From a virus: a stretch of 64,000 bases of DNA. This document shows, one piece after another, positions 1 through 64,000 of this stretch. The stretch spans positions 7,618 to 71,617 of the IMG/VR virus record IMGVR_UViG_3300045927_000329; one strand, written 5' to 3'. The notes beneath the pieces are model-generated. The model did not search any database. It saw nothing but the letters and a program-made list of their open reading frames with translations, and was not told the origin of the DNA. Both the position numbers and the translations under genes were made by a program. Position 1 is the first letter of the stretch. Each line of letters starts with the position of its first letter.

Positions 1-328
1 GATCCGGCTGCTCCGGGCGAATGCGCTCGGCGCGGTGCCCCTTGGCGACGACCCTCGGCTCGAAGGCGACCAGACTCCCCTCTTCGAGGGAGTCGATCGG
101 CATCTCCAGCCCGCTGGCGTGGAAGAAGTAGTCCTTGCCGACCTCGCCGCCTTCGGTACAGCGGATGAAGCCGAAGCCGCGTTCGGCGTAGACCCGGTAG
201 ACGCGGCCGCGCGCCGTCGGCGCGGATGTCGCCGCTGTCGCCACCGGCTCGGACAGGTCGTCGTCATCGTCGCGGGCAGTCTTGGTGTGCTTCCCAGCCA
301 CGGTCGCCTCCGTTGCGTCGATCGCCAT
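1..328 (-). CDS. Cold-shock domain (CSD) nucleic-acid-binding protein, 3' end outside window
   Basis: Not in the ORF track; translated by hand from ATG 328: ...GRVYRVYAERGFGFI...KDYFFHASGL...LEEGSLVAFE...KGHRAERI, with RNP1 (GFGFI) and RNP2 (YFFH) motifs. Confidence 0.85.
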   Translation of the reverse strand, partial: MAIDATEATVAGKHTKTARDDDDDLSEPVATAATSAPTARGRVYRVYAERGFGFIRCTEGGEVGKDYFFHASGLEMPIDSLEEGSLVAFEPRVVAKGHRAERIRPEQPD

Positions 329-329
329 G

Positions 330-608
330 TCAGTTGTCCTCAGGACGGGCGGGGGCGGTCCCCCGCCAGCGGGTCCTCGACTGCGACTGCACGTCGCCGC
401 TCTCGGTCAGCGCCGGGTCGTGCGCGTCGAGGAACTCCTGCAGCAGCTCGATCACCGGACGCAGGTGGTGCCCGGCGATCCGAATCAGGTAGCTGCCACA
501 GAAATCACAGTCGATCTCCAGGTCGACGTAGAGGAACGGCCGGCCCTCCGGCGCCGTCTCCGGCGGCTCCACCGTGATCGCACGGCCGGTGACCAGCGCC
601 CTCTTCAC
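330..608 (-). CDS. Hypothetical protein with CxxC (92 aa)
   Basis: ORF coupled to its neighbours; CDFC motif. Confidence 0.6.
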   Translation of the reverse strand: MKRALVTGRAITVEPPETAPEGRPFLYVDLEIDCDFCGSYLIRIAGHHLRPVIELLQEFLDAHDPALTESGDVQSQSRTRWRGTAPARPEDN

Positions 609-1162
609 GTCAGGACACCGGCGGTGTCGACACCGCGGCCTGGCCGTCGGCCTTGGGGCTCTTGGTCGGCGCCGGCTTCTCCTTCACCGGCGGACGCGGC
701 GGCTGCTGGCGGCGCTTGATGGTCGCCTGCGCCAGCGCCAGTGCTTGGAGTGCCAAGGACAGCTCCGTCGTCTCGAAGTAGTGCAGGACGGCGAGCACGG
801 GATTCTTTGGCTTTGACATGAGTGCTGACTCCTTTCAGCCAGTCACGAAGGGCGGCGGTGCTCTTCAGCACCGGGATGGCGTGCGCGCGGGCGACGCGGA
901 CCTCGGCCCGGGCGCCGGCTGACAGCTCCCAGTCCGGGGTCACCAGCACCGCATCGCAGCGCCTGAGCATGGCGAGATCGCCACGCAGCCAGAGGTCGTC
1001 GGCGGCCGCGCCCTGGAAGAAGCGCGTGTTGGTGTGCGGGCAGAGCGCGGCAGCGCCGAGCAGCCAGACCTCCAGGGCCAGGCGCTCGGCGCGCCGGATG
1101 TTCTCCTCGATCGCCCAGGCGCTCGGGCCGCGGAACGGGCCGGCGATGTAGACGACCTTCAT
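605..1162 (-). CDS. DUF4406/nucleoside 2-deoxyribosyltransferase-like protein
   Basis: MKVVYIAGPF...CPH...DLAMLRRCDAVLVTPDWELSAGARAEV, typical of this phage family; start re-called at ATG 1162. Confidence 0.8.
   Translation of the reverse strand: MKVVYIAGPFRGPSAWAIEENIRRAERLALEVWLLGAAALCPHTNTRFFQGAAADDLWLRGDLAMLRRCDAVLVTPDWELSAGARAEVRVARAHAIPVLKSTAALRDWLKGVSTHVKAKESRARRPALLRDDGAVLGTPSTGAGAGDHQAPPAAAASAGEGEAGADQEPQGRRPGRGVDTAGVLT
610..819 (-). CDS. Hypothetical protein (69 aa)
   Basis: Strong RBS (AAAGGAG) before ATG 819; nested in the tail of the upstream ORF. Confidence 0.65.
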   Translation of the reverse strand: MSKPKNPVLAVLHYFETTELSLALQALALAQATIKRRQQPPRPPVKEKPAPTKSPKADGQAAVSTPPVS

Positions 1163-1392
1163 GCTTCCGGCTCCTCCTCCACCTCCGAGGCGGGGTCGTG
1201 GAAGACCACCGCCTTGATCGCCCACATCGCCGCCTGCTCGTTGTTGGTGATCGCAATCGAGTACTGCCGCGAGGCGGGGCACACCTCGTGGATCAGCCGC
1301 TCGCCCTCGGAGAAGTGCGCCCGCAGCCGGTTGATCTTGGCGAGCCCCTCGGGCGACGGCTTGTGGTAGGCGTAGGGTTTGTCGATTGGCAT
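1159..1392 (-). CDS. Acb2/Tad1-like hairpin protein, putative cyclic-nucleotide sponge
   Basis: YAYHKPS...CPASRQYSIAITNNEQAAMWAIKAV resembles the YH-P...CP-SRE-SLAITKLEEAxMW signature; start re-called at ATG 1392. Confidence 0.7.
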   Translation of the reverse strand: MPIDKPYAYHKPSPEGLAKINRLRAHFSEGERLIHEVCPASRQYSIAITNNEQAAMWAIKAVVFHDPASEVEEEPEA

Positions 1393-1616
1393 CACAGCTC
1401 CTCGTCGCGCGGTCGCTCGTGTTCGAGCATCTTCAGGTAGTCGCTCGGCGACAGCCGGTGGTCGAGCAGGTCGCGCGCGTTCTGCAGCGCCACGCGGTAC
1501 GACGGCCAGTCGGTGTCGCGCGTCGGGCATTCCTCGACCAGGCGCCGCAGCGCCACCTGCAGCACGACCTGGTAGGCGACGATCTCCTCCGGGGTGCGGC
1601 AGTGTTCGAGGGTCAT
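1392..1616 (-). CDS. Hypothetical protein (74 aa)
   Basis: MTLEHCRTPEE...; ATGA and TGATG overlaps with both neighbours. Confidence 0.65.
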   Translation of the reverse strand: MTLEHCRTPEEIVAYQVVLQVALRRLVEECPTRDTDWPSYRVALQNARDLLDHRLSPSDYLKMLEHERPRDEEL

Positions 1617-2266
1617 GGTCGCAGGTTGTCGAGATTGGCCCACGCCCGCAGCGAGGCGCCGCACTTGCCGCAGTCGGTCTCGAAGGGGACCTGGCCGCTG
1701 GCGTCCTTGCTGACGTCTTCCTGGTAGTAGCTCTCGCCGCAGCCCTTCTTCCCTTCGATCACTTCCGTCTGCCCGTCCGGTTTCTTCACGCGGATGTCGC
1801 GGTCGCGGCTGCACTTCCAGCTGTACTTGATGTCGCCGCCGAACTCCCGGCCGCCGTGGCGCTGCACCGCCGCCATGTACTCGCGGTTGCTGCGCGGCTT
1901 GGTCTTCTCGCCGAGCGCCCGCAGCAGGTAGTCGAGGTCGCTGGCGATGACCGCCTTGCCCTTGCCGCGCCCGCGCTCGATATTGGTCAACCGCGTCTCG
2001 AACGGCTCCTGGTTGTGCAGGCCCTGCGGGCTCTGCACGATCAGCAGCGGGTGGTCGCGGTCGAAGCTGGCACGCACGCGCTGCGGCGGGGTCTTCTCCG
2101 GCACGTCGATCAGATCCCAGATGGCGCTCATGTCCCGCGGCAGCAGAAAGCGGTAGGGGCCGGGAGGCGGCGGCGGCGCCCAGCTGCCGAACTCGGGGAG
2201 GTCATCGAGCCCCTCGCCTGCCGTCGGGAGGGGTTCATCCTTGAGCACGCCGGCCAGTTCACTCAT
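1613..2266 (-). CDS. Putative ssDNA-binding protein with cysteine motifs
   Basis: Directly downstream of the Sak4-like ATPase; PPPGPYRF N-terminal strand like DUF669-type SSBs; C-terminal CGKC. Function inferred from context. Confidence 0.5.
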   Translation of the reverse strand: MSELAGVLKDEPLPTAGEGLDDLPEFGSWAPPPPPGPYRFLLPRDMSAIWDLIDVPEKTPPQRVRASFDRDHPLLIVQSPQGLHNQEPFETRLTNIERGRGKGKAVIASDLDYLLRALGEKTKPRSNREYMAAVQRHGGREFGGDIKYSWKCSRDRDIRVKKPDGQTEVIEGKKGCGESYYQEDVSKDASGQVPFETDCGKCGASLRAWANLDNLRP

Positions 2267-2381
2267 GCTCTTGCCCACATCGCACCTCACAATCAACATT
2301 GATCTGAATCAAACATCGAACTGGGGCTACCCGCCCCCGTGGCTCGTTGTCGTCATCGTCGTCGTCGTCGTCGATGCAGGT

Positions 2382-3851
2382 TCAGGCCGTCGGTGGCGTC
2401 GAGGCGCCCGGGGCGCGAGCCGGCGGCCGCATTCCTGGTGGCGGCGGTGGCCCTCCGGGCGGAGCGGTCGGGGCGGTGTCGAGAGGCGTGGCCACGTCGT
2501 CGGCTCCGTCGAGCGGCAGGGGCACGTCGATCTCGTTGGTCGCTGGTGCCGGTGTCGGCTCGGCGGTGCGGCGCTTGCGCGGCATGGCGACCGAGCGCGT
2601 CGCGACCGGCGCAGCGGCCGGCGCTGGCGTCGGCGCGGCCGGCTCCGGCAGGCGCGGCAATGGAAGCGCGCCAGCGGCTGCGGCGGCTGGCGCCACGGTC
2701 GTCGGCGCCGCCGGCACCGAGAACGTCTCGCCGTATTCGGTTGGAGTACCAGCGAGTCCCGGGGCGCCGGGCACCTCCTCGGCCAGCGCGCGGCGCAGGT
2801 CCTCATCGAGCAGGCGGAAGACGAGCCCGAGGTTGGCCTGCTGCCAGGGCGCGTCGAGCGGGTCGACCAGCTTCTCCGGCAGCCCCGTCGGCGAGGCGCT
2901 CGTCTTGAGCAGGTGCCGGCGATTCTGCGGGTCGGTGAATGGACGCAGGTAGAGGACGAAGTGCTCGCGGCCCTGGTCGTCGGCTTCCTTCCCCATCTCG
3001 TAGACGTTGCCGAACCAGGCACTGGCTTCGTCGGTGGCGGCGCGCCCGGGCAGCTTGGCGCCGACGATCGGCAGCCCGCCCTCGTCGGTCGCTTCCATGC
3101 TGAGGGCGGTGAAGACCGGCCCCTCGACCAGGTGCGGAATGCTCAGCGAGTTGTTGACGAACTGCTGCCCGCGCGTCTGGCCGAAGCCGACGTCCGCGCG
3201 GTTGTTGCCTCCGAGCTTGATCGAGCCGCTGACCACCACGCCGCCGAAGGCCGGCTTCTCGCCGCCGATCAGCCCCTGGCCGCGACTGTGATCCATGTGC
3301 TCCATCACCACGCCCGTCATGCTCGTCAAGCCGTCGAAGGCGACGCCGCCGACCGCCTCGAAGCCCCTGGTGCGGTGGACGTCCTCGACGACCGTCAGCT
3401 CGCCGAGCGCGTGCAGCGTCTTGCACGTCGCGCAGTAGGTCGGCCCGACCTGCGCCCGCAGCGGCAGCTGCGCCAGCGGCGTGCCCGACTTGCTGCAGAG
3501 GACGCGGTAGACGGTGGTGACGGGCGGGATCAGGTCGACGGCCGGCGAGGTCTCCCCCGTCTCGACGTTGATGGTGCGCGGCCAGTAGCCCTTGCTGGCG
3601 AGGTAGAGCGTCTCGATGCCCAGGCTCTCGGCGCTGCGCGTCCGCGCGCGCCAGAAGCGAATCAGCCCCTGCTTCATCAGCTTCTGCAGCTCGGTCGGGA
3701 TGGCGCCGCCGTCCCACGAGTAGAGCAGCAGCACGCGGCTGTAGGTCTCCCACAGGTACTGCGCGAAGCTGGCCAGGAGCGAGGTCTTGCCGGCGCCTGG
3801 TACTCCAAGGATCAGCGTGGCGGTGAAGATGCGACGGAGCGCGTCGGACAT
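2382..3851 (-). CDS. AAA_24/Sak4-like ATPase (single-strand annealing recombinase)
   Basis: Walker A GVPGAGKT, Walker B VAFDGLT, CxxC insertion, Pro/Ala-rich tail. Confidence 0.75.
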   Translation of the reverse strand: MSDALRRIFTATLILGVPGAGKTSLLASFAQYLWETYSRVLLLYSWDGGAIPTELQKLMKQGLIRFWRARTRSAESLGIETLYLASKGYWPRTINVETGETSPAVDLIPPVTTVYRVLCSKSGTPLAQLPLRAQVGPTYCATCKTLHALGELTVVEDVHRTRGFEAVGGVAFDGLTSMTGVVMEHMDHSRGQGLIGGEKPAFGGVVVSGSIKLGGNNRADVGFGQTRGQQFVNNSLSIPHLVEGPVFTALSMEATDEGGLPIVGAKLPGRAATDEASAWFGNVYEMGKEADDQGREHFVLYLRPFTDPQNRRHLLKTSASPTGLPEKLVDPLDAPWQQANLGLVFRLLDEDLRRALAEEVPGAPGLAGTPTEYGETFSVPAAPTTVAPAAAAAGALPLPRLPEPAAPTPAPAAAPVATRSVAMPRKRRTAEPTPAPATNEIDVPLPLDGADDVATPLDTAPTAPPGGPPPPPGMRPPARAPGASTPPTA

Positions 3852-3861
3852 GACAGCAGCC

Positions 3862-4374
3862 TCAGACGCCGGACGCCATCGGCGGCGCCGGGGGTTGTGC
3901 GCTGATGTGCGCGATTAAGTCGTTGACTTCCTCCGGCGAGCACCACTCGCCGCTCTCGACCGCCTCGGGCATATCCGCCAGAATGCGGTTGCGAAACAGC
4001 TCCAGCGCGGCGATGAGCGTGCGCTGCACCTTGCCGGCGGGATCGAAGACCTCGCGGCTGTCGCGGCGGCGGGTCTGCTGCAGCAGGGCCGCACGGGCGG
4101 CGTCGATGCCGGCGGCGTAGCCGGCGGTGAAGGCCTCCTCGATGGAGGCCTCGGGGTGCGCGTCGAGCCAGCGGCTGGCGAGCGAGGCGCTGAAGGACCC
4201 GGGCGACTCCCCTGCCGGGGGCGGCGGTGGCAGCTCGGCGCGGCGTCCCGGCTGGCCGGCGCCGCAGCTGCTGCAGCCCTGGCCGAGCGGCCCGGCGTTC
4301 TCCGCGCCACAGGCCGGGCAGTTCCAGCCGACCAGATCCTGTGTGGCGTAGTGGCGCGACCCACCGACTGGCAT
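3862..4374 (-). CDS. Zinc-ribbon protein
   Basis: WNCPACGAEN...CSSCG; start re-called at ATG 4374, which overlaps the upstream TAA. Confidence 0.65.
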   Translation of the reverse strand: MPVGGSRHYATQDLVGWNCPACGAENAGPLGQGCSSCGAGQPGRRAELPPPPPAGESPGSFSASLASRWLDAHPEASIEEAFTAGYAAGIDAARAALLQQTRRRDSREVFDPAGKVQRTLIAALELFRNRILADMPEAVESGEWCSPEEVNDLIAHISAQPPAPPMASGV

Positions 4375-4553
4375 TACGGCTTCTCCTCGACGACGCGCGC
4401 GTTGTCCTGATCCTCGAACCAGTCTTCGATCGCCTGCTGGATCGCCAGCGCCAGGGACCGCACGCGTTCGGGGGGAGCCGGCGGCGTTTCCTCTGCGAGG
4501 AAGACCCTGGCAAGGTCCGCAGATCGCGGGTCGTAGGTCGTCACCACAGTCAT
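4374..4553 (-). CDS. Hypothetical protein (59 aa)
   Basis: MTVVTTYDPRS...; ATGA overlap with the nuclease gene. Confidence 0.6.
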   Translation of the reverse strand: MTVVTTYDPRSADLARVFLAEETPPAPPERVRSLALAIQQAIEDWFEDQDNARVVEEKP

Positions 4554-6004
4554 CGTTCGTCCTCCTCGTCGACTTCCGCCGCTTCCGCCGGCAGCAGCCC
4601 GCGTGCGATCGCCTGCTGCAGCTCGGGCGCGTGGTGCGGCAGGCGCGGCTGGTAGTGGCCACTGCCGATCGGGTCCTCCCAGCCGGTGTGGCGGTGACAG
4701 ATCGGCACGAACTCGCACTGGTGGTCGCGACCAAACGGTCGGCAGGCCCAGCTCGCCGGCACGAGGTGATCGAGCAGCGCCTGGAAGCGCGGGTCGGCCC
4801 AGGCGAGGCCCTGCATCTGCTGCGCCTCGTAGAGCGCCCAGAGGGTCTCCTGCCAGCTGTGCTCCTCGCCGAGGAGCCCGCGGCGCAGCGACTGCAGCTG
4901 GGCGTCCTGGCGGTTCATCGGGCCGAGGATGAAGCAGGTCTTCTCCAGCAGGCTCCCGGGCAGGAAGCGCACCCAGAACTCCTCGGGCGTCATGTCCGGG
5001 TCCTGCGTGTGGTAGGCGCGCCAGATCGGCCAGTCACTCTCCGCCAGCTCCCAGACGCCGGTGCGCCGGTGCGCCCGGCTCTTGCGCTTGACCTCCCCGT
5101 CGTCGGTCACCCACTCGTAGCTCGGGAGCCAGTCCTCGGGCTGCATCGGCGGATTGCCCGGCCGGCGGTAGCCGTAGCAGAGCGGCGACTGCTGGCGCTT
5201 CCTGAGCGGGTCGTCCTCGTCGTACTTGTCGCGCTTGCGGCTGCCCTTGCTGAGGCCGACGATGTACAGCTCGGTGACCTCGCGGCCCCAGAGCGGCTCG
5301 GCGTCGAGCGTGCCGAGCCCGAGCTGCGGGTCGGTCTCCCACTGCTCGACCCAGGCGTCGCTCTCCCAGCCGGTGGTCTTGCACTCGAAGTAGGCGAGGC
5401 TGCCGCTGCTGCGGTGCTCGGCCAGCAGGTCGGTGCGGATCTGCAGCGCCGTGCCGGTGCAGCCGCGCCGGAGGTGTTCGGCGGCGTCGAGCGGCGGCGC
5501 GCCGCAGCCGCATTCGAGGAAGTGCAGGCGCTCCTCCTCGACCACCCGCACGCGGTAGCGCTCCAGCAGCCAGGGGAAGAACTTCAGGCGCAGCGCCCAG
5601 AGCAGCCCGACGATGAGCGAGCGCTGTTCGAGGATGGTCTCTTCGGTCTGCGCGCTGCCGAGGATGCCGCGGTAGCCGCGCGCCTCGACGCGGGTGACAT
5701 ACCCGTCGCAGACCGCCTGGATGATCGCGCGCGTCTCGTTCAGGTCGGGGAGGCGGTCGTGCTGCGCCGCGATGCGGCTGAAGCCTTCCAGGCCCTGGTG
5801 CGCGGCGATCCCCGTGACCAGCGGCAGCGATTCGCGCCGAGCGGTGAGCCCGTAGCCGGTGGGGCCCGCGTGATAGGTGAGGTAGCGGGCGCGCTTGCAG
5901 CGACTGGCGCCGAGCTTGAAGCGGCTGCGGTCGGTGTACCACAGCAGGGGCGCCGGTGCGCGAGGAGATAGAGCTGCCGCCGTCGGTGACGTCATTGTGA
6001 CCAT
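4550..6004 (-). CDS. PD-(D/E)XK Cas4-like exonuclease
   Basis: RTDLL...YFECKTT catalytic motif, QLxL, N-terminal Cys plus C-terminal CRPF...CEFVPIC cluster-type cysteines. Confidence 0.8.
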   Translation of the reverse strand: MVTMTSPTAAALSPRAPAPLLWYTDRSRFKLGASRCKRARYLTYHAGPTGYGLTARRESLPLVTGIAAHQGLEGFSRIAAQHDRLPDLNETRAIIQAVCDGYVTRVEARGYRGILGSAQTEETILEQRSLIVGLLWALRLKFFPWLLERYRVRVVEEERLHFLECGCGAPPLDAAEHLRRGCTGTALQIRTDLLAEHRSSGSLAYFECKTTGWESDAWVEQWETDPQLGLGTLDAEPLWGREVTELYIVGLSKGSRKRDKYDEDDPLRKRQQSPLCYGYRRPGNPPMQPEDWLPSYEWVTDDGEVKRKSRAHRRTGVWELAESDWPIWRAYHTQDPDMTPEEFWVRFLPGSLLEKTCFILGPMNRQDAQLQSLRRGLLGEEHSWQETLWALYEAQQMQGLAWADPRFQALLDHLVPASWACRPFGRDHQCEFVPICHRHTGWEDPIGSGHYQPRLPHHAPELQQAIARGLLPAEAAEVDEEDER

Positions 6005-6128
6005 CGCCTCCGTCGTCGTGATCGTTGTGGTCGCGAACCCCTAACCCGTCGATCGTTCCCTGGGCGAACCGGACTCAGTTCGCCGCGTCTGGTACGCCGC
6101 CAAGACTGGGACGCCTCGGCGGAGCGAG

Positions 6129-6158
6129 CATCAGACTGCCGTGTGACGATCTTGTCAA
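6129..6158 (-). promoter_or_regulatory. Possible sigma70-type promoter for the recombination operon
   Basis: Perfect TTGACA at 6158-6153 in an intergenic region; the -10 box is poor. Confidence 0.4.
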
Positions 6159-6356
6159 GCGGTCGTGCCCCTGAGATGTCTGCGGGTGTCTGGGGGTGTC
6201 AGGAGTACCAAGCGATTTTGCCGGCAGGTTATTCAGGAGGGATTCGGGCCGGACTGAGCCGGCCCGATGAGCTGGATTGCGCCGAATTACCGGTTATGGT
6301 GGACTCGTGCGCGGTGCTCCTGTAGTTCTACGACGCCTCGTGCGCCTTGCTGCGCG

Positions 6357-6758
6357 CTACTGCGCCTTCGGCGGCAGGGTCCAGACCGCGGCGAACGCGC
6401 GCCCCTTGGACTTGGCGCCCAGGTTCTGCAGGCGCAGCCGTAGCGTCTTCGGCATCCACAGGCGCTGCGCCTTGAGCCGCGCCTTCAGGTCGCGCACGGT
6501 CTGCGGGCCTTCGAGCAGCGCCTCGCGCAGCGCCGCGTCCAGGCGATCGGAGTCGCGCACGATGGGCGTCCGCTTCGTCGGCTTCGTCGCCGTCGTCTGC
6601 CCGCGCATCCGCGTCGCGGCGCGCAGCTTCCCGTTGAAGCTCGCCTGCGCCCGCGCACCCTGGTCCTCCTCCAGCACCGCCGCCGCCAGCTCCAGGCCCT
6701 CGGCCTTCTTCCGGTACTCCGCCGCCTTCAGTCGCAGGCGTTCGCCCATCGTCGTCAT
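6357..6758 (-). CDS. Hypothetical basic protein, possible wHTH
   Basis: RBS AGGAGGG; ALLEGPQTVRDLKARL resembles an HTH. Confidence 0.6.
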   Translation of the reverse strand: MTTMGERLRLKAAEYRKKAEGLELAAAVLEEDQGARAQASFNGKLRAATRMRGQTTATKPTKRTPIVRDSDRLDAALREALLEGPQTVRDLKARLKAQRLWMPKTLRLRLQNLGAKSKGRAFAAVWTLPPKAQ

Positions 6759-6788
6759 CGTCGTCGTCCCTCCTCTCCTGGCCTCTCC

Positions 6789-6818
6789 TGTCTCAGTGTC
6801 TCAGTCTCAGTGTCTCAG
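6789..6818. repeat. Short tandem repeat (TG)TCTCAG x4
   Basis: tgtctcag tgtctcag tctcag tgtctcag, read directly. Confidence 0.75.
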
Positions 6819-7264
6819 GCTCGTCGCCGCCGACCTCTGGCGTCCTGGTCGCGCTCGCGCTCGCGCCGCAGCTGTCGCGCCTTGTAGGTGTCGAAGGTCA
6901 CCAGCTCCGGCCGCCCGGCGCCGTTGACCTCGGCGTGCTTCTTCGCGTAGCTCTCCAGCGGCGAGGTGCCGCCGATGCCGCGCGCCTCGAACGCCGCGCC
7001 GAGCACCGCGATCGCCACCACCCCCAGGTGCGGCAGCGCCAGCTCCTGCGGCGAGACCTCCTCGTAGAGCTGTTTGAGGTTGCGGACCTTCAGGGCCTTG
7101 ACGGCATGCGTGAGCAGCCGCGCCGCGTGGAAGTTGAAGCAGTCGACGTGGGCGAGATCGGCGCGGGTGAAGCGGTCGGAGCCGATCTCCAAGACCGGGA
7201 GCTTGGCCGCAGCCTGCAGCTCCCGAACGGTCGTGGTCCCGAGGATGGTTGTCGCCAGATTCAT
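6815..7264 (-). CDS. Hypothetical protein with RNA polymerase alpha-CTD-like segment
   Basis: VKALKVRNLKQLYEEVSPQELALPHLGVVAIAVLGAAFEARG aligns by eye with alphaCTD [42 protein letters not shown]. Confidence 0.5.
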   Translation of the reverse strand: MNLATTILGTTTVRELQAAAKLPVLEIGSDRFTRADLAHVDCFNFHAARLLTHAVKALKVRNLKQLYEEVSPQELALPHLGVVAIAVLGAAFEARGIGGTSPLESYAKKHAEVNGAGRPELVTFDTYKARQLRRERERDQDARGRRRRA

Positions 7265-7665
7265 GCTGTCTCCTCTTCAACGTCTACAGCCCCAGGCGGC
7301 GAGCCGGTGGGGTCGGGCTCCCCGGCGGCGCCCTTGAGTGCCCCCATCACGCCCAGGACTCCGACGTGGGTAATGCGGTCGAAGAACAACCGCAGCGCAT
7401 CACGCAGTTGATAGGCTTCCTCCGGTGTCTCACACTCCAACATCCAATGCACGGCCGGCCAGGAGCGGTACTGCCCGATGCGCTTGGCCGGCGAGGCGGA
7501 CTCGTCGTCGGTCGCCGCGCGGCCACGCGGGCCGGCGCCCGGCGTGACCATGCGCAGGATGGCGGGGTGAACACGAATACGGATCGGTTTCCCGGGCCGC
7601 TCGGCCCAGGCTTCGCGGATCGGTCGGTTCGGATCGGCGAGGTCGCGCACAAAGGCGCTCTTCAT
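7261..7665 (-). CDS. Hypothetical protein
   Basis: RBS AGGAGG before ATG 7665; ATGA overlap with the next gene. Confidence 0.6.
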   Translation of the reverse strand: MKSAFVRDLADPNRPIREAWAERPGKPIRIRVHPAILRMVTPGAGPRGRAATDDESASPAKRIGQYRSWPAVHWMLECETPEEAYQLRDALRLFFDRITHVGVLGVMGALKGAAGEPDPTGSPPGAVDVEEETA

Positions 7666-7721
7666 AGGGGTGTCCTCCTGGGCTCCCACTGCCCAACACT
7701 CGATCGGGCGTGCCGGCGTTC

Positions 7722-7751
7722 ACCCTATGCACAACGATGGCTAGTTGTCAA
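7722..7751 (-). promoter_or_regulatory. Sigma70-type leftward promoter
   Basis: TTGACA-N18-TAGGGT on the minus strand upstream of 7665. Confidence 0.6.
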
Positions 7752-8048
7752 GCAGGCTCGGCAGGAGTCTCGGGCGGGGTCTAGTGGTCGAGTCGGTCGA
7801 CGCTACTAGATGCGGGGGAGGCTTGATTTTGCCGGCAAAGTGGGTGTAGAAGAGGCCGCTTCCGCTCGGTAACGGGGGGATGACGGCTGCCTGAACCCGG
7901 GCACCTGGAGGTGACCAATCCCCAGGTACCCGGTGCGTGACGACAACCATCCGAACCCAAACGCGGAACAGACGACGACGACGACGATCACGACGACGGG
8001 TTGAGTTGGAGGCCCAGACTCGTCCTTCTGCAGATCGGAGTCGTCCCT

Positions 8049-9011
8049 ATGAGCAATACGACACTTGCGTCAGGTTGTCAACTCCCCACCCTCCTCGACC
8101 CCCTCCTCGATCCCCTCCCCGACATCATCCCGGCCGGTGGCATCTCCCTCCTGGCTGGTGCGCCTGGGGTCGGCAAGACGGCCCTGCTGGCCGCCCTGGC
8201 CCGGGACTTCCGCGACGGCCGGCCGATCTTCGGCCACCAGCCGACGGCGATCCCGGCGATTGGCGTCGTCAATGCCGACCGCGGCTGGGCGCGCGGCGCC
8301 GGCTGCTGGTTTGCGCGGGTCGGGTTCCCCGACGTCCGCTACTACTCGATGACCGACGATCCGACCTTCGACCCCCGCATCCTGCGGCGCAAGTTCGAAC
8401 GGACGGCGCGGCTCTTCGAGTTCGTCGACCGCCTGCAGCTGCCGCCGGGCAGCCTCCTCTTCGTCGACCCCATCGCGCTCTTCCTGGGCGGGAACCTGCT
8501 GGACTACGATACCTGCGCGGTCGCCTGCCTGGAGATTCGGACGCTGCTGCGCCAGCGCGCCCTCACGCTGATCGCCGCCGTCCACGCCGGCAAGATCAAG
8601 GCGGCCAAGCAGGAGCGCTACCTGCGGCTGCAGGACCAGATCCTCGGCTCCACCGCGATCTTCGGCTTCAGTGACACCCAGCTCTATCTCGCCTCGCCCG
8701 AGGAGCTGAAGCGCTCCTACTACGGATTCCTCTGGCAGAGCCATCTGGTACCCCCGGAGACGTTCGCCCTGGAGCGGGACGCCCACGGGTTGTTCCAGCT
8801 CTGGACCGGGGCCGACCGGGGGAACCAAGCCAAGGTGCTCGCCCTGTTCCCCGAGAACGGGGACGAGATCACCTTCGGGGCGCTGCTGGAGCTGGCCGAG
8901 GGCGTGCCCCTCTCGCGCAAGACGCTGCAGCGGACCCTGGAGGCCCTGGTCGAGAGCGAGCAGGTGGTCAAGGTCCGACACGGCGTCTACCGGCGTGTCG
9001 TCCGCCACTGA
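8049..9011 (+). CDS. RepA/AAA_25-like SF4 helicase with C-terminal winged helix
   Basis: Walker A GAPGVGKT, Walker B LLFVDPI, AVH and ILGSTA motifs, C-terminal SRKTLQRTLEALV...VRHGVY. Confidence 0.8.
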   Translation: MSNTTLASGCQLPTLLDPLLDPLPDIIPAGGISLLAGAPGVGKTALLAALARDFRDGRPIFGHQPTAIPAIGVVNADRGWARGAGCWFARVGFPDVRYYSMTDDPTFDPRILRRKFERTARLFEFVDRLQLPPGSLLFVDPIALFLGGNLLDYDTCAVACLEIRTLLRQRALTLIAAVHAGKIKAAKQERYLRLQDQILGSTAIFGFSDTQLYLASPEELKRSYYGFLWQSHLVPPETFALERDAHGLFQLWTGADRGNQAKVLALFPENGDEITFGALLELAEGVPLSRKTLQRTLEALVESEQVVKVRHGVYRRVVRH

Positions 9012-9046
9012 TCGCCCGGAGCCCCTACCGACTTCACCGACCGACT

Positions 9047-9082
9047 TTCGCCCCCCGCCTGGTACGTACGGGAGGGGGCGAA
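9047..9082. terminator. GC-rich hairpin after the helicase gene
   Basis: TTCGCCCCC...GGGGGCGAA inverted repeat between convergent genes. Confidence 0.45.
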
Positions 9083-9304
9083 GAAACGGTGCCCCGTTGG
9101 GGGGTGGATCGGTGGCCTTTTGTGTTCCCGTAGTACATATAGTGTCCGAGAAAGGGTCAGCAGAATTGTAAGTGACCCTTTCAGCCGGTAGGGTCAGTAA
9201 AGGGCCAGGGGGGTCGAGCCTTTATAACCTCTTTCCGTTCTGTGGGTTACTGGCGAAAAGGTCACCCTTCTCCCCCTCTGCCGGGCACCTTCTCTTCGCC
9301 TGGG

Positions 9305-9898
9305 CTAGATCTCCTCCGGTTTGGGCGGGACTTTCGCCTCCTCGCCCCAGGTCTGCGAGGCCATCCCATGCACCGGGCACTCGGGCACCGGCAGCCCGAT
9401 GTCCGGGCAGCTGCAGGGCTGGTCGACCGCGAGGTTGACCGGCTCGCCCCCGGCTCGCCCCGCCGCGAGTTCCTTCTGCGCGAACCAGCCGCCGGCCGCC
9501 CGGCGGATCTCGGCCCACTGCCGCTTGCTCGGCAGGGTATCGGGCGGCGCCTTGGTGATCCGCCACATACCCCACTTCACCGGGTAGAGGACGAGCCCCG
9601 CAATGTAGGTGCGCTCGCAGTAGGGGCAGACCAGCCGCTGGCTGTAGGGATTCCACTTCAGCTTCCAGATCGAGGCGGCCAGACGCGCCTCCTTGGCCTT
9701 GTCGCGGCGCTTGGACATGGAGTGCGCCATGTAGGGCGGAACGAGGCGGGCATCGCTGCTGGTGTGAATCATCCGCCCACAGGACGGACACTCGCATTCG
9801 AAGCGGTCGAGGCGAGCGAAGAACCGGGTCGAGGGGGGCATTGTCGGAACGTGCGGCATGGCGTGCAGAGCCTCCTTCGCGCGCCAGTGTAGCGCCAC
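9305..9898 (-). CDS. Multi-zinc-finger hypothetical protein
   Basis: CECPSCG, CPYC, CSC...CPVHG; start uncertain. Confidence 0.6.
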   Translation of the reverse strand: MALHWRAKEALHAMPHVPTMPPSTRFFARLDRFECECPSCGRMIHTSSDARLVPPYMAHSMSKRRDKAKEARLAASIWKLKWNPYSQRLVCPYCERTYIAGLVLYPVKWGMWRITKAPPDTLPSKRQWAEIRRAAGGWFAQKELAAGRAGGEPVNLAVDQPCSCPDIGLPVPECPVHGMASQTWGEEAKVPPKPEEI

Positions 9899-9954
9899 CT
9901 GCCGCCATCGCCACGGGCCTGGGGCACAACTTGCCTCGCAGTCGACCCAATAAG

Positions 9955-10036
9955 CCAGTAGGAGCGGTAGACCCAGTAGACCAGTAGGTGCGCGTACGTA
10001 CGCTCCTGGCCTGTAGAGCCAGTAGGCGTACGTACG
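9955..10036. repeat. Cluster of CCAGTAG direct repeats and CGTACGTACG palindromes
   Basis: CCAGTAG at 9955, 9973, 9981, 10019; CGTACGTACG at 9993 and 10027. Confidence 0.75.
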
Positions 10037-10060
10037 GTACTCGCCGGTGGGCCGGTGGGG

Positions 10061-10504
10061 TCAGTAGGCGCGGGGGCGGTAGCTGGTGGCGACGTCGAGG
10101 GTGCGGCGCAGGGATTGGTAGGCCGCGTCAGCTTGTTGGAGTACCAACCAGCGGCTGCGCGGCAGGGCCGCCTCGGCCGGCATGTGGGTGTCGAAGTGGG
10201 TGCAGCCGAAGGGCGCGACCGGGTGGATCGTGCAGCGGTCGGAGGCGTCGAGGAACACGCAGCGGCCGTGGCGGAGCTTGGGCGTGATGGTGCCGACACG
10301 GGCGGTCTGGCCCGTGCGGCTGTTGGCGATGAGGGCGCCCGGGCTGGCCCAGAACCTCGCCAGGACCGTACGCACGGGCTGAGCGAGGTAGGCGGCGATG
10401 CGTTCGACGTCGCCGGGGGCGCAGCTGCCGGGTTGGGAGTGACAACAGGCCACGCAGTCGGGGCAGGCGCAGCTCGGAGTGCGCTCGAAGGGAGGGGCGC
10501 TCAT
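10061..10504 (-). CDS. YkgJ-family cysteine-cluster protein (CxxCxxCC)
   Basis: CACPDCVACC...CVFLDASDRCTIHPVAPFGCTHF; start re-called at ATG 10504. Confidence 0.8.
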   Translation of the reverse strand: MSAPPFERTPSCACPDCVACCHSQPGSCAPGDVERIAAYLAQPVRTVLARFWASPGALIANSRTGQTARVGTITPKLRHGRCVFLDASDRCTIHPVAPFGCTHFDTHMPAEAALPRSRWLVLQQADAAYQSLRRTLDVATSYRPRAY

Positions 10505-10656
10505 AGCTGGCTCCACAGGATCCAGAGGTAGGTGGCGACGAGGAAGCCGGTGTGGATCGCCGTTGTCGTCTTGAGCGTGTGCAGCTCGCGCGAGAGCCGG
10601 CCTAGCTCGCGCTGGACGTCGCGCCACTCCTCGCGGTCGAAGGGCGGGGCGCTCAT
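10501..10656 (-). CDS. Small coiled-coil membrane protein (51 aa)
   Basis: MSAPPFDREEW...GFLVATYLWILWSQL; ATGA overlaps. Confidence 0.6.
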   Translation of the reverse strand: MSAPPFDREEWRDVQRELGRLSRELHTLKTTTAIHTGFLVATYLWILWSQL

Positions 10657-10997
10657 GCCCAGCCCCCGCAGCCGCAGCGGGCCTTGCGGCACCGGCCGGC
10701 GACGTGGAAGCGGCGCAGGTGGCCACAGGTGCGGCACTCCTGCAGATCGGCCGTGTCGAAGAGGCCCTGGGCGGCGCGGCGGAGGCCGGGGGTCGCCTCG
10801 GCGAGGGTGGCCGCGTCGTCGCGGGCGCCGGCTGCCGCCTCCTGCTGGTCGCGGGCGATGGAGCCCAGGACACGCAGCAGCGAGTCGGCCAGGGCCTGGA
10901 CCTCGGGGAGGCCCAGGCTGAAGGTGCAGGAGTCCACGGTCAGGCGGAAGCGCCCGGGGACGCCCAGGACGCGCTCGATGCGGGGCGGGGTGCTCAT
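10653..10997 (-). CDS. Hypothetical protein with C-terminal Zn-binding motif
   Basis: CRTCGH...H...C...CGC; ATGA overlaps. Confidence 0.6.
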   Translation of the reverse strand: MSTPPRIERVLGVPGRFRLTVDSCTFSLGLPEVQALADSLLRVLGSIARDQQEAAAGARDDAATLAEATPGLRRAAQGLFDTADLQECRTCGHLRRFHVAGRCRKARCGCGGWA

Positions 10998-11215
10998 GGC
11001 GTGGCCTCGTCGTCTACGACGGTGTAGCCGTGGGCTTCGGCCCAGGCACGAGCGTCGGCCAGGGCGGCCTGAGTGAAGCCGTAGGGCCGGATGCCGGTCG
11101 TGTGCAGCGGCGCGTGCCCCCTGGTGGTGACCACCTGCGCGCAGGTGCCGAAGCGCTGGCCGACCTCACAGATACACAGGCGCACCGTTCTCGTCTTGGT
11201 CGTCTTGGTCGTCAT
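10994..11215 (-). CDS. Hypothetical protein (73 aa)
   Basis: Coupled ORF with RBS GAGGAG. Confidence 0.6.
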   Translation of the reverse strand: MTTKTTKTRTVRLCICEVGQRFGTCAQVVTTRGHAPLHTTGIRPYGFTQAALADARAWAEAHGYTVVDDEATP

Positions 11216-11463
11216 CGTTCGCTCCTCTCGTCGTCAGTGTCGGCCGCACGCGGGTTCAGCGCCGCCCAGGCGGCCACATCCTTGTGCCCCTGGGTGTCCC
11301 AGTCGGCCGGCCAGCGGAACGTCTCCCAGCTGCAGCGCCGGCCGTCGCGGTAGCGGAAGCTGCAGGCGAGGTAGTCCTCGCCCTTCCGCCCGTAGTGGAA
11401 GAGCACCGTGCGCCGGCTGCACGACGGGCAGCGCGTGTAGTCGCGCGCGGGGCGGCCGGTCAT
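11212..11463 (-). CDS. Zinc-ribbon protein (83 aa)
   Basis: CPSC...YLACS...CSW; RBS AAGGAG; start re-called at ATG 11463. Confidence 0.6.
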   Translation of the reverse strand: MTGRPARDYTRCPSCSRRTVLFHYGRKGEDYLACSFRYRDGRRCSWETFRWPADWDTQGHKDVAAWAALNPRAADTDDERSER

Positions 11464-11885
11464 GGCTGCTCCTTCCGTACGATGCGGTAGCCGGCCTTGT
11501 GGGCCGCCCGCGCGAAGTCGCCCGCGCAGCGATGCGTGCAGAAGTGCGTCGAGCGTACGTGGTAGGTGCCCTCGAAGACGCGCCGCACCAGCTTGGTCCG
11601 GCTCGTCGTGCGGTCGTAGATCGATTCGACCGACGGCACCAGCGGCTTGTTGCAGAACGCGCAGCGGGGCCGCTCTGCGATGGGCGGCAGCCCCTCGATG
11701 GGCGGCCGCCGGTTGTGCGGGTCGGTGATGCGGCGCAGCTCGCTGCGCGGCAGCAGGACCTTGCGGTCGGGATCCCCATCGAGCTGGATCTCGGCTTGGT
11801 CCCGCCACAGGTCACACACGCGGCCGATGCTGCCGTCGGCCGTCTTGACCCAGTGTCCGTAGCTCAGGGGCTTCGGTTGGCTCAT
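11460..11885 (-). CDS. Hypothetical protein with Zn finger
   Basis: CAFCNK...FCTHRC; SH3-like N-terminus. Confidence 0.6.
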   Translation of the reverse strand: MSQPKPLSYGHWVKTADGSIGRVCDLWRDQAEIQLDGDPDRKVLLPRSELRRITDPHNRRPPIEGLPPIAERPRCAFCNKPLVPSVESIYDRTTSRTKLVRRVFEGTYHVRSTHFCTHRCAGDFARAAHKAGYRIVRKEQP

Positions 11886-12004
11886 GGTCTGCTCCGTTCG
11901 TGGTCGTGGTCGTCGTGGGTCGTCGGTCGTTGGAGTCGCAAGCGCTCCACAGCCGGCCCGCCCTGGGGCTCCAGGCGCGGGCCGGGTCGTGCAACGCTCC
12001 GGCC

Positions 12005-12202
12005 CTACCGCCGTCGGCCGCGCAGGCGCCTCGCCAGGGCGGCGCGCTCGCGGGTGTCATGGTAGGCCTGCTCCTGGCACTCCGATCGCCCACACGTCAC
12101 GCTGTAGCCCTTGGGGCGCGGTCTGAGGCAGTAGCGGCACAGGCCGTTCACTTGGTGGCAGACGTCGGTCGAGGTCGGCCGGGTGTAGCCCCAGTCGTTC
12201 AC
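12005..12202 (-). CDS. Small Cys-rich protein
   Basis: GTG start overlapping the upstream stop; CRYC...TCGRSEC. Confidence 0.5.
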   Translation of the reverse strand: MNDWGYTRPTSTDVCHQVNGLCRYCLRPRPKGYSVTCGRSECQEQAYHDTRERAALARRLRGRRR

Positions 12203-12849
12203 GACTGCACCTCGGCCTCGGTCGCCTCGGGCTCGCCCGCCGGCAGCTCCAGGCGCGCGGCCGGCTTGGGCTGCGCCTCCTGCTGCCACTGCCAGATCCG
12301 CGTGTGGACCGCGTTGACCCCTGACCCGATGTCGTACCAATCCCACCGCGCCGAGTCGTACCTGCGCTCGCCCGGTTTGCGCTCGACCGCGATCCCGTCA
12401 CAGTGGAGCGCCTCGGCCACCCGTCCGCAGTACTCCGCGAAGCTCCGGCAGTACCCGCGTTGGTTCTCGATGCGCGCCAGGGCCTTGTCGAGCGCCTCCA
12501 GCGTCCGCACCATGCGGCGCGCGGCCGCCAGGCCGATCGACGGCGTGTAGTCCTCGTACAGCGTGTGCCAGCCGTACACCGGGCCGCTCTCGCCGGCCTC
12601 GCTGCCGCGCAGCTGGCTGCGCTCGTCGCCCTGGCAGCTGACGCGGAGGCCGCTGAAGAGCGGGCCGTCCCCGTAGTGGTCGTCAATCCCGTAGGGCAGG
12701 TAGCCGTGCTGGTTCTCCTGGTCGAAGCGCTGGGTGGTGACTCTGCCCTTCAAGTGGAAGTAGCCGTACTCGCGGCTCTCGGTGATCACGAGGTAGCGCG
12801 GCTCGCGCGCCTCGTCGCTGCTGCTGATCCCTGGTCGTCGTCTCGCCAT
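12199..12849 (-). CDS. Hypothetical protein (216 aa)
   Basis: RBS GGGAGG before ATG 12849; protein-like composition. Confidence 0.7.
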   Translation of the reverse strand: MARRRPGISSSDEAREPRYLVITESREYGYFHLKGRVTTQRFDQENQHGYLPYGIDDHYGDGPLFSGLRVSCQGDERSQLRGSEAGESGPVYGWHTLYEDYTPSIGLAAARRMVRTLEALDKALARIENQRGYCRSFAEYCGRVAEALHCDGIAVERKPGERRYDSARWDWYDIGSGVNAVHTRIWQWQQEAQPKPAARLELPAGEPEATEAEVQS

Positions 12850-12978
12850 GGTCGTCCTCCCTGGTCGTGGTGGTGGTGGTCGTCGTCGTTCGTGGTCGTC
12901 GTCGCCTGGAGCTGGAAAGCGCTCCGCGAGAGGCACCGGCCGTGGTCGAGGCCGGCGCCCTCCGCGCAATGCTCGCCC

Positions 12979-13185
12979 CTACTGCCGGCGCGGCTCGCCG
13001 GCCGCCTGGATCGTGTCCCGGTCTGGGATGCGGGCCCTGGCGCCGTCGACGCCGGCCCGGGCGCGCCCGATGTACTGCACCGCGAGGTGCGTGTGCGTGT
13101 GCTCGTCCACCTTCAGCAGCTGCCGGGCGGCCGCCTGGAGCTGGCGCGCCGCGTCGTGCAGCACCTTGACGTCGGCGGCCGTCAC
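12979..13185 (-). CDS. Hypothetical protein (68 aa)
   Basis: GTG start coupled to the upstream peptide; begins MTAAD like the cassette genes. Confidence 0.55.
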   Translation of the reverse strand: MTAADVKVLHDAARQLQAAARQLLKVDEHTHTHLAVQYIGRARAGVDGARARIPDRDTIQAAGEPRRQ

Positions 13186-13286
13186 AGGGCACCGCCGTAG
13201 AGCTGCTGGAGCACACGCAGCGCGCCGGCCAGGGCCACCGCGCCCAGGGCCAGCGTGAGCCAGTCGATCAAGTGTCGGGTCGTCAT
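13182..13286 (-). CDS. Small membrane peptide (34 aa)
   Basis: Hand-translated MTTRHLIDWLTLALGAVALAGALRVLQQLYGGAL; RBS GAGG. Confidence 0.5.
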   Translation of the reverse strand: MTTRHLIDWLTLALGAVALAGALRVLQQLYGGAL

Positions 13287-13379
13287 GGGGTCGTCGTCCT
13301 CTCGGTTCCAGGGAGCCTGAGCGCTCCGCCGCCGGCAGGGACGGCCGCCGCCCCTGCCGGGTCGCGCAATGCTCAGAGT

Positions 13380-14123
13380 CTAGAACGGGTCCGCGACCGC
13401 GATCGACGCCAGGGCCACCGCCGCCGGCCGGCGCCGCGCGGCCGCCACCGGCACCGCCACCGGGACGGGCACCGGCAGCCCGGCGCTGGGCGCCTGCGGG
13501 GCCGGCTTCGGCGTGCGGGGGACCTTGGACCCGCCCGACCCGCCGCTCGTCGTTCCTGGGGCCGCCTGCGCGGCCGGCGGGGCCTCCTGGGCCGGAGCGC
13601 TCGCCTGCGTCGCCTCGACATCCTTGGCCGCGTCGCGCCGGGCGGCCGCCAGGGCCCGGAGCAGTCGCTGCGTCTCGGCCAGCCGGCGCAGCGCGCCGTC
13701 ACTGATGCCGGCGGCCGCCACCGCGTGGTTGACCGCGTCGGCGCCCGCGTCCAGGGCCTCATCCGGCAGCGTGAACGTGACGTCACTGGCGAGCACATAC
13801 CGGAGCGCCCGGGTGCCGTAGGCCGTCCAGCCCTCGGACGGGTCGCGCGGCGCGAAGTGGGGCGTGATGGGGCGGCCGAGGCCGCCGGCCGGCTTCGGGG
13901 CCTGGACGGGCGCCGAGGCCTGGACGGCCACCGGGGCGGCCTGGACGGGCGCAGGCGCGGCGATCGGCGCGGGGGTCGGCTGCAGGGCCGGGCAGTCGGC
14001 CGCGTCCGCGTGGCGGGGCTTCTGGCCCTGCTGCCACTCGATCATGGTGCCGGCGGGGAACGCCCGGCGGCACGCCGAGCAGTAGCCTGGGAACCGGGCG
14101 GGAAGGGTGCGGGTCGTCGTCAT
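13380..14123 (-). CDS. Hypothetical protein with N-terminal Zn-binding motif and Pro/Ala linkers
   Basis: ARFPGYCSAC...H...C; RBS GAGGAG. Confidence 0.65.
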   Translation of the reverse strand: MTTTRTLPARFPGYCSACRRAFPAGTMIEWQQGQKPRHADAADCPALQPTPAPIAAPAPVQAAPVAVQASAPVQAPKPAGGLGRPITPHFAPRDPSEGWTAYGTRALRYVLASDVTFTLPDEALDAGADAVNHAVAAAGISDGALRRLAETQRLLRALAAARRDAAKDVEATQASAPAQEAPPAAQAAPGTTSGGSGGSKVPRTPKPAPQAPSAGLPVPVPVAVPVAAARRRPAAVALASIAVADPF

Positions 14124-14240
14124 TGTCGTCGTCTCCTCGCGTTTCGTACGCCGGTGGTCGGCCGGCGCCTCGTCAGGCCTGTCGATTCAGGCGACGCGCG
14201 GCGAGCCAGGGGCGGGGGTGCCCCTGACCCGCCTGGGGCC

Positions 14241-15263
14241 TCAGGCGGCCACCAGCTGGCGCGCCAGGGTGAACGCCTGCGCCTTCAGCGTCGCGTTCCC
14301 GCCGAAGATCGCGCTCTCGTTCGCCCGGTCGCGCCCGGCCGCCGACTTGGCTTCCCCCGGCCGGACGTGGTCGAAGTACTCGACCACGGCGTTATAGGCC
14401 GCCCAGGCCGAGGCCTCGCCCGCGCGGACGTTCACCAGCTGATTCGCCATGTCGGCGCCCTTGCCGGCAAAGGTGAGCTGCGCGACCGCGTCCCGGCGCG
14501 CCAGGATGACCGGGGCGATCGGCTTGCCGGCGGCCTCGGTGTTCGGGATGGCGGCCTCGATGTACGCCGCCAGCTGCTTGGCGTTCATGGGGTGCTGCGC
14601 GAGCCGCGCGAAGGTGTCGCCGGTGGCCTTGAGCGCCTGGGTGAGCTTGGCCAGGATGGCGGCCGCGTCATCGAGCCGCTGGGAGGCCGAGGCCGTGTGC
14701 CGGATGGTGAACCACGCCTTGCCCTGGGCGGCGCCCACGGCCATGCCGAGGGTGTTCTGACAGACCACCCGGATCAACGTGCCCAACCCGATGATCCCGG
14801 TTGAGCCGTCGTGCGACCAGTGCAGGAGAAAGTAGCCGTTGACGTCGTCGCCGTCCACTGGCGTGATGCGCCCGACGCCGGCCGGCATCCGCAGCAGCAT
14901 CCAGCACCGTTCCCCGTGGCCCAGGGCGCCCATCGCCGCCGGCCGGCAGCCCATGCCGAGCAGGGGGTCGAGGATGGCGCAGGCCTCGGCGTTCTGGACG
15001 GGGGTGTAGGTGCTGCCGACGACGCCGAGCTGCACCTGCCGGCCGCCCTCCTGGCGCACGGTGGCGCGGTGGTCGCGCACCTTGGTGCCGTCGGCGAAGT
15101 AGAGATCCACCAGCTGGACGAGGTAATCGAGGTTCCCCATCCGCAGGGCGTCGGCGACGGTCGAGACGTCGACGGTGATGCGGGTGCCGAGCTTGTGCCA
15201 GGGGGTCTGGCCCTGATACGCCATGGCGACCTGTCCGTTGATGACTGCGAGGTTGTGTGCCAT
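14241..15263 (-). CDS. DUF932 / TIGR03299 phage-plasmid-like protein
   Basis: TPWHKLG, LGVVGSTYTPVQN, SHDGS, IRVVCQNTL, IRHT, SAWAAYNAVVEYFDH. Confidence 0.9.
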   Translation of the reverse strand: MAHNLAVINGQVAMAYQGQTPWHKLGTRITVDVSTVADALRMGNLDYLVQLVDLYFADGTKVRDHRATVRQEGGRQVQLGVVGSTYTPVQNAEACAILDPLLGMGCRPAAMGALGHGERCWMLLRMPAGVGRITPVDGDDVNGYFLLHWSHDGSTGIIGLGTLIRVVCQNTLGMAVGAAQGKAWFTIRHTASASQRLDDAAAILAKLTQALKATGDTFARLAQHPMNAKQLAAYIEAAIPNTEAAGKPIAPVILARRDAVAQLTFAGKGADMANQLVNVRAGEASAWAAYNAVVEYFDHVRPGEAKSAAGRDRANESAIFGGNATLKAQAFTLARQLVAA

Positions 15264-15398
15264 TGGTCTGCTCCTGTCGTCTGTCGTTCTGTCGGTTGCG
15301 TCTGGTGGCGCCGGGTCAGGGCGCCAGTGGGTGTCGTGTCGTCGAATTGAGAGTTTTTGGCTGCCGCCTCTGCCATACCCGTGCCAAAGTGAATGAGA

Positions 15399-15454
15399 CG
15401 CTATCAGGCGCTATCAGACGCCATGAACACGGTGACAGGTTGTCAGCGTGTCAA
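15399..15454 (-). promoter_or_regulatory. Early leftward promoter/operator region
   Basis: TTGACA at 15454-15449, adjacent palindrome TGACAggtTGTCA (15433-15445), tandem CGCTATCAG x2 (15399-15418). Confidence 0.5.
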
Positions 15455-15902
15455 AACTACCGTGTAAGGCAGAGAAAAGTGTCCGTTTGCGCGACAGGCG
15501 GCGACTTCCCAGGCGGCCGCCGGCCTCGGACTCTGGTTAACATAACCGAGCTTATGCGACTCCAGGCCGCTAAGTCCTTTAGAATCAGTAGTTAGCGAGC
15601 CGAGCCCAGGCGAAAGTAGAGGCGAAGCGCGCCGGCAGCCCGGGGCGCCGGCCGTCCAGGCCTCCCGGCCGCCGGCAGCCTGGGGCGCGCTCGACGCCTG
15701 GGGGCCCGGGCGGGGCGGCGCGCCTGGGGCCTGGGGCGCGGCGCCTGGGGCGGCAGGGCGGCGCATTGTCCGCGAGGCCGGCGGCCGGCAGAGTGTCTTC
15801 GCCTGCGCCCGATCTCACCGATCTTCAAATTTTTTCGACCTTGAATTTTTCGCTAGCGGGGTCTAGACAGACGCCCACGCCCTCCCCCACCCTGGCGCGG
15901 TC

Positions 15903-16625
15903 ATGCTCGACCCCTCGCGCCAGCGCGGCGCGCTCGCCGAACTGCTCGTCGCCTACCGCTTTCTCGAATCCGGCCGCCTCGTCAGCTGGCCGCTCACGCC
16001 CTGCGCCTACGATCTGGTCGTCGATACCGGCGACCGCCTCGTGCGCGTCCAGGTCAAGCAGGCACACGAGCACCAAGGCGCCGATCGCCACTTCGGGCAC
16101 TGGATCGCGCGGCTCACCAAGCGGCGCACCGGCGGGCGCGATCGGGCGCTGGCGGCCGCCGATGTCGACTACATCGCCGTCGTCTGCCGGCCGGAGGAGG
16201 TCTACGTCATTCCGGCGCCGGTCTGCACCTCGCAACAGGACGCACGCTGGATCAAGGCACGGCTGGTCATCGGGCCTGAGAGCCACTATCGCGTGTTCCT
16301 GAATCTCTTCTCGCTTGGCAACGGCAGCAGTGGCGAAGTCGCCGCGTCGCCGATCGCGCCCCTGCGCAAAGCCGGGCGCTGGGCGGCCGGACCACGTCGC
16401 GAGCGGGGGCAGCGCAAGCCGTATCGACGCCTCACCGAGGACCAGATTGCGCAAATTGTCCAGATGCCGGTGCGGTGGTACCGCCGACAACCGCCCGAGG
16501 GCCTGATCCCGCTGGAGGATCTGGCCCGGCAGTTCGACGTCTGCCCGGCGACCTTGCGCAATCTCGTCCTGCGCCGGTCTCGCCTCGACCTCCTGGCCAG
16601 GGACGCGAGCCCCGAATCGCCTTAG
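15903..16625 (+). CDS. PD-(D/E)XK endonuclease (group I intron-associated type) with C-terminal HTH
   Basis: RGALAELLV...YDLVVD...RVQVK, DYIAV...VYVIP; LEDLARQFDVCPATLRNLV HTH. Confidence 0.8.
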   Translation: MLDPSRQRGALAELLVAYRFLESGRLVSWPLTPCAYDLVVDTGDRLVRVQVKQAHEHQGADRHFGHWIARLTKRRTGGRDRALAAADVDYIAVVCRPEEVYVIPAPVCTSQQDARWIKARLVIGPESHYRVFLNLFSLGNGSSGEVAASPIAPLRKAGRWAAGPRRERGQRKPYRRLTEDQIAQIVQMPVRWYRRQPPEGLIPLEDLARQFDVCPATLRNLVLRRSRLDLLARDASPESP

Positions 16626-16651
16626 GGGGATCTAGACAACCTGCTACCGCC

Positions 16652-17035
16652 ATGCTTCGCTCAGCAGCGATGCGTCTGGCCAATCGCCTCGCTGGCGCGC
16701 TGCTCTTCCGCCGCCTCGCGCGCTCGCTCGACCGCCTCGCCGAGGCGATCGAGGGGCAGCAGACGCTCCTCCTGCGTCTCGTAGACCATCTCGCACCCAA
16801 CCCCGCCCCGCCCGAGCGCGACGTGCTGCGCGCCGACACCGGCCTCAGCTATCTCGACGACGAAGAAGCGGGCCAGGCGCTCGCCTTCATCGAGCGCACG
16901 CGCGCCGCCACCGGCCACACGCCCGACGACGAGGAGGTCATCATCCACCTCGCCGACGAGAAAACGCAGAACCTGGCCGAACGGCTCTCGGTGCGCGAGG
17001 CCGAACTGGCGCGCCTGGCGGAGTCGCGCCTGTGA
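16652..17035 (+). CDS. Hypothetical protein
   Basis: ORF coupled (GTGA) to the next gene; start 16652 or 16670. Confidence 0.6.
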   Translation: MLRSAAMRLANRLAGALLFRRLARSLDRLAEAIEGQQTLLLRLVDHLAPNPAPPERDVLRADTGLSYLDDEEAGQALAFIERTRAATGHTPDDEEVIIHLADEKTQNLAERLSVREAELARLAESRL

Positions 17036-17331
17036 GCGTGCCCAAGCCGCCCCAGATCACCGCCTGGGAGCAGCTGCCGATCGTGCTCCTGGTGCCCGAA
17101 CTCGCGCTGCTGCTGCGCCGCTCGCCCGGGACCATCCTGCGCGACTGCCGCCGCGGGACGATCGAGCCGAAGCCGTTCGCCGGTCGGCCCTGGCGCTGGA
17201 ACCGCGACGGCGTGCGCGCGCATCTCGATCGCCTCCACCGCCTGGCCGAGGCGCGCGCGACGTCGCGCCCGCGGGTGAACGAGTCGGAGTCGCCCCTGGC
17301 GCCGCGCCTGGTGCTGGAGGCGCGTCGGTGA
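17032..17331 (+). CDS. Excisionase/MerR-like HTH DNA-binding protein
   Basis: LLVPELALLLRRSPGTILRDCRRGTI...GRPWRW. Confidence 0.65.
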   Translation: MSVPKPPQITAWEQLPIVLLVPELALLLRRSPGTILRDCRRGTIEPKPFAGRPWRWNRDGVRAHLDRLHRLAEARATSRPRVNESESPLAPRLVLEARR

Positions 17332-17543
17332 GCGACGGGGCGCGTCTCGCGGTGAAGCGCCGTCGGCGTCCGCGGCGCCTCATCGTCGCCCCCCTGGCTG
17401 CTGACGCCTCCGAGCAGGCGCGCTTCCTGCGCGAGCAGCCGCCCGAAGAAGTGGTACGGCACAGCCCGCCGCCGCCGCGCACCGACTATGCGGCGCTCCA
17501 GCTCCTGGGGCACCGCCTCGTCACCCGCGATCGGCGGGAGTAG
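17328..17543 (+). CDS. Hypothetical protein (71 aa)
   Basis: GTGA-coupled ORF. Confidence 0.45.
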   Translation: MSDGARLAVKRRRRPRRLIVAPLAADASEQARFLREQPPEEVVRHSPPPPRTDYAALQLLGHRLVTRDRRE

Positions 17544-17566
17544 AGGGTTTTCCGAAGAGGTCCGCT

Positions 17567-18493
17567 GTGGCGATTACCGTCAATCCCTCGCGCAAGCGCC
17601 GCTACAGCGGCCAGGCCGCGCTCATTCCCGCGGCGGTGACCGCCGGTCGGACCTCACCCAAGCGCCGGCAGCTCCTCGCCGAGGAGTCCGCCCTGCAGCA
17701 CGCCGACGCGATCGCCTCTTTCGTCGATCGGCTCGGGGGCCGCGAGCGGCTCGCCGAGGCGCTGGCCATCGCCGAGACCGCCCCGGAGTGCGAAGCGCTC
17801 GTCCAGCACCTGCTCGACCCGCGCTTCCGCCTCTGGTCGCTCCCGAAGGTCTGCGCGCTGGCCGGCTTCACCGTCGCCGATCTCTTCCAGGCCTACCGCA
17901 AGGCGACGCTCCTGCGCGCGCACATCGAGGCGACGCACCGCATCGCCGCCAAGCTGGCCCCGATCGTCGAGGACGTGATGGCCCGGGCGCTGCCGCGCAT
18001 GGAGACCTGCCTCCTCTGCAAGGGGAAGAAGACGCGCCTGCGCGTCGCGGCCGACGGCACTCGCACCCAGATCCGCTGTCCGCAGTGCCGCGGAGTGGGC
18101 GAGCGCCGCGTCGAGCCCAGCGCCGACCACCAGAAACTGGCGCTCGAACTCGGCCAGCTCACCGCGCAGAAAGGCGGGGGCACCGGGGTGATCGTCAACC
18201 AGCAGAACATCACCGCAGGCGCCGCCGCCGCCCAGGCGAATGCGGCCTCGGCCGGCCCGCTCGAACAGCTCCAGCAGGCGGTCGGCCAGCTGCTCTTCTC
18301 GCCCGACCGCCAGCGCGCCTCCGCGACGGTCGACGCCGGGTCGGTGGTCGAGGCACAGACCGTTGAACCTCCAACGACCACCATCGGCGACCCGCCGCCC
18401 CCCGAGCCCACCGACCCGCCCGAGGAGCGCGAGCGCGACGAGCCCGACGACGAGCCGGACGACCCGGTCGGCCCGCCGCGAGGAGACCACTGA
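17567..18493 (+). CDS. Putative terminase small subunit with Zn finger
   Basis: Upstream of the large terminase; helical core, CLLCKG...CPQCRG, VIVNQQN tail. Confidence 0.55.
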   Translation: MAITVNPSRKRRYSGQAALIPAAVTAGRTSPKRRQLLAEESALQHADAIASFVDRLGGRERLAEALAIAETAPECEALVQHLLDPRFRLWSLPKVCALAGFTVADLFQAYRKATLLRAHIEATHRIAAKLAPIVEDVMARALPRMETCLLCKGKKTRLRVAADGTRTQIRCPQCRGVGERRVEPSADHQKLALELGQLTAQKGGGTGVIVNQQNITAGAAAAQANAASAGPLEQLQQAVGQLLFSPDRQRASATVDAGSVVEAQTVEPPTTTIGDPPPPEPTDPPEERERDEPDDEPDDPVGPPRGDH

Positions 18494-18903
18494 TGGGCCA
18501 GCTGATGCCGATGCTCAACCTCGCCGGGGCCGCCCAGTCGCGCCAGCGGATGCAGCCCGGGATGTCGCCCGGGATGCCGATGCGCCCGGGAATGCCCCCG
18601 ATGCCGCAGCCGGCGATGCGCCCCTCGACCTCCCCGCCCGCGACGCAGAACCAGCCGCAGCTCCAGCTGCACGACCAGCGCGTCCGCAATCCCGGCGAGC
18701 GCCTGCGCGGCCAGCTCAGTGGCGTCTTCGCGCCCTTCCGCGGCGGGCCGCCGCTGCCGCCCTCCAACCAGCTGCTGCAGCCGATGCAGCCCCAGGCGAT
18801 GCAGCCGCAGCAGGGGCCGGCGATGCCCTCGATCACCGGCCCGGGCCAGCAGCAGGCGGCCTTCCCCTTCGGCGGCGAGGACTCCACGAAGTCCTTCTAC
18901 TGA
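18493..18903 (+). CDS. Low-complexity Pro/Gln/Met-rich protein
   Basis: RBS GAGGAG; TGATG overlap. Confidence 0.55.
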   Translation: MGQLMPMLNLAGAAQSRQRMQPGMSPGMPMRPGMPPMPQPAMRPSTSPPATQNQPQLQLHDQRVRNPGERLRGQLSGVFAPFRGGPPLPPSNQLLQPMQPQAMQPQQGPAMPSITGPGQQQAAFPFGGEDSTKSFY

Positions 18904-18918
18904 GTTGAGGCCTCTGGC

Positions 18919-21228
18919 GTGTATCACCCCGACCTGATCGCCGAAGACGAAGCGGAGATCGTGCGCACCTTCCCGACCGTCTTCCCCTCGGGCGTCTTCC
19001 CGACCTACTCGGTCGAGGACTCCGCCGCGCTCACCGCCTCGGCGATGCAGGCCTACGACGACCTCGGCCGCAGCCGCCGCCCGCTCACCGCCGAGGAGAA
19101 CGCCTTCGTCAGCCACGCCAAGCTGCGCGTCATCTTCGACTTCCCGTGGTTCGCCGAGCGCTTCGTCTGGATCGACGAAGAAGGCCACGGCCTGCGGCGC
19201 CTCACGCCCTTCTGGGAGTCGCAGCAGATGGTCCTCGACCAGCTGGCGCGCCTCGAACTGGCGCGCGTCAAGGACGGCAGCCGCGACGGCCTGCTCCTGA
19301 ACATCCTCAAGGCGCGACAGCTCGGCGTCTCGACCCTCTCCGAAGCGCTCATCGCGCACCGCCTGGTGACCCGCCCGCACATCCGCGCGCTCAGCGGCGC
19401 CGACGTCGAGGAGCAGGCGGGCTATCTCTTCCGCATGGTCGTGCGCATCTACGACCAGCTGCCCTGGTTCCTCAAGCCCGACCGCCTCTACTTCACGAAG
19501 AACCGCGAGCTGACCCTCGCCAACTCCTGCTTCCTCAAGACCGCCTGGGGCAAGTCGACCCGCGGCGCGCTCCAGTCCATCTCCGGGGCGGAAGGCTCCA
19601 AAGGCGCCATCGGCCGCGGGCAGACCTACTCCTGCGTCCACATCTCCGAACTTCCCACCTGGGAGAACCCCGAGCAGCTCGACACCGCGCTCCTCCCGGC
19701 GATCCCGGTCAGCGCCGACACGCTCGTCCTCTACGAGGCGACCGCCGAGTACGCGGGCGACTGGTGGCACCAGCACTGGCTGGCGACCGCCGAGGGCGTC
19801 GGGCGCTTCAGGAACGTCTTCATCCCCTGGTCCGCGGAGCCGCGCAAGTACTCCCTCCCGCCGCCTCCGGGCTGGGTCCCCCTGGCCTCGACCCTCGCCC
19901 ACGCCGAGAAGTGCGAGCGCGACTCCCCGAAGTGGTACGGCGGTCGCACGGTGCGCCTCACCGCGCCGCAGCTCTACTGGTACGAGCAGACGCGCGCCTT
20001 CTACGAGAAGAAGGGACAGCTCTACAAGTTCCTCAAGGAGTATCCGGCCGACGATCACGAGTGCTTCCAGTACGCCGGCCGCTCCATCTTCACGCTCGAC
20101 CAGCTCGAAGCGATCGACCGCGCCGGCAGCCGCCGGCCGCTCAAGGACGTCTGGGCGGTGGAGCCGGCCAGCGAGATCGCCGCGCTCAAGCGCCTGGAGT
20201 TCCCAGCGGATGCGGCGCAGACCAGCTCCCTCGACCGCGGCCGCGCGCGCGTCCCGCTCGCCCCGCGCGTCCCGGGCACCGCCTCACCCTTAGCGCCCCT
20301 CACGCACCACGTCCCCCCGGGCTACGGCTTCCGCCGCCTCTCCCCCGAGCAGCTGCGCGAGATGCCGAGCCTGCGCAAGTCCGCCCTGGCCATCTGGGAG
20401 TATCCGCGCCTGCGCGGCTCGCGCCGCTACGTCCTCGGGGTCGACGTCGCCGACGGCCTCGGCCAGGACTACTCGATCATCGACGTCATCCGCCAGCCGA
20501 CCATCGAAGAGCCGGCCGAGCAGGTCGCGCAGTACTGCTCCAACGTCGTCGACGCCAAGGCGCTCGCCTTCATCTGCGACGCCATCGGCCGCTACTACTG
20601 CGACGGGGACGGCATCGAGGCGCTGGCGGCGATCGAGACCAACAACCACGGCCTGGCGACCCAGGACACGCTGCAGCTGCACCTCGGCTACGGCCACTTC
20701 TACCGCTGGGAGTACGCCGACGCCGCCGAGATGGACCGCCGCTACTCGACCCGCATCGGCTGGATGACCTCCCCGCGCACGCGCCCGATGCTCCTGGCCT
20801 ACTTCCACGGCGCCGTCACCAGCTTCGACCCGATCACGACACTCCCCGACTTCGTGCTCAACTCCCCGATCACGCGCAGCGAGCTGCGGCACCTGGTCAC
20901 CGAGACCACCCTCGGCGAGGCGGAGGCCGCGCGCGGCCAGCACGACGACGCGATCATGGCCGGCGCCATCGGCTACTACGTCGCCTGGCGCATGGCCGGC
21001 GGCGAGACCGAGCCGATCGCCGACCGGCGCCGCCGCAAAGCGGCCCTCGACCAGCTCGCCGCCAAGGGCGAGCAGCCCGTCGCCGACTGGCGCAACTCCC
21101 CGGCGACCTCTCTGGAAACCGACGACCTGGAGGAGATCGATCATGGCGGCACCGTCAGCGACGACGTCAGCTACGCGCTCAGCGACGAGCCCGACGGGCT
21201 CTTCTTCGACGACCGCAGCCGCGCATGA
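18919..21228 (+). CDS. terL: Terminase large subunit
   Basis: ILKARQLGVST Walker A, VHISE Walker B, YEATA, nuclease GVDVADGLGQDYS, IETNN, HDDAIMA. Confidence 0.95.
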   Translation: MYHPDLIAEDEAEIVRTFPTVFPSGVFPTYSVEDSAALTASAMQAYDDLGRSRRPLTAEENAFVSHAKLRVIFDFPWFAERFVWIDEEGHGLRRLTPFWESQQMVLDQLARLELARVKDGSRDGLLLNILKARQLGVSTLSEALIAHRLVTRPHIRALSGADVEEQAGYLFRMVVRIYDQLPWFLKPDRLYFTKNRELTLANSCFLKTAWGKSTRGALQSISGAEGSKGAIGRGQTYSCVHISELPTWENPEQLDTALLPAIPVSADTLVLYEATAEYAGDWWHQHWLATAEGVGRFRNVFIPWSAEPRKYSLPPPPGWVPLASTLAHAEKCERDSPKWYGGRTVRLTAPQLYWYEQTRAFYEKKGQLYKFLKEYPADDHECFQYAGRSIFTLDQLEAIDRAGSRRPLKDVWAVEPASEIAALKRLEFPADAAQTSSLDRGRARVPLAPRVPGTASPLAPLTHHVPPGYGFRRLSPEQLREMPSLRKSALAIWEYPRLRGSRRYVLGVDVADGLGQDYSIIDVIRQPTIEEPAEQVAQYCSNVVDAKALAFICDAIGRYYCDGDGIEALAAIETNNHGLATQDTLQLHLGYGHFYRWEYADAAEMDRRYSTRIGWMTSPRTRPMLLAYFHGAVTSFDPITTLPDFVLNSPITRSELRHLVTETTLGEAEAARGQHDDAIMAGAIGYYVAWRMAGGETEPIADRRRRKAALDQLAAKGEQPVADWRNSPATSLETDDLEEIDHGGTVSDDVSYALSDEPDGLFFDDRSRA

Positions 21229-21754
21229 GACGCTGGCGCAGACGCCAGCGTCGGTCGGACGGTCGACCGCGTCGGCCGCGCATGAGCGGACGGCCGCGCC
21301 CGCGCCGGTGCGCGTGCGGCGCCTGCAGCCGGCGCTGCTGGCCAGTCGTCTCAAGGCGCCCGAGGCCATCGAACTGCCCGACGGCCGCACCGTCCTCGGC
21401 GCCACCGGCGACTGGCGCGTCTACCGCGGCACGACCACCCTCGACCTGGTCCCGCCGACCCGCTTCCCCAAGGACTACGAGCTGATCCCGGAGGTCGGCC
21501 TGACCCTCAGCCCGAGCGACTGCACGCGCCTGGAGCAGACGACCGGCCTGGGGACGACCCAGATCCCGATCACCTTCATCAGCGCGGTCGAGCAGCTGGC
21601 GTCGCTCTCGATCGGCGACGTCCGCCTGGAGTTCACGCCCGGCCAGCTCGCCGAGCTGCACCACCGCGCCAGCAAGCGCGGGCGCTCGATCGAACTGGAG
21701 ATCAAGGCGGTGGTCGATCGCATCCGCGACGAGATCTTCCACAAGGGGGGCTAG
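21143..21754 (+). CDS. Hypothetical protein with C-terminal RHH-like segment
   Basis: Real start probably GTG 21308; QLAELHHRASKRGRSIELEIK. Confidence 0.55.
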   Translation: MAAPSATTSATRSATSPTGSSSTTAAAHETLAQTPASVGRSTASAAHERTAAPAPVRVRRLQPALLASRLKAPEAIELPDGRTVLGATGDWRVYRGTTTLDLVPPTRFPKDYELIPEVGLTLSPSDCTRLEQTTGLGTTQIPITFISAVEQLASLSIGDVRLEFTPGQLAELHHRASKRGRSIELEIKAVVDRIRDEIFHKGG

Positions 21755-21831
21755 GGAGGCCCGTGGCCAGACAGATGGCCTGGTACCCCGGGCCTCCCCC
21801 GAACAGGGCGACACCGACAAGGAGCAGAGCG

Positions 21832-22080
21832 ATGCAGATCACACCGGAGATGCTCGAATACTCGTGGCAGCGGTTCGACGCGCTCGCCACCTCGCTGCAC
21901 ATCACGATCGGCTATCAGACGGACCCGATCGTCTCCGATCCGAAGCGGGCGTGCGAGAAGGCGGTCGGCCTCGACGAGTACAGCCACATCGCCGATCCCA
22001 TCGAGCGGGTCGAGGCGGTGATCACGACCGAGTACGTCCCCGCCTACGAGAAGCGGGCGGCGTCCGAGGCGGCTGGCTGA
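21832..22080 (+). CDS. Hypothetical protein (82 aa)
   Basis: RBS AAGGAG before ATG 21832. Confidence 0.6.
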   Translation: MQITPEMLEYSWQRFDALATSLHITIGYQTDPIVSDPKRACEKAVGLDEYSHIADPIERVEAVITTEYVPAYEKRAASEAAG

Positions 22081-22289
22081 TGGCCTGGTCGCCGGCCGAC
22101 TGGACGCGCGCCTTCGGCCTCGCCCTGGCGATCGTCGTGGCGGGCGTGCTCGTCGCGCTCCTGCTGCAGCGGACCACGGCGCCGCTCACCGTGCCGCCGG
22201 AGGACCTGTTCCTGCTGCGCTGCACGCAGCAGGTGCGTCCCGGCCTCGACGCGATCTGGTTCCTCTGTCATCAGGTCGAGGAGAAGTAG
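22080..22289 (+). CDS. Small membrane protein
   Basis: MAWSPADW...one TM helix; TGATG overlap. Confidence 0.55.
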   Translation: MAWSPADWTRAFGLALAIVVAGVLVALLLQRTTAPLTVPPEDLFLLRCTQQVRPGLDAIWFLCHQVEEK

Positions 22290-22291
22290 CC

Positions 22292-22399
22292 GTGAGCGAC
22301 CGGCGCCGGTACGACTTCGAGGCGTGGCCCACGGACGGCAACGAACTGACCGTCCGCTTGTTCAACTGGTTCTCCCGCAACTACTGGCTGGTGGTGTGA
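22292..22399 (+). CDS. Small hypothetical peptide (35 aa)
   Basis: RBS GAGGAG, GTG start, TGATG overlap with the next gene. Confidence 0.4.
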   Translation: MSDRRRYDFEAWPTDGNELTVRLFNWFSRNYWLVV

Positions 22400-22506
22400 T
22401 GGCCTGGTGGGACGCGCTCACGCTGCCGCAGGTGCTGCTGGTGCTCGGGCTGCTCTTCCTCGGGCTGCTCTTCGTCGTCGCGCGCGCGTGGTTCGAGAAC
22501 CAGTAG
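22399..22506 (+). CDS. Small membrane peptide (35 aa)
   Basis: MAWWDALTLPQVLLVLGLLFLGLLFVVARAWFENQ. Confidence 0.5.
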   Translation: MAWWDALTLPQVLLVLGLLFLGLLFVVARAWFENQ

Positions 22507-22518
22507 GAGGTCCAACCA

Positions 22519-22863
22519 GTGGCATGGCATGACTTCTGGGGTTCCTCACGGCTCTCGCTGGCGCCCGGTGCCTGGCCCGAGCGGGATGAGGTCGCGCTGC
22601 TGGCCGATCCTGGCCTCCCCGATCTCCCGCACCGGGTGGCGCGGGCGGGCGTGGTCTACCTGGGACTCGGCGGCGTCGAGCGCATCTGGCGCGGCAGCCC
22701 GACGGCGGAGGCGCGAGCCAACCTCGTGCGCGGGCAGCAGCGTCGCCGGGAGCGCGAGCACATGGGCGCCGCACGGGAGGACAGGAGCTGGATCACCCCG
22801 GAGATCGAGGCACGGATCGAGGCGGCCGTCCGCGATCGGCTCGCCCGCATGGGGAGGGCGTGA
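22519..22863 (+). CDS. Hypothetical protein (114 aa)
   Basis: RBS AGGAGG; starts MAWHDFW like the next gene. Confidence 0.6.
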   Translation: MAWHDFWGSSRLSLAPGAWPERDEVALLADPGLPDLPHRVARAGVVYLGLGGVERIWRGSPTAEARANLVRGQQRRREREHMGAAREDRSWITPEIEARIEAAVRDRLARMGRA

Positions 22864-23357
22864 TGGCCTGGCATGACTTCTGGTGTCAGCTCTGCGGGCA
22901 GGTGCTCGTCAACGTCGACGTCCCGGCCGCGATCGGCGCCCGCCTCGGTGCGCCGCTGCACTGCGGCCAGCCGACCAGCTGGCTCCCGGCCGTCGGCCGC
23001 ATGGACGCCTCCTCCGGTCCCGGCTTCGAGGCCTTCGACGCCTACGACGGGCAGAACCGCCCGGTGCGCGTCGACTCCCTCAAAAAACTCCGCGACATCG
23101 AGCGCCAGTCGGAGGTCGACGCGCGCAACGGGCTCGGCCAGCCGATCGTCTGGCGGCGCTTCAGCCAGGACCGCTCCAACCACGACGTCCACAGCCTCGC
23201 GCCGACCTTCCACCAGGAGCGGCCCGACCCGGCCTACGTCAAGAAGTTCGCCCCGGCCATCAAGCGCGACGGCGCCGAGGCGCCCGACGCCGCCTACGGC
23301 CCCGGCATCTCCGACGCGACGCCCAGTGCGCTCGACACCCTCGACTGGAAAGGCTGA
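22863..23357 (+). CDS. FmdB-like zinc-ribbon protein
   Basis: HDFWCQLCG...LHCG; position upstream of the portal is common for this type. Confidence 0.65.
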   Translation: MAWHDFWCQLCGQVLVNVDVPAAIGARLGAPLHCGQPTSWLPAVGRMDASSGPGFEAFDAYDGQNRPVRVDSLKKLRDIERQSEVDARNGLGQPIVWRRFSQDRSNHDVHSLAPTFHQERPDPAYVKKFAPAIKRDGAEAPDAAYGPGISDATPSALDTLDWKG

Positions 23358-23360
23358 AGG

Positions 23361-23603
23361 CTAGAACCAGATGAAGGTCGTCTCCACCCAGTTGACCTCG
23401 CGCCCCTGCGAGGAGAGCACCGCGAGGAAGTGCGCGTACGCGCCGGCTTGGGCACCGTACTCGAACAGCAGGCGCAGCCCGTCCTCGCTTTCCCATTCGG
23501 CGGTGGTGAGCCCCCAGCGGCGCGTATGTTTCGGGTCCGGTTCTCCCGGGAGGATCCCGGCGCGGACCTCCCAGGCGCAGCGTCCAGCAACAGGTGGTGT
23601 CAT
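23361..23603 (-). CDS. Antisense hypothetical protein (80 aa)
   Basis: Fills the gap before the portal exactly; protein-like sequence. Confidence 0.5.
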   Translation of the reverse strand: MTPPVAGRCAWEVRAGILPGEPDPKHTRRWGLTTAEWESEDGLRLLFEYGAQAGAYAHFLAVLSSQGREVNWVETTFIWF

Positions 23604-23623
23604 AGGCCGAGGAGTGTAGACCA

Positions 23624-25777
23624 GTGGCTGACTTCTCTCCCAGTGGCGTCCTCGACCTCCCGCGCACCTCCGCCGAGTCGCTCCTCCAGGGCGACCCGCG
23701 CGTCCTCAGTTGGCTGCGCGAGTGGGTGCAGGAAGGCGACTTCATCAATCGCCAGGACCCGTCCTACGACCTCATCTCGCGCTCGCAGGACTACATCGTC
23801 GGCCAGCAACTATCTCCCGAAGCGTGCAAGCTGAAATACCTCCCGCAGGTCACCATCAACGAGACGCGCAAGGCGATGCAGGCGCACGTCTCGGCGATCA
23901 CCGACCTCAAGCCGGTGGCCGGCTGGAAGACCAATCCCGAGTACCAGGTCCAGGCCAACATGCTCAACCAGTACCTCATGGCCGAGTGGGTCACGACCAT
24001 GATGGACCTGGACCTCGGCGACTGCGTCAAGTACGCCCTGGCCGGCGGGACCGGCGACCTCGTCGTCGACTGGGACCCGCACGTCCCGCTCGGCGGCGCG
24101 CACCAGCTCACCGCCCGCGACCCACGCGACACGCTCCCCCTGCGCCCCTCCTTCGGCCGCAGCTCCCAGCTCTGGGAGGGCGTCTGCTTCCGCGAGGAGC
24201 ACACCGTCAACGTCCTGCGCGGCATGTACCCGACCCGCGCGCACCTCTTCAAGGCCAGCAGCGACAACCTCCTCGGCCAGGTCATGGGCCGCTTCCGCAC
24301 CGGCCTCAACCGCCTGATCTCCCCCGCTGACCCGCTCGACTCGATCGCCTGGCCGGGCACCGCCGGCACCGCGCGCAAGGCGCGCGCCGGCTCGCTCGTC
24401 CTCTACCGCGCCTACTTCACCGACCGCACGCGCAACCTCACCGGCAAGCCGATCCCCATGGGCACGCCCGGCACCAACTGGGCCTACGTCGTCGAGCCCA
24501 ACCAACCCCTCTACCCGCGCAAGCGCCTGCTGGTCGCCACCGAAGACGCGATCATCTACGACGGCCCGAACACCTACTGGCACGGCATGTTCCCGTTCTG
24601 CCGCCTCAAGCTCTGGTCGGTCCCCTGGCAGTTCCTCGGCATCCCGCTCTTCAACGATCTGCTCCCCCTCCAGGACGCCATCAACGACACGATGCACGAC
24701 GTCCGCCTGGCGATGCGGCAGTGGACCAACCCCGACATCACCTACAACAGGAACGCGGTCTCCGAAGCGACGATGAAGCTGATGGACCCGCGCCGCCCGG
24801 GCAAGCGCGTGAAGATCGCGCCGGGCTTCGGGGACCCGTGGAAGAAGGAAGACGGCCCGGCGCCGCAGATCATCCAGCTCGGGATCGAGCTGTGGCAGCA
24901 GCTCACGCAGAAGTTCGCCGACCTCAGTGGCACCGCCAACCTCTCGGCCCTGCTCCAGCTGCGCCAGATGCCCTCGGCCGACACCATCCAGAAGTACTAC
25001 GAGGCGCTCACCCCCGAGATCCGCCAGGAGGCGCGCCAGGTCGAACTCTTCCTGCGCGACTTCTCGGAGATGGTCAAGATCAACTACTTCCAGTTCCTCT
25101 CTCAATCGAAGCGCGTCTCGATCCTCGGCACCGGCGGCCAGACGCTCGACGAGTTCGACTTCGACCCCGACATGCTCGTCCCCGCGCTCGTCCCCGGGCA
25201 GCCCGGCTACACCCCGGAGCTGGACGCGACCCTCACCAGCCGCGACCAGCGCGCGCAGTACTTCCACAAGCAGTTCGTCTTCATCGTCGCGCCCAACTCG
25301 GTCCTGGCGATGGACGCCACCGAGCGCAAGATGATGCGGGTCCAACTGGCGAGGATGGGCTACTACGACTTCTGGTCGCTGCACGAGACGCTCGAAACTC
25401 CAAACGTCGGCGCCCCGCCGGCCATCCCGCTGCCGCCGCTCTCGCCGCCGCCCGCCGCGGTCCTCCCGATGATGCTGCAGTCGGCGATGGCCTTGCCGAA
25501 CGGCCTCGGCATGATGGCGGCCGGCGCGATGCCCCTGCCCCAGTACACCGACCCGGCCTCGGGGCGCACCTTCACCCTCGACATGGGCAGCGGGCAGATC
25601 CTCGAAGTGCGCGTGCCAGTCACGGTGACCGAACGGTTGCAGGCCCAAGCACTCCTCGGCATCGGGCAGACCGTCTCGCCGGCCGGGCGGAAGGCCAGCG
25701 GGCAGGCGCCGCCGCAGGGCGAGACGAAGAACGACGAGCCGGGCGGGCGGCAGACGATCACCGAGTCGGAGAAGTAG
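23624..25777 (+). CDS. Portal protein
   Basis: 717 aa after terminase; YWHGMFPF, FLGIPLFNDLLPLQDAIN portal-like motifs; RBS GAGGAG. Confidence 0.85.
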   Translation: MADFSPSGVLDLPRTSAESLLQGDPRVLSWLREWVQEGDFINRQDPSYDLISRSQDYIVGQQLSPEACKLKYLPQVTINETRKAMQAHVSAITDLKPVAGWKTNPEYQVQANMLNQYLMAEWVTTMMDLDLGDCVKYALAGGTGDLVVDWDPHVPLGGAHQLTARDPRDTLPLRPSFGRSSQLWEGVCFREEHTVNVLRGMYPTRAHLFKASSDNLLGQVMGRFRTGLNRLISPADPLDSIAWPGTAGTARKARAGSLVLYRAYFTDRTRNLTGKPIPMGTPGTNWAYVVEPNQPLYPRKRLLVATEDAIIYDGPNTYWHGMFPFCRLKLWSVPWQFLGIPLFNDLLPLQDAINDTMHDVRLAMRQWTNPDITYNRNAVSEATMKLMDPRRPGKRVKIAPGFGDPWKKEDGPAPQIIQLGIELWQQLTQKFADLSGTANLSALLQLRQMPSADTIQKYYEALTPEIRQEARQVELFLRDFSEMVKINYFQFLSQSKRVSILGTGGQTLDEFDFDPDMLVPALVPGQPGYTPELDATLTSRDQRAQYFHKQFVFIVAPNSVLAMDATERKMMRVQLARMGYYDFWSLHETLETPNVGAPPAIPLPPLSPPPAAVLPMMLQSAMALPNGLGMMAAGAMPLPQYTDPASGRTFTLDMGSGQILEVRVPVTVTERLQAQALLGIGQTVSPAGRKASGQAPPQGETKNDEPGGRQTITESEK

Positions 25778-25790
25778 AACTAACGTAGAT

Positions 25791-26168
25791 ATGTCCGATA
25801 AGAAGCCGTCGCTGCGCGCGCTGCTCTCCGGGCTCGACCCGCGCACTGCGCGGCTCGCGCGGCGGCTGCTCGAAACGACCCTGCTGCCGCCCGGCGACGA
25901 GGCGGCATTCCAGCGCTGGGCGCGCGAGAACCAGCTCCGCGACGTCGACCACCCCGATAGCTTCTACGACTACCGCGGCTACTGGCAGTCCTCCGGCGGC
26001 CCGCCGCAACCGCCCGGCGCGCACTTCCCCGACACCTACAAGCAGTTCGGCCACCCGAGCTTCTCCGTCGAGTCGCAGTACGCCCAGCCCGGAGAAGGCG
26101 GCACCTGGATCGGCGAGACGCTGCTGCCGCAGCCGCCGCTGGCCGTCTCGCACCGGTCGGAGAAGTAG
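25791..26168 (+). CDS. Conserved phage hypothetical protein
   Basis: FQRW...YDYRGYW...HFPDTYK...HPSFSVESQY motif. Confidence 0.65.
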   Translation: MSDKKPSLRALLSGLDPRTARLARRLLETTLLPPGDEAAFQRWARENQLRDVDHPDSFYDYRGYWQSSGGPPQPPGAHFPDTYKQFGHPSFSVESQYAQPGEGGTWIGETLLPQPPLAVSHRSEK

Positions 26169-26179
26169 AGTAGGCAGCC

Positions 26180-27571
26180 ATGGCAGGCCAGAAGGCCGTC
26201 GTCGCCGATCCGTTCCGCGCGCCCACCGCGCCCGCCTGGCTCGGCAGGCTGCGCGACTGGGTCGATCAGCCCCGCCCGCCCGACTGGTGGACCACCCCGG
26301 TCGAGTTCCCCGGCAAGGCACTCGCGACCGAGGCCGCGCGCAGCGCGCTCCAGTGGCTGACCAACCCGCAGACCGCCGTTGACGCCCTCGCCACCACCGG
26401 CGTCCCGGGCGGCCCCCCGCGCCCGCCCGGCGTACGCGCTTTTCACGGCAGCCCGCACGACTTCGACCGCTTCGACTTCTCTCGAATCGGCAGCGGCCAG
26501 GGCGCGCAGACCTACGGCCACGGGCTCTACTTCGCCGAGCGCGAGCCGGTGGCGCGCACCTACCGCAACGATCTCTCGCCGCGCCCCGAGGTGCTCGTCG
26601 GCGGAGAGCCGCTCGACCAGTTCGGCTACATCCGCGGGGGCCAGCGTGTCCACGACCCGATCGCCGCTGTCGTCGGTGGGCGCCTCTCCTACGCTGCGAA
26701 CCGGGAGCGGCAGTTCGGCCGCACGCCGGACGTGGCGACCCTCGTGCAAAACCTCCGCAACGAGATCGCCGCGGCCACGCACAATGCCTCGCTCGCCACC
26801 TACAACCAGCTGGAGGATCAGCGCCTCATGCTGGACCGGATGATGGAGCGGGGGATTACCCTGACCGACCCGGGCCGCATGTACGAGGTGAACCTCGGCA
26901 TCGACCCCGCTCGCCTCCTCGACTACGACCGCCGCCTCGGCGAGCAGCCGCACGTCATCGAGGCGCTGCGCAAGCTCGGGCTCCAGGACCTCTACGGCGG
27001 CGAGGCGCTCGGCTTCCCGCTGCGCGACCCGCGCAAGGCGATCGAGTTTCCACTGGAGGCGACCGGCGGGCAGGCCTACGTCAATCTCGCGCGCGCGCAG
27101 GCGCCGCCGCTGCCGCCCGCCCTGCGCGACTCGATCCTCGCCGACCGCATCCCCGCTGACGAGCGTGCCGCCTCCGCCGCGCTGGCGCGCACCGGCATCC
27201 CGGGCCTGCGCTACCTCGATCAGTATTCGCGCGGCAGCGCGCCCGAGGTCGAGGCGATGCGTCGTCGGCTCGGCGATCTCCAGGAGAACCTGACCGCCTT
27301 CGATCGTCTGGTCGCGGCCGGCCAGGCGCGGCCCTCCGCGCCGCAGCGTCAGCACTTCCAGACACAGATCGACCTGCTCACCACGCGCCTGGCTCAGCTC
27401 CAGGAGCCGACGCGTAACTACGTCATCTGGGATCCCTCGGTCTCGATCGACATCCTCCGCAAGTACGGCCTGCTCGCCCCGCTCCTCGGCGGCGGCACCC
27501 TCGCCGGCCGCCAGCCGCAGCCGTCCTCCTCGCGCTCTTCGCCGCCGCCGGTCCTCGCGCCGTCGCACTAA
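26180..27571 (+). CDS. Protein with ART-PolyVal-like (ADP-ribosyltransferase fold) domain
   Basis: AFHGSPHDFDRFDFSRIGSGQGAQTYGHGLYFAE...MYEV...GIPGLRYLD...NYVIWD. Confidence 0.75.
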   Translation: MAGQKAVVADPFRAPTAPAWLGRLRDWVDQPRPPDWWTTPVEFPGKALATEAARSALQWLTNPQTAVDALATTGVPGGPPRPPGVRAFHGSPHDFDRFDFSRIGSGQGAQTYGHGLYFAEREPVARTYRNDLSPRPEVLVGGEPLDQFGYIRGGQRVHDPIAAVVGGRLSYAANRERQFGRTPDVATLVQNLRNEIAAATHNASLATYNQLEDQRLMLDRMMERGITLTDPGRMYEVNLGIDPARLLDYDRRLGEQPHVIEALRKLGLQDLYGGEALGFPLRDPRKAIEFPLEATGGQAYVNLARAQAPPLPPALRDSILADRIPADERAASAALARTGIPGLRYLDQYSRGSAPEVEAMRRRLGDLQENLTAFDRLVAAGQARPSAPQRQHFQTQIDLLTTRLAQLQEPTRNYVIWDPSVSIDILRKYGLLAPLLGGGTLAGRQPQPSSSRSSPPPVLAPSH

Positions 27572-27580
27572 AAGCGGCGC

Positions 27581-27790
27581 TCAGCGGCGCTCATCGGCGG
27601 CGGCGCCGTCCGCGGCGTCTCGGCGCTCGGCGAGCACCGCCTCGATCAGGCGGAGCCGGCCGTTACAGAAGTCGCGATCGGCCCCGCATTCGCGGTCGAG
27701 GAGGAAGGCCTGCTGCAGCAGGTACAGCTCCCGCGTGCGCATGGTGCCGTACACCAGGCGGAGGTCCGCGCCGGGGTCAGCGGCGGTCAT
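27581..27790 (-). CDS. Cassette ORF (69 aa, MTAAD...GAAADERR)
   Basis: Starts in one repeat and ends in the terminal degenerate repeat. Confidence 0.7.
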   Translation of the reverse strand: MTAADPGADLRLVYGTMRTRELYLLQQAFLLDRECGADRDFCNGRLRLIEAVLAERRDAADGAAADERR

Positions 27791-27802
27791 CGGCGGCGCC
27801 CG

Positions 27803-27964
27803 TCACTTCGAGTCGATCCAGCACTGCTCGCATAACACCTCTCCCGGTACGATCATCTCGAAGCGTTCGCACCACGCGCAGCGGCCCAACCGGAAATACC
27901 GCCAGCCACCGGTCAGCCACAGCCAGAGTACGCGGCACGGGTGAACAGCGTCAGCGGCGGTCAT
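27803..27964 (-). CDS. Cassette ORF (53 aa, CxxC...CxxC)
   Basis: Hand-translated MTAADAVHPCRVLWLWLTGGWRYFRLGRCAWCERFEMIVPGEVLCEQCWIDSK; stops at the first TGA of the next repeat. Confidence 0.65.
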   Translation of the reverse strand: MTAADAVHPCRVLWLWLTGGWRYFRLGRCAWCERFEMIVPGEVLCEQCWIDSK

Positions 27965-28181
27965 CGGCGGCGCCCGTCCCTCTATTCGCGGCGCGCCACT
28001 CGTTCACGAAGCAGAGAGCGCACACAGGCTGATTGAGATCAGGCGCGTCATGGAACCTGATCGTTCCGCCGATGTGGTCTTCGCACATGACGACCTGCCG
28101 GCACAGGCGACAGCGCACGAGCAGCCCGGCCTCTGCGAGCGTCTTGCCGCAGGTCACGCAGGCGAGGTCAGCGGCGGTCAT
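27951..28181 (-). CDS. Cassette ORF (76 aa, Cys-rich Zn finger)
   Basis: MTAAD...CVTC...CRLC...CEDH...CALC...GAADDRR. Confidence 0.7.
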   Translation of the reverse strand: MTAADLACVTCGKTLAEAGLLVRCRLCRQVVMCEDHIGGTIRFHDAPDLNQPVCALCFVNEWRAANRGTGAADDRR

Positions 28182-28356
28182 CGGCGGCGCCCTCCGCAGG
28201 CGTGAACGTGACGCCGCCCTCGCGCAGCAGGCACTCGATAATCTCTTTCACCGTCGTCAGCAACTTGCCGCTCGCGTCGTAGTGCTTCGTACCACGGGCG
28301 AGCGCCTCGGTGATCTCGCGCAGCAGGATGCGCGCGTTCTCATCAGCGGCGGTCAT
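28168..28356 (-). CDS. Cassette ORF (62 aa)
   Basis: MTAADENAR...GAADDRR. Confidence 0.7.
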   Translation of the reverse strand: MTAADENARILLREITEALARGTKHYDASGKLLTTVKEIIECLLREGGVTFTPAEGAADDRR

Positions 28357-28606
28357 CGGCGGCGCCCGTCACCTTCACCGGATACCCTGCTGCATCGTAG
28401 CTACGCGGGTCCGGGTAGTAGGCTTTCCCCAACGTCGAGAGCGTCTTGCGCCACTCCTTCTCGTAGTAGCACGCAGCCCCGCAGACGGCCTGATCGAACC
28501 CGTGCCATGTGCGGTTCACGGTGGCGGCGTAGGTCACGCCGCAGATGCAACAGAACAACGGCATCTCAGAATAGAGGGACATGGTCGTCCGGTCAGCGGC
28601 GGTCAT
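28343..28606 (-). CDS. Cassette ORF (87 aa, Zn-binding)
   Basis: MTAADRTT...CCICG...VCGAAC...GAADDRR. Confidence 0.7.
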   Translation of the reverse strand: MTAADRTTMSLYSEMPLFCCICGVTYAATVNRTWHGFDQAVCGAACYYEKEWRKTLSTLGKAYYPDPRSYDAAGYPVKVTGAADDRR

Positions 28607-28760
28607 CGGCGGCGCCCTTCCATCCGTTCGCGGCAAGCCACTGCGCCAAGTCGATGATCAGCAGCGCAACCTCCTGCGGCGTCAACGCGCATTCTGGCGA
28701 GTAGGGCCAGCGGTAGAGCGGCTCCGGTGGCCGTTCGTCTTTGCGCTTAGCGGCGGTCAT
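28593..28760 (-). CDS. Cassette ORF (55 aa)
   Basis: Hand-translated MTAAKRKDERPPEPLYRWPYSPECALTPQEVALLIIDLAQWLAANGWKGAADDRR. Confidence 0.65.
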   Translation of the reverse strand: MTAAKRKDERPPEPLYRWPYSPECALTPQEVALLIIDLAQWLAANGWKGAADDRR

Positions 28761-28986
28761 CGGCGGCGCCCGTCACCATGAAGTCGTGCGCCCAGTCCTG
28801 CCGATACGTGCAGTCCTCACAGACCCAGCCAGCGGGCGTCGCGACCAGCACGCGGTGCCGCGAATCTGTGCCGCAGGTGAACGGGTGGACCCGTCCGTTA
28901 TGCTGCCACCGATTCAGGGCGTCGATCTGTTCAGGCGTGAACGGTGCTCGAATGTGCATGTCGTGTGCTCTCTTAGCGGCGGTCAT
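28747..28986 (-). CDS. Cassette ORF (79 aa, Zn ribbon)
   Basis: APFTPEQIDALNRWQ...HPFTCG...LVATPAGWVCEDCTYRQDWAH. Confidence 0.75.
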   Translation of the reverse strand: MTAAKRAHDMHIRAPFTPEQIDALNRWQHNGRVHPFTCGTDSRHRVLVATPAGWVCEDCTYRQDWAHDFMVTGAADDRR

Positions 28987-29209
28987 CGGCGGCGCCCGTC
29001 ACGTAGTCGCGGCATTCTTGGCAGTCGCACGCCTTCCCGGTGCGCTCGCCACGAACATAGGCATTGCGCCCGTGGCATCGGTGTTCAAACGGCGCGCGAA
29101 CGTTGCACCCGTCGCAGATGATCGACGGCCGCGTCATCTCATATTCCTTGTAGCCTTGCCCCTTGTCGTGGTCTGTGGTGATGTCCATGCCTTGCCTCCA
29201 AGGTCGCAT
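28973..29209 (-). CDS. Cassette ORF (78 aa, Cys/His-rich)
   Basis: Starts in the 18-bp type-2 repeat and ends GAADDRR in the type-1 repeat. Confidence 0.65.
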   Translation of the reverse strand: MRPWRQGMDITTDHDKGQGYKEYEMTRPSIICDGCNVRAPFEHRCHGRNAYVRGERTGKACDCQECRDYVTGAADDRR

Positions 29210-29570
29210 AACCGTGATTACGTTTCCTTCGGCTCGATCAGTTTGAAGTCGCCGTCAACGAACTTCCGCAACGCCGCCTCTGCGGATCGGGCGCGGAGGA
29301 TCGCCGCTTGTTCGACCGCGTGATGCGCTGCCATGGCTTCCGTCAGCCGCGCCACCTCGCGCTCCAGCTGCTCGATCTCCGCGACGAAGCTCTCCAGCAG
29401 CTTGTACGCTGCGTAGGTGTCCGCGCCGTAGATCGTGCCGCCCGCGATCGGGTTGATGCCGGTGTCGCTGAGCAGCCCGACGACCTCCCCGCGCCCCTTC
29501 TCCAGGATCGCCTTCGCCCGCTGCAGGTCTTCTTCAATCGTGTCGTAGTAGGGCATAACCGTGATTACGT
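29206..29570 (-). repeat. Second junction repeat ACGTAATCACGGTTATGC x2
   Basis: Exact 18-bp copies at 29206-29223 and 29553-29570, each containing a TAA stop and the next ATG. Confidence 0.9.
29218..29556 (-). CDS. Hypothetical coiled-coil protein (112 aa)
   Basis: Bounded by the type-2 repeats. Confidence 0.7.
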   Translation of the reverse strand: MPYYDTIEEDLQRAKAILEKGRGEVVGLLSDTGINPIAGGTIYGADTYAAYKLLESFVAEIEQLEREVARLTEAMAAHHAVEQAAILRARSAEAALRKFVDGDFKLIEPKET

Positions 29571-30428
29571 CAACGAGTCCGGTGGCGCTTTACAGGTGCA
29601 AGTGGCGAACGCCAGATCGCAATCCGCTTCGTGTTCGCGTGAACACAACGAGCACCCGTTCGGCACCTGCGGATTGACCATCGTCAGCTTGAGCAGCCGC
29701 GCCACCTCGCGCTCCAGTTCCTGCACCCGTTCATGCGCCTCGTTCCACAGCGTCTGCCAGTCGTTGGCCCGGGTGTGCTCCTCGCCCGCCTTCTTGTCCC
29801 AGAAGTCGCGGTCCTCGGTCAGCCGCTCCACCTCGGCCTCCAGGTCCACGACGTCCGCGAACGGGACCATGCCCCCGACGGCCGCTTCGAGTTCGCTCAG
29901 TCGGGCGAGGTAGCGGTCGCCTTCGCGCGTCAGCGCCGCGACCTGTTCCCCGTACTGCGCCTGCATCGCTTTCATGGCGACCCAGTAGTTGTGTTGGTTG
30001 TCGACCAGTGCGACCTGCGCCTCGCTTAGCTTCTTCTGCAGCCCGTCGGCGGCGGCGTGGTAGGTGTCGGCCATGTGCGCGAGATCGTGCTCCAGCTCCG
30101 CGACCCGCGCCTGCCACTTCGCATCACACTTGGCGAGGTAGTTGTCGAGGTCTCTGGCGTGGTCGCGCTCCAGGTCCGCGACGCGCGCCTCCGCCGCCCG
30201 CGCCCGCTCGATCCAGTCCAGCCGCGTCCCCGCATACGACTGTTCGCCAATGGCGGCGTGGTACTCCGCCGTGAGCTGCAGGACCGCCTGCTCCAGCTCC
30301 GCGATGCGCGTCTGGAGCGTCGTGTCGAGCGCCTCCATCTCGCCGCGCTTCACATAGTGCGCCTCGAAGTCCTCGTCGCAGGTGAGGCACTCGCCGTTGT
30401 GATCGGGCTTGAAGTCGCTGCAGGCCAT
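29565..30428 (-). CDS. Long coiled-coil protein with terminal Cys motifs
   Basis: Heptad segments RIAELE/RVADLE/RVQELE; RBS GAGG before ATG 30428. Confidence 0.7.
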   Translation of the reverse strand: MACSDFKPDHNGECLTCDEDFEAHYVKRGEMEALDTTLQTRIAELEQAVLQLTAEYHAAIGEQSYAGTRLDWIERARAAEARVADLERDHARDLDNYLAKCDAKWQARVAELEHDLAHMADTYHAAADGLQKKLSEAQVALVDNQHNYWVAMKAMQAQYGEQVAALTREGDRYLARLSELEAAVGGMVPFADVVDLEAEVERLTEDRDFWDKKAGEEHTRANDWQTLWNEAHERVQELEREVARLLKLTMVNPQVPNGCSLCSREHEADCDLAFATCTCKAPPDSLT

Positions 30429-30439
30429 CGTCGTCGTCC

Positions 30440-30682
30440 TCACCGTCGCGGCTGGCGTGCCTTGAACGCGGCCAGCTGCACCGCGATCACGACATCGGCG
30501 AGGATCTCCTCGGCCGGCAGGTCCTGCCAGATCGCGAGCAGCCCCTCGTGCCGAGCGATGCGTAGCCGATCGACCTGGTCCCAGTCCAGGAGCGGCCCCG
30601 GGTGAACCGGACAGCCGCTCGTGCTGGTCGAGCGGTACTGGCCGTTGACGATGATGCAGGTGCAGTCGGGGTGGTGGGCCAT
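30440..30682 (-). CDS. Hypothetical protein (80 aa)
   Basis: MAHHPDCTC...CPVH; TGATG overlap. Confidence 0.6.
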   Translation of the reverse strand: MAHHPDCTCIIVNGQYRSTSTSGCPVHPGPLLDWDQVDRLRIARHEGLLAIWQDLPAEEILADVVIAVQLAAFKARQPRR

Positions 30683-30858
30683 CAGCTCGGCCTGATCAAC
30701 TCGTTGGTGATCTGCATCATCTCTTCCAGGATGGCGTGCATCCGCGACACGTTGGCGATCGACGCCTTGAGGCGTTCGATCTCGTCGCCCTGGGCCTTGA
30801 AGAGTTCCTGTTGAAATTCGTAGTGCTTGCGGATGAGGGCCTTCTCGTGTTCGGTCAT
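30682..30858 (-). CDS. Small coiled-coil protein (58 aa)
   Basis: Hand-translated MTEHEKALIRKHYEFQQELFKAQGDEIERLK...; RBS GGAGG/GAGG. Confidence 0.6.
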   Translation of the reverse strand: MTEHEKALIRKHYEFQQELFKAQGDEIERLKASIANVSRMHAILEEMMQITNELIRPS

Positions 30859-30882
30859 CGTCGTCGTCCTCGTCCTCCCCGG

Positions 30883-31095
30883 CTACTGCGGCAGGCGCGA
30901 CAGGTTCCACAACAGCCAGAAGATGCCGATGGTCAAGCCGGTCTGGATGACGAGCGTGCTCTTGATGACGGCGAGGTCGCGCTTCATGCTCGCCAGGTCG
31001 TCGAGCGAGGCGGCTTCCCTGGCTTCGGCCTCAGTCGCGGTGGGGACCCGTTTGAGCAGGTCGTAGAGCGCCATGTTCATCGTCTTGATCGGCAT
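30883..31095 (-). CDS. DUF1640-like coiled-coil plus TM protein
   Basis: NMALYDLL...LASMKRDL...C-terminal TM; paralog of 59542-59754. Confidence 0.6.
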   Translation of the reverse strand: MPIKTMNMALYDLLKRVPTATEAEAREAASLDDLASMKRDLAVIKSTLVIQTGLTIGIFWLLWNLSRLPQ

Positions 31096-31154
31096 CGTCG
31101 TCGTCCTCCGCGTCGTCGTCCCCCGCTAGCCTACCACCACCGCCCGCCCTCCCG

Positions 31155-31195
31155 CTTAGGGGGATCTTGACGACCCCCCGATCTGCCCCGACGCT
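31155..31195 (+). promoter_or_regulatory. Putative late promoter motif CTTAGGGGGATCTTGAC
   Basis: Related motifs at 15858, 16621 and 40574, all at starts of plus-strand gene blocks. Confidence 0.5.
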
Positions 31196-31203
31196 TCCAG
31201 ACC

Positions 31204-31362
31204 ATGCCGCTCACCGACTCCGGCTCCAAGGTCCTCCGCTCGATGACCTCGCAGTACGGCGCGGAGAAGGGCAAGCGCGTCTTCTACGCCACGGCGAATA
31301 AGAAACCAGGACTTGGGAAGAAGTGGCACGCCAAACGGGCAATGAGCAGCGGCCGGCGTTAA
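31204..31362 (+). CDS. Small basic conserved phage protein (52 aa)
   Basis: Hand-translated MPLTDSGSKVLRSMTSQYGAEKGKRVFYATANKK..., a motif I recognise from phage head regions. Confidence 0.7.
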   Translation: MPLTDSGSKVLRSMTSQYGAEKGKRVFYATANKKPGLGKKWHAKRAMSSGRR

Positions 31363-31441
31363 CGGTTGAACTACCGCGCACGGTATCGCGCGGCGTAAGC
31401 AGCTCCTCGGCGGTGACCCGACGGTCGCCAGGGTTCGGGCC

Positions 31442-31606
31442 ATGGCAGCGTTCGGCGGCAAGCAGGCGCCGCCCTTCGGGAAGAAGGGCGCAGGCGCACG
31501 CAAATCCAGCAAGGGTCGGAAGCCGACCAAGGACGAACGAGGCGGCTCGCCCGCCAGTAAGGCCTTGCGCCAGCCCCGTTCGATGCGGGGCGGAGGGCGC
31601 TACTGA
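31442..31606 (+). CDS. Small Lys/Arg/Gly-rich protein (54 aa)
   Basis: MAAFGGKQAPPFGKKG...; TGATG overlap with the next gene. Confidence 0.55.
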   Translation: MAAFGGKQAPPFGKKGAGARKSSKGRKPTKDERGGSPASKALRQPRSMRGGGRY

Positions 31607-32010
31607 TGTGGCCCCCGGCCGGCACCGGCTTCCCGGGCATGGGCCCGTCCTCTGGCGCCAGCGCGCTCGACATGCCGCCGCCGTCTCCCACGCCGATGGG
31701 CGGCAGCCCGCTCGACCCGCTCAGCCCGCGCGGCCTCGTCCCGCCCGGCCCGGTCCCGTCGCAGCAGATGCCGCCCGAGATCCTCACCGGTATCACGCAG
31801 TCGGCGCAGGCGATCTCCGACACCTTCGACGCCTGGAGCCAGGTGACGCCCAACCGCGCCGCCCAGCTCGCGCTCATCAAGGACATGCTCCAGCAATACC
31901 TCGCCGACGTGATGGCTGACGGCGCTGGACCGACGACTCCGACTGCCAGTGGTCCGGCGTTCCCTGGCGGCGGCATCGACCGCGGCATGGCAGGTGCCGG
32001 GGCGATCTAA
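31606..32010 (+). CDS. Pro-rich hypothetical head-region protein
   Basis: ORF with a central helical hairpin; high GC3. Confidence 0.6.
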   Translation: MWPPAGTGFPGMGPSSGASALDMPPPSPTPMGGSPLDPLSPRGLVPPGPVPSQQMPPEILTGITQSAQAISDTFDAWSQVTPNRAAQLALIKDMLQQYLADVMADGAGPTTPTASGPAFPGGGIDRGMAGAGAI

Positions 32011-32121
32011 CTGAAACACGCCACTTACCGACGACCGTGCTGAGAGGTGTCCCGGCTGCCCTTGCCCGCTCCCGCGGAGGGGTCCGCCTGGCCGCTTGCC
32101 TCGTGCGGAAGGAGTAGGTCG

Positions 32122-32949
32122 ATGGGTGCATTCGAGTCCGGTCAATCGTTCCTCGCTGGCGTGCTCGCCAAGCTCCCGCCGGAGCTGCGCGCACAGGCGG
32201 AGACGGTCTTCAGCGGAGACCTCGCGAAGGAGGCCGTCACCCTCGCCGGGGATGGCGTGCTGGCCCGCAGCGACTACAGCCGCAACATGGATCTGCTGCG
32301 CGAGAAAGAACGCGAGCTGACGCAGTACTACGAGCGCCTCAATGGTTGGTACTCCGACAACCGCACCGCGCTCGATCGCGCGCGCGAGCTGGAGACCGCC
32401 GCCGGTAACGGGAATGGTAACGGGAATCCGAATCCCAATCCCGCGCCTGCGCCCGGCCCGGCCCCCGCGCCCGCGCCGACTGGTGTCCTCTCGGCCGCCG
32501 ACATCCGCCGCATCGCGGACGAAGCGGTCAACGACGCCGGCCGCGACTACATCGCCGTCACCGCCTTCCTCGCCACGCAGGGCGCCCGGCACTCGCACCT
32601 GTTCGGTGAGCCACTCGACATGACCGAGCTGGTCGCCAATCCCAAGCTCGGCAAACCCGTCTACGGCGACCCGTCGCGAGTGTTCTCGCTGCAGGACGCC
32701 TACATCGAGAAGTACGGGGAGCGGCTCACGGCCAAGCACAAGGAGATCGAAGACAAACGGTTCAACGACGAGGTCGATCGTCGCCTGCAGGAACGGCTGA
32801 AAGCCACCACCTCCACGCATCCGTTCCCGCTGCGCGCCGAGTCCTCGCCCCTCGATGTGCTCTCGACCAAGGAAGGTCCCGCCGCCCACACGCTCGATTC
32901 GGCCGTCGCCGAGTACGAGCGCCTGCAGGCCGCGCGCGGGGTCGCCTAG
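32122..32949 (+). CDS. Putative capsid scaffolding protein
   Basis: Immediately upstream of the MCP; charged helical, SDYSR motif; RBS AAGGAG. Confidence 0.7.
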   Translation: MGAFESGQSFLAGVLAKLPPELRAQAETVFSGDLAKEAVTLAGDGVLARSDYSRNMDLLREKERELTQYYERLNGWYSDNRTALDRARELETAAGNGNGNGNPNPNPAPAPGPAPAPAPTGVLSAADIRRIADEAVNDAGRDYIAVTAFLATQGARHSHLFGEPLDMTELVANPKLGKPVYGDPSRVFSLQDAYIEKYGERLTAKHKEIEDKRFNDEVDRRLQERLKATTSTHPFPLRAESSPLDVLSTKEGPAAHTLDSAVAEYERLQAARGVA

Positions 32950-32981
32950 CCCGGGTCTGGTGAGCCGCCACAGGAGGTCTC

Positions 32982-34034
32982 GTGGCCATACAGCTCGACG
33001 ACGTCAACACCACCGTCACGAAGGAAATCGAACCCGGTGTCGTTGACGGCTACTTCAAGGCCGGTCCCTTCATCGCGATGGCGAAGTCGCGCTTCAATCG
33101 CAAGTGGATCGGCCCGCAGATTCAAGAAAATTTCATGTACAAGCCGATGAAGGGCGGCGCCTACAAGAAGGGCGCCAGCTTCGACATCACGCGGCGGCAG
33201 ACCCGCACGGGCCTGCTCTTCGGGCCGCGCTACTACCAGGTCGGCGTGACCGAGTTCCTCGAAGACATCGAAGTCGAGATGGCCGGTCCGCGCGCCGCCT
33301 TCAGCGTCATCCGCACCGACATGGCGCAGGCCTCGCTCACCATGTCCGCGATCCTGGAGATCGCCGCCTTCCATCACGGCCAGGCGATCCCGGGTGACGA
33401 TCGCTCCGCGGAGATCAACGGGCTCGAAGAGGCCTACGGCAGCGCCGCGACCGCCTCCTGGGCGGGGAACCTCTTCCCCTCCTACGGCGGCCAGACGCGC
33501 GCCGACGTCAGCCCCGCGCTCGACGCGCCCACGGGCCTCATCCCGGCCAACCTCAACGGCCAGCCGATCTCCTACCGCGTGCTGCGCCATTCGTACTTCA
33601 GCTGCATCATCGGCAACGAAGCGCCCACCATCGGCATCACCACGAACCGCTGCATGGGCTTCATCGCTGAGAACTTCCTGCCCCACCAGATCATCGACAC
33701 GACCCAGCCCGAGATCAACTGGCCGGGCATGAAGTTCGACAAGGCGACGATCACGATGTCGCAGTACTGCCCGGGGGCCGACGGCGTCAACGACGAGGAC
33801 CTCGGCAACTACTACGCGCCCTACGAGACCTTCTGGTGGCTGAACTTCGGCCCGCCTGGAGACGACGCCTACATCCGCCTCTACATCGCGCAGTCGCGGA
33901 AGTTCGCCTTCGGCTTCACCGGCTTCAAGGGCGCGCGCCAGGACAACCAGGTCGCCGGCCAGATCCTCTTCGGCGGCAATCTCACCGTGAAGGCGCTGCG
34001 GCTGTCGCGCGTGATCCACGGCATCGGCAGCTAA
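32982..34034 (+). CDS. Major capsid protein
   Basis: 350 aa, RBS AGGAGG, INGL motif, HK97-like layout, very high GC3. Confidence 0.85.
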   Translation: MAIQLDDVNTTVTKEIEPGVVDGYFKAGPFIAMAKSRFNRKWIGPQIQENFMYKPMKGGAYKKGASFDITRRQTRTGLLFGPRYYQVGVTEFLEDIEVEMAGPRAAFSVIRTDMAQASLTMSAILEIAAFHHGQAIPGDDRSAEINGLEEAYGSAATASWAGNLFPSYGGQTRADVSPALDAPTGLIPANLNGQPISYRVLRHSYFSCIIGNEAPTIGITTNRCMGFIAENFLPHQIIDTTQPEINWPGMKFDKATITMSQYCPGADGVNDEDLGNYYAPYETFWWLNFGPPGDDAYIRLYIAQSRKFAFGFTGFKGARQDNQVAGQILFGGNLTVKALRLSRVIHGIGS

Positions 34035-34068
34035 GTCGAGGCTCGTTGCAGCTTCAAGGAGATTCGTC

Positions 34069-34635
34069 ATGCCCAGCGTCCTCGAACAGAATGCCGTCTA
34101 CATCCAGAGCGGCAACCCGTACACGGAAGACGCCCCGGTCGACAACTACCCCGGGACCCTCGGGGCGCGCTTCACGATGATGCATCCGGTCAGCCGCGCC
34201 AGCGGCGCCCCGGCCCCGCGCGCCAAGCGCTTCCAGCGCGTCATCGTCGACGCCGCCGCCGCCGCCGCGCCCAAGGTCGGGCAGCCGGTCTACTGGTCCG
34301 ACCGCGCGGCCTACAAGGTCACGACCGCCGGGGGCACCACGCTCAACCAGCTCGCCGGGGTGATCAACAATGCGGCCACGCGCGGCAACGTCACCATCAT
34401 CCAGACCGGTGGGCCGTGCATGGTGCGCGCCTCGGACGCGAACGTCGCCGCCGCGGTGGCCGGAGCCGACACCCTCGTCGGCGGGGCGGCCGACCTGGCG
34501 GTCCTCGTCGCGGCCGGCACCGCGCCGGGCACTCTCCCGCTCGGCGTCGTCTCGACGCCGAAGCTCACCGACACCACGGGCGGCACGGGCAACCACAAGA
34601 TCCAGGTCGACCTCAACATCGACCCGGCGCTCTAG
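34069..34635 (+). CDS. Capsid decoration/cement protein
   Basis: Follows the MCP; Ala/Gly/Thr-rich, IIQTGGP motif. Confidence 0.65.
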   Translation: MPSVLEQNAVYIQSGNPYTEDAPVDNYPGTLGARFTMMHPVSRASGAPAPRAKRFQRVIVDAAAAAAPKVGQPVYWSDRAAYKVTTAGGTTLNQLAGVINNAATRGNVTIIQTGGPCMVRASDANVAAAVAGADTLVGGAADLAVLVAAGTAPGTLPLGVVSTPKLTDTTGGTGNHKIQVDLNIDPAL

Positions 34636-34650
34636 CGGAGGAGGGCACCC

Positions 34651-34971
34651 ATGCCGATCGATCGCACTATCGGGAACTACTTCGACAGCTCGTCGAGCTT
34701 CCTGCGGCGCGTCGCCAAGTGGAGCGGCCCGGCGAGCTACAGCACCGGCGGCGAGGCGGTCGATGCCTCGACCTTCGGGCTGGGGAAGATCATCGCCTTC
34801 CTCACCGGCCCCGCGGTCGATGCGGCGGGCGCCGTCCGCACGCTGGTCTACAACCCGACCACCGGCAAGATCGTCTGGTATGTCTACGACGGGACCAACG
34901 GCATCACCGAGGTCACCGCGTTGACCAACCTCTCGACCTTCAGTGCGCCCTTCGAGGTGATCGGCCAGTAG
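34651..34971 (+). CDS. Virion structural protein (106 aa)
   Basis: GPASYSTGGE...LVYNP...FEVIG; RBS GGAGG. Confidence 0.65.
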   Translation: MPIDRTIGNYFDSSSSFLRRVAKWSGPASYSTGGEAVDASTFGLGKIIAFLTGPAVDAAGAVRTLVYNPTTGKIVWYVYDGTNGITEVTALTNLSTFSAPFEVIGQ

Positions 34972-34990
34972 CCCTGGCCGACCCCGCCCC

Positions 34991-35719
34991 ATGCCGGCGA
35001 TGACCTACGGCGACGTCTGGCGGACGGTGCGGCTCTACTGCCCGTCCGCCCCGACCTTCCTCGCGCGCGAGTGGGTCAACGTCGCCTGGAAGCAGCTCCT
35101 CGCCGCGCGCCGCTGGGGCTTCATGCGCGGCGACCTCACGGTCACGCCGCTCCCCGGCGACACGCACCTCACCGTCCCCGCCGACTTCGCCAGCTTCAAG
35201 GTGGTGGTCGACGAGTCGCGCCAGGTGCGCATCTCGACCACGCACAGCCTCGACGAGCTGGGCTGCACCGACCCGGCGCTCACCGCCGCCGGCCCGGTCA
35301 CCGCGCTCATCGCCACGACGCCCTCGACCGACCCGGCCACCCTCGGCCGCGCGCGCTATCTCTACTACCCGACCGGCTCGGTCTCCACCCTGCGCGCGAT
35401 CTACCACCGCCAGGGCGGGCGCCTCGCCGATGGCGACGTCTTCCCGGGTGTCCTCGCCGACGGCGGCGAGGTCCTCACGGCCGGCGCGCTCGCCCAGGCG
35501 GCCCTCTGGCCCGGCACCGGCGAACGCCCGAATCCGTACTTCAACGCGACGCTCGCGCAGTCGAAGGCCGCCGAGTTCGCGCACGGCATCCAGATGCTCA
35601 GCCTGCGCGACGACGAGCAATACCCCGACGACCTGTGGGACAGCTGGGACGTCTGCGACTGCGGCCTCGGCGGCGGCGACCCGCGCACGACCGACGCCTC
35701 CGTGCTGACCTTCTACTAG
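34991..35719 (+). CDS. Head-tail adaptor-like protein
   Basis: MTYGD...WVNVAW...LTVPADF...YYP adaptor-like pattern. Confidence 0.6.
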   Translation: MPAMTYGDVWRTVRLYCPSAPTFLAREWVNVAWKQLLAARRWGFMRGDLTVTPLPGDTHLTVPADFASFKVVVDESRQVRISTTHSLDELGCTDPALTAAGPVTALIATTPSTDPATLGRARYLYYPTGSVSTLRAIYHRQGGRLADGDVFPGVLADGGEVLTAGALAQAALWPGTGERPNPYFNATLAQSKAAEFAHGIQMLSLRDDEQYPDDLWDSWDVCDCGLGGGDPRTTDASVLTFY

Positions 35720-35739
35720 GAGTACCAAGGAGTTATCCG

Positions 35740-36033
35740 ATGGCAGACATCAAGACCTTCTGGCCCGACCCCGGGATGCCGACCTCGACCGACCTCGGCG
35801 GCGACGGCGTCACCAGCTCCGGCACCGACCCGCAGGTCGACCTCGCCGACGGCAAGCCGCAGGCCTGCGATCCCCTCTGGCCGAACTTCCCCGTCCCGTA
35901 CTTCGGTGGGCAGGAAGACGCCAACTCGGTCAGCGGGCTGCCCGCGCAGCCGAACCGCTTCGAGCCGACCGAGCAGCCGCCCGGGCCGCCCTCGCTGCAG
36001 GACCGCCGGCCGGGCACGATCGACCAGCAGTAG
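35740..36033 (+). CDS. Hypothetical protein (97 aa)
   Basis: RBS AAGGAG before ATG 35740. Confidence 0.6.
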   Translation: MADIKTFWPDPGMPTSTDLGGDGVTSSGTDPQVDLADGKPQACDPLWPNFPVPYFGGQEDANSVSGLPAQPNRFEPTEQPPGPPSLQDRRPGTIDQQ

Positions 36034-36046
36034 GAGGCGAGCCGGC

Positions 36047-37054
36047 GTGCCGAGTGCCTACGCGCACCGCGTGTTCGTCGACGGCGCCGTCGCCTATTGG
36101 CGGCTCGGGGAGATCTCCGGCACGACGGCGCGCGAGGAGATCGGGAGCTTCCACGGCACCATCAGTGGTGCGGTGACGCCGAATCAGCCGGGCGCGCTCT
36201 CGGACGGCAACCGGGCGATGACTTTCAATCCAGCGGGCGCGGCCGATGGCTACATCACGGTGCCCGTGGGCAGTTACAGTGCCGTCGGCACGGGACCGGC
36301 CACCCTGGAGGCCTGGATTCGCGTGCGGTCGATTGCCCCGTCGGTCTACCTCGCGACCGCGCACCTGAATGCCACAGGTCTGATCGCCTATGTGTCCACC
36401 CCGTCCAATCTCCGCGTTCGGTGCTACGGACCCGCCAGCATCGTGGCGGAACCGAACGTCTCGGTGCCCGCCCTCCTCGACGGCAACTGGCACCATGTCG
36501 TGCATGTGCTCCGGCGCGGCAGTCCGAACGACACGATCGAAACGTGGGTCGATGGCACGCTGATGAACTCGCTGACCTTCGCGACGGGCGTCAACTTCAC
36601 GTCAGTCAACCCGACGTTCATCGGGGCGAGTCTGGCCGCCAATGAGTTTCTGGGTGACATCGACGAGTGCGCCCTCTACAAGACCGCCCTGACCCCCGCG
36701 CAGATCGCCAACCACTACGCGGCCGCATCCCAGTCTGGAGGCGTCATGCCGATTCGCTCGTTTCAGCTCGTCCTCTCCGGCACGCCGAAGCGGCTCTCCG
36801 ACGTCTACGGCCTCGGCGGCGAGATGGCCAACATCCCCTACCGCCAGCTCACCTTCCAGGTCGAAGGCGCCGACGCCTATCTCGGGGACTCGACCGCCGT
36901 CTCCACGACCAACTACGGCGTGAAGTTCCCCGCCGCCGGCAGCGCCGACCCGCTCGGCCGCCTCGGCCCCTACGAGGCCGGCCCGCTCAAGCTCTCCGAC
37001 TTCTACGCCGTCGGGGCGGGCGCCACGCTGCACATCCTCGGCGTGCCCTTCTGA
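36047..37054 (+). CDS. LamG/concanavalin-like domain virion protein
   Basis: AYWRLGE, TLEAWIR, DGNWHHVV, WVDG, FLGDIDECALYKTALTPAQIANHY; RBS AGGAGG. Confidence 0.8.
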   Translation: MPSAYAHRVFVDGAVAYWRLGEISGTTAREEIGSFHGTISGAVTPNQPGALSDGNRAMTFNPAGAADGYITVPVGSYSAVGTGPATLEAWIRVRSIAPSVYLATAHLNATGLIAYVSTPSNLRVRCYGPASIVAEPNVSVPALLDGNWHHVVHVLRRGSPNDTIETWVDGTLMNSLTFATGVNFTSVNPTFIGASLAANEFLGDIDECALYKTALTPAQIANHYAAASQSGGVMPIRSFQLVLSGTPKRLSDVYGLGGEMANIPYRQLTFQVEGADAYLGDSTAVSTTNYGVKFPAAGSADPLGRLGPYEAGPLKLSDFYAVGAGATLHILGVPF

Positions 37055-37075
37055 GTCGGCGAGGCGAGGCGGCAG

Positions 37076-38209
37076 ATGCTCCTCTTCATGGACGGCGTCG
37101 GGCACTACGACTCCTCAGGCATCGGGGCGAAGTACTCGACCGTGGACGTGGCGAACTGCACCTGGACCGTCACGACCGAGGGGCGCTTCGGCAACTGCCT
37201 CAAGCGCGCTGCGACAGGCTCCTCCACCGCCTTCGTCGGCCATCTCGTCGTCGCGCCGCTGACCACGCGGCTCGCCCCGTGGTCCCCGCCCACCGGTGGC
37301 GTCTGCGGCTTCGCCATCAGGGTCGACAATCTCGCCCGCACCAACTATGCCCTCACCGCGGGGTACGACAACACCGACTTCTTCAGCGTGCGCGAAGGCG
37401 CGGGCTTCCACGTCAGCGCCGCGCTGAACAAAGACGGCACCTTCACGCTGATTCGCAACGAGACCGGTGTGGGGGGCAGCCTCGTCGTCCTCGCGCAGAG
37501 CAGCGAGGGCCTCACCAGCAACGCCTGGGCCTACGTCGAGTTCCGCTGGACGATCGACATCGCCGCGGGCACCTTCGACATCCGCGTCAACGGCGTCCCC
37601 GTCCTCACCTACACCGGGCGCACACGCTCGAACAATGTCCTCCATAGCAACCTCGGCGTGTGGAACGCCGTGCATCTGCTCGGCGCCGCCTCGGAGCCCT
37701 CGCCCTTCGCCGTCATGCGCATGTGCGATCTCTATCTCGCCGACCTCGCCTCGGCCGACCCCGACGACGTCAGCGACTTCCTCGGCGACGGCGTGATCCA
37801 GACCATCCTCCCGAACGGCGCGGGCGCCAGCTCCCTCTGGAGCCCGTCCTCGGGCGCCAACTGGGAGTGCGTCGACGATCGCCCCGCGCCCGACGGCGAC
37901 GGCACGACCATCTCGGCCACCGCCACCGCCACTAAGGACACCTACCCCTTCGAGGACATCCCACCGGTCTCCGTCGTCAAGGGCATTCACGTCAACATCC
38001 TGGCGCGCAAGGAAGAAGAAGGCAGTGCCGTCCTCGCCCCCGTCGTGCGCCAGTCCGGCACCGACTACCTCGGCACGCCACAGGGGGTCGCCGGCATCAC
38101 CTACGATCGCTACCTCACGCAGGCCTGGGACCTCAACCCGGCGACCAACGAGAAGTTCACCGCCGCCGAGGTCAACGGCGGCGAGTTCGGCGTCGTCAAA
38201 ACCTTCTAG
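37076..38209 (+). CDS. Tail/virion protein with lectin-like fold
   Basis: MLLFMDG..., WAYVEF, DIRVNG, DLYL; paralog of 38631-39647. Confidence 0.7.
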   Translation: MLLFMDGVGHYDSSGIGAKYSTVDVANCTWTVTTEGRFGNCLKRAATGSSTAFVGHLVVAPLTTRLAPWSPPTGGVCGFAIRVDNLARTNYALTAGYDNTDFFSVREGAGFHVSAALNKDGTFTLIRNETGVGGSLVVLAQSSEGLTSNAWAYVEFRWTIDIAAGTFDIRVNGVPVLTYTGRTRSNNVLHSNLGVWNAVHLLGAASEPSPFAVMRMCDLYLADLASADPDDVSDFLGDGVIQTILPNGAGASSLWSPSSGANWECVDDRPAPDGDGTTISATATATKDTYPFEDIPPVSVVKGIHVNILARKEEEGSAVLAPVVRQSGTDYLGTPQGVAGITYDRYLTQAWDLNPATNEKFTAAEVNGGEFGVVKTF

Positions 38210-38224
38210 CGGGGCGCGCGTGCG

Positions 38225-38605
38225 GTGAAGAGCATCGTCACGCAGCTCGCCGCCGAAGCCTTCACCGCCGCCCCCGCGGCGACCCGCACGACCCAGCTCG
38301 CCACCGAGATCTTCCAGTCCCGTCCTACGGCCGCGCGCGCCACCCAGCTCGCCGTCGAGGTCTTCGTCCCGCGCCCGGTCCTGGCGCGCGCGACGCACGC
38401 GCTCGTGGAGGTCTACCAGGCGCGGGCGGCCTCCCTCGCCGCCACCTCCATCGCCGTCGAGGTCTTCGTCCCCGCGAGCGATCTGATCGGGGGGCTGCTG
38501 CCGCCGACCGTCTGCGACGGCGCGCTGCCGATCGACGCCGAGCCGCCAGGGGGGTCTTGCCCGCCCGCCTTCTTCGACCCAGACTCCGACGAGAACTGGA
38601 GCTAG
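38225..38605 (+). CDS. Virion protein with repeated TQLAxEV motifs
   Basis: Five TQLA(A/T/V)E-like repeats. Confidence 0.6.
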   Translation: MKSIVTQLAAEAFTAAPAATRTTQLATEIFQSRPTAARATQLAVEVFVPRPVLARATHALVEVYQARAASLAATSIAVEVFVPASDLIGGLLPPTVCDGALPIDAEPPGGSCPPAFFDPDSDENWS

Positions 38606-38630
38606 GAGCCAGGAGCCAGGAGGTCTCGCC

Positions 38631-39647
38631 GTGGCGCTGCTCTTCCTCGATAGCTTCGACCACTACACCACCGCGCAGCTCACCGACAAGTGGACCAGCG
38701 GGAGCGGCACCATCACGGCCGGTCGCCACGGCAACGGGATCAACAGCCCGGACTGCAACGTCTCCACGTTCACCCCCGCGAGCGGGCGCGTGCTGTTGGG
38801 CGTGGCGTTCAACCCGAATAACACCTTCGAGCAGCTCTTTCGGATCGGGGCGCTCAACGGGCCGGAACTCTTCACGCTCCGCACGCGCAACGACGGCGGC
38901 CTCGAATTCGGCGCGGCCAGTGGCAGCGCGTTCTCGCCGGGAGCGGGCCTCATCTTCCTCACCCAGTGGCACTACATCGAGCTGGACGTCACCTTCGTCG
39001 TGACCTTCAGCACGCCCTACTACACCGTCACCGCCTCTGCGGTGAAGGCCTACGTGGACGGCGCGCTCTCGCTCGACGATGCCAGCGGGCTGCACACGGG
39101 AGTGCTGGAAGCGATCCCGACCTACGGCTGGAACAGCGTCGGCCTGGGCTCCAACTTCACCTCCAGCACGTTTGACGACTTCTACCTGTGCGACGGCAGC
39201 GGCCCGGCGCCGTGGAACGCCCCGCTCGGCGACGTCCGCATCTCCGTCATCCGGCCCAACGGTGTGGGCGCCGCGACCGCCTGGACGCCGATCGGCGCGG
39301 CCACCAACTACGGCGCCTGCGCCGACCTCACGCCCGACGACGACACCACCAAGGTCACTGCCGCGACCGCCGGCCTCTCCGACCTCTACCAGATGGAAGA
39401 CCTCAACACCGACAACACGATCATCGGCGCGCAGCTGCTCGTCGCCTCCCGGCGCACCGAGGAAGGCTTTGCGAACCTGGCGCCGCTCCTCCGCCACGCG
39501 GGGGTGACCACGGCCCTGCCGGCGCGCGCGATCTCGCCGACCTACTTCTACCGCAACCGCGACTGCTTCGTGACGATGCCGAACGGCGACCCGCTCACCG
39601 ACGCCAACGTCAACGCGCTGCAGGCTGGCGTGCGCAGGACCTCCTAG
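38631..39647 (+). CDS. Tail/virion protein with lectin-like fold
   Basis: MALLFLDSFDHY, WHYIEL, YVDG, FDDFYLCDGSG. Confidence 0.7.
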   Translation: MALLFLDSFDHYTTAQLTDKWTSGSGTITAGRHGNGINSPDCNVSTFTPASGRVLLGVAFNPNNTFEQLFRIGALNGPELFTLRTRNDGGLEFGAASGSAFSPGAGLIFLTQWHYIELDVTFVVTFSTPYYTVTASAVKAYVDGALSLDDASGLHTGVLEAIPTYGWNSVGLGSNFTSSTFDDFYLCDGSGPAPWNAPLGDVRISVIRPNGVGAATAWTPIGAATNYGACADLTPDDDTTKVTAATAGLSDLYQMEDLNTDNTIIGAQLLVASRRTEEGFANLAPLLRHAGVTTALPARAISPTYFYRNRDCFVTMPNGDPLTDANVNALQAGVRRTS

Positions 39648-39658
39648 GATCGGCACGA

Positions 39659-40564
39659 GTGGCGTTCGCGCGTGTCCAGGCGGCGCCCAAGGTGACCGGG
39701 GGGTCGGCGACCTCGATTCCCATCACCTTCTCGACGCCGCCCACGGTCGGCAACGGCATCATCGTCCCGGTCGTCACCTGGGGCGGCAATCTGACCGGCA
39801 CGACCTGCGCCGACAATCGCGGCAACAGCTACAACGTCGCCGTCGCCTTCAAGCACACCGGCTCCGCCCCCGGCGTCGTCATCGCCTACTGCCCGAAGCT
39901 CGTCGCGACCGGCGGCCCGTTCACGATCACCGTCACCGTGGCGGCGGGTATCTACTGGGTCGGGACGGCTATCGAGGTCAGCGGCGTCGGGTCGGGGCTC
40001 AACGTCGATCGCACCGTCACGCGCCAGGACAACAGCGGTACGACGTTCCTCACCGACTCCACCGCCGCGCTCTTCAACGATGAGGTCTTCGCGTGCGCCG
40101 TCGTCTCCCTCGGCAGCGGGCAGGGCTCGCTCACCGTCGAGGGCGTCTCCCCGGCGTGGACGCAGGAAGTCGAAGACCTTTCCTTCACCTGGAGCGTCGG
40201 CGAGGTCGACACACGCGTCCTCACCGGCGTCGTCGGCACGCCGCAGAGCTGCAGCTGGGCGGGCACGACGGGCACGACCTCGGCGACGGCGCTCGCCTGC
40301 TTCTCGGCGGGCGTCGTCGTCGCTGCCGAGGTCGCTGTCACGCAGGTCCCGCTCGAAGTCGCCGCTCGCCTCCCGACCGACCTCGCCGTCACGCAGCTCC
40401 TCGTCGAGGCCGCCTGGCAGACCCGCGTCCTCCCCGCCACCCTCGACGCCACGCAGCTCCTCATCGAGATCCTCCACTACGACCTCGGCGAGCCGCCGAC
40501 CCCGCCGCGTCCGCCGCGGACCTCCGCCTGTCCGAAGACCCTGCCGCTCGACCGCGAGCGATAG
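39659..40564 (+). CDS. Tail/virion protein, Thr/Gly/Val-rich, C-terminal TQLLxE repeats
   Basis: GTG start 39659; ADNRGNSY motif. Confidence 0.65.
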   Translation: MAFARVQAAPKVTGGSATSIPITFSTPPTVGNGIIVPVVTWGGNLTGTTCADNRGNSYNVAVAFKHTGSAPGVVIAYCPKLVATGGPFTITVTVAAGIYWVGTAIEVSGVGSGLNVDRTVTRQDNSGTTFLTDSTAALFNDEVFACAVVSLGSGQGSLTVEGVSPAWTQEVEDLSFTWSVGEVDTRVLTGVVGTPQSCSWAGTTGTTSATALACFSAGVVVAAEVAVTQVPLEVAARLPTDLAVTQLLVEAAWQTRVLPATLDATQLLIEILHYDLGEPPTPPRPPRTSACPKTLPLDRER

Positions 40565-40623
40565 CCGCAGCGCCTTAGGGGGGTCTTGCCGCCCGCCCCA
40601 CCGCCTCACATCCTTCCTCCGAG

Positions 40624-41370
40624 GTGCCCTACTCGACCACCACGCTCGCCGACCTCCAGGCGCACATGGCGCAGCGCTGGGACCAGGTGGTCTTCTGGAC
40701 GCCGCTCGAAGCGCGCCTGGCGCTCAACGAGGCGCTGCGCGACTGGAACCTCCTGACCGGCCGCTGGCGTACGCGCGTCGCGCTCGACGTCCTCGGCCCC
40801 GACCCGGAGATCGCGCTCCCCAGCCTCCTCAGCTACTCGATGCGCGTCACCACCGTCGCCGGCAGCCCGCTCATCCCGACCTCGCTCTCCGAACTCGATC
40901 TCGGGCGCCCCTCCTGGCGCCTGGAGACCATCACCTCCGGCGGCGACGTCCCGACCGTCCCGACGCTCTGGGCGCCGGTGTCCCTGACCCGCATCGCCAT
41001 CTGGCCGACCTACCCGGTCCTCAACGCCCTGGCGCTCCGCGCCGACGGCGTCCTCCGCACGCCGGTCCTCCTCGCCGGCAGCGACCTGGTCGACCTCGGC
41101 GAAGAGATCATCGACGTCATCGTCGACATGGCGCTGCACGTCGCCGCCTTCAAGGAGGGCGGCACGCGCTGGCGCGCCACCCGGCCTTACTACGAAGCGT
41201 TCCTGCAGGCGGCCGCCGAGGAGAACAGCCTCCTGAAGCAGCACCAGGCCTACCGCCGCTGGGCCGGCCTCGACCGCCGCCGCGACCTCCAGCCCTCGAC
41301 CGGCGCGCCGACCCAGCTCACTGGTCTGGCGACGCAGTTCTCCTCCCACGACACCGGCGCGGAGGAGTAG
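40624..41370 (+). CDS. Head-tail adaptor/tail tubular-like protein
   Basis: TLADLQ...FWT...LNEALR...IWP pattern. Confidence 0.65.
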   Translation: MPYSTTTLADLQAHMAQRWDQVVFWTPLEARLALNEALRDWNLLTGRWRTRVALDVLGPDPEIALPSLLSYSMRVTTVAGSPLIPTSLSELDLGRPSWRLETITSGGDVPTVPTLWAPVSLTRIAIWPTYPVLNALALRADGVLRTPVLLAGSDLVDLGEEIIDVIVDMALHVAAFKEGGTRWRATRPYYEAFLQAAAEENSLLKQHQAYRRWAGLDRRRDLQPSTGAPTQLTGLATQFSSHDTGAEE

Positions 41371-41376
41371 CCAGCG

Positions 41377-42015
41377 ATGCTCGACCGCGACCTCCTCGGC
41401 GAACTGCAGCTCGTGCTCATCGAGCCCTACGACGGTGGCGACACCTGGCCCTCGCTCATCTGGACGCGCGAGGAAGTCGTCGACGCGGTCAACGCCGGCA
41501 TCCGCGCGCTCGTCCGCGCCGTCCACCTCGACGTCGCCCGCACCGAGCTGCCCGTCGCGGCGCTCGCCACTTCGGTTGCACTTCCAACTGATTGGCTGGC
41601 CTCGGCCGCGCTCGTCTGGCGCGACGCGGCGACCGCCGTCCGCACGCCGCTCGGCCCGGTCGACAGCTTCGAGGGCGACCTCGCGCTCCCCGGCTGGGAG
41701 AGCACGCCCGGCCTGCCGCTCGGCTACGCCGACCTCGACGCGGCGACCCTGACCCTGCGCCTGGTCCCGACGCCCGCGGCCGCCGGCCTCCTCGAACTGC
41801 TCTACATCCGCGTGCCGCCGCTCGCGACCGGCGTCGCCCCCGGCGCCGACCTCCCCGTCGCCGAGGAGTTCGTCTCCGCGGTGAAGTACTCCGCGCTCGG
41901 GGCGCTCCTGCGCAAGGTCGGCCGCCTGCTCGATCCCGAGCGCGCCGCCTACTGCGAGCGCCGCACCGAACTCGCCGACGCGGCTGCCGCGATCCTCCTC
42001 GGAGGCTGGGCCTGA
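41377..42015 (+). CDS. Adaptor-like protein (paralogous fold)
   Basis: WTREEVVDAVNAG...LPTDW...LVPTP; RBS GGAGGAG. Confidence 0.65.
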   Translation: MLDRDLLGELQLVLIEPYDGGDTWPSLIWTREEVVDAVNAGIRALVRAVHLDVARTELPVAALATSVALPTDWLASAALVWRDAATAVRTPLGPVDSFEGDLALPGWESTPGLPLGYADLDAATLTLRLVPTPAAAGLLELLYIRVPPLATGVAPGADLPVAEEFVSAVKYSALGALLRKVGRLLDPERAAYCERRTELADAAAAILLGGWA

Positions 42016-42173
42016 TGCGCTACCACTGCCACTTCTGTGGAAAGTCGGTTACGTCCGAGCTGCCGGACGACACCGTCATCCGCGCGATCCTCGTCTGCCC
42101 CGAGTGCATCGAGGACAAGCGAATCGTCATCCCGGAGCCGGCTGAACTGCCGACGCTGGACGAGCTGTTCTGA
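42015..42173 (+). CDS. Small zinc-finger protein (52 aa)
   Basis: MRYHCHFCGK...VCPEC; TGATG overlaps on both sides. Confidence 0.6.
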   Translation: MRYHCHFCGKSVTSELPDDTVIRAILVCPECIEDKRIVIPEPAELPTLDELF

Positions 42174-45100
42174 TGGCCGAACAGATCTCCCGTCGATCGA
42201 ACCCCGTCACCAGCGCCGGCTTCGAGCAGCCCTTCGAGACCCAGCCGGTGCGCTTCGGCAGCGGCACGCTCAACCTCAAAGACAGCCTCGATGCGATGGA
42301 GGGGTGGACGCGCCTCACCAACGTCTGGCACGAGAACGAAGGCGAGGCGACCGCCCGCCCGGGCCAGGACTCCATCGCCAGCCACGCCGGCTCCGGCCCC
42401 GTCTCCGCCGTCCGCAAGCTGCGCGACCCGGACTCCTCGACCTACACGCGCTTCTGGGGCGTCGGCGACACGCTGCAGCGCGGCGGCGAGGGCGCGACCA
42501 CCGTGGTCGCTTCCGGCTTGAGCGGCCAGCCGCTCGCGCTGGTCCCGCACCGCCCGACCCTCAGCGGCGAGCCGTGGATGTTTGTCGGCGACAAGTCGAA
42601 GATGCTCAAGGTGCGCGCCGACGGGCTCGCCCTCCCCATCGGCCTGCCGATCCCGACCGCCCCGCCGACCCTCGCGCTCGCGCCCGAGTACCGCACCGCG
42701 ATGGCGCAGTTCGAGTCGGCCGACGGCTCGCAGGCCTCGGCCTGGACCGGCACCGCCGGCACCAACCGCAAGGGCTACGCGTCCGGCATCCCGATCACCG
42801 TCGACGACACGACCGGCTACCAGGACGGCGCGGGCGCCGTGCGCTTCCGCACCACCGACAGCCCCCTGATGGAGACCGGCCTCACCTACGACAGCTGGTG
42901 GGGCATGGCGCGCTCGCTCAACCTCAACACCCTCACCCAGGTCGGCGGCTCGGCCACCACGCCTGGCTCTGACGACGACCACATCCACCTCTGGCTGCTC
43001 GTCAGCCACCCGCACACGATCGAAGAGGTCCGCCTCTACTTCGTCGTCAGCGACGACTTCAACCCGACCGTCCTCCCCGGCACCTCGTACATGGACTCGG
43101 TCACCGGCGCGGCCAACACCAACGCCTACGTCAAGAGCTTCCGCAAGTCCGACTGGACGGCCTACCAGCAGGGGCGCGCCGACCAGATCGAGGCAGCCGA
43201 GGCCGACCGCGTCCACCGGATGCGCACCGTGCCCGGCTACCGCTACGCCCCCGATTACCAGGATCTGCGCGACGTCGCCTACAGCATCTGGAAGTCGCGC
43301 CTCGATGCGGTCGATGCCAGCCGCACCGCCTCGCTCGAACTGCGCGGCGGCGCGCACCAGTGGCAGGAGTTCGGGTCGATCGGCGTGCCGCTGCGGCGCG
43401 GTGACTTCCAGCGCCTCGGCGAATCGCTCGACCGCGGCTGGGGCACCATCACCGGGATCATCGTCTACGTGCGCGTCACCCCGACGCTCGCTGACCGCGT
43501 CCTGGAGATCGGCCTCGACGGCCTGTGGCTGACCGGCGGCTCCGGCCCCGACTCCACCGAGCCGGGCAACCAGCCCTACGACTACCGCGTCACCAACTAC
43601 GACCCGCGCACCGGCGCCGAGTCCAACGGCAACAAAGTCCCCGACCCGCTCGTCACCATCGACAGCGTCCGCCGCGGGATCGTCGTCGACCCGCCGGCCT
43701 ACGGCGACGCCGCCGTGCGCCAACGCTTCTACCGGCGCGGCGGCTCGGTCAACGAGGACTGGTTCTTCGTCGGCCAGAACGACTCCGACGGCGGCGCGTT
43801 CACCGACTCCGCCGAGGACGTCGAGGCGGCGACCGCCGGGGTCATCCCGACCGACCACTACCAGCCCGTCCCGACCCTCGACCCCGACACCGGCGAGGAG
43901 ATCCTCGCCCAGCCGCTCCCGGCGCTCTGGGGCCCGCTCGAAGGGATGCTCCTCGGCTGCGGCGATCCGAACCGCCCCGGGCATCTCTACTACTGTCTCG
44001 CCGGGCAGCCCGATCACTGGTCCGCCACTGGCAACGTCGAAGTGTGCGCGCCCTCCGAGGAGCTGATGAACGGCGGCCTTATCGGCCACCAGGGCTTCGT
44101 CTTCAGCCGCGCGCGCCTCTACCTCACCTATCCGAATCTCTCCGGTGGCCAGGGCGTCACCGCCACGCCCTCGCTCTGCACGCGCGGCCTCCTGGGCCGC
44201 TGGAGCTTCTGCTGCGGCCCAGGCGGCATCGTCTACTTCGTCGCCGAGGACGGCGTCTTCGCGACCAGTGGCGGCCCCGAGGAGTGGCTCTCTGAGGTCA
44301 TCAACCCGCTCTTCTACGGCACCGCCGTCAACGGCTACCAGCCGATCGACAAGGCCGAGACGCACCTGATCCGCCTCACCGTCTGGGAGAACGATCTCTT
44401 CTTCCTCTACCCGGACACCGCGGGCGACATGCAGGTGCTGGTCTACTCGATCCTGCAGCGCCACTGGCGCCACTACCACTTCGCCAAGGAGCCCTCGGTC
44501 GTCCAGGGCGAGGACGAAGACATCCTCATCCTCGGCGGCCGCTCGACCTCCACGAGCTACACGCACGAAGGCCGCTCGGACGACGGCGAGGCGATCGCCT
44601 GCGTCATGCGCACCGGCTCGGTCAGTGGCGGCCGGCGCGAGGAGAAGCTCTTCGGCGACGTCTTCCTCGACGCCGACACCGACGACATCGACCTCACGCT
44701 GCAGATCTTCCTGAACGAGGAGACGCACGCCAACGTCGAGGAGCTGATCGCCGCCGACCTCGGACGCCGCCGCTTCCTCATCCACGCCTTCGGCACCAAC
44801 CCGCAGAAGGCGCACTCCATCGCCTTCGAGATGCGCTGGTCTTCCGCCGAGCGCGCGCCGATCCTCTACCAGGCCGGCATCGCCGTCACGCTGCAGCCCG
44901 ACCTCACCAACACGCGCGTCACCAACTGGGACGACCTCGGGTCGCCGGACGAGGTCTGGCTGACCGGTGTCACGCTCGACTGCGACACCGGCGGGGCGGC
45001 CAAGACGATCCTCATCGAGCGCGACTTCGACGGCAGCCGCTCAACCGTGGCGACCTTCGACGTCACCGCGTCGAACCGGCACAAGTTCAAGTTCTCCTGG

Positions 45101-46222
45101 CCGGCGGTGCCCGCCAACCAGGTGCGCATCCGCCCGGACCCCAGCGACTGCGCGCCGTGGCTGCTCTACCGCGCCGACTGGATCTACGTTCAGGAGCCGC
45201 CGCGCATCGCCAAGTGGGACATCCACTTCGAGAACCGCTGGGACCAGTACTACACGGGCCTCGATCTCTACTGCGACACGCGCGGCCAGGAGAAGCGCAT
45301 CGAGGTCTGGGTCGACGAGACGCGCCTCACGCATCCGCACACCGGCGAGCCGTTCTGGCGCGTCACCGCCGCCGGCCGGCGCACGGTCCACCTCACGCTC
45401 CCCTGGGGACGCGGCCACGTCTTCCGCTTCCTCGCCATCGACGAGCACCCGGGGCTGCTCTACACGCACCGCTGGCACCTGCAGGAGGAGCCGAGCGAGC
45501 AGTCGAACTGGAACCAGAACTTCAGCATCTACAACACGCACGCCGACAAGTGGCTGAAGGCGGTCATCTTCGAGTGCGACACCTTCGACCAGCCGAAGGC
45601 CGTCCAGGTGGAAGTCGACGGTCAGGTCGTCGAGACGCTCACCGTGCGCGCCAACGGCCGCAAGGTCGTGCAGCTCGCGCTCAGCCAGCAGGCGCTCGGG
45701 CGCGTCTGGCGCCTCTTCCCGGTCGACGCCGCGCCGGGGCGCCTCTACTCCGCCGAGCCGGTCTTCGACGAAGAGCCGTTCCAGCTCAATCGCTGGGAGA
45801 CCCAGGAGACCAACCACAACCTCCCCGGCTGGTTCTACCCGCTCTACGCGCACATCACGCTCAAGTCCTCGGCGACCGTGACCCTCACCACGATCATCCA
45901 GCACAACCAGGTCGGCGGCACGACGACCCACAGCTACACCATCCCCTCGACCAGTGGGCAGAAGCAGCGGCGCTTCCTGCACGGCTTCCGCGCCACCAAG
46001 GGCGTGCTGATCAAGTACCTCCTCACCAGCCCGGAGCCCTTCTGGCTGTACCGCGAGGAGACCTCGATCGCCATCCAGCCGTGGGGCGCCTACGAGGCGA
46101 TCCTCGTCCGCCCGTTCGGCAACGACGACCTCGACCCATCCCGCACGATGACGCACGCGGTCCTCGCCGCCGCCGCGACCGGCGGGGCCGTCCCGACCGC
46201 CTCCCCGGGTGAGGCGCCATGA
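42173..46222 (+). CDS. Large tail nozzle/DNA stabilization protein
   Basis: 1349 aa, beta-rich, positioned after the adaptors; LYYC...PDHW and VYFVAEDGVF propeller-like segments. Confidence 0.7.
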   Translation: MAEQISRRSNPVTSAGFEQPFETQPVRFGSGTLNLKDSLDAMEGWTRLTNVWHENEGEATARPGQDSIASHAGSGPVSAVRKLRDPDSSTYTRFWGVGDTLQRGGEGATTVVASGLSGQPLALVPHRPTLSGEPWMFVGDKSKMLKVRADGLALPIGLPIPTAPPTLALAPEYRTAMAQFESADGSQASAWTGTAGTNRKGYASGIPITVDDTTGYQDGAGAVRFRTTDSPLMETGLTYDSWWGMARSLNLNTLTQVGGSATTPGSDDDHIHLWLLVSHPHTIEEVRLYFVVSDDFNPTVLPGTSYMDSVTGAANTNAYVKSFRKSDWTAYQQGRADQIEAAEADRVHRMRTVPGYRYAPDYQDLRDVAYSIWKSRLDAVDASRTASLELRGGAHQWQEFGSIGVPLRRGDFQRLGESLDRGWGTITGIIVYVRVTPTLADRVLEIGLDGLWLTGGSGPDSTEPGNQPYDYRVTNYDPRTGAESNGNKVPDPLVTIDSVRRGIVVDPPAYGDAAVRQRFYRRGGSVNEDWFFVGQNDSDGGAFTDSAEDVEAATAGVIPTDHYQPVPTLDPDTGEEILAQPLPALWGPLEGMLLGCGDPNRPGHLYYCLAGQPDHWSATGNVEVCAPSEELMNGGLIGHQGFVFSRARLYLTYPNLSGGQGVTATPSLCTRGLLGRWSFCCGPGGIVYFVAEDGVFATSGGPEEWLSEVINPLFYGTAVNGYQPIDKAETHLIRLTVWENDLFFLYPDTAGDMQVLVYSILQRHWRHYHFAKEPSVVQGEDEDILILGGRSTSTSYTHEGRSDDGEAIACVMRTGSVSGGRREEKLFGDVFLDADTDDIDLTLQIFLNEETHANVEELIAADLGRRRFLIHAFGTNPQKAHSIAFEMRWSSAERAPILYQAGIAVTLQPDLTNTRVTNWDDLGSPDEVWLTGVTLDCDTGGAAKTILIERDFDGSRSTVATFDVTASNRHKFKFSWPAVPANQVRIRPDPSDCAPWLLYRADWIYVQEPPRIAKWDIHFENRWDQYYTGLDLYCDTRGQEKRIEVWVDETRLTHPHTGEPFWRVTAAGRRTVHLTLPWGRGHVFRFLAIDEHPGLLYTHRWHLQEEPSEQSNWNQNFSIYNTHADKWLKAVIFECDTFDQPKAVQVEVDGQVVETLTVRANGRKVVQLALSQQALGRVWRLFPVDAAPGRLYSAEPVFDEEPFQLNRWETQETNHNLPGWFYPLYAHITLKSSATVTLTTIIQHNQVGGTTTHSYTIPSTSGQKQRRFLHGFRATKGVLIKYLLTSPEPFWLYREETSIAIQPWGAYEAILVRPFGNDDLDPSRTMTHAVLAAAATGGAVPTASPGEAP

Positions 46223-49200
46223 GTCCAGTCGACGAACGCACCGTCCCGCCGCTCAAGCGGCAGTATCCGCACGTCGACACGATCGAAGATTGGCGTGCCA
46301 AGCAATCGATCCGCCTGCTCTGGGACCGCGTCTTCGATCTCGAAGGGCGCCTGCAGGGGACCGAGGCCTCCGCCGACGCGCTCATCACCGCCGCCAACGA
46401 GCACGAGACGCGGATCGATCAGAACGCGCTCGCCGCGGGCGACGCGCTCGCGCGCGCGCAGACCCCGGCCGTCGCGCCAGGCGCGGGTGGCGGCGGGGGC
46501 GGGGGCGGCGGCGGGGGCGGAGGCGACGGCGGCTCGACCGACCCGCACGCCGAGACGCACGAAGAGGGCGGCGCCGATCCGATCGACGTGACCGAGCTGG
46601 AGGGCTACACCGGCTCCACCACCGACTTCCTCCGCGCCGACGGCACCTTCGCCGCCCCGCCCACGGGAGGCGGTGGCGGCCCGCACGCCGCGACGCACGA
46701 GACCGGCGGCGGCGACGTGGTGACGATCACCGATCTCGGGGGGTTCCCCGGCGGCACGAGCGACTTCCTCCGCGCCGATGGGACGTTTGCGACCCCGCCC
46801 GGCGGCGGCGGGGGCGGTGCCCCGGCGGCGCACCACACGACGCACGAGCCGGGCGGCAGCGACGCGATCGTCAACCTCTCGGCGACCGTGCTCACCAGCG
46901 GGACGCTCCCCGACGCGCGCCTCAGCGCCAACGTCCTGCAGTACAGCGGCGGCTATCCCGGCGGCACCACCACGTACCTCCGCGCCGACGGCACCTTCGG
47001 CACGCCGCCTGGCACGACCGCCCCCGGCGGCGCGACGACGCAGATCCAGTTCAACGACGCGGGTGCCTTCGGCGGCTCCGCCAACCTGATCTTCGACAAG
47101 ACGACCGGGAGCGTCCACGCCCTCTCACCTGGCTACCATGCCTTCGGCCCGAGTCGTGACCAGGCGTATGCCCTCTGGCTGAACGGCGTCCATGCGCCTA
47201 CAGCCGGGGCGTCCTCGCAGGCTCTCAGGCTGACGACCGAGATTCGCCCGCCAGCGGGAGCGAACGCGCGCGGCCTGGTGCTGCAGCCGACGTTTGTCAA
47301 GGCGGCGAGCGGCACGCACACCGCGGTGTCCACGCTGTATGTTGGGGAGCCGATCTTCACGGGTGCGGGTGCGGCGACGGTCACTGACGCGATTGCGCTT
47401 GAGGTAGGCGCGACGCCGACAGGCGGTGTGAACAATCTGGCCTTGCGGGTCGGAGGCACCGTCCACGTCACCACACCCAGCTACCACGCCTTCGGCCCGA
47501 CCCGCACCGAGAACTACGCCTTCTACTTGAACGGCATCCACGCCCCGACGAGCGGTGGCGCACAGGGCTTCCGCGTGGAGTACGACCTGCGCCCGACCGT
47601 CAGTCTGAATGCCCACGGCTCGGTCCTCGCGGCCACGGTGACGAAGGCGGCGAGCGGCACGCACGCCACAGTGACCTCGCTCTACGTGGCGCAGCCGACG
47701 ATCACCGGGGGCGCGGCCACGGTCACCGAAGCGACGACGCTGTACGTGTCCGGGGCGCCCACGGGCGCGGCGACCAACTACGGGATGCACGTCTTCGGCG
47801 CGGCCTGGTTCGAGAACGAGATCATCACCGGCGGCGTGCTCCGCCGCAACACGGCCTCCGGCTCCGACACGCTCGGCAATGCGCTGTGGGGCGGTGGGGC
47901 CACCGGGGCCGCGCGTGGCGCCGGCATCACCTGCTACGGCGTCAACGCCGCCGGCCCGCCGGGCTTCGTCGACATCGAGATGGGCAACGTCAGCACCTCG
48001 ATGTTCCGCCTCTGGCGCAGCGGGGGCGTGCTGTCGTTCCAGATCCGGGGCAGTGACGGAGGCGCCGGGTTCATCAGCTCCGCCATGGACGTCCTCGGGC
48101 TGAACAGCACCCATGCCAACGGCGGCTACCTGTCCCTTCAGCGCAGCGGGGTGGTCAAGGGCTACCTCGGGATTGGCGCGGCGCTGGGCATGGGCACCGC
48201 TGATGACCTGAGTCTGCGGGCGGAGTCCATCTTGTATTTGAGAGCCGCCACAGGGACGTACATCCTGCGGAGTGACAACGTCACCGCGTTCTATGTGCGG
48301 AGCAGCGACGGCTTCGTGTCGATGGCGTCCTCGACCGCCAACATCACCTACTTCGACAGCACGGCGAGCACGGGCGGCTACGTGACCTTCCTGCGTAGCG
48401 CCGTGGCCAAAGCCTACATCGGGTCAGGTGCGGCACTCGGGGCGGGCACCAACGATGACTTGATGGTGCGGTCGGAGTACACCCTCAGTCTGCGCGGGGC
48501 GACGGCTGTCAATCTGTTGAAGAGCGACTACGCCACCGCACTTCAAGTGCGCGGCAGCGATGGCTATATCCAGATGCCGCTCGCGGTGGGTGTGAGCACA
48601 GGTGGCCCGCTCTCCCTTGGCGGTACTCTTTACGTCACGAATGGTGCCGTCGTCCTCGGTGGCAGCGGCACGAACAACTACCTGCTCACGAACACGACGG
48701 CCGGGACCGACAACGCGAACATCGGCCTTCATGCTCATACCGCTGGCTGGGTCAGTCAAGGGCGTGGCCCGTCCCTGATTATGGGCGGCAATCAGGCAGG
48801 GTCCGTTGCTGGTTCGGTGGGCTTCTGGCTGGGCACTGCCACTGGAGCCAATTTCTTCATCTACGGAGCCGCCGCATCTCCCACTTTCGACCACCGGGCG
48901 AGCGACGGCTACACGATCTTCCGGTCGAGCTATACGACGAACGCGTGGCTGTTTCACAGCACCAATGCCGAGCAAGGCTACATGCAGTTCTCCAACGCGG
49001 GGTACAACATCGGCTTCATCGGGAATGCGAAGCAGCTGGCCGCGCTCGGCGGGGCCGCAGACGGATTCTGTCTGCTGGCCCAAGATAAGCTGGTGTTCGC
49101 GTCGAACGTCAATCTCATCTACGCCCCTCCGGTCTATAACTCCACCGACACGGCGGCGGTGAACGTCACCGTCAACTCCAGCGGCCTCGTCCGTCGCTCG

Positions 49201-49476
49201 ACCTCCTCGCGCCGCTACAAGACCGACATCGCCCCGTTCGGCGCCGCCGACCGCGCGCGGCTCTTGCAGTTGCAACCGGTGACGTTCCGGTCGGCGGTCA
49301 GCGGGCTGCCCTACATGGGCTTCGTCGCGGAGGAGGTCGCGGCGATCGAGCCCCGCCTCGCCGTCACCGGCCCGAACGGCCCGGACGAAGTCGCCTACAC
49401 GCACCTGACCGCCGGCCTGCTCTCGCTGATTCAAGACCTCTACGCGCGCGTCGCCGCGCTGGAAGGGAGCCACTGA
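46219..49476 (+). CDS. Tail fibre with C-terminal peptidase S74 intramolecular chaperone
   Basis: TQIQFND motif; SSRRYKTDI...LQPVTF...GFVAEEV...VAY...IQDL. Confidence 0.9.
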   Translation: MSPVDERTVPPLKRQYPHVDTIEDWRAKQSIRLLWDRVFDLEGRLQGTEASADALITAANEHETRIDQNALAAGDALARAQTPAVAPGAGGGGGGGGGGGGGDGGSTDPHAETHEEGGADPIDVTELEGYTGSTTDFLRADGTFAAPPTGGGGGPHAATHETGGGDVVTITDLGGFPGGTSDFLRADGTFATPPGGGGGGAPAAHHTTHEPGGSDAIVNLSATVLTSGTLPDARLSANVLQYSGGYPGGTTTYLRADGTFGTPPGTTAPGGATTQIQFNDAGAFGGSANLIFDKTTGSVHALSPGYHAFGPSRDQAYALWLNGVHAPTAGASSQALRLTTEIRPPAGANARGLVLQPTFVKAASGTHTAVSTLYVGEPIFTGAGAATVTDAIALEVGATPTGGVNNLALRVGGTVHVTTPSYHAFGPTRTENYAFYLNGIHAPTSGGAQGFRVEYDLRPTVSLNAHGSVLAATVTKAASGTHATVTSLYVAQPTITGGAATVTEATTLYVSGAPTGAATNYGMHVFGAAWFENEIITGGVLRRNTASGSDTLGNALWGGGATGAARGAGITCYGVNAAGPPGFVDIEMGNVSTSMFRLWRSGGVLSFQIRGSDGGAGFISSAMDVLGLNSTHANGGYLSLQRSGVVKGYLGIGAALGMGTADDLSLRAESILYLRAATGTYILRSDNVTAFYVRSSDGFVSMASSTANITYFDSTASTGGYVTFLRSAVAKAYIGSGAALGAGTNDDLMVRSEYTLSLRGATAVNLLKSDYATALQVRGSDGYIQMPLAVGVSTGGPLSLGGTLYVTNGAVVLGGSGTNNYLLTNTTAGTDNANIGLHAHTAGWVSQGRGPSLIMGGNQAGSVAGSVGFWLGTATGANFFIYGAAASPTFDHRASDGYTIFRSSYTTNAWLFHSTNAEQGYMQFSNAGYNIGFIGNAKQLAALGGAADGFCLLAQDKLVFASNVNLIYAPPVYNSTDTAAVNVTVNSSGLVRRSTSSRRYKTDIAPFGAADRARLLQLQPVTFRSAVSGLPYMGFVAEEVAAIEPRLAVTGPNGPDEVAYTHLTAGLLSLIQDLYARVAALEGSH

Positions 49477-49477
49477 G

Positions 49478-49825
49478 ATGCCGATGACCCTCAGTCACAC
49501 GCAGCACCTCCTCGGCCGCGACCAGGTGTTCATCTCCCGCTGCAAGGTGCAGCTGCTCGACGTCGCCGATGACGTGCTGACCGAGACGAACGTGCCGCAC
49601 CACCCGGCGCGCGCCAACTATGCCCGCAGCGTGGTGATGAACCCGGATGGCATCGCGGCGCAGGCGGCGCAGTACCTCGCCCGCTCGACCAACGTCACCG
49701 CCGCCGGCATCGACATGACCGACCAGGGGCCGCTCGCCAAGATCGACGACGCCGGCCTGCTCTCCCAGGTCAGTTCCTCGTGGAACATCCTGGCGGGCAT
49801 CGACGAAGGGACCGGCCCCGCATGA
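49478..49825 (+). CDS. Hypothetical protein (115 aa)
   Basis: Directly follows the fibre gene. Confidence 0.65.
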   Translation: MPMTLSHTQHLLGRDQVFISRCKVQLLDVADDVLTETNVPHHPARANYARSVVMNPDGIAAQAAQYLARSTNVTAAGIDMTDQGPLAKIDDAGLLSQVSSSWNILAGIDEGTGPA

Positions 49826-50085
49826 CCTCGCCCTCGCCCGCGTCGCCCACGCCGACGCAGCTCGACCCGCCCGACTACTGGCAGCTCCGCGCCCTCAGCG
49901 CCGACCTCGACCGCGAGCAGACCGCCCTCGCCCTCGTGCAGACGCGCCTGGAGGCCCTCCGCACGCGGCGCGAGGCGCTCTGGAAGACCCTCGTCGAGAA
50001 GTACGGGCTCGACCCGACCGCGCCCTACGCCGCGCGCGACGAGGACTGCTCGCTCACCCCCTCGTCGCCAGGAGGCCCGTCGTGA
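49822..50085 (+). CDS. Small coiled-coil protein, possible fibre chaperone
   Basis: ATGA overlap; LVEKYGLD motif. Confidence 0.6.
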   Translation: MTSPSPASPTPTQLDPPDYWQLRALSADLDREQTALALVQTRLEALRTRREALWKTLVEKYGLDPTAPYAARDEDCSLTPSSPGGPS

Positions 50086-50519
50086 GTCCACCGCCCACTG
50101 TGCGCGAGCTGCCGCCCGAGGAATGGCCCCGCCTGGCGGCCTACGAGCCGTTCGCTACGGGGGGCTTGCCCTCGGCCGGGCACTGGCGCATCCTCGTCGC
50201 CGAAGTGGGTCCCGACCTCGTCGCCTTCGTCTGCTTGTTCGACGCCGTCCACCTCGAACCGCTCTGGGTGGCGCCCGAGTATCGCCTCCGCCCGAAGACC
50301 TTCGGCCACCTCCTCCAGGCGCTCTGGGCCGAGGCGCACCAGCTCCTCACCGACCTGGGCGTCGGCGCGGTGTTCGCCACGGTCGACCAGTCGAACCTGC
50401 CGCGCGGCGGGCGCTTCCTCGAACACCTGGGGTTCCACCCCGCGCCCGCGCGTCTCTACGTCGCGACCGTCCCCGACCGACAGCCGGTCCCCGAACGCGC
50501 AGCAGCAGAAGGAGCCTGA
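50082..50519 (+). CDS. GNAT-like acetyltransferase
   Basis: ILVAE...HLEPLWVAPEYR...FLEHLGF; podovirus position before the ejection genes. Confidence 0.75.
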   Translation: MSPPPTVRELPPEEWPRLAAYEPFATGGLPSAGHWRILVAEVGPDLVAFVCLFDAVHLEPLWVAPEYRLRPKTFGHLLQALWAEAHQLLTDLGVGAVFATVDQSNLPRGGRFLEHLGFHPAPARLYVATVPDRQPVPERAAAEGA

Positions 50520-50522
50520 GCC

Positions 50523-51476
50523 ATGAGTATGGTCGTCCCGTTCTTGCCGCTCATCGCCCAGGGCGCCGGCCTCGTCGCAGGCGGCATCGCCGGCCGCAAG
50601 GCGCAGCGCGACGCCGAGAAGCGCAGCCTCGAAGAGCAGCAGGCGCTCGCCGCCGCGCGCGGCATCGGCGGCACCCTCGGCAGCTACGGCGGCCAGTTCC
50701 TCCAGACCGGCCAGCAGGCCCTGGCCGGCCCGCAGCGCTACTACGAGACGCTCCTGCACGGCAACCGCGCGGCGATGACCCAGGCGGTCGCGCCCGAGGT
50801 CGCGCAGATCACCGCCGCCAGTCGCGGCAGCGAACGCAACCTCGATCGCACCGGCGTGCGCGGCGCGGCGCGCGAGCAGGCGAATGTCGAAGCGGCGCGT
50901 CAGCAGCAGGCGGCGGTCGCCGCGTTGATGGGCGCCGTGCGTCCGCGCGCGGCCGAAGCGCTGGCCGGCATCGGTGAGAGCATGATCGGCCAGGGCGCCT
51001 ACGCCAGCGCGCAGGCCGGCAACCTGCAGTCCTCACTCCTGAGCGAGGGCTTCGCGAACCGGCAGTACGCGCGCGACGAGGGGCGACGCACCAGCGAAGC
51101 GATCGGCCGCTTCGTCCGCGAGATCATCCCGAACATTCCGAAGCGGCAGCCGCGCCCGCCGGGACCCTACACCGTGATGGACGAGAACACCGGGCTGCCG
51201 CGTCGCACCGACATCTCGGGGCCGCCGGTGACCCCGCCGCCAACCGGCTACGGGCCGCCGGTGACGCCGCCTCCGACGGCGCGCGCGCAGCCGTACGCCT
51301 ACGCGACCGCGGGGCAGCAGGCGGCAGTCTCGCCCCGCCCCTATCGGAGCCTCTTCGGCACGCCCCCGCTGCCCCAGGCGCCAGGTGCGCGACCGAACGT
51401 CTCGACCTACACGAGCTTCCTGCCCACCAACCAGCAGCGGCTGCCGATAAGCCCGCTCTATCCGGGTCCCTACTGA
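50523..51476 (+). CDS. Putative DNA ejection/internal virion protein
   Basis: N-terminal GAGLVAGGIAG hydrophobic segment; Ala/Gln-rich. Confidence 0.65.
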   Translation: MSMVVPFLPLIAQGAGLVAGGIAGRKAQRDAEKRSLEEQQALAAARGIGGTLGSYGGQFLQTGQQALAGPQRYYETLLHGNRAAMTQAVAPEVAQITAASRGSERNLDRTGVRGAAREQANVEAARQQQAAVAALMGAVRPRAAEALAGIGESMIGQGAYASAQAGNLQSSLLSEGFANRQYARDEGRRTSEAIGRFVREIIPNIPKRQPRPPGPYTVMDENTGLPRRTDISGPPVTPPPTGYGPPVTPPPTARAQPYAYATAGQQAAVSPRPYRSLFGTPPLPQAPGARPNVSTYTSFLPTNQQRLPISPLYPGPY

Positions 51477-51488
51477 CGGTCTGCGATC

Positions 51489-53423
51489 ATGGCCTGGCTC
51501 GAAGGCTTGCTCACCGGCTGGTCCGACGCCAGCCGCGACATCCGCCAGGAGGAGTTCCGCCGCGCGGAGCTGCAGAACCAGCGCGAGGAGAAGCTCTACT
51601 ACACGCTGCTCAACTCGCCCGACCCGGAGATCCAGGCGCTCGCGGCGACCGGCCTCCTGCAGTCCTCGCAGCTGCCGAAGTGGAAGGGGAGCCTCGGGCG
51701 CATCCTGGCGGAGACCGAGCAGAACCCGGCCTACGCGCAGATCCTCGCCTCACTCCAACGCCCGCGCACCGTCACCGAGCGCACCTACACGAAGGTCCCG
51801 GGCCTGCCGTCGCGCCAGGGCTTCGGCGCCACGCCGACGCCGACGCTGCCGGCGCCGAACAACCCGGCCGGCATGATCGACACGCCGCCCGACCAGACCG
51901 GCTCGGCCGCCTTGCCCGCGAACTCGCCGACCGAAGTCGGGGCGCCGCCGCCGACGCCGGTCGAGCCGATGCCGCTGGCCTCGCCGGGTCTCTCGCCGTT
52001 CAGGATGCCGCCGCCGCGCCCGCCGTTCTACCCAGCCACAGGGCAGGTCGCAACCGAGGCGCCGATCAGTCGCAGCGCACTCTTCGCGCCGTCGGAGACC
52101 GAGCCCGGGCTTGCGCCGCAGCCGACCTTCCGCAGCAGCGAGACCGCCTTCGAGCCGGAGCCGGCGCCCGAGCCGGTCGCGCCCCCGGCGCCGCCGCCAC
52201 CGCCGCCCTTCGCCTTCCGAGATGTTGCAGCTCCAACCGTCGGCCGGGTCGACGTCGGCGAGCGCACCGTCTCGCGCCTCCCGCGCGCGTTCCCGACGGC
52301 CGAGGACCTCGCCGCGTCGCAGACACGCGGGCGCGGCCTCGGCGAGTACGAGTACCTGGTCGAGATGTACCGCCGCGTGGGCGATCCCGACCCGGAGGCC
52401 GCCGCAGCCAAGCTGCTGGAGAGTAAGATCGACAGCGACGCCGGGATCCTGCGCGGCAACGTCATCCCCGATCCCGACAATCCCGGCGCGTACCTGCAGC
52501 AGATCCTCAGTCGCTCGACGGGACAGGTCCTCCGCACGATCCCGGCTGCGGCCCCAGGGGCGCCCGGGGCGGCCGCGCCGCAGCTGCGCGACCTGATCGC
52601 CGCGCGCCGCTACGGCCAGCCCAACGAAGACCCGCGCGTCATCCTGCGCTCCGGCCGTCTCACGCCGAAACAGCTCGACCTCGTCTTCGAGGAGGAGCGG
52701 CAGGAACTCGCCCTGCGTGCGCTGGAGCGGGCGAAGGCGGTGTCCGGGGTGGGGCTCAGCACCTACCAGAAGTTCCAGGCGACCGAGGCGATGAGCGGCC
52801 GCTGGACTGCGCTGAACCGCCCGGTGCGCGACATGGAGCGTGCCTACGGCGAGATGACCGTCGGGCTCGATCGCTTCACCTCGGATCCGATCGGGGCCTC
52901 ACAGGCGATCCTGGTCACCTTCCAGAAGATCCTCGACCCGACCTCGGTGGTGCGCGAGGGCGAGTACGATCGCTCGCCCGCGGGCCTCTCCATCCTCGCC
53001 CGCATCCAGGGGATGTACCAGCGCTACATCGGGCAGTGGGACCCGGTGGCGCAGCGCTGGACTGGTGGCGGCGCTGGCGTCCCGATCGCCGAGCTGAAAG
53101 AGATGACCGAGACGGCGCGCCAGTTCCTGGCCGGGCTCAAGGACTTCAACGAGAACGAGCGGCAGCGGCTCATCGGGCGCGCCGCCGCGCTGGACGTCGC
53201 TCCGGCTGACATTCTCGGCCCGAACCTCGGGGTGATCACCGTCCCGCCGCCCTACGGCCAGATCGTCGCGACGCCACCACCGCCGCCAGTGACTCCGCCT
53301 CCTGGCGGTGGTGGAGCCGGGCGTGCTGGAGCCGGGGGTGGTGGAGCCGGGGGTGGTGGAGGCGTCACGCTCGACACGCCGATCGTCGTCAACCCGGACG
53401 GCACCTACACCGTCAGACCCTGA
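51489..53423 (+). CDS. Putative DNA ejection/internal virion protein
   Basis: FQKILDPTSVVREGEY motif typical of phage internal proteins; Pro-rich linker. Confidence 0.7.
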   Translation: MAWLEGLLTGWSDASRDIRQEEFRRAELQNQREEKLYYTLLNSPDPEIQALAATGLLQSSQLPKWKGSLGRILAETEQNPAYAQILASLQRPRTVTERTYTKVPGLPSRQGFGATPTPTLPAPNNPAGMIDTPPDQTGSAALPANSPTEVGAPPPTPVEPMPLASPGLSPFRMPPPRPPFYPATGQVATEAPISRSALFAPSETEPGLAPQPTFRSSETAFEPEPAPEPVAPPAPPPPPPFAFRDVAAPTVGRVDVGERTVSRLPRAFPTAEDLAASQTRGRGLGEYEYLVEMYRRVGDPDPEAAAAKLLESKIDSDAGILRGNVIPDPDNPGAYLQQILSRSTGQVLRTIPAAAPGAPGAAAPQLRDLIAARRYGQPNEDPRVILRSGRLTPKQLDLVFEEERQELALRALERAKAVSGVGLSTYQKFQATEAMSGRWTALNRPVRDMERAYGEMTVGLDRFTSDPIGASQAILVTFQKILDPTSVVREGEYDRSPAGLSILARIQGMYQRYIGQWDPVAQRWTGGGAGVPIAELKEMTETARQFLAGLKDFNENERQRLIGRAAALDVAPADILGPNLGVITVPPPYGQIVATPPPPPVTPPPGGGGAGRAGAGGGGAGGGGGVTLDTPIVVNPDGTYTVRP

Positions 53424-53426
53424 GCC

Positions 53427-55832
53427 ATGCCGCCGCAGACCCTCCGTGACTACGTCCGCGAGCAGGCCGCGCGCTGGCGCGTCCCGGAGGACCTCGCCTT
53501 CGCCGTGATCGAGCAGGAGTCCGGTGGCACGCACCAGCCGGCCGGGGGCGACGTCACGACCTCGTCGCAGCGCGCCCGCGGGCTCTTCCAGCTGCTGCCC
53601 GAGACCGCCCGCGGCGAGTTCAATCTCAACGCCGACGACCCGCTGGAGAACGTGGAGGCGGGCATCCGCTACCTGCGTCAGGGGCTCGACCGCAACGCGG
53701 GCGACGTTGACCGCGCGCTCGCCTATTATCACGGCGGCCCGAACCTCCAGCAGCACGGGCCGAACACGCAGGCCTACACGCGGGCGGTCAAGGAGAAGTT
53801 CCTCGCGCGGCTGCAGCAGACGAAGGCGCCGGCAGCGCGCGCCCCACTTGCCGCCGCCGTCAATCCCGTCGGCGCGCCGCTGGCGGCGGCCCGCGGCAAC
53901 ATCGGGGTGCCACTGGTGCGTGCGGTCGAGCAGGGCGGGCCGCCGCCGCCGCCTGGCGTCTGGGATCGCATCAAGGCCTTCGGCGGCGAGCTGCAGTCGA
54001 TCGACCCACGGCCCGCCTACCGGATGGCGGTCGACGCCACCCAAGCCCTCATCGACGATCCGAAGGCCGCCTTCGGCAAGGTGCCCGAGATCGCCCAGGC
54101 GATCGCCGCCGGCATGATGGAGAGCAGCGGCCAGGAGTACCAGAAGATGGTCGAGCGCTATCAGCGTGGCGACTACTTCGGGGCGGCGCTCCAGGCGAAG
54201 AACTACCTTCTCTCCGGCATCGGCGTCGGCCAGCGTCTCCGCGCGGCCGAGGAGTACATGGGCCAGGGCGACTACACGCGCGGCCTCGGCGCGACCGCCG
54301 ACGTTGCTCTGATGGGCCTGCCGAGTCGCCTCGCCCAGGCGGGACAGGTGCGGGTCACGCCGAGACTGCGCACGCGGCTCCCGCCCGAGAAGGCCGCCGC
54401 GGTGGAGTTCGGGCTGCGCCACGACATCCCGGTCGATCTCGGCACGGCGACCGGCGGCCGGTGGGTCCGGCGCTTCGGCTCCGCCATGGAGAACACGCCC
54501 CTCGGAGCGCCGGTGCGCCTTGGCGCGGAGCTGCAGCGCGGACGGCGCATCCCGGAAGTCGGGCGCGAGCTGGCCGGGCGGCTCTATCCGCAGGGGGTGA
54601 CGGCCGAGGCGGCCGGGTCGGGCGTGCGCGAGTCGCTGGAAGACCTCATCACGCAGCGCCATCAGCGCGCCAACGTCAACTACGACCGTCTGCGTCGCAT
54701 CGAGGCGCTGCCCGCCAACACGCAGTCGATCCAGACCGGCACGCGGCAGGTGCCCATTCTGGGCGCGAACGGCCAGCCGCTCCTCGACGCCTTCGGCAAC
54801 CCGCTGCCACCGCGTATCGTGCCGATCATCGAGCAGATCCAGCTGCCCGTGGACCTTCGTGTCCCCAAGCAGCGGCTCCGTCCGATGTACGACCGCCTGC
54901 GCCGCCAGCTCGCCATCACGCAGCAGCAGGCCTCGCCGGGCCTCCGCGCGCTGGAGAACCTCATGGACGGCCCCGACTTCGCGCCCGCCACGCAGGTCGA
55001 CGCCGACCTGAGCGTTATCAAGTCGCTCGCTCGCGGTGCCGATCTCCCCGAGCTGCGCGACGTCAGCCAGGGGATTGCCGCACGCGGCGTCGAGGCGCTC
55101 AGTACCGCGGTCGACCAAGCGGTCGCTCGTGCCGGCCCCCGAGCTGTCCGCGCACTCGAACAGGGTCGGCGCGCGACGCGCCTCAAGTACGCCACCGCCG
55201 AGGTCCTCGATCTGCTGCGCGAGGAGCCGGTGGGCGCCTTCCAGCAGCTGACGCAGCGCGGCGACACGCGGATCAACTTCCTGCGTGACATCGCCGCACA
55301 GACCCCGCAGGACATGCCGCGCGTGGCGCGCGCGGTGCTTGACGAGCTGATGGACACGGGCACGCAGCGTGGCGGCTACGAGAGTGCGGCGACGATCGCC
55401 AACCGGTGGGAACGCCTCGGCCCGGAGACGCGCAACATCCTCTTCGGCCAGGGGCACAGTCAGGACCTCGACCAGTTCTTCCTGCTGACGCGGATGCTCG
55501 CCGAGCATCCCAACCCGAGCATGACCGCGTTTGGTCTCTACTCGACGCTCAGTGGCATGTGGCTGTGGGCGAATCCCGCGACCGGGGTGCCGGCCAACGT
55601 CCTGGCCGGCGGGATCGCGGCGCTTCTGAACTCGCGCGCCGGAGTCCGCCTGCTGACGCGCGGTCTGGTCATCCCGGGCGGCACCGCGGCGGCAGCGGCC
55701 TGGGGCGCCGAGGCAGCCAACCTGCTCGGGCGCGCGGTCGAAGAGGAGGGTGGCCCGCCCCCACCGCCGTCCGCCTCCGCCTCGTCGCCCTCCGAGGTCA
55801 CCCTCACGCTCCGCGGGGAGTCGAGTCGCTAG
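53427..55832 (+). CDS. Ejection protein with N-terminal lytic transglycosylase (SLT) domain
   Basis: AVIEQESGG, ARGLFQLLPETA, NVEAGIRYL, ALAYYHGG, TQAY. Confidence 0.85.
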   Translation: MPPQTLRDYVREQAARWRVPEDLAFAVIEQESGGTHQPAGGDVTTSSQRARGLFQLLPETARGEFNLNADDPLENVEAGIRYLRQGLDRNAGDVDRALAYYHGGPNLQQHGPNTQAYTRAVKEKFLARLQQTKAPAARAPLAAAVNPVGAPLAAARGNIGVPLVRAVEQGGPPPPPGVWDRIKAFGGELQSIDPRPAYRMAVDATQALIDDPKAAFGKVPEIAQAIAAGMMESSGQEYQKMVERYQRGDYFGAALQAKNYLLSGIGVGQRLRAAEEYMGQGDYTRGLGATADVALMGLPSRLAQAGQVRVTPRLRTRLPPEKAAAVEFGLRHDIPVDLGTATGGRWVRRFGSAMENTPLGAPVRLGAELQRGRRIPEVGRELAGRLYPQGVTAEAAGSGVRESLEDLITQRHQRANVNYDRLRRIEALPANTQSIQTGTRQVPILGANGQPLLDAFGNPLPPRIVPIIEQIQLPVDLRVPKQRLRPMYDRLRRQLAITQQQASPGLRALENLMDGPDFAPATQVDADLSVIKSLARGADLPELRDVSQGIAARGVEALSTAVDQAVARAGPRAVRALEQGRRATRLKYATAEVLDLLREEPVGAFQQLTQRGDTRINFLRDIAAQTPQDMPRVARAVLDELMDTGTQRGGYESAATIANRWERLGPETRNILFGQGHSQDLDQFFLLTRMLAEHPNPSMTAFGLYSTLSGMWLWANPATGVPANVLAGGIAALLNSRAGVRLLTRGLVIPGGTAAAAAWGAEAANLLGRAVEEEGGPPPPPSASASSPSEVTLTLRGESSR

Positions 55833-55834
55833 CC

Positions 55835-57151
55835 ATGGCCGATCCCGAGAAGCCGCCCTCGTTCCTCACCGTCCCGAACCGGCCGGCGCCCTACCGCCCG
55901 CCCTCGGCCTGGGAGCTGCTCTTCGGCAGCGCCGACCGACCACAGCCCCCCGTCGCTCCGCCGCTCGGCGCGCTCCGCCCGGCCGCCGAGAAGACGCGCG
56001 AGATCGTCACCGGGCCGGTCGCCGACTTCGCACGCGGCGCCGCGCCGGGCTTCGGCGCCAACTGGGACTACGAGCCGCCGAAGCCCCCCTACGCGCAGAA
56101 GCCGCCCGACACCATGGCCGCCATGCTCGGCGAGCTGTATGGGTCGCTGCCGCCCTTCAAGGCGTTCGGCCTCGGCGCGAAGGCGCTCGGCGCCGGCAGC
56201 AAGGTCCTCGGCGCGGCCGGGCCGGTGAGCAGTCTGATCGGCGGGCGCCCGCTCATTCACAAGACCTGGAACCTCTTCACGCACTTCAACCCGCTCGCGA
56301 CGCGATTCAACCTCGGTGCGGAGCACGCCAAGGGGATCTTTCCGCACGCGATCGGCATGGCGGGCAGCGAGGAGGCCTCGAACCTCTTCGAGCAGGCGCT
56401 GCGGACGCGGAACCCACAGCGGTATGCGGACCCGGCACGTCGCCTGGAGCTGGAGCTGGCGAACCAGAACACGCTCGATCTGGTCGACCCGGCCAACTTC
56501 ACCAAGCGTGACTTCGAGCAGCTATTCCCGCTGCTCTCCGGCGGGGATAGCGTCACCAACGAGTATCTGCTCGGCCGGTGGCCCGGTGCGACGCCGGAAG
56601 AGATGCAGGCCGCGAAGCCCGACGCGCTGACGACCCTGTGGCGGCAGGGCGACATTCCGCGGATCCAGCGCCGGCTCGCCAACCTGTTCGGGCATCAGTA
56701 CTGGGATGAGCCCTTCCAGGCCGGCTTCGACGTCCTGCGCTACCCCGACGCGATCCCACCAGGGCTGCCCAACGCCGGCCAGGCGATGCCGGGCGGCACG
56801 TTCTTCGTGCGCAATCCCGGGCTGATCTACGAGTACGGCACCGGCCGATCGATGGGGCGGGTCGAGGATGAAGTCCGGGCGATCAATCCGGCGTGGTGGC
56901 TGGGCGATCAGCATCTGCGCTTTGAGCAGACGCGCCCGAGTATCACGACCTCCGGGGAGCCCCACACGTATCCGTTCGCGTTCCCCCAGACTCCGATGCA
57001 CGACTGGCTGCGGGTGAGCGGAATGGATCCTCTGGCGGGCATGGTTGGGTACATGACCGATCGGGATGCGCGGGTCCAACGCTTCCTGCAGCGGGGGCTG
57101 GGGGGTGACGCGGCGAAGCTGGAGCCTCGTCCGCTGCCGTGGCAGCCGTGA
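55835..57151 (+). CDS. Putative internal virion protein, possibly degenerate ART-like domain
   Basis: Start re-called at ATG 55835; LIHKT...FTHFNP, GFDVLRYPD...FFVRNP. Confidence 0.6.
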   Translation: MADPEKPPSFLTVPNRPAPYRPPSAWELLFGSADRPQPPVAPPLGALRPAAEKTREIVTGPVADFARGAAPGFGANWDYEPPKPPYAQKPPDTMAAMLGELYGSLPPFKAFGLGAKALGAGSKVLGAAGPVSSLIGGRPLIHKTWNLFTHFNPLATRFNLGAEHAKGIFPHAIGMAGSEEASNLFEQALRTRNPQRYADPARRLELELANQNTLDLVDPANFTKRDFEQLFPLLSGGDSVTNEYLLGRWPGATPEEMQAAKPDALTTLWRQGDIPRIQRRLANLFGHQYWDEPFQAGFDVLRYPDAIPPGLPNAGQAMPGGTFFVRNPGLIYEYGTGRSMGRVEDEVRAINPAWWLGDQHLRFEQTRPSITTSGEPHTYPFAFPQTPMHDWLRVSGMDPLAGMVGYMTDRDARVQRFLQRGLGGDAAKLEPRPLPWQP

Positions 57152-57251
57152 GGCGCCGGAGGGTGGCTGGGCGCTGGACGAGGTTGGGGGGAGAGAGGAA
57201 CGGGGGGTAGTCGTTGTCGTCGTGGTCGTCCATCTCAGGAGTGTAGCGCAG

Positions 57252-58751
57252 ATGGCCAACGGTGAGGAGCAGAGCTGGCTCGACTGGCTCCGCGGGCAGG
57301 TGGCCCAGAGCGGGCAGGCGCTCGCCCAGCTCCCCGCCGATGCCTCGCGTCGTCTCGGCCCGCGTGCCCGCGAGGAGCTGGGCGCCCCGCCGCCGCCGCC
57401 GGGACCGGCCACCCTCCGCGCGCCGACTCTGCGCGAGCGCGTCTCCGATCGCCTGCGCGACGTCTACGAGCTGCTCGCCGGCCAGCCCGCCGGGCAGGTC
57501 AGCGATCTCCTCGGGTCCAACTTCGGCGGCGCCGCGCGCGAGTTCACCGAAGGCCCGCCCGCCGTCACCGAGGGCGCCATCTCGGCGCGCAACAAGCGCT
57601 TCGTCGAGTCGGGGCGGAGCTTCCTGGCTGGCCACCCCGGCCCGGTCAGCCGGGAGGTCCTCGCCGACATCCTCAGCACCGTCCCGGCGCGCGAGGCCCA
57701 CCGCATCACCAAGGACCTGCCGCACGTCCCCTCGCCGCTCGGCACCATCGACGAGATCCTCCGCCCGGCCCCGCCGCCCGGCATGGCGCGCACCTCATCC
57801 GGCTTCTACGTCCCCGGGCGCTACGTCCTGACCCCCGAGGCCGAGGCGCGCGTCACCGACCTCACCGCTCGCCTGGGCGGCGCGCTCCCGCGTACCGGCA
57901 CCTGGAGCGGCAGCCGCGACGAGGAGATGCTCAACGCCTTCGGCGGCCACACCGCCGCCTCGGATACCTTCGGCGACATCTTCGCGGCGCTCTCCACCGG
58001 CACCTCCGTCCCGAAGAACGCGCAGGAGGCCATCAAGGTCTGGTACGACGTCCTGGAGCACCCCGACCGCCCGTTCACCGATGCGCGGATGCACGAACTC
58101 GGTGTCGGCAACGTCCGCAGCAAGACCGACAACGTCAACCGGGCGCTCGGGCTCTACGACTACGTCCGCCTGAAGCGCGACCTGGGCGGCGGCGTCAATC
58201 TCCTCCACGACCTCTCCGGCCCGAAGGTCGAACTCTTCTCCGACTTCCAGGCCGGCCGCACAGCGCTGCCCGTCCCCGACCGCCACTACCTGCGCGGCAT
58301 CGGCTCGCAGTACGACATGCTCGACAAGCTCTTCCCCGAGCTGGGCGCCATGGTCGAGCGCTACGAGGGCATCCCCCCGCCCAAGCGCGGCGGCCAGCTG
58401 CAGCCGCGCGACTACGTGCGCCGGCTGAACGAACCGGTGGCCGACGCGCTGCGCCGCGCCGACCCCGCCATGGCGCAGCGGATGGGCCCGCTCTTCGGAA
58501 AGTTCTGGGACGCCAGCCGCGCCTACCAGGGCCAGATGTTCCAGGGCGGCCCGGTCGACATCTACCGCCCGCGCGGCCTGATGGAGCCGGGCGCCATGCT
58601 CGACCCGGCCGCGCTTCTCCGCGCCCTGGCCGACACGCGCAGCTGGACGGCGCACGCCCTGGGGGCGGCGCTGGCCACCGGGCTGGGCGCCGAGGCCCTC
58701 GGCGGGGCACCGCCCGCCCCACCGCCCCGCCTCCCGGAGGAGGGCTACTGA
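57252..58751 (+). CDS. Putative internal virion protein with HhH-GPD glycosylase-like motifs
   Basis: RBS AGGAG; FAALSTGTSVPKN, LSGPKVELF, PVPDRH. Confidence 0.6.
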   Translation: MANGEEQSWLDWLRGQVAQSGQALAQLPADASRRLGPRAREELGAPPPPPGPATLRAPTLRERVSDRLRDVYELLAGQPAGQVSDLLGSNFGGAAREFTEGPPAVTEGAISARNKRFVESGRSFLAGHPGPVSREVLADILSTVPAREAHRITKDLPHVPSPLGTIDEILRPAPPPGMARTSSGFYVPGRYVLTPEAEARVTDLTARLGGALPRTGTWSGSRDEEMLNAFGGHTAASDTFGDIFAALSTGTSVPKNAQEAIKVWYDVLEHPDRPFTDARMHELGVGNVRSKTDNVNRALGLYDYVRLKRDLGGGVNLLHDLSGPKVELFSDFQAGRTALPVPDRHYLRGIGSQYDMLDKLFPELGAMVERYEGIPPPKRGGQLQPRDYVRRLNEPVADALRRADPAMAQRMGPLFGKFWDASRAYQGQMFQGGPVDIYRPRGLMEPGAMLDPAALLRALADTRSWTAHALGAALATGLGAEALGGAPPAPPPRLPEEGY

Positions 58752-58889
58752 GAACCGGCTATGGAGGACGCCAGGCGGGCGCCTGCGTCGCGATCGGCGC
58801 CGCCCCCTGAGTGGGGGTCAGTTCGACGGCCTCGGCGCTCCTGGGGCCGCCCAGGCCGTCTCGGCCGTCTAGCAGAGGAGGTAGGTCTC

Positions 58890-59072
58890 ATGGGCCTCAT
58901 CACCCTGATCGTCGTCATCGTCGTCATCGGCCTCATCCTCTACCTGATCGAGGCCTACGTCCCGATGTCACCGCCGATCAAGACCGTCCTGCGGGTCGTG
59001 GTCGTGCTCGTGCTCATCCTCTACCTGGTCTCGATCTTCATCGGCGACATCCCGCTGCCGCGCCTCCGCTAG
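58890..59072 (+). CDS. Two-TM small membrane protein, possible holin
   Basis: RBS GAGGAGG; MGLITLIVVIVVIGLILYLIEAYVPMSPPIKTVLRVVVVLVLILYL. Confidence 0.65.
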   Translation: MGLITLIVVIVVIGLILYLIEAYVPMSPPIKTVLRVVVVLVLILYLVSIFIGDIPLPRLR

Positions 59073-59234
59073 CCAGCGCTCCAGCAGCGTGAGCAGCAGC
59101 GCGCGCATCGAGACGCCGTCCTTGCGCGCCTGCCGCCGCGCCCGCTCCCACAGCATCGGCGGGATGCTGTCGAGCAGGTAGCGGCGCGGCGTGCCACGCG
59201 CCGTGAACTTCATCGAGTAGGGGCGCTTCGCCAT
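58968..59234 (-). CDS. Ribbon-helix-helix (Arc-like) DNA-binding protein
   Basis: RYLLDSIPPMLWERARRQARKDGVSMRALLLTLLERWL. Confidence 0.75.
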   Translation of the reverse strand: MAKRPYSMKFTARGTPRRYLLDSIPPMLWERARRQARKDGVSMRALLLTLLERWLAEARQRDVADEDRDQVEDEHEHDHDPQDGLDRR

Positions 59235-59542
59235 CAGAGCACCTGCTCCTCGTCGGTGCCTTCGTGGCGCACCTGCGCCAGCACGACGTCGCCGACGATC
59301 CAGTCCTCGTCCGGCAGGCCGCGCTCCCGCAGCACGGCCTGGTGGATCACGGTCGCGCGCGTGTTCATCGGCTTGCCCTTCAGCTTCCCCTCCTCGTCGA
59401 TGAACAGGACGTGGCGCACGCCGCCCTCGACCTGCAGCGTGACCATCTCGATGTAGCCCCCGACCAGCGTCTGCAGCTGTTCGAGGGAGAGCGGGCCGGC
59501 GAGGGTCTCGACCCGGCCGTCGACGTAGAAGACGGTCGCCAT
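59234..59542 (-). CDS. DUF3846-like protein
   Basis: LEQLQTLVGGYIEMV...FIDEEGKLKGKPMNTRAT...IVGDVVL. Confidence 0.8.
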   Translation of the reverse strand: MATVFYVDGRVETLAGPLSLEQLQTLVGGYIEMVTLQVEGGVRHVLFIDEEGKLKGKPMNTRATVIHQAVLRERGLPDEDWIVGDVVLAQVRHEGTDEEQVL

Positions 59543-59754
59543 CAGCGCAGCACCAGCAGCAGCCCGAGCACGCCGAGCAGCTGCGCCACGGTCAGGCCCG
59601 CCATCCACATGATCAGCTCGGCCTTCAGGTTGGTGAGGTCCGTTTTGGTCGCCAGCTCCGACGTGTCGATCCGGGCGGCCTCTTCCGCTTCGGCCTCCTC
59701 GGCGCCGATCTTCAGCAGCAGGCGGTAGAGCGCCATGTTGATCGGCGCGGTCAT
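59542..59754 (-). CDS. DUF1640-like coiled-coil plus TM protein
   Basis: LATKTDL...LKAELIMWMAGL. Confidence 0.7.
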   Translation of the reverse strand: MTAPINMALYRLLLKIGAEEAEAEEAARIDTSELATKTDLTNLKAELIMWMAGLTVAQLLGVLGLLLVLR

Positions 59755-59858
59755 CGCAGCCCCCCGTTCCACAGCTGCACCGTCAGGTAGAGGAGCACCG
59801 CGACCACGAACAGCTGCAGCGCGATGCCCGGCCAGGACTGGGCGAAGGGCTGGCTCAC
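59751..59858 (-). CDS. Small membrane peptide (35 aa)
   Basis: GTGA/ATGA overlaps; one TM helix. Confidence 0.5.
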   Translation of the reverse strand: MSQPFAQSWPGIALQLFVVAVLLYLTVQLWNGGLR

Positions 59859-60040
59859 CGTCCACCTCCCCCGTTCTTGTCGAGCAGGCGGGTCACCTGC
59901 TCGGTCAGCTCCAGCAGCACAGCGGCCTGCCGCTGTTGCAGGCTCGTGATGTCGTGGAGCATCGTCCGAATCTCCGCGATCCCGCGATCGTGATCCAGCA
60001 ACCACTGCTCGTGTGCGTCGAAGCGCTCCTCGGGTGTCAT
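59855..60040 (-). CDS. Small coiled-coil protein (61 aa)
   Basis: MTPEERFDAHEQW...; ATGA overlap. Confidence 0.6.
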   Translation of the reverse strand: MTPEERFDAHEQWLLDHDRGIAEIRTMLHDITSLQQRQAAVLLELTEQVTRLLDKNGGGGR

Positions 60041-60444
60041 CGCAGCACCTTCTCGATGCGCAGGTCGTTCCCCTCCCGCGTCACCAGCACCCACTCGCAG
60101 TCGTCGGTGTGGCCGCGCTTCTGCGAGACGTGGAAGGCGCCGCCGCTGCGCTCGTCCACCGCGTGGCAGAAGGGGCAGACGTAGTGCGACCCGGCGGAGG
60201 CTCGCACCCACTCGACGCGCTCGACCATGTCGAGCAGGCGCGAGGCGAGGTCGACCAGCCGCGTCTTGCGGTCGGGCGGTGGCGGGTCGGGCGGCGCCTT
60301 CGGCGGCAGCGCGGGGGCCGCCTCCACGGCGTGGGTGTCATCCCGGCCCGGTGCGTGCTCGGCCCAGTCGGTGGTCCGCACCGCCTCCCGCGCGGCCTCC
60401 TTCCCCGGTCGCTTGGTCGCCGCCTTCCGTTTCACTGCGCTCAC
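60037..60444 (-). CDS. Hypothetical protein with CPFC...H...C motif
   Basis: GTG start with RBS GGAGG; GTGA overlap. Confidence 0.6.
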   Translation of the reverse strand: MSAVKRKAATKRPGKEAAREAVRTTDWAEHAPGRDDTHAVEAAPALPPKAPPDPPPPDRKTRLVDLASRLLDMVERVEWVRASAGSHYVCPFCHAVDERSGGAFHVSQKRGHTDDCEWVLVTREGNDLRIEKVLR

Positions 60445-60725
60445 TGCACACCTCCGTTCTTCTGCTCCTCGGCCCGCCTCCGGTTGATCGCTTCGAGCGT
60501 ATCGCCGACCAGGTCGGCCATGTCCTCGGCCAGCTGGCGCAGCGTCTTCCGCAGCACCGGGTCTCTCAGCGCCTCGGTCATGTGCTGCTCCCCGGCGCAC
60601 AGCATCGCGGCGGTGAGGCCGCAGGTGAGGCGGATCTGGTAGGTCAGCTTCGGGTCCGGCTTCAGCAGCCGGCGCGGCTTGACGAGAGGGGCGCTCAGCG
60701 CGCCCCCCTGTTTCCTCGCCATCAC
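60441..60725 (-). CDS. Hypothetical protein (94 aa)
   Basis: Coupled ORF. Confidence 0.55.
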   Translation of the reverse strand: MMARKQGGALSAPLVKPRRLLKPDPKLTYQIRLTCGLTAAMLCAGEQHMTEALRDPVLRKTLRQLAEDMADLVGDTLEAINRRRAEEQKNGGVQ

Positions 60726-61153
60726 CGGGCCTCAGCCTTCTTCGCCCGCCGCCGCGCCGCGTGCGCCTTCCGCAGCGCCTCCGGGTTCCCGAGCGTCTCG
60801 CCGCGCGCGCGCCGCGTCGCCATCGCCCGCTGCGCCCCTCGCCGCCGGTTCACCGTCGTCGCCCGGTCGTGCTGCCGCGCGATCACCGCCACCACCTCGG
60901 GCGGCAGCACTTCCCGCAGCGGCTCGCCCGCCGACATCTTCTGCAGGAAGACGGTCTCGGCGCCGCCCTCCTCGCGGAAGGTGTCGATGATCCAGGTCTC
61001 GCTTCGACCGTAGAAGTCGATGCGGTCGACCTTGCTGCTGGCGCGCACGGCGCCAGGATTGTCGCGCAGCTTGCGCAGCTCGACGCTGAAGGAATCGGTG
61101 GGCAGGACGCCCGAGGGGGTCGTGCCCTGGTGGGTCTCGTCACGGGTGGACAT
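60722..61153 (-). CDS. Hypothetical protein (143 aa)
   Basis: RBS GAGGAG; first gene after the promoter at 61218-61247. Confidence 0.65.
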   Translation of the reverse strand: MSTRDETHQGTTPSGVLPTDSFSVELRKLRDNPGAVRASSKVDRIDFYGRSETWIIDTFREEGGAETVFLQKMSAGEPLREVLPPEVVAVIARQHDRATTVNRRRGAQRAMATRRARGETLGNPEALRKAHAARRRAKKAEAR

Positions 61154-61208
61154 CGCGTGGCTCCTCTCCGGTGGTCAGGCCGGATGTTCGTGCGCCCTAG
61201 TGCTCACG

Positions 61209-61247
61209 AACCATATGATGGTAGCACACAATCATATGATTCGTCAA
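61209..61247 (-). promoter_or_regulatory. Sigma70 promoter with two palindromic operators
   Basis: TTGACG-N18-TACCAT with TG extension; AATCATATGATT at 61230-61241 and AACCATATGATG at 61209-61220. Confidence 0.75.
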
Positions 61248-61284
61248 GCCCCCTCGAATGTCGAGGAATTTCGCGCCGTCTGGA

Positions 61285-64000
61285 TCAGGCGATGACGCGC
61301 TGCAGGTCGCTCCAGTCCTCGCCGTCCTCGTCTTCGATCGGCTCGGCGACCCACTCGCTCTCGTAGCCCGGCACGACGATCTCCTCCATCGTCGCCCAGT
61401 CGTTGCCGGCCTTGGCCGCCACCCCGATCGCCACATGCGCGCCCGGCCGCCCCCAGCTCGCCGGCAGCGGCTGCTCGACCACCGGCCGCTGCATCTCCAT
61501 GCAGACGATCTCCACCACGCGGTCCCACAGCCGGTGCGGCACGTCGAGCAGCATCGAGTCATGGACCGGCGCGCGCAGCGGCGTCCGCCCGAAGTAGGCA
61601 TTGCCGATGTAGCTGCTGGAGTCCCGATCCGCGAACAGCCGCAGCAGCGCCTCGATCAAGATCCCCGCCGCGATCGACTGCGGGTAGAACGCCAAGACGC
61701 GCTTGCCGTCCTCGCCCAGGCTCACCCGGAACCACTGCCCGTTGATCTCGATGACCGGCGGCTCCTGCCCGAGCTTCCGGCACTTGGCGACCAGGCGGTA
61801 GTACTGCGTCGTCGTCAGGCGCTTGTAGTTGTAGACCGACCAGAACCAGTGCTTGTAGCCGAACGGGTGATCGCCGGGGCCTCCGAGGTAGTGCTGCCGG
61901 CCGGCGCGCTCCTGCGTGCGCGTCTGCCACGCCGCGACCTTCGGCGCCATCTGCTCGAAGATCTTCGCGTAGCGCTGCGCGGTCGCCTGGGTGGGGAAGA
62001 GGTGCGGGAACTGCAGCTGCATCCCGGGCACGGTCAGCCCGTACGCCCGCCCGTGGATATACCTCTTCGCCGGCTCGTAGATCTCGGGGTGGTCTTTCTT
62101 GGCGGCCTTGAACAGGGCGCGAAGCTCGCCGTCGCTGCGCCCGGGATCGTACGGCTCCCCCAAGACATGCGTCACGAGCGCGCCGTGGACGCCGAGCTTC
62201 GCGAGTCGATAATACTCCGCATCCTGCGCACACCAGCCGGTCTCCACGCTCTCGATCGCTGCGAAGTCGACCTCCAGCAGCCGACACCCCGGCGACGCGA
62301 CGATGCACTTCCTGAAGCCGGCCGCCAGCCCCGCCGGCCCGCCCTTGTCGCTGACCACGTTGGTGATGTTCGGGGAGGTATAAGACAATCGCCCGGTCGA
62401 GGGCTTGAAGGTCGGCACCGGATGCAGGCGGTCCTCCGCGTCGAGTCTTCTCTCCGTGCCCTCGACATAGGTTCCCTGCACCTTGCCGATCGCCCGGTAA
62501 TCCAACAGCGCCTGGTAGAACGGATCCTTCGTCGTGCGCGCCAGCCGCTCTAACGTCTCCCGGTTGGTCGACTCTTCGCTCTTGGTCTTCTTGGCGCGCC
62601 CGGGCCGGTGCTTGCGGTGCTTGATGTAGCTGAGGACCTGGGCGACGCTGTCCGGGTTGAACGGCTCCTGCCAGAACCAGCGGGTGACGGTGGCGACGAC
62701 AAGATCAACTCCAGCCCGTAGCGGTTCACCAGGTTGTAGATCTTCCGCAGCTGCGGGGCGTCGGCCGGTCGCTCCAGCGCCCACCGATTGAGGATCGCAA
62801 CGATGGCGCCGATGGACTTCCGTTGCGCCGCACGCGCGGCAGACCAGGACCTCTCGGAGGACGAGCTTCTCGACGATGCGCGCTTTGGCATACAGCTCCT
62901 GCTTCAGCTCACTGGTCGGCTTCCCCTTCCGCTTCTCCCCCTTCCGCGTGAACGCGCTCGCCTTGACATGCAGCACGTTGTCGAGCGGCCGGCGCACCAG
63001 CCCCTGCTTCGGCGTCAGCGGCGCCAGCGCCTCGGGCACCAGCGTCTGCAGCAGCTCGACCCGCTCGCGCGCCTTCTCGGCCAGCGACTGCTTGAAGGCC
63101 AGTAGTCTTGGCCGGTCGACCTTCACGCCCACCAGCTGCGCCGGCCGCAGCACCTCGGTCAGCAGGCGGTGCGTGTGCCGCATGGCCATCGGGTACATGC
63201 CCTGGTCGACCAGGTCCTGCACGATGCCGAAGCCCACCCGGTGCGTCTGCAACGCGTCGATCGCGCCGTAGCGCGCCGGCTCGCTGTCGGCCAGGTGCTT
63301 CCACGGGCCGAAGTCGCTGTAGAACGGCGCGACGAACCCGAGGCCCCGCGGCACGTCTGACTGCAGCTTCTTCCACAACCACATCAGGTCGACGGCCTTG
63401 CCCGAGTCCTCCTCGCCGAGCAGCGTCGCCTTCACCTGCCGGATGAAGTCGTACTCGCGGTTCCACATCCAGATGTGCCCCGGGCTCGCGTAGAGCCGCC
63501 GCAGCTCGTCGAGGTACGGGCCGGCGTGCGGGACGGTGACGCCCTCGTCCGGGTGGCAGGCGACGTTGTGCCGCAGCAGGTGGAAGCTGACGTCGTCGGC
63601 GCCGATCTCGCCCTCGTCCTGGCCGCCGGCCTTGTCCGGCGTCTCGACGTCGCTAGAGATCGGATAGGCGCCCGGGTCCTGCGTGCGCGCGGCGACCACC
63701 TGGTCGACCCAGGCGCGGAACCAGTCGATCGGCGGGTCGACCACCAGCGAGTGGTTGCTCACCGGCGCGCCGCTCGTCCGCGCCTGCTCGGCGCGTCGCA
63801 GGTCCCACAGCACGGTGCCGATCAGGTTGGTCGCGCCGCGCTGCAGGAAGCTCGGGTGGAAGGTGGGCACGACCCAGAAGCGGTTGGTCGGGTCGCGCAG
63901 GATCGCCCCGTGGAAGTCCTGCACCTTCAGCTTCTTCTTGTGCTCCAGGCCGAGCACCCGCCTGAGCGCGCTCATCCCCATCGGCACGACGACCTGCGGG
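61285..64000 (-). CDS. polA: Family A DNA polymerase fused to an N-terminal uracil-DNA glycosylase-like domain (5' end outside window)
   Basis: UDG-like VVPMG and VVPTFHPSFL; exonuclease SDVET; STGRLS...PN, motif A EVDFAAIE, motif B KRYIHGRAYG, PQSIAA, motif C VHDS. Confidence 0.9.
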   Translation of the reverse strand, partial: PQVVVPMGMSALRRVLGLEHKKKLKVQDFHGAILRDPTNRFWVVPTFHPSFLQRGATNLIGTVLWDLRRAEQARTSGAPVSNHSLVVDPPIDWFRAWVDQVVAARTQDPGAYPISSDVETPDKAGGQDEGEIGADDVSFHLLRHNVACHPDEGVTVPHAGPYLDELRRLYASPGHIWMWNREYDFIRQVKATLLGEEDSGKAVDLMWLWKKLQSDVPRGLGFVAPFYSDFGPWKHLADSEPARYGAIDALQTHRVGFGIVQDLVDQGMYPMAMRHTHRLLTEVLRPAQLVGVKVDRPRLLAFKQSLAEKARERVELLQTLVPEALAPLTPKQGLVRRPLDNVLHVKASAFTRKGEKRKGKPTSELKQELYAKARIVEKLVLREVLVCRACGATEVHRRHRCDPQSVGAGATGRRPAAAEDLQPGEPLRAGVDLVVATVTRWFWQEPFNPDSVAQVLSYIKHRKHRPGRAKKTKSEESTNRETLERLARTTKDPFYQALLDYRAIGKVQGTYVEGTERRLDAEDRLHPVPTFKPSTGRLSYTSPNITNVVSDKGGPAGLAAGFRKCIVASPGCRLLEVDFAAIESVETGWCAQDAEYYRLAKLGVHGALVTHVLGEPYDPGRSDGELRALFKAAKKDHPEIYEPAKRYIHGRAYGLTVPGMQLQFPHLFPTQATAQRYAKIFEQMAPKVAAWQTRTQERAGRQHYLGGPGDHPFGYKHWFWSVYNYKRLTTTQYYRLVAKCRKLGQEPPVIEINGQWFRVSLGEDGKRVLAFYPQSIAAGILIEALLRLFADRDSSSYIGNAYFGRTPLRAPVHDSMLLDVPHRLWDRVVEIVCMEMQRPVVEQPLPASWGRPGAHVAIGVAAKAGNDWATMEEIVVPGYESEWVAEPIEDEDGEDWSDLQRVIA

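Follow-up and report, generated by a model that had tools for sequence, protein, structure and literature searches.

A tandem array of eight unrelated mini-genes joined by a short stop-start repeat in the genome of an uncultured soil phage

Features of the locus

The array is located in a complete viral record of 71,617 bp with terminal repeats (IMGVR_UViG_3300045927_000329), the genome of an uncultured, lytic-looking soil phage. The window, to which all coordinates refer, is the whole stretch of 64,000 nucleotides that was analysed. Eight mini-genes, c1 to c8, stand at the end of a block of about 12 leftward-directed genes. This block lies in a hypervariable gap, with a conserved 717-aa gene on one side and conserved late genes on the other; the gap measures 5.8 kb here versus 276-4,286 bp in 41 relatives. 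The 717-aa gene is likely the portal gene, a name given from position only. The 350-aa late gene shows 78-96% identity in the closer relatives. The array is within the head-gene region, but its block and the head genes lie on opposite strands. The borders and the upstream part of the block are as follows.

23624..27571, plus strand: left border, the conserved 717-aa gene followed by genes of 125 aa and 463 aa converging on the array
29206..29223, minus strand: type B joint, ACGTAATCACGGTTATGC (stop TAA, 8 nt, ATG), between the 112-aa gene and c1
29218..31095, minus strand: upstream genes of the same leftward block, 70 aa, 58 aa, a 292-aa coiled coil and 112 aa
29553..29570, minus strand: second exact copy of the type B joint, between the 292-aa and 112-aa genes
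31606..34034, plus strand: right border, conserved late genes of 134, 300 and 350 aa

The starts of the 70-aa, 58-aa and 292-aa upstream genes are preceded by a further context, type A (GAGGACGACGACGATG). For the 292-aa gene no relative was found, and the 463-aa neighbour was matched at a single distant locus (L009), which carries no array. A megablast search of 20 kb against GenBank phages gave no match.

The mini-genes and the repeat copies between them are listed from the upstream to the distal end of the array.

28973..29209, minus strand: c1, 78 aa, Cys/His-rich, ends in YVTGAADDRR and the stop within repeat copy 1
28975..28996, minus strand: repeat copy 1, c1/c2 joint, full 30-mer form with GTGAC prefix, last stop TAA
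28747..28986, minus strand: c2, 79 aa, zinc-ribbon-like, of a widespread phage small-protein family
28749..28770, minus strand: repeat copy 2, c2/c3 joint, full 30-mer form, last stop TAA
28593..28760, minus strand: c3, 55 aa, starts MTAAKR, ends in WLAANGWKGAADDRR and the stop
28595..28616, minus strand: repeat copy 3, c3/c4 joint
28343..28606, minus strand: c4, 87 aa, Cys-rich
28345..28366, minus strand: repeat copy 4, c4/c5 joint, full 30-mer form
28168..28356, minus strand: c5, 62 aa, of a widespread small-protein family
28170..28191, minus strand: repeat copy 5, c5/c6 joint, GGAGG just before
27951..28181, minus strand: c6, 76 aa, 7 Cys
27953..27974, minus strand: repeat copy 6, c6/c7 joint
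27803..27964, minus strand: c7, 53 aa, 5 Cys, closed by the TGA in the GTGAC that directly precedes the repeat, 13 nt upstream of the following ATG
27779..27800, minus strand: repeat copy 7, c7/c8 joint, full 30-mer form
27581..27790, minus strand: c8, 69 aa, last cassette, ends in GAAADERR and the stop within the degenerate eighth copy
27583..27604, minus strand: repeat copy 8, degenerate (2 mismatches), followed by no gene, only by an 8-codon mini-ORF

Anatomy of the repeat

The 22-mer GGCGCCGCCGATGACCGCCGCT occurs in eight minus-strand copies, seven of them exact and the distal one with two mismatches, against a mean of 0.02 matches in 100 dinucleotide shuffles, none of which reached eight. 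The copies are spaced 196, 174, 217, 175, 250, 154 and 226 nt apart. A first-pass annotation of the same DNA had described eight minus-strand copies at 154-250 bp intervals with a degenerate distal one, and both statements are confirmed. The array is the sole site of the repeat in the whole 71,617-bp record.

The repeat unit of 23-31 nt contains the last codons and the stop of the previous ORF (reading GAADDRR) and the ATG and first codons of the next (MTAAD or MTAAK), with four codons of the next gene following the ATG. All copies have the same orientation and cover the start codon. The ATG lies 14 nt before the stop of the previous ORF, and because of this 14-nt overlap both neighbours receive new peptide ends. 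The 30-mer of the c7/c8 joint is complete even though c7 terminates in a different frame, which indicates an element of DNA or RNA rather than of peptide. The edges are ragged, as expected of recombination, the exact match extending a further 1-7 nt on the 5' side and 0-4 nt on the 3' side. The c3/c4 and c6/c7 joints have 20 of 30 upstream nucleotides in common, the last 51 nt of c3 (C-terminal) being 88% identical to those of c6, and MTAAKR is common to the c1/c2 and c2/c3 joints. A polyprotein made by frameshift or readthrough was considered and rejected: at six joints the following ORF lies in the +1 frame and at one in the same frame, with no slippery site present.

A purine run with a GGG core (GACGGG, GGAGGG or GAAGGG) stands 10 nt upstream of the repeat ATG, separated from it by a C-rich, poorly folding spacer. 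The run is at best a weak match to a Shine-Dalgarno sequence. The segment GAGGGCGCCGCCGATGAC is three mismatches away from the genome's own early-gene start context GAGGACGACGACGATGAC, which has 17 matches in the genome versus 0.16 expected. Segments of 61 nt at the joints have a mean folding energy of -16.1 kcal/mol versus -21.3 kcal/mol in 400 random segments (p 0.006), and they are not less folded than 81 other gene starts (-18.1 kcal/mol, p 0.2). Six of the seven intact joints fold more weakly than their shuffles (z of at least +0.6). No stable RNA structure was found at the joints, nor any attC-like or recurrent inverted repeat. Promoter-like sites are absent from 27000-31800, and none of the joints has a terminator, nor does the array contain a strong one. 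The genome has no complementary copy of the repeat with two or fewer mismatches, nor the window one with three or fewer, and no Rfam family matches the repeat.

Smaller duplications of gene ends were seen elsewhere. In the same genome MSAPPF opens two unrelated adjacent genes, MAWHDFW opens two further genes, and TCGGAGAAGTAGA closes two more. On the unrelated contig L277 three unrelated adjacent genes have GGCATGAGCGAGAT in common, and at least three copies of a joint were present in 6 of 63 loci scanned.

Properties of the mini-genes

The intervals are filled by eight intact ORFs of 53-87 aa on the same strand. Of the eight, c2 to c8 start MTAA(D/K) at an ATG within a repeat and c1 starts at the type B joint, so that the annotated uniform MTAA start applies to seven mini-genes while the intact ORF in every interval stands. 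Seven end in the repeat frame, six with GAADDRR, as had been noted for most of them, and c8 with AAADERR; c7 is the exception. The tail of c8 in copy 8 shows an apparent in-frame extra GCC and a conservative D-to-E change, and remains acidic-basic. The repeat ATG is the first start codon of the c3 and c5 to c8 ORFs. The gene calls of the source record use it for c3, c4, c5, c6 and c8, and call c2 from Met10.

Third-position G+C (GC3) of the mini-genes is 0.76-0.90 and exceeds GC1 and GC2, a coding signal. The mean for the interiors is 0.825 versus 0.903 for 83 other called ORFs (Mann-Whitney p 0.0008), in line with the atypical codon endings reported earlier, the comparison set being biased upward because the ORF caller demanded a GC3 of at least 0.72. 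Five of the eight are Cys-rich, again as reported: c1 with 6 Cys, c2 with 3 (and 6 His), c4 with 5, c6 with 7 and c7 with 5. The interiors show no pairwise similarity (best E 0.49, less than 15 bits), which bears out the description of the cassettes as mutually unrelated.

No mini-gene matched a Pfam or PHROG family. The locus thereby shows the two marks of a hyperplastic region of the PeSL (promoter-early stem-loop) type, a variable gap and genes of no such family. The protein atlas returned 'hypothetical protein' clusters only, mostly viral, and no meaningful name emerged when alignments of the c2 and c5 families were searched against Pfam. The c2 alignment comprised 21 of the 26 non-self matches, leaving out P0015, P0022, P0026, P0030 and P0032 (95-136 aa); the c5 alignment comprised 24 of 148, picked from the best-scoring short ones. 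In tblastn against GenBank phages c2 had one match, over residues 16-71, and c1 and c4 had none. No match to c1, c3 or c7 was found in 55 related loci and five complete relatives, and no relative of c6 or of c8 was found.

The first-pass annotation had proposed a search for homologs that occur without the repeat, and such homologs exist for c2, c4 and c5. The usual start of the c2 family corresponds to Met10 of c2, the repeat adding MTAAKRAHD in front and TGAADDRR behind. In three related contigs (L179, L204, L194) the c4 homologs cover no more than residues 9-79, with a start and a stop of their own. The family's own Met is retained in c2 (residue 10) and c4 (residue 9); in c5 no start other than the repeat ATG precedes the conserved domain. 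Repeat-encoded ends (MTAA start, GAADD or AADDRR) were found in none of the 26 c2 homologs and none of the 148 c5 representatives, all of which were included in this check. Since relatives of c2, c4 and c5 elsewhere are free of these ends, the joint was grafted onto pre-existing genes. Comparison of sequences is enough to show that one joint was placed on at least three pre-existing unrelated gene families, with new protein ends for each.

Search for recombination functions

No integrase, recombinase, Cas, reverse transcriptase or transposase family was detected by Pfam in the ORFs scanned, in agreement with the earlier remark that no integrase is adjacent. The scan covered 71 window ORFs, the eight mini-genes with two neighbours, and eight ORFs outside the window; ten of the 71 were re-scanned singly. 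The alignment set of 71 left out the mini-genes, which were scanned separately, and ORFs below 50 aa. In total 87 of 90 called ORFs were scanned, together with c3, which the caller had missed; the other three (47, 74 and 54 aa) lie outside the window or at its left edge.

Occurrence of the repeat in other genomes and sequencing runs

The repeat was found in none of the five complete relatives at up to three mismatches, and no 15-mer with at least three copies in the 55 related partial loci matches it. No relative thus carries the repeat, so gain, loss or reordering at it cannot be demonstrated. In contig collections, which may lack the records closest to the window, the exact 22-mer has no locus among viral contigs. 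Its 18-mer core was matched at 50 viral and at least 119 metagenome loci, with a single match each among the matches listed. A search for two-copy patterns gave three loci, all unrelated, and no other record with two or more copies was present among the matches listed. In genome contigs the 22-mer had 15 single matches, all of which were rejected as chance. In 13 of the 15 the opposite strand has an open frame reading AAVIGGA, within a common E(L/V)..I.AAVIGGA..GG motif in nine of these 13; at a guess, the 15 matches represent membrane-transporter and other cellular genes.

The array is matched without differences by contigs of three further soil runs (X3, X4 and X5), and one 3,580-nt contig of X4 spans five repeat copies. 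As far as these contigs reach, the cassette content is the same as here. In run X6 a 411-nt contig begins in the repeat at the c6/c7 joint, tracks c7 for about 80 nt (5 differences, 2 gaps) and then diverges, which hints at a variant array. No junction between repeat copies was found in the contigs of the four runs, weak evidence because contigs drop rare variants. The junctions listed, such as 27479 to 31205 (X3 and X5; side 34), have short sides and were detected at 85% likeness; relatives may be their source. Copies with 30-31 nt in common are expected to break contigs at the repeats, and such breaks do not testify to rearrangement. Among the runs listed as carrying the array there is no RNA run.

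Interpretation

The repeat is probably a translation joint of the stop-restart kind, duplicated at each gene insertion and a variant of the start context that this phage uses itself; our confidence in this reading is moderate. Because the ATG and the stop overlap within the joint, ribosomes finishing one mini-gene would restart on the next by translational coupling. The identical copies do not stem from divergence of one ancestral gene. As shown for c2, c4 and c5, the joint was copied or recombined onto genes that have their own ends elsewhere, and it gives each about 5-9 new N-terminal and 7-9 new C-terminal residues. As the likeliest origin we infer, from this one genome, that each insertion of a promoter-less gene, through short-homology or illegitimate recombination, duplicated a joint already present. 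Joint duplication would also account for the runs of joint types along the block (three of type A, two of type B, then seven of type C, the present repeat) and for the other duplicated gene starts in the genome. The copies are a possible substrate for unequal recombination, with no current gain or loss seen. Two observations fit a coupling joint poorly: coupling needs no 23 identical nucleotides, and it does not predict that seven of eight cassettes read the repeat in one frame (about 0.008 by chance, a hand estimate). The same-frame reading could point to a useful peptide tail.

A bolder proposal, which we regard as unlikely, would make the 30-mer a universal gene connector with which the phage's own replication-recombination machinery captures, duplicates and discards mini-genes, free of integrase and still active in soil populations, the X6 contig being one variant. 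As the full 30-mer would close all three frames and restart translation, a promoter-less coding fragment placed by recombination between two copies would be expressed at once.

The 23 identical nucleotides in seven copies, more than coupling alone needs, could also mark a site of joint regulation. The start region, on mRNA or DNA, would be bound by a protein of phage or host or by a small RNA, which would switch the seven cassettes together; the targets of T4 RegA are the model. It would suit this reading that all copies have one direction and lie over the start codon, and that the degenerate copy is the last one, with no gene to start. A regulatory role has been raised for the start-associated sequences (SAS) of Cluster K mycobacteriophages by Pope et al. 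2011 (PMC3203893). Against it stand the lack of a complementary copy within the mismatch limits given above, of an Rfam match and of a candidate binder, and the absence of the repeat from all relatives examined, unlike the cluster-wide SAS. Compatible as it is with a stop-restart joint, a regulatory site is nevertheless unlikely.

The reading of the tail frame in seven of eight cassettes has another conceivable cause, namely that MTAAD, GAADDRR or both are functional tags for head packaging, export or turnover on unrelated small proteins. The model is the capsid-targeting sequence of the T4 internal proteins, which directs packaging and is cut by the head protease. The degenerate last copy keeps the tail AAADERR, and the array lies inside the head-gene region; the head genes, on the other hand, are encoded on the strand opposite to that of the block, and the peptides are only 5 and 7 residues long. 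Moreover, c7 is without the tail and c1 without the head peptide, yet the DNA repeat at c7/c8 is complete. Identity at silent sites is little informative, since two frames fix each base of the overlap and codons ending in C are preferred in any case. Tags are judged quite unlikely.

The first-pass annotation had interpreted the locus as an integron-like or CRISPR-like platform for gene acquisition and shuffling. Its cassette part stands: the units are whole unrelated mini-genes, with a repeat imposed on genes that exist elsewhere. An active dedicated platform, with an unrecognised enzyme acting at the repeat, is very improbable. It would explain same-direction, promoter-less, unrelated and compositionally atypical cassettes between identical repeats with a degenerate terminal copy, and the X6 contig hints at variation. 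Against it, none of the enzyme families sought is present in the scanned ORFs, no attC-like hairpin was found, the repeat has ragged edges, the intervals consist of genes coding for 53-87 aa rather than of spacers, no relative has the repeat, no other record among the matches listed has two or more copies, and repeat-to-repeat junctions are absent from the contigs of four runs, a weak point given what contigs drop. The annotation had named identical cassette content in relatives as telling against a platform; the identical content of X3 to X5, as far as their contigs reach, does count against active shuffling. It had likewise named diverged tandem paralogs, which would have kept only their ends, and an assembly artefact; the ends are indeed the only similarity, and short repeats can mislead assemblers, but neither is credible in view of unrelated interiors, three cassettes in three different families with their own ends elsewhere, and independent contigs of three other runs with no differences, one bridging five copies.

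Tiny accessory genes abound in phage genomes, and how they arise and turn over is poorly understood. Smaller cases, found in this genome and on contig L277, suggest that stop-restart joints may be general. If so, such joints would account for the addition of promoter-less mini-genes to phage operons and for their immediate expression, and would offer a compact natural connector for polycistronic constructs in high-GC hosts. As it adds no evidence for ongoing shuffling, the case weighs as a clean anatomical example rather than as a new mechanism.

Comparison with known systems

Integron arrays consist of IntI, attI and attC sites, the latter being imperfect inverted repeats that fold as single-stranded hairpins at the cassette boundaries. 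The present array resembles them in its promoter-less unrelated genes of one direction with a recurring site between them, and differs in that it has neither IntI nor an attC hairpin, that the cassette boundaries are not precise, and that the cassettes have coding ends in common. From a CRISPR array it differs in the lack of a Cas family and in intervals of 154-250 nt that are ORFs with a GC3 of 0.76-0.90, not uniform non-coding spacers. As to tags of the T4 internal-protein type, the sequence gives only hints, namely the frame bias, and one of the two peptides is missing in c1 and the other in c7.

The PeSLs of T4-type phages consist of a sigma-70-like promoter and a terminator hairpin and are intergenic, and their role in indels and mini-circles was shown by comparison of close relatives and by experiment, according to Arbiol et al. 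2010 (PMC2839356) and Comeau et al. 2014 (PMC4122927). As described there, they too are short repeated motifs that flank small genes of unknown function in hyperplastic regions and provide short homology for exchange of unrelated genes. Set against those descriptions, the present repeat lacks promoter and hairpin, leaves no intergenic DNA, encodes protein in two frames, and is not the site of any demonstrated exchange.

The SAS of Cluster K mycobacteriophages is, as described by Pope et al. 2011 (PMC3203893), a 13-bp sequence with a strong AGGAG core located 3-7 bp upstream of the start. According to the same paper, 11-19 copies are dispersed over the non-structural genome half and conserved across the cluster, the sequence is absent from other phages, and a role in translation initiation was proposed and never tested. 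By that account the present repeat differs in its length of 23-31 nt, in including the ATG, four codons and the last codons of the previous gene, in its weak purine run, and in forming one tight array of tiny genes that is absent from all relatives examined. The likeness to the SAS so described lies in a short, asymmetric repeat of one orientation at the starts, usually ATG, of genes from different families, and in the stop of the upstream gene, which is sometimes inside the SAS and here lies inside the repeat.

Genomic setting

The viral record is 71,617 bp long, has direct terminal repeats and is rated complete; the window covers its bases 7618-71617. The terminal repeat is 127 nt long and exact (G000:C1:1-127, equal to window 63874-64000), and the G+C content of the window is about 70%. 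Genes for a family A DNA polymerase, helicases, methylases, a PD-(D/E)XK nuclease and SU10-type adaptor proteins are present. The ORFs scanned yielded no integrase, reverse transcriptase, transposase or Cas family, in line with the first-pass annotation, which had noted that no integrase is adjacent to the array.

A leftward block runs from 31095 down to 27581. It consists of genes of 70, 58, 292 and 112 aa followed by eight small cassette ORFs (c1-c8, numbered in the direction of transcription), the array forming its end. To the left of the block lie a conserved 717-aa gene and two variable genes, and to the right conserved late genes. The 717-aa gene is common to 55 related viral loci (50 at 64-88% identity, 5 at 38-41%), 41 of which also carry the 134-aa gene; the gap between the two genes holds 276-4,286 bp of unrelated content in these 41 loci, compared to 5.8 kb here. 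A repeat-like 15-mer in at least three copies was found in none of the 55 loci, and none of the five complete relatives contains the repeat, with 3 mismatches allowed, or encodes any of c1-c8.

The 463-aa gene converging on the array (26180-27571) has relatives in only 4 of the 55 loci (33-38% identity) and matches nothing in Pfam or PHROGs. Contigs of two other soil sequencing runs (X3 and X5) join 27479 to 31205 and omit 3,725 nt, very nearly the exact extent of the leftward block. This join, whose shorter side is only 34 nt at a likeness threshold of 85%, may represent a relative without the block.

The repeat

The cassettes are separated by the 22-mer GGCGCCGCCGATGACCGCCGCT, present on the minus strand in eight copies (27583-28996) at a spacing of 154-250 nt. 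Seven of these are exact; the distal copy differs at 2 positions. Shuffling gave a mean of 0.02 matches, eight copies being reached in 0 of 100 shuffles, and no further copy exists in the whole record. The eight minus-strand copies and the degenerate distal one had been described correctly from the sequence. An assembly artefact is contradicted by Logan contigs from three further soil runs of three studies (X3-X5, all soil metagenomes of 2023 and possibly of one campaign), which match the array with 0 differences; one X4 contig of 3,580 nt spans 25000-28411 and bridges five copies. The array is real.

Read in the coding direction, the complete unit is GTGAC-GGGCGCCGCCG-ATG-ACCGCCGCT-(G/A)A. 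One frame gives the end of one gene, ..(VT)GAADDRR and a stop, and the frame one base further gives the beginning of the next, ATG ACC GCC GCT GAC/AAG (MTAAD or MTAAK), with each start 14 nt ahead of the preceding stop. The exact core is 23 nt long and its edges are ragged, with an upstream extension of 5-7 nt in four copies. The full 30-mer occurs in four copies and, as read on the sequence, holds a stop in all three frames. The joints that follow c3 and c6 have 20 of 30 upstream nt in common (..W.AAN...GAADDRR), and both joints flanking c2 have MTAAKR in common downstream. The start of c1 lies at another joint type, and c8 ends inside the degenerate copy, beyond which only an 8-codon mini-ORF follows.

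Cassette c7 uses another frame and ends on the TGA of GTGAC. The DNA repeat at the c7/c8 joint is complete, though c7 does not read the tail frame; the conserved entity is therefore the nucleic acid and not only the peptide. The acidic-basic tail peptide could be useful in itself, as seven of the eight cassettes share one reading frame through the repeat, though the other frames are closed too, and the degenerate copy keeps a similar tail.

Cassettes and their relatives

The intervals contain eight intact ORFs of 78, 79, 55, 87, 62, 76, 53 and 69 aa (c1-c8) with clear coding periodicity and a GC3 of 0.76-0.90. Without the repeat-encoded ends no pairwise similarity was found among them (best E 0.49, <15 bits), as the first reading had proposed, and Pfam and PHROGs gave no match at a meaningful level. 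Relatives are known for c2, c4 and c5. The 26 non-self homologs of c2, among 5.8 billion clustered proteins, belong to a family (21 aligned) that starts at the position of c2 Met10 and ends a few residues past DWAHDFM. For c5, with 148 non-self representative relatives, the family (24 aligned) has about five family-specific residues before a conserved ENARIL block, and variable tails. Homologs of c4 occur on three related phage contigs, elsewhere in the genome, with their own Met and stop, the alignment being limited to residues 9-79. An MTAA start, GAADD or AADDRR was found in 0 of 26 c2 homologs and 0 of 148 c5 representatives. Searches with c6 and c8 returned only self-matches, c1 had no match in GenBank phages, related loci or complete relatives, and c3 and c7 were compared with the relatives only.

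The repeat adds 5-9 residues to the N-termini and 7-9 to the C-termini of the proteins. Since the relatives of c2, c4 and c5 lack the repeat-encoded ends, the repeat is not a remnant of a common ancestor and was put onto already existing genes. Together with the unrelated interiors, these relatives contradict diverged tandem paralogs.

In L179 (788-1100) and L204, the c4 homolog shares an ATGA overlap with the gene directly downstream of it, and the N-terminus of that gene (..EPDHNGEC.HCDE..) is similar to the N-terminus of the window's 292-aa gene. The L179 pair lies on the strand of the 717-aa gene, ~9 kb ahead of it. Relative to these two loci, some of the leftward block appears to have been relocated.

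Putative start-site function

In the ORFs of c3, c5, c6, c7 and c8 no start codon precedes the repeat ATG, which the source's gene caller took as the start of c3, c4, c5, c6 and c8. In c2 and c4 the native family Met is still present and the repeat ATG is a candidate start. The phage's own start context (type A), GAGGACGACGACGATGAC or near variants, stands before many of the leftward genes (17 matches with 3 mismatches or fewer, 0.16 expected) and looks to be the phage's version of a start-associated sequence.

Sequence matches to the GAGGACGACGACGATGAC start context
30424-30441, minus strand
30854-30871, minus strand
31091-31108, minus strand
6754-6771, minus strand
2352-2369, minus strand
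14119-14136, minus strand

The array repeat itself is among the 17 matches, as GAGGGCGCCGCCGATGAC, which makes it a C-rich variant of this context. In the related record G004 a separate version (reverse complement of CATCGCTCTCTCCTCTC) occurs 4 times, and two more sites carry shortened forms.

The repeat is poorly structured: of the seven intact joints, six fold less well than their own shuffles (z +0.6 to +1.9). Joint windows of 61 nt have a mean of -16.1 kcal/mol, against -21.3 in random windows (p 0.006), and do not differ from other gene starts (-18.1 kcal/mol, p 0.2). No promoter-like site was found, no terminator or recurrent inverted repeat exists at the joints, and Rfam gave no match to the repeat. 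The purine run 10 nt before the repeat ATG is weak and distant, which suggests that the cassettes rely on ribosomes arriving from the upstream gene. We infer translation by termination-reinitiation, in which ribosomes finishing one gene would restart at the repeat ATG of the next cassette. A specific binder of the repeat is possible, since 23 identical bases exceed what coupling needs.

Origin of the repeat copies

Three joint types occur in runs along the block: type A three times, type B twice, and the array repeat seven times, followed by a remnant. Elsewhere in the genome neighbouring unrelated genes have common first codons, and one pair has common closing codons; these pairs display the same joint-duplication habit as the array.

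Duplicated joints and gene ends
29206-29223 and 29553-29570, type B 18-nt stop-plus-start joint ACGTAATCACGGTTATGC, exact copies on either side of the 112-aa gene that immediately precedes the array
10504 and 10656, minus strand, MSAPPF starts of adjacent unrelated genes
22519 and 22863, plus strand, MAWHDFW starts of adjacent unrelated genes
near 25770 and 26160, plus strand, closing codons ..SEK* with TCGGAGAAGTAGA in two genes

The 292-aa coiled-coil gene also has an exact 24-nt repeat in common with the 112-aa gene, CAGCCGCGCCACCTCGCGCTCCAG (plus strand, 29344-29367 and 29694-29717).

Among the loci around c2 homologs of unrelated phages, 6 of 63 contain a repeat of at least 13 nt in at least three copies at gene spacing. 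Beside the c2 homolog of an unrelated 58-kb viral contig (L277:3255-3760), three adjacent unrelated small genes begin with GGCATGAGCGAGAT, and two of them have ~54 nt in common, comprising the end of the upstream gene, the ribosome-binding site and MSEIP. The ragged edges, the runs of joint types, the common gene ends elsewhere and L277 probably reflect joint duplication on gene insertion. A gene inserted into an existing joint through short-homology or illegitimate recombination would duplicate that joint, and the survivors would be insertions leaving both genes a working start. A precise site-specific enzyme fits less well.

Of the acquisition and shuffling platform proposed in the first-pass annotation, the unrelated mini-genes with a grafted joint stand. 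Active shuffling finds its only hint in an X6 contig (another soil run) of 411 nt, which begins in the c6/c7 joint and departs from the array some 80 nt on as a possible variant array. The other holders have the same content, which counts against active shuffling under the refuting condition set in the first-pass annotation, although contigs hide rare variants.

Comparison with known systems

The integron-like or CRISPR-like identity was not upheld, as defining features of integrons and of CRISPR arrays are missing. The nearest described systems are the start-associated sequences of Cluster K mycobacteriophages, 13-bp repeats of putative function directly before the starts of unrelated genes (PMC3203893), and the PeSLs of T4-type phages, promoter-terminator cassettes mediating small-gene shuffling in hyperplastic regions (PMC2839356, PMC4122927). 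The array lacks defining features of both. The relatives compared gave no sign that its joint is still in use, but it offers a very clear case of grafting onto genes that already existed, and judged from its sequence the array would work most like a stop-restart joint.

Follow-up and report, generated by a model that had tools for sequence, protein, structure and literature searches.

A short repeat stands at the junctions between eight small genes of an uncultured soil phage, and on balance we favour the reading that it is a recombination-derived stop/restart linker, which would be translated via termination-reinitiation and could mediate exchange of the gene cassettes on either side. The phage genome (70% GC, complete, 71.6 kb, lytic-looking) was analysed in a window, that is, the whole stretch of 64,000 nucleotides. 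The linker joins small accessory genes that form an island on the minus strand. We propose that each cassette has been cut off from its native 3' end and now continues into the linker, in the same frame in six of seven cases, to a TGA or TAA stop. The linker ATG, 11 nt upstream of that stop, would open the next cassette in the +1 frame, giving a gene overlap of 14 nt. Because the linker has no Shine-Dalgarno (SD) site, ribosomes are proposed to load probably at c1, which has a strong GGAGG, and then to pass from gene to gene by termination-reinitiation; restart would occur at the linker ATG, and c2 and c4 might instead use their own ATG 10-13 nt after the stop. The perfect 23-nt core and its ragged, pair-specific extensions would be the footprint of homologous recombination or gene conversion, and the core would also be a substrate for such recombination. 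A crossover within the core would swap, delete or add whole cassettes and leave all reading frames intact.

The junction repeat and its array

Every interval between the repeats is an ORF with a GC3 of 0.80-0.91 (Table 1). The junction 30-mer has seven matches at three or fewer mismatches, all on the minus strand, beginning at 27777, 27951, 28168, 28343, 28593, 28747 and 28973; none of 100 dinucleotide-preserving shuffles (0/100) gave any match. Two copies, at 27777 and 28343, match exactly; in two others, at 28747 and 28973, the sole change is TAA in place of the last TGA; and the first TGA is missing from those at 27951 (GGGAC), 28168 (GCGGA) and 28593 (TGGAA). A 23-nt core is invariant in all seven copies, including every synonymous site of both overlapping frames, and the cassettes flanking these identical cores are unrelated to each other. 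In the core of an eighth copy, J8, three nucleotides are inserted and one C is replaced by G; compared without gaps, it has 2 mismatches to the 22-mer. The ATG of J8 opens an ORF of only 8 codons. Beyond J8 comes TTTT that adjoins a GC-rich hairpin, and because of this arrangement J8 is likely to be the end of the operon. J8, with no gene behind it, is the only decayed copy, and the seven internal copies are perfect. All eight copies are confined to one 1.6-kb run and none lies elsewhere in the 71.6-kb genome; the repeat is asymmetric, has one orientation throughout and recurs with a start-to-start spacing of 154-250 nt.

Table 1. Positions in the window of the junction repeats (J) and cassettes (c).
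Feature	Position	Strand	Remarks
J1 (c1/c2)	28973..29002	-	full 30-mer; last stop TAA
J2 (c2/c3)	28747..28776	-	full 30-mer; last stop TAA
J3 (c3/c4)	28593..28622	-	core only, without first TGA; about 25 nt of extra upstream similarity to J6
J4 (c4/c5)	28343..28372	-	exact 30-mer; X1 and X3 contigs come in from different upstream sequence
J5 (c5/c6)	28168..28197	-	core only; flank supplies GGAGG 9 nt before ATG
J6 (c6/c7)	27951..27980	-	core plus GAC, without first TGA; 27951-27978 unchanged in X6 contig, flank differs
J7 (c7/c8)	27777..27806	-	exact 30-mer; only copy with first TGA used as stop (c7)
J8	27581..27610	-	degenerate terminal copy; stops c8
c1	28973..29188	-	71 aa, Cys-rich; own SD GGAGG 6 nt before ATG
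c2	28747..28986	-	79 aa from repeat ATG, 70 aa from M10; Zn-finger-like family
c3	28593..28760	-	55 aa; repeat holds the only ATG start
c4	28343..28606	-	87 aa from repeat ATG; family starts at M9
c5	28168..28356	-	62 aa; starts at repeat ATG; no homologue found
c6	27951..28181	-	76 aa, Cys-rich; no homologue found
c7	27803..27964	-	53 aa, CxxC...CxxC; out of phase, ends at first TGA of J7
c8	27581..27790	-	69 aa; last gene of the array

On the minus strand, the 30-mer has TGA at positions 2, 18 and 28, in three different frames. Its ATG is at position 17 and lies in the same frame as the TGA at position 2. This is the anatomy described in the original prediction, which also counted correctly the four full copies (27777, 28343, 28747 and 28973), two of them ending in TAA. 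Two other kinds of repeat were rejected. A CRISPR array, in which repeats of about 28-37 nt alternate with non-coding spacers of similar size, does not fit a spacing of 154-250 nt in which all intervals are ORFs with a GC3 of 0.80-0.91. In a tag conserved at the protein level synonymous change would be tolerated, and there is none at 21 free third positions.

Gene ends, repeat boundaries and relatives

Homologues with informative ends are available for three cassettes. c1 has a single homologue, its cluster mate P0126 (88 aa), whose C-terminus is different and longer, since P0126 runs on for about 25 other residues from the point at which c1 enters the repeat. c2 belongs to a widespread family of small, Zn-finger-like phage proteins that begins at about M10 and ends just after WAHDFM; 17 of the 19 aligned homologues start within about 2 residues of M10, and the VTGAADDRR tail of the repeat is present in 0/19. 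The c4 family gave 95 hits, none of which (0/95) matches before residue 6 or past residue 81 of 87, and residue 9 of c4 is aligned to the hit's own residue 1 in 34 of them (both counts by eye). At the DNA level, c4 and its homologue in the relative L179 are similar from the native ATG to AAGGT, which is the edge of the repeat, and the corresponding gene of L179 ends in an ordinary ATGA overlap. As judged from these alignments, the repeat has replaced the native 3' ends of c1, c2 and c4. For c5 and c6, the homologue search matched only the cassettes themselves, and tblastn of c3, c7 and c8 against the fetched loci gave no hits. Pfam and PHROGs returned nothing at or below thresholds for the cassettes; c6 against zf-MYND (E = 0.025) fell short of the cut-off. 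Among 49 loci encoding c2 homologues, neither the core at five or fewer mismatches nor a homologue of another cassette was found.

The extension of the repeat beyond its core depends on the pair compared: J1, J2, J4 and J7 share 5-6 nt, J3 and J6 share about 25 nt, and J5 shares none. Because discrete elements and site-specific recombination sites have fixed ends, such ragged boundaries argue against both, and a discrete mobile element was rejected on the ground that the ends are ragged and pair-specific. A scan of 20 larger proteins revealed no recombinase, which counts against the linker reading, and 29 distinct larger proteins (30 queries) included no integrase. Elsewhere in the island, adjacent junctions also share local sequence, GAGGACGACGACGATG occurring three times and ACGTAATCACGGTTATGC twice. 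The island sits in a variable region; the portal-to-p300 gap is 6270 nt here versus 731-5334 nt in 40 relatives.

The window was compared with contigs of other soil runs. In X1 and X3, one contig each carries an identical foreign stretch of 255 letters that leads into the repeat at 28343-28373. In the X6 contig, 27951-27978 is kept unchanged; its first 81 letters match the window, with 5 substitutions and 2 indels that are all in the flank, and the other 330 letters are unlike the window. In these contigs, the same repeat lies next to different sequence. Breaks of Logan contigs at the four 30-nt-identical copies were taken as an effect of the assembler (k = 31) and not as variation. Because no second array was found, a cassette swap exactly at the repeat is hinted at by the short Logan contigs and not seen between assembled genomes. 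Deletions would be expected too, because the direct repeats lie 154-250 nt apart; no clean repeat-to-repeat deletion joint was seen in the soil-run contigs, and this counts against the linker reading. Separately, one contig of X1 (side 31) has a joint from 28375 to 28749, which is off the repeat register and was not used as evidence.

The repeat was also sought in sequence collections and in related phages. The exact 22-mer had no match in IMG/VR, an 18-mer had one, inside a coding region and at no junction, and a 16-mer had at least 117 single matches, with no locus carrying two among the matches listed. A search of 3 kb against GenBank phages by blastn gave no match. In metagenome contigs, a 19-mer, a pattern too short to inform, had at least 120 single matches; among those listed, each of 43 loci had one near match to the 25-mer core and none had two. 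The 23-mer had one single match in GTDB genomes, on an actinobacterial chromosome. Among 55 loci of portal relatives, the core at four or fewer mismatches was found in 0/55, one locus having a single match with 5 mismatches, and no ORF ended in GAADDRR or started with MTAA. The island is absent from the portal-to-p300 position in all 40 relatives with a measurable interval (40/40), and the one distant locus found through the neighbour protein p463 lacks the repeat. A second array with the same repeat was thus not found in the collections scanned.

This distribution bears on an explanation that we regard as possible, if rather unlikely. The repeat might be a frozen accident, the scar of array growth by serial duplication of one ancestral ATGA-type junction in the course of recent insertions; apart from supplying a stop and a start it would serve no purpose today, and the identity of the copies would reflect youth and not selection. 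The island is probably young, since it is absent in the 40 measured relatives and the repeat is absent in the 55 loci and the other collections; however, selection on translation through the repeat is suggested by the upstream joins, six of seven in one frame, and by the downstream joins, in frame at both junctions that can be tested. Within the core lies an ATGA overlap of the classical kind that serves none of the present ORFs and might have come down from an ancestral gene pair, and the sequences shared at other island junctions (GAGGACGACGACGATG and ACGTAATCACGGTTATGC) suggest that junction duplication is a general by-product. A mere scar does not account well for the decay of the terminal copy, which has no downstream gene, next to seven perfect internal copies, nor for the same repeat beside other sequence in other soil runs. 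A wider version of the linker reading is also doubtful at present. According to it, the linker would be a portable, frame-tolerant stop-and-restart adaptor that captures foreign gene fragments and relays their expression from one ribosome-loading site; the fragments would be stripped of their ends and in some cases of their ribosome site as well, the cassettes would be traded by recombination in the 23-30 nt, and all three stops would be used across the population.

Starts, stops and reading frames

The duplex of the 23-nt core with the anti-SD sequence has -2.5 kcal/mol; the background averages -3.5 and gene starts average -5.8. Among phage gene starts, 37 of 56 reach -4 kcal/mol or better, versus 38% of random sites, and the GGAGG of c1 gives -9.3 kcal/mol. 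SD-like motifs derived from the flank are GGAGG, 9 nt before the ATG at 28168, and GAGGG, 12 nt before the ATG at 27951. The predicted absence of an SD was borne out for the invariant core, in a phage whose genes mostly have such a site.

There is no plausible start other than the repeat ATG for c3, c5, c6 and c7, and c6 needs it because its first Cys pair begins at residue 8. An independent gene caller chose the repeat ATG for c3, c4, c5, c6 and c8. The native ATG of the c2 and c4 families lies 8-9 codons downstream of the repeat ATG in the same frame. Because both families begin at this internal ATG and not at MTAA, the repeat ATG is not the native start of c2 and c4. Their own ATGs have weak SDs, of -4.5 (c2) and -3.2 (c4), and the two may be translated from them, in which case the linker ATG would be dispensable there.

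Termination-reinitiation at short overlaps is established, the contribution of the SD ranging from none to essential, according to PMC6728339; there, reinitiation fell by 60-90% in three of five E. coli pairs when the SD was removed, and was lost completely in a fourth pair. PMC10666635 also treats the process as established and reports that overlaps of 4 and 1 nt dominate coupled gene pairs. Because a 14-nt overlap without an SD is an uncommon geometry for coupling, it speaks against the linker reading. None of the 6 listed runs is an RNA run.

No shared hairpin was found at the junctions. All eight junction windows (8/8) are less stable than their own shuffles (z +0.3 to +1.9), which suggests that the start region is open. 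No dyad symmetry or inverted repeat was found in the repeat, and Rfam gave no match in 27000-32200 at E up to 1. A consensus scan of both strands in 27000-32500 found 0 promoter-like sites against 0.5 expected, and no terminator-like site coincides with a repeat copy.

We consider it unlikely that the 23-mer around the start codon is an operator, bound by a phage or host protein or a small RNA that switches all cassettes together. The T4 translational repressor RegA provides a comparable case of common switching of genes around the start codon. An operator would explain nucleotide identity across the start codon of seven consecutive genes and the same orientation in all copies; it would leave unexplained the ragged, pair-specific extensions and the replaced gene ends. 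As the copies share no RNA hairpin, the factor would have to recognise DNA or a single-stranded sequence, and neither a candidate binding protein nor an Rfam match was found. Such a role has been proposed for the start-associated sequences (SAS) of mycobacteriophages, and PMC3203893 leaves it open; the present repeat, however, is limited to one 1.6-kb run of a 71.6-kb genome.

The last stop of a full copy ends six ORFs (c1-c6) and the last stop of J8 ends c8, which agrees with the seven ORFs predicted to end there. c7 (27803-27964) has its stop at the first TGA of J7, as was also predicted, and GC3 is 0.80 in its frame versus 0.57 in the alternative one. Two different stops thus serve in this genome, and at least two frames are used. 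The ATGA is the upstream stop of none of the seven ORFs (0/7); their ends lie 11 nt beyond the ATG in six cases and 12 nt ahead of it in the seventh. Cassettes joined in frame share a ...GAADDRR tail, and the C-terminus of c1, VTGAADDRR, is coded by the repeat. Upstream frames at J1-J7 count 6 for frame A, 1 for frame B and 0 for frame C; with random joining, the probability of at least six of seven in one named frame would be about 0.007.

The stronger proposal, that the 30-mer was selected as a frame-independent terminator-initiator whose three stops close inserts in any frame, is improbable to us on this frame use of 6:1:0 at seven full junctions. Stops in three frames within 30 nt are indeed rare (0.05% of all 30-nt windows and 1/57 other gene ends); they count as one event, because the four full copies derive from one sequence. 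This genome makes use of two of the three stops. Only four of the eight copies have the first TGA, and in three of these four it is merely part of the Val-Thr codons of the in-frame tail. The odd stop of c7 and the in-frame end of c4 are a single G apart (AAGGTGAC vs AAGTGAC), and for this reason a one-base deletion explains the c7 stop no less well than design. No ORF here stops at the ATGA; weak support for its use comes from the foreign contig in X1 and X3, in which GC3 is highest in the third frame, ending at ATGA (30 letters, assessed by eye). Of the original prediction, termination of the upstream ORF at the junction and opening of the next by its ATG were borne out, and closing independent of frame was not, since frame use is strongly biased. 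The set of three stops proved to be no general property, being complete in only 4/8 copies, and the inserts are genes with high GC3, of which c1, c2 and c4 have relatives, so that expression of arbitrary DNA was not supported.

Fusion of the cassettes by recoding is highly improbable: a +1 shift at CGC-UGA-C, or readthrough of the c7 UGA, would give multi-domain zinc-finger polyproteins, and a +1 step at the last stop does fall exactly into the downstream frame, with UGA-C, a weak stop context, in 4/7 copies; however, a slippery codon is lacking, as is a stimulatory SD at a suitable distance, TAA-G stands in two of the copies, and the members of the c2 and c4 families are small proteins that occur on their own.

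Comparison with known systems

Phages hold most of the unexplained small genes, and it is understood only in part how such genes are acquired, stay expressed and are traded. The linker would preserve the frames whatever cassette is swapped, and the native 3' ends of c1, c2 and c4 are overwritten. If coupling and exchange are both true, the repeat would offer a compact natural rule for scarless polycistronic gene stitching in high-GC hosts, and a sequence marker for accessory-gene hot spots in uncultured phages. Otherwise, it would be a clear case of local junction duplication building mini-gene arrays.

Integron cassettes are unrelated, promoterless small genes in one orientation, with a recurring site between them, and are expressed from the front of the array. 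An integrase recombines them at attC sites, which are imperfect inverted repeats. The linker likewise recurs in a one-orientation array of unrelated, promoterless small genes that would be expressed from the front. Unlike attC, it has no inverted repeat and no conserved fold, and its boundaries are ragged. An integron array was rejected, as there is neither dyad nor fold, and no integrase among 29 distinct larger proteins (30 queries).

In coupled overlaps of the ATGA and TGATG kind, as described by Huber et al. (2019, PMC6728339; 2023, PMC10666635), the stop and the next start are a few nucleotides apart, as in the linker. Junctions in the relatives are of this ordinary coupled type, with GGAGG-N-CGCTGATG, and ATGA after the c4 homologue. 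In contrast to the canonical 4-nt or 1-nt overlap, the linker has an overlap of 14 nt, ATGA is not the stop used (0/7) and the core has no SD. It also differs from ordinary coupled overlaps in that its sequence recurs, letter for letter, at seven gene pairs in a row.

The PeSLs (promoter-early stem-loops) of T4-type phages combine a promoter with a terminator and do not code for protein, and recombination between neighbouring copies shuffles, deletes or circularises genes, according to Arbiol et al. (2010, PMC2839356); a second PeSL paper is PMC4122927. PeSLs and the linker are alike as short repeats between small, mostly ORFan genes in a hyperplastic phage region. The strong sigma-70-like early promoter of the PeSL has no counterpart in the linker (0 promoter-like sites in 27000-32500), nor has its terminator stem-loop, as there is no shared hairpin and no terminator-like site at the repeat. 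The documented joints of shuffling, PeSLs, are non-coding; here, the joint lies inside coding sequence, overlaps stop and start and would need no ribosome-binding site. Recombination has been demonstrated for PeSLs, whereas for the linker it is inferred.

The SAS and ESAS of Cluster K mycobacteriophages, as described by Pope et al. (2011, PMC3203893), are 13 bp long (SAS), contain AGGAG and lie 3-7 bp upstream of the start; SAS are spread in many copies through the genome's non-structural half and are conserved throughout the phage cluster. SAS and the linker are both asymmetric, have one orientation and stand at the start codons of unrelated non-structural genes, mostly ATG, sometimes with the upstream stop included, and for both a role in translation initiation is suspected. 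Unlike SAS, the linker is 23-30 nt long, includes the ATG itself and has a core without AGGAG or GGAG. Its 8 copies form one contiguous 1.6-kb array, and the core occurs in 0/55 related loci. By analogy, the best reading is that the linker works like the T4 PeSLs or the mycobacteriophage SAS and is a member of neither.

Repeat copies and cassette genes

The source record, of which the window covers bases 7618-71617, has 71,617 bases and direct terminal repeats and is rated complete. The window has a GC content of 70%; tail and lysis proteins, identified by PHROG matches, are encoded to the right of the terminase. The repeat and ORF counts of the original prediction were correct, the repeat lying on the minus strand. 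With at most 3 mismatches, the 30-mer occurs seven times, and 0 of 100 shuffles contained a match. An eighth copy is degenerate, and no further copy was found in the 71,617-base record. The copies form the junctions J1 to J7 between the small genes c1 to c8, and J8 ends c8.

Features of the window and frames of the repeat
Feature	Position	Strand	Remark
Large terminase	18919-21228		PHROG match
TGGCATGACTTCTGG	22525-22539, 22869-22883		exact duplicate; starts of two adjacent plus-strand genes, between terminase and portal
463-aa protein	26180-27571	+	adjoins array
Degenerate copy (J8)	27581-27610	-
Repeat copies J7, J6, J5, J4	27777, 27951, 28168, 28343	-
Repeat copies J3, J2, J1	28593, 28747, 28973	-
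Array	27800-29400		GC 0.62-0.67
ACGTAATCACGGTTATGC	29206-29223, 29553-29570	-	TAA stop, 8 nt, ATG; bracket 112-aa gene
24 nt encoding LEREVARL	29344-29367, 29694-29717		identical; in 112-aa and 287-aa genes
287-aa coiled-coil gene	29565-30428
GAGGACGACGACGATG	30426-30441, 30856-30871, 31093-31108	-	same island
DNA polymerase	61285-63987		PHROG match
Full 30-mer, frame A			VTGAADDRR, stop
Full 30-mer, frame B			stop, RAPP, MTAAD; first TGA in frame with ATG
Full 30-mer, frame C			DGRRR, stop (TGA of ATGA)

The invariant 23-nt core, GGGCGCCGCCGATGACCGCCGCT, is followed by GA or AA and preceded by GTGAC in four copies and by GGGAC, GCGGA or TGGAA in the remaining ones. Identity beyond the core is pair-specific: J1, J2, J4 and J7 share 5-6 bases, the J3/J6 pair has about 25 in common, and J5 shares none. 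These ragged edges fit recombination or conversion tracts and do not fit an element with fixed ends. Because the seven copies agree at every synonymous position despite unrelated gene bodies, the constraint on the repeat, or its shared ancestry, lies at the DNA or RNA level, not at the protein level.

Every interval between repeats is a minus-strand ORF with a third-position GC of 0.80-0.91. The c2-c8 genes are open from the repeat ATG, and c1 begins at its own ATG with GGAGG upstream. As predicted, two repeat stops are in use: c1-c6 run in frame A into the last stop of the repeat that follows, and the first TGA of J7 terminates c7. The c8 gene ends inside the degenerate copy. The end of c7 reads AAG-TGA-C and that of c4 AAG-GTG-AC; one lost G would account for the early c7 stop. 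For c3, c5, c6 and c7 there is no credible start except the repeat ATG, and an independent gene caller chose this ATG for c3, c4, c5, c6 and c8.

Origin of the cassettes and their surroundings

The c2 family comprises widespread small Cys/His phage proteins (27 hits in one search, 49 viral loci in another). Among 19 aligned homologues, 17 start within about 2 residues of c2 Met10, which is also the c2 start called in the database; the other two have longer N-termini unrelated to the repeat-coded one, and none has the VTGAADDRR tail. For c4, 95 hits were obtained. In 34 of them the alignment runs from residue 9 to the homologue's own residue 1, and none (counted from the hit table) matches before residue 6 or past residue 81 of 87. 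Fetched c4 homologues begin M-S/A/P-L/I-F/Y-S, like c4 from Met9. DNA similarity between c4 and its homologue in L179, a locus of a related phage, begins at the native ATG and continues up to AAGGT, ending at the repeat; the L179 gene stops at a plain ATGA shared with the gene that follows. An 88-aa cluster mate of c1 has about 25 different residues where c1 becomes VTGAADDRR. No homologue of c5 or c6 was found. These homologue ends and starts show that the native 3' end was overwritten by the repeat in all three informative cassettes (c1, c2, c4), and that the native start survives in both c2 and c4 as an internal Met, in frame and 8-9 codons past the repeat ATG. GC in the array is lower than in the flanking head genes (0.70-0.75), which is consistent with foreign origin of the cassettes; GC of the repeat is about 77%.

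We compared 55 IMG/VR loci encoding a portal 38-88% identical to that of the window. None contained ORFs ending GAADDRR or the core at up to 4 mismatches; one locus contains one match at 5 mismatches. In the 40 loci having both landmarks, the portal and p300, the interval between them is 731-5334 nt vs 6270 nt here, and it lacks the minus-strand island. Small plus-strand genes of the relatives in this interval have ordinary GGAGG-N-CGCTGATG junctions with 70-90% identity. This degenerate motif (GGAGG, a few bases, CGCTGATG), a Shine-Dalgarno (SD) sequence with a TGATG overlap, was seen in L207 (13762-14407), L220 (4858-5809) and L211 (7943-8597), the last with three copies having exactly a common 16-mer. 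In L179 and L204, homologues of c4, the 112-aa gene and the 287-aa gene (first 26 residues) are found some 9 kb upstream of the portal and on its strand. The island module has changed place in this group of phages, apparently through relocation and inversion into the portal-to-p300 hot spot. By eye, ORF 30440-30680 also has an L179/L204 homologue (window 27581-31600 against L179 1-3600). The 463-aa protein matches ART-PolyVal weakly (E = 4.9e-4; 21.3 bits vs a cut-off of 31.2) and has a homologue at the same position in only 4 of the 55 relatives.

Other island junctions carry their own local repeats, GAGGACGACGACGATG and ACGTAATCACGGTTATGC, so sharing of sequence by neighbouring junctions is a habit of this region. 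Each GAGGACGACGACGATG copy lies at a minus-strand gene start at the island head (u292, with ATG at 30428, a 58-aa gene and a 70-aa gene); in contrast to the 30-mer, this start-associated repeat includes a canonical SD. The ATG offered to c1 by ACGTAATCACGGTTATGC is probably unused because GGAGG precedes the next ATG.

The array is present in six soil runs. Their Logan contigs are interrupted at each of the four copies that are identical over 30 nt, which is the expected outcome at k = 31. One contig (run X4) spans 27000-28411 and confirms the order from c8 to c4. X1 and X3 each have a contig in which one and the same foreign sequence of 255 letters leads into repeat 28343-28373. In an X6 contig, 27951-27978 is unchanged, the 5 substitutions and 2 indels of the first 81 matching letters all lie in the flank, and the other 330 letters are unlike the window. 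These short contigs hint that, in nature, other cassettes are joined by this linker too. One X1 contig joins 28375 to 28749, skipping 373 nt out of register with the repeats; its shorter side has 31 letters.

Translation and possible roles of the linker

A GGAG-type SD precedes most genes of this phage, with duplex energies of -4 kcal/mol or below at 37 of 56 starts vs 38% of random sites (means -5.8 vs -3.5). The repeat core scores -2.5 against that gene-start mean of -5.8. The original prediction holds in part: the repeat is a stop-plus-start junction lacking an SD. Only the flanks of J5 (GGAGG, 9-nt spacer) and J6 (GAGGG, 12 nt) add SD-like letters. A scan of the island found no promoter-like site, no Rfam family matched, and the eight junction windows have no common hairpin, all folding less stably than their own shuffles. 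We lean towards a linker that was made by recombination, is prone to it, and keeps captured genes translatable by coupling. In the simplest scheme, ribosomes would load at c1, terminate 11 nt beyond the linker ATG, and restart there or, in c2 and c4, at the native ATG 10-13 nt downstream. According to two papers, termination-reinitiation at short overlaps is established, with an SD need ranging from none to essential (PMC6728339), and coupling drops steeply as distance grows (PMC10666635). Coupling efficiency at the linker junctions is uncertain, because a 14-nt overlap without SD is unusual.

The repeat could instead be a young scar without function, which we consider unlikely; decay is confined to the copy that no gene follows. 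That copy is part of a GC-rich hairpin with TTTT after it, and lies at the operon's convergent end. An operator for a factor acting on the cassettes is a more doubtful reading. Still less probable is the strong form of a universal junction, by which stops in all three frames would have been selected so that any insert is terminated. The full set exists in four copies and is absent from the other 4 of 8, and the ATGA stop, kept in 8 of 8, is used by no ORF. Three-frame stops within 30 nt are rare in this phage, at 0.05% of windows and 1 of 57 other gene ends, and this is a single mildly unusual event because the four full copies are one sequence. Frame use at J1-J7 is 6:1:0. A selected frame-independent design is unsupported by either copy counts or frame bias. 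Recoding of the cassettes into fusions is scarcely credible.

The repeat works like T4-type promoter-early stem-loop cassettes and like the start-associated sequences of Cluster K mycobacteriophages, yet it does so without the defining features of either.
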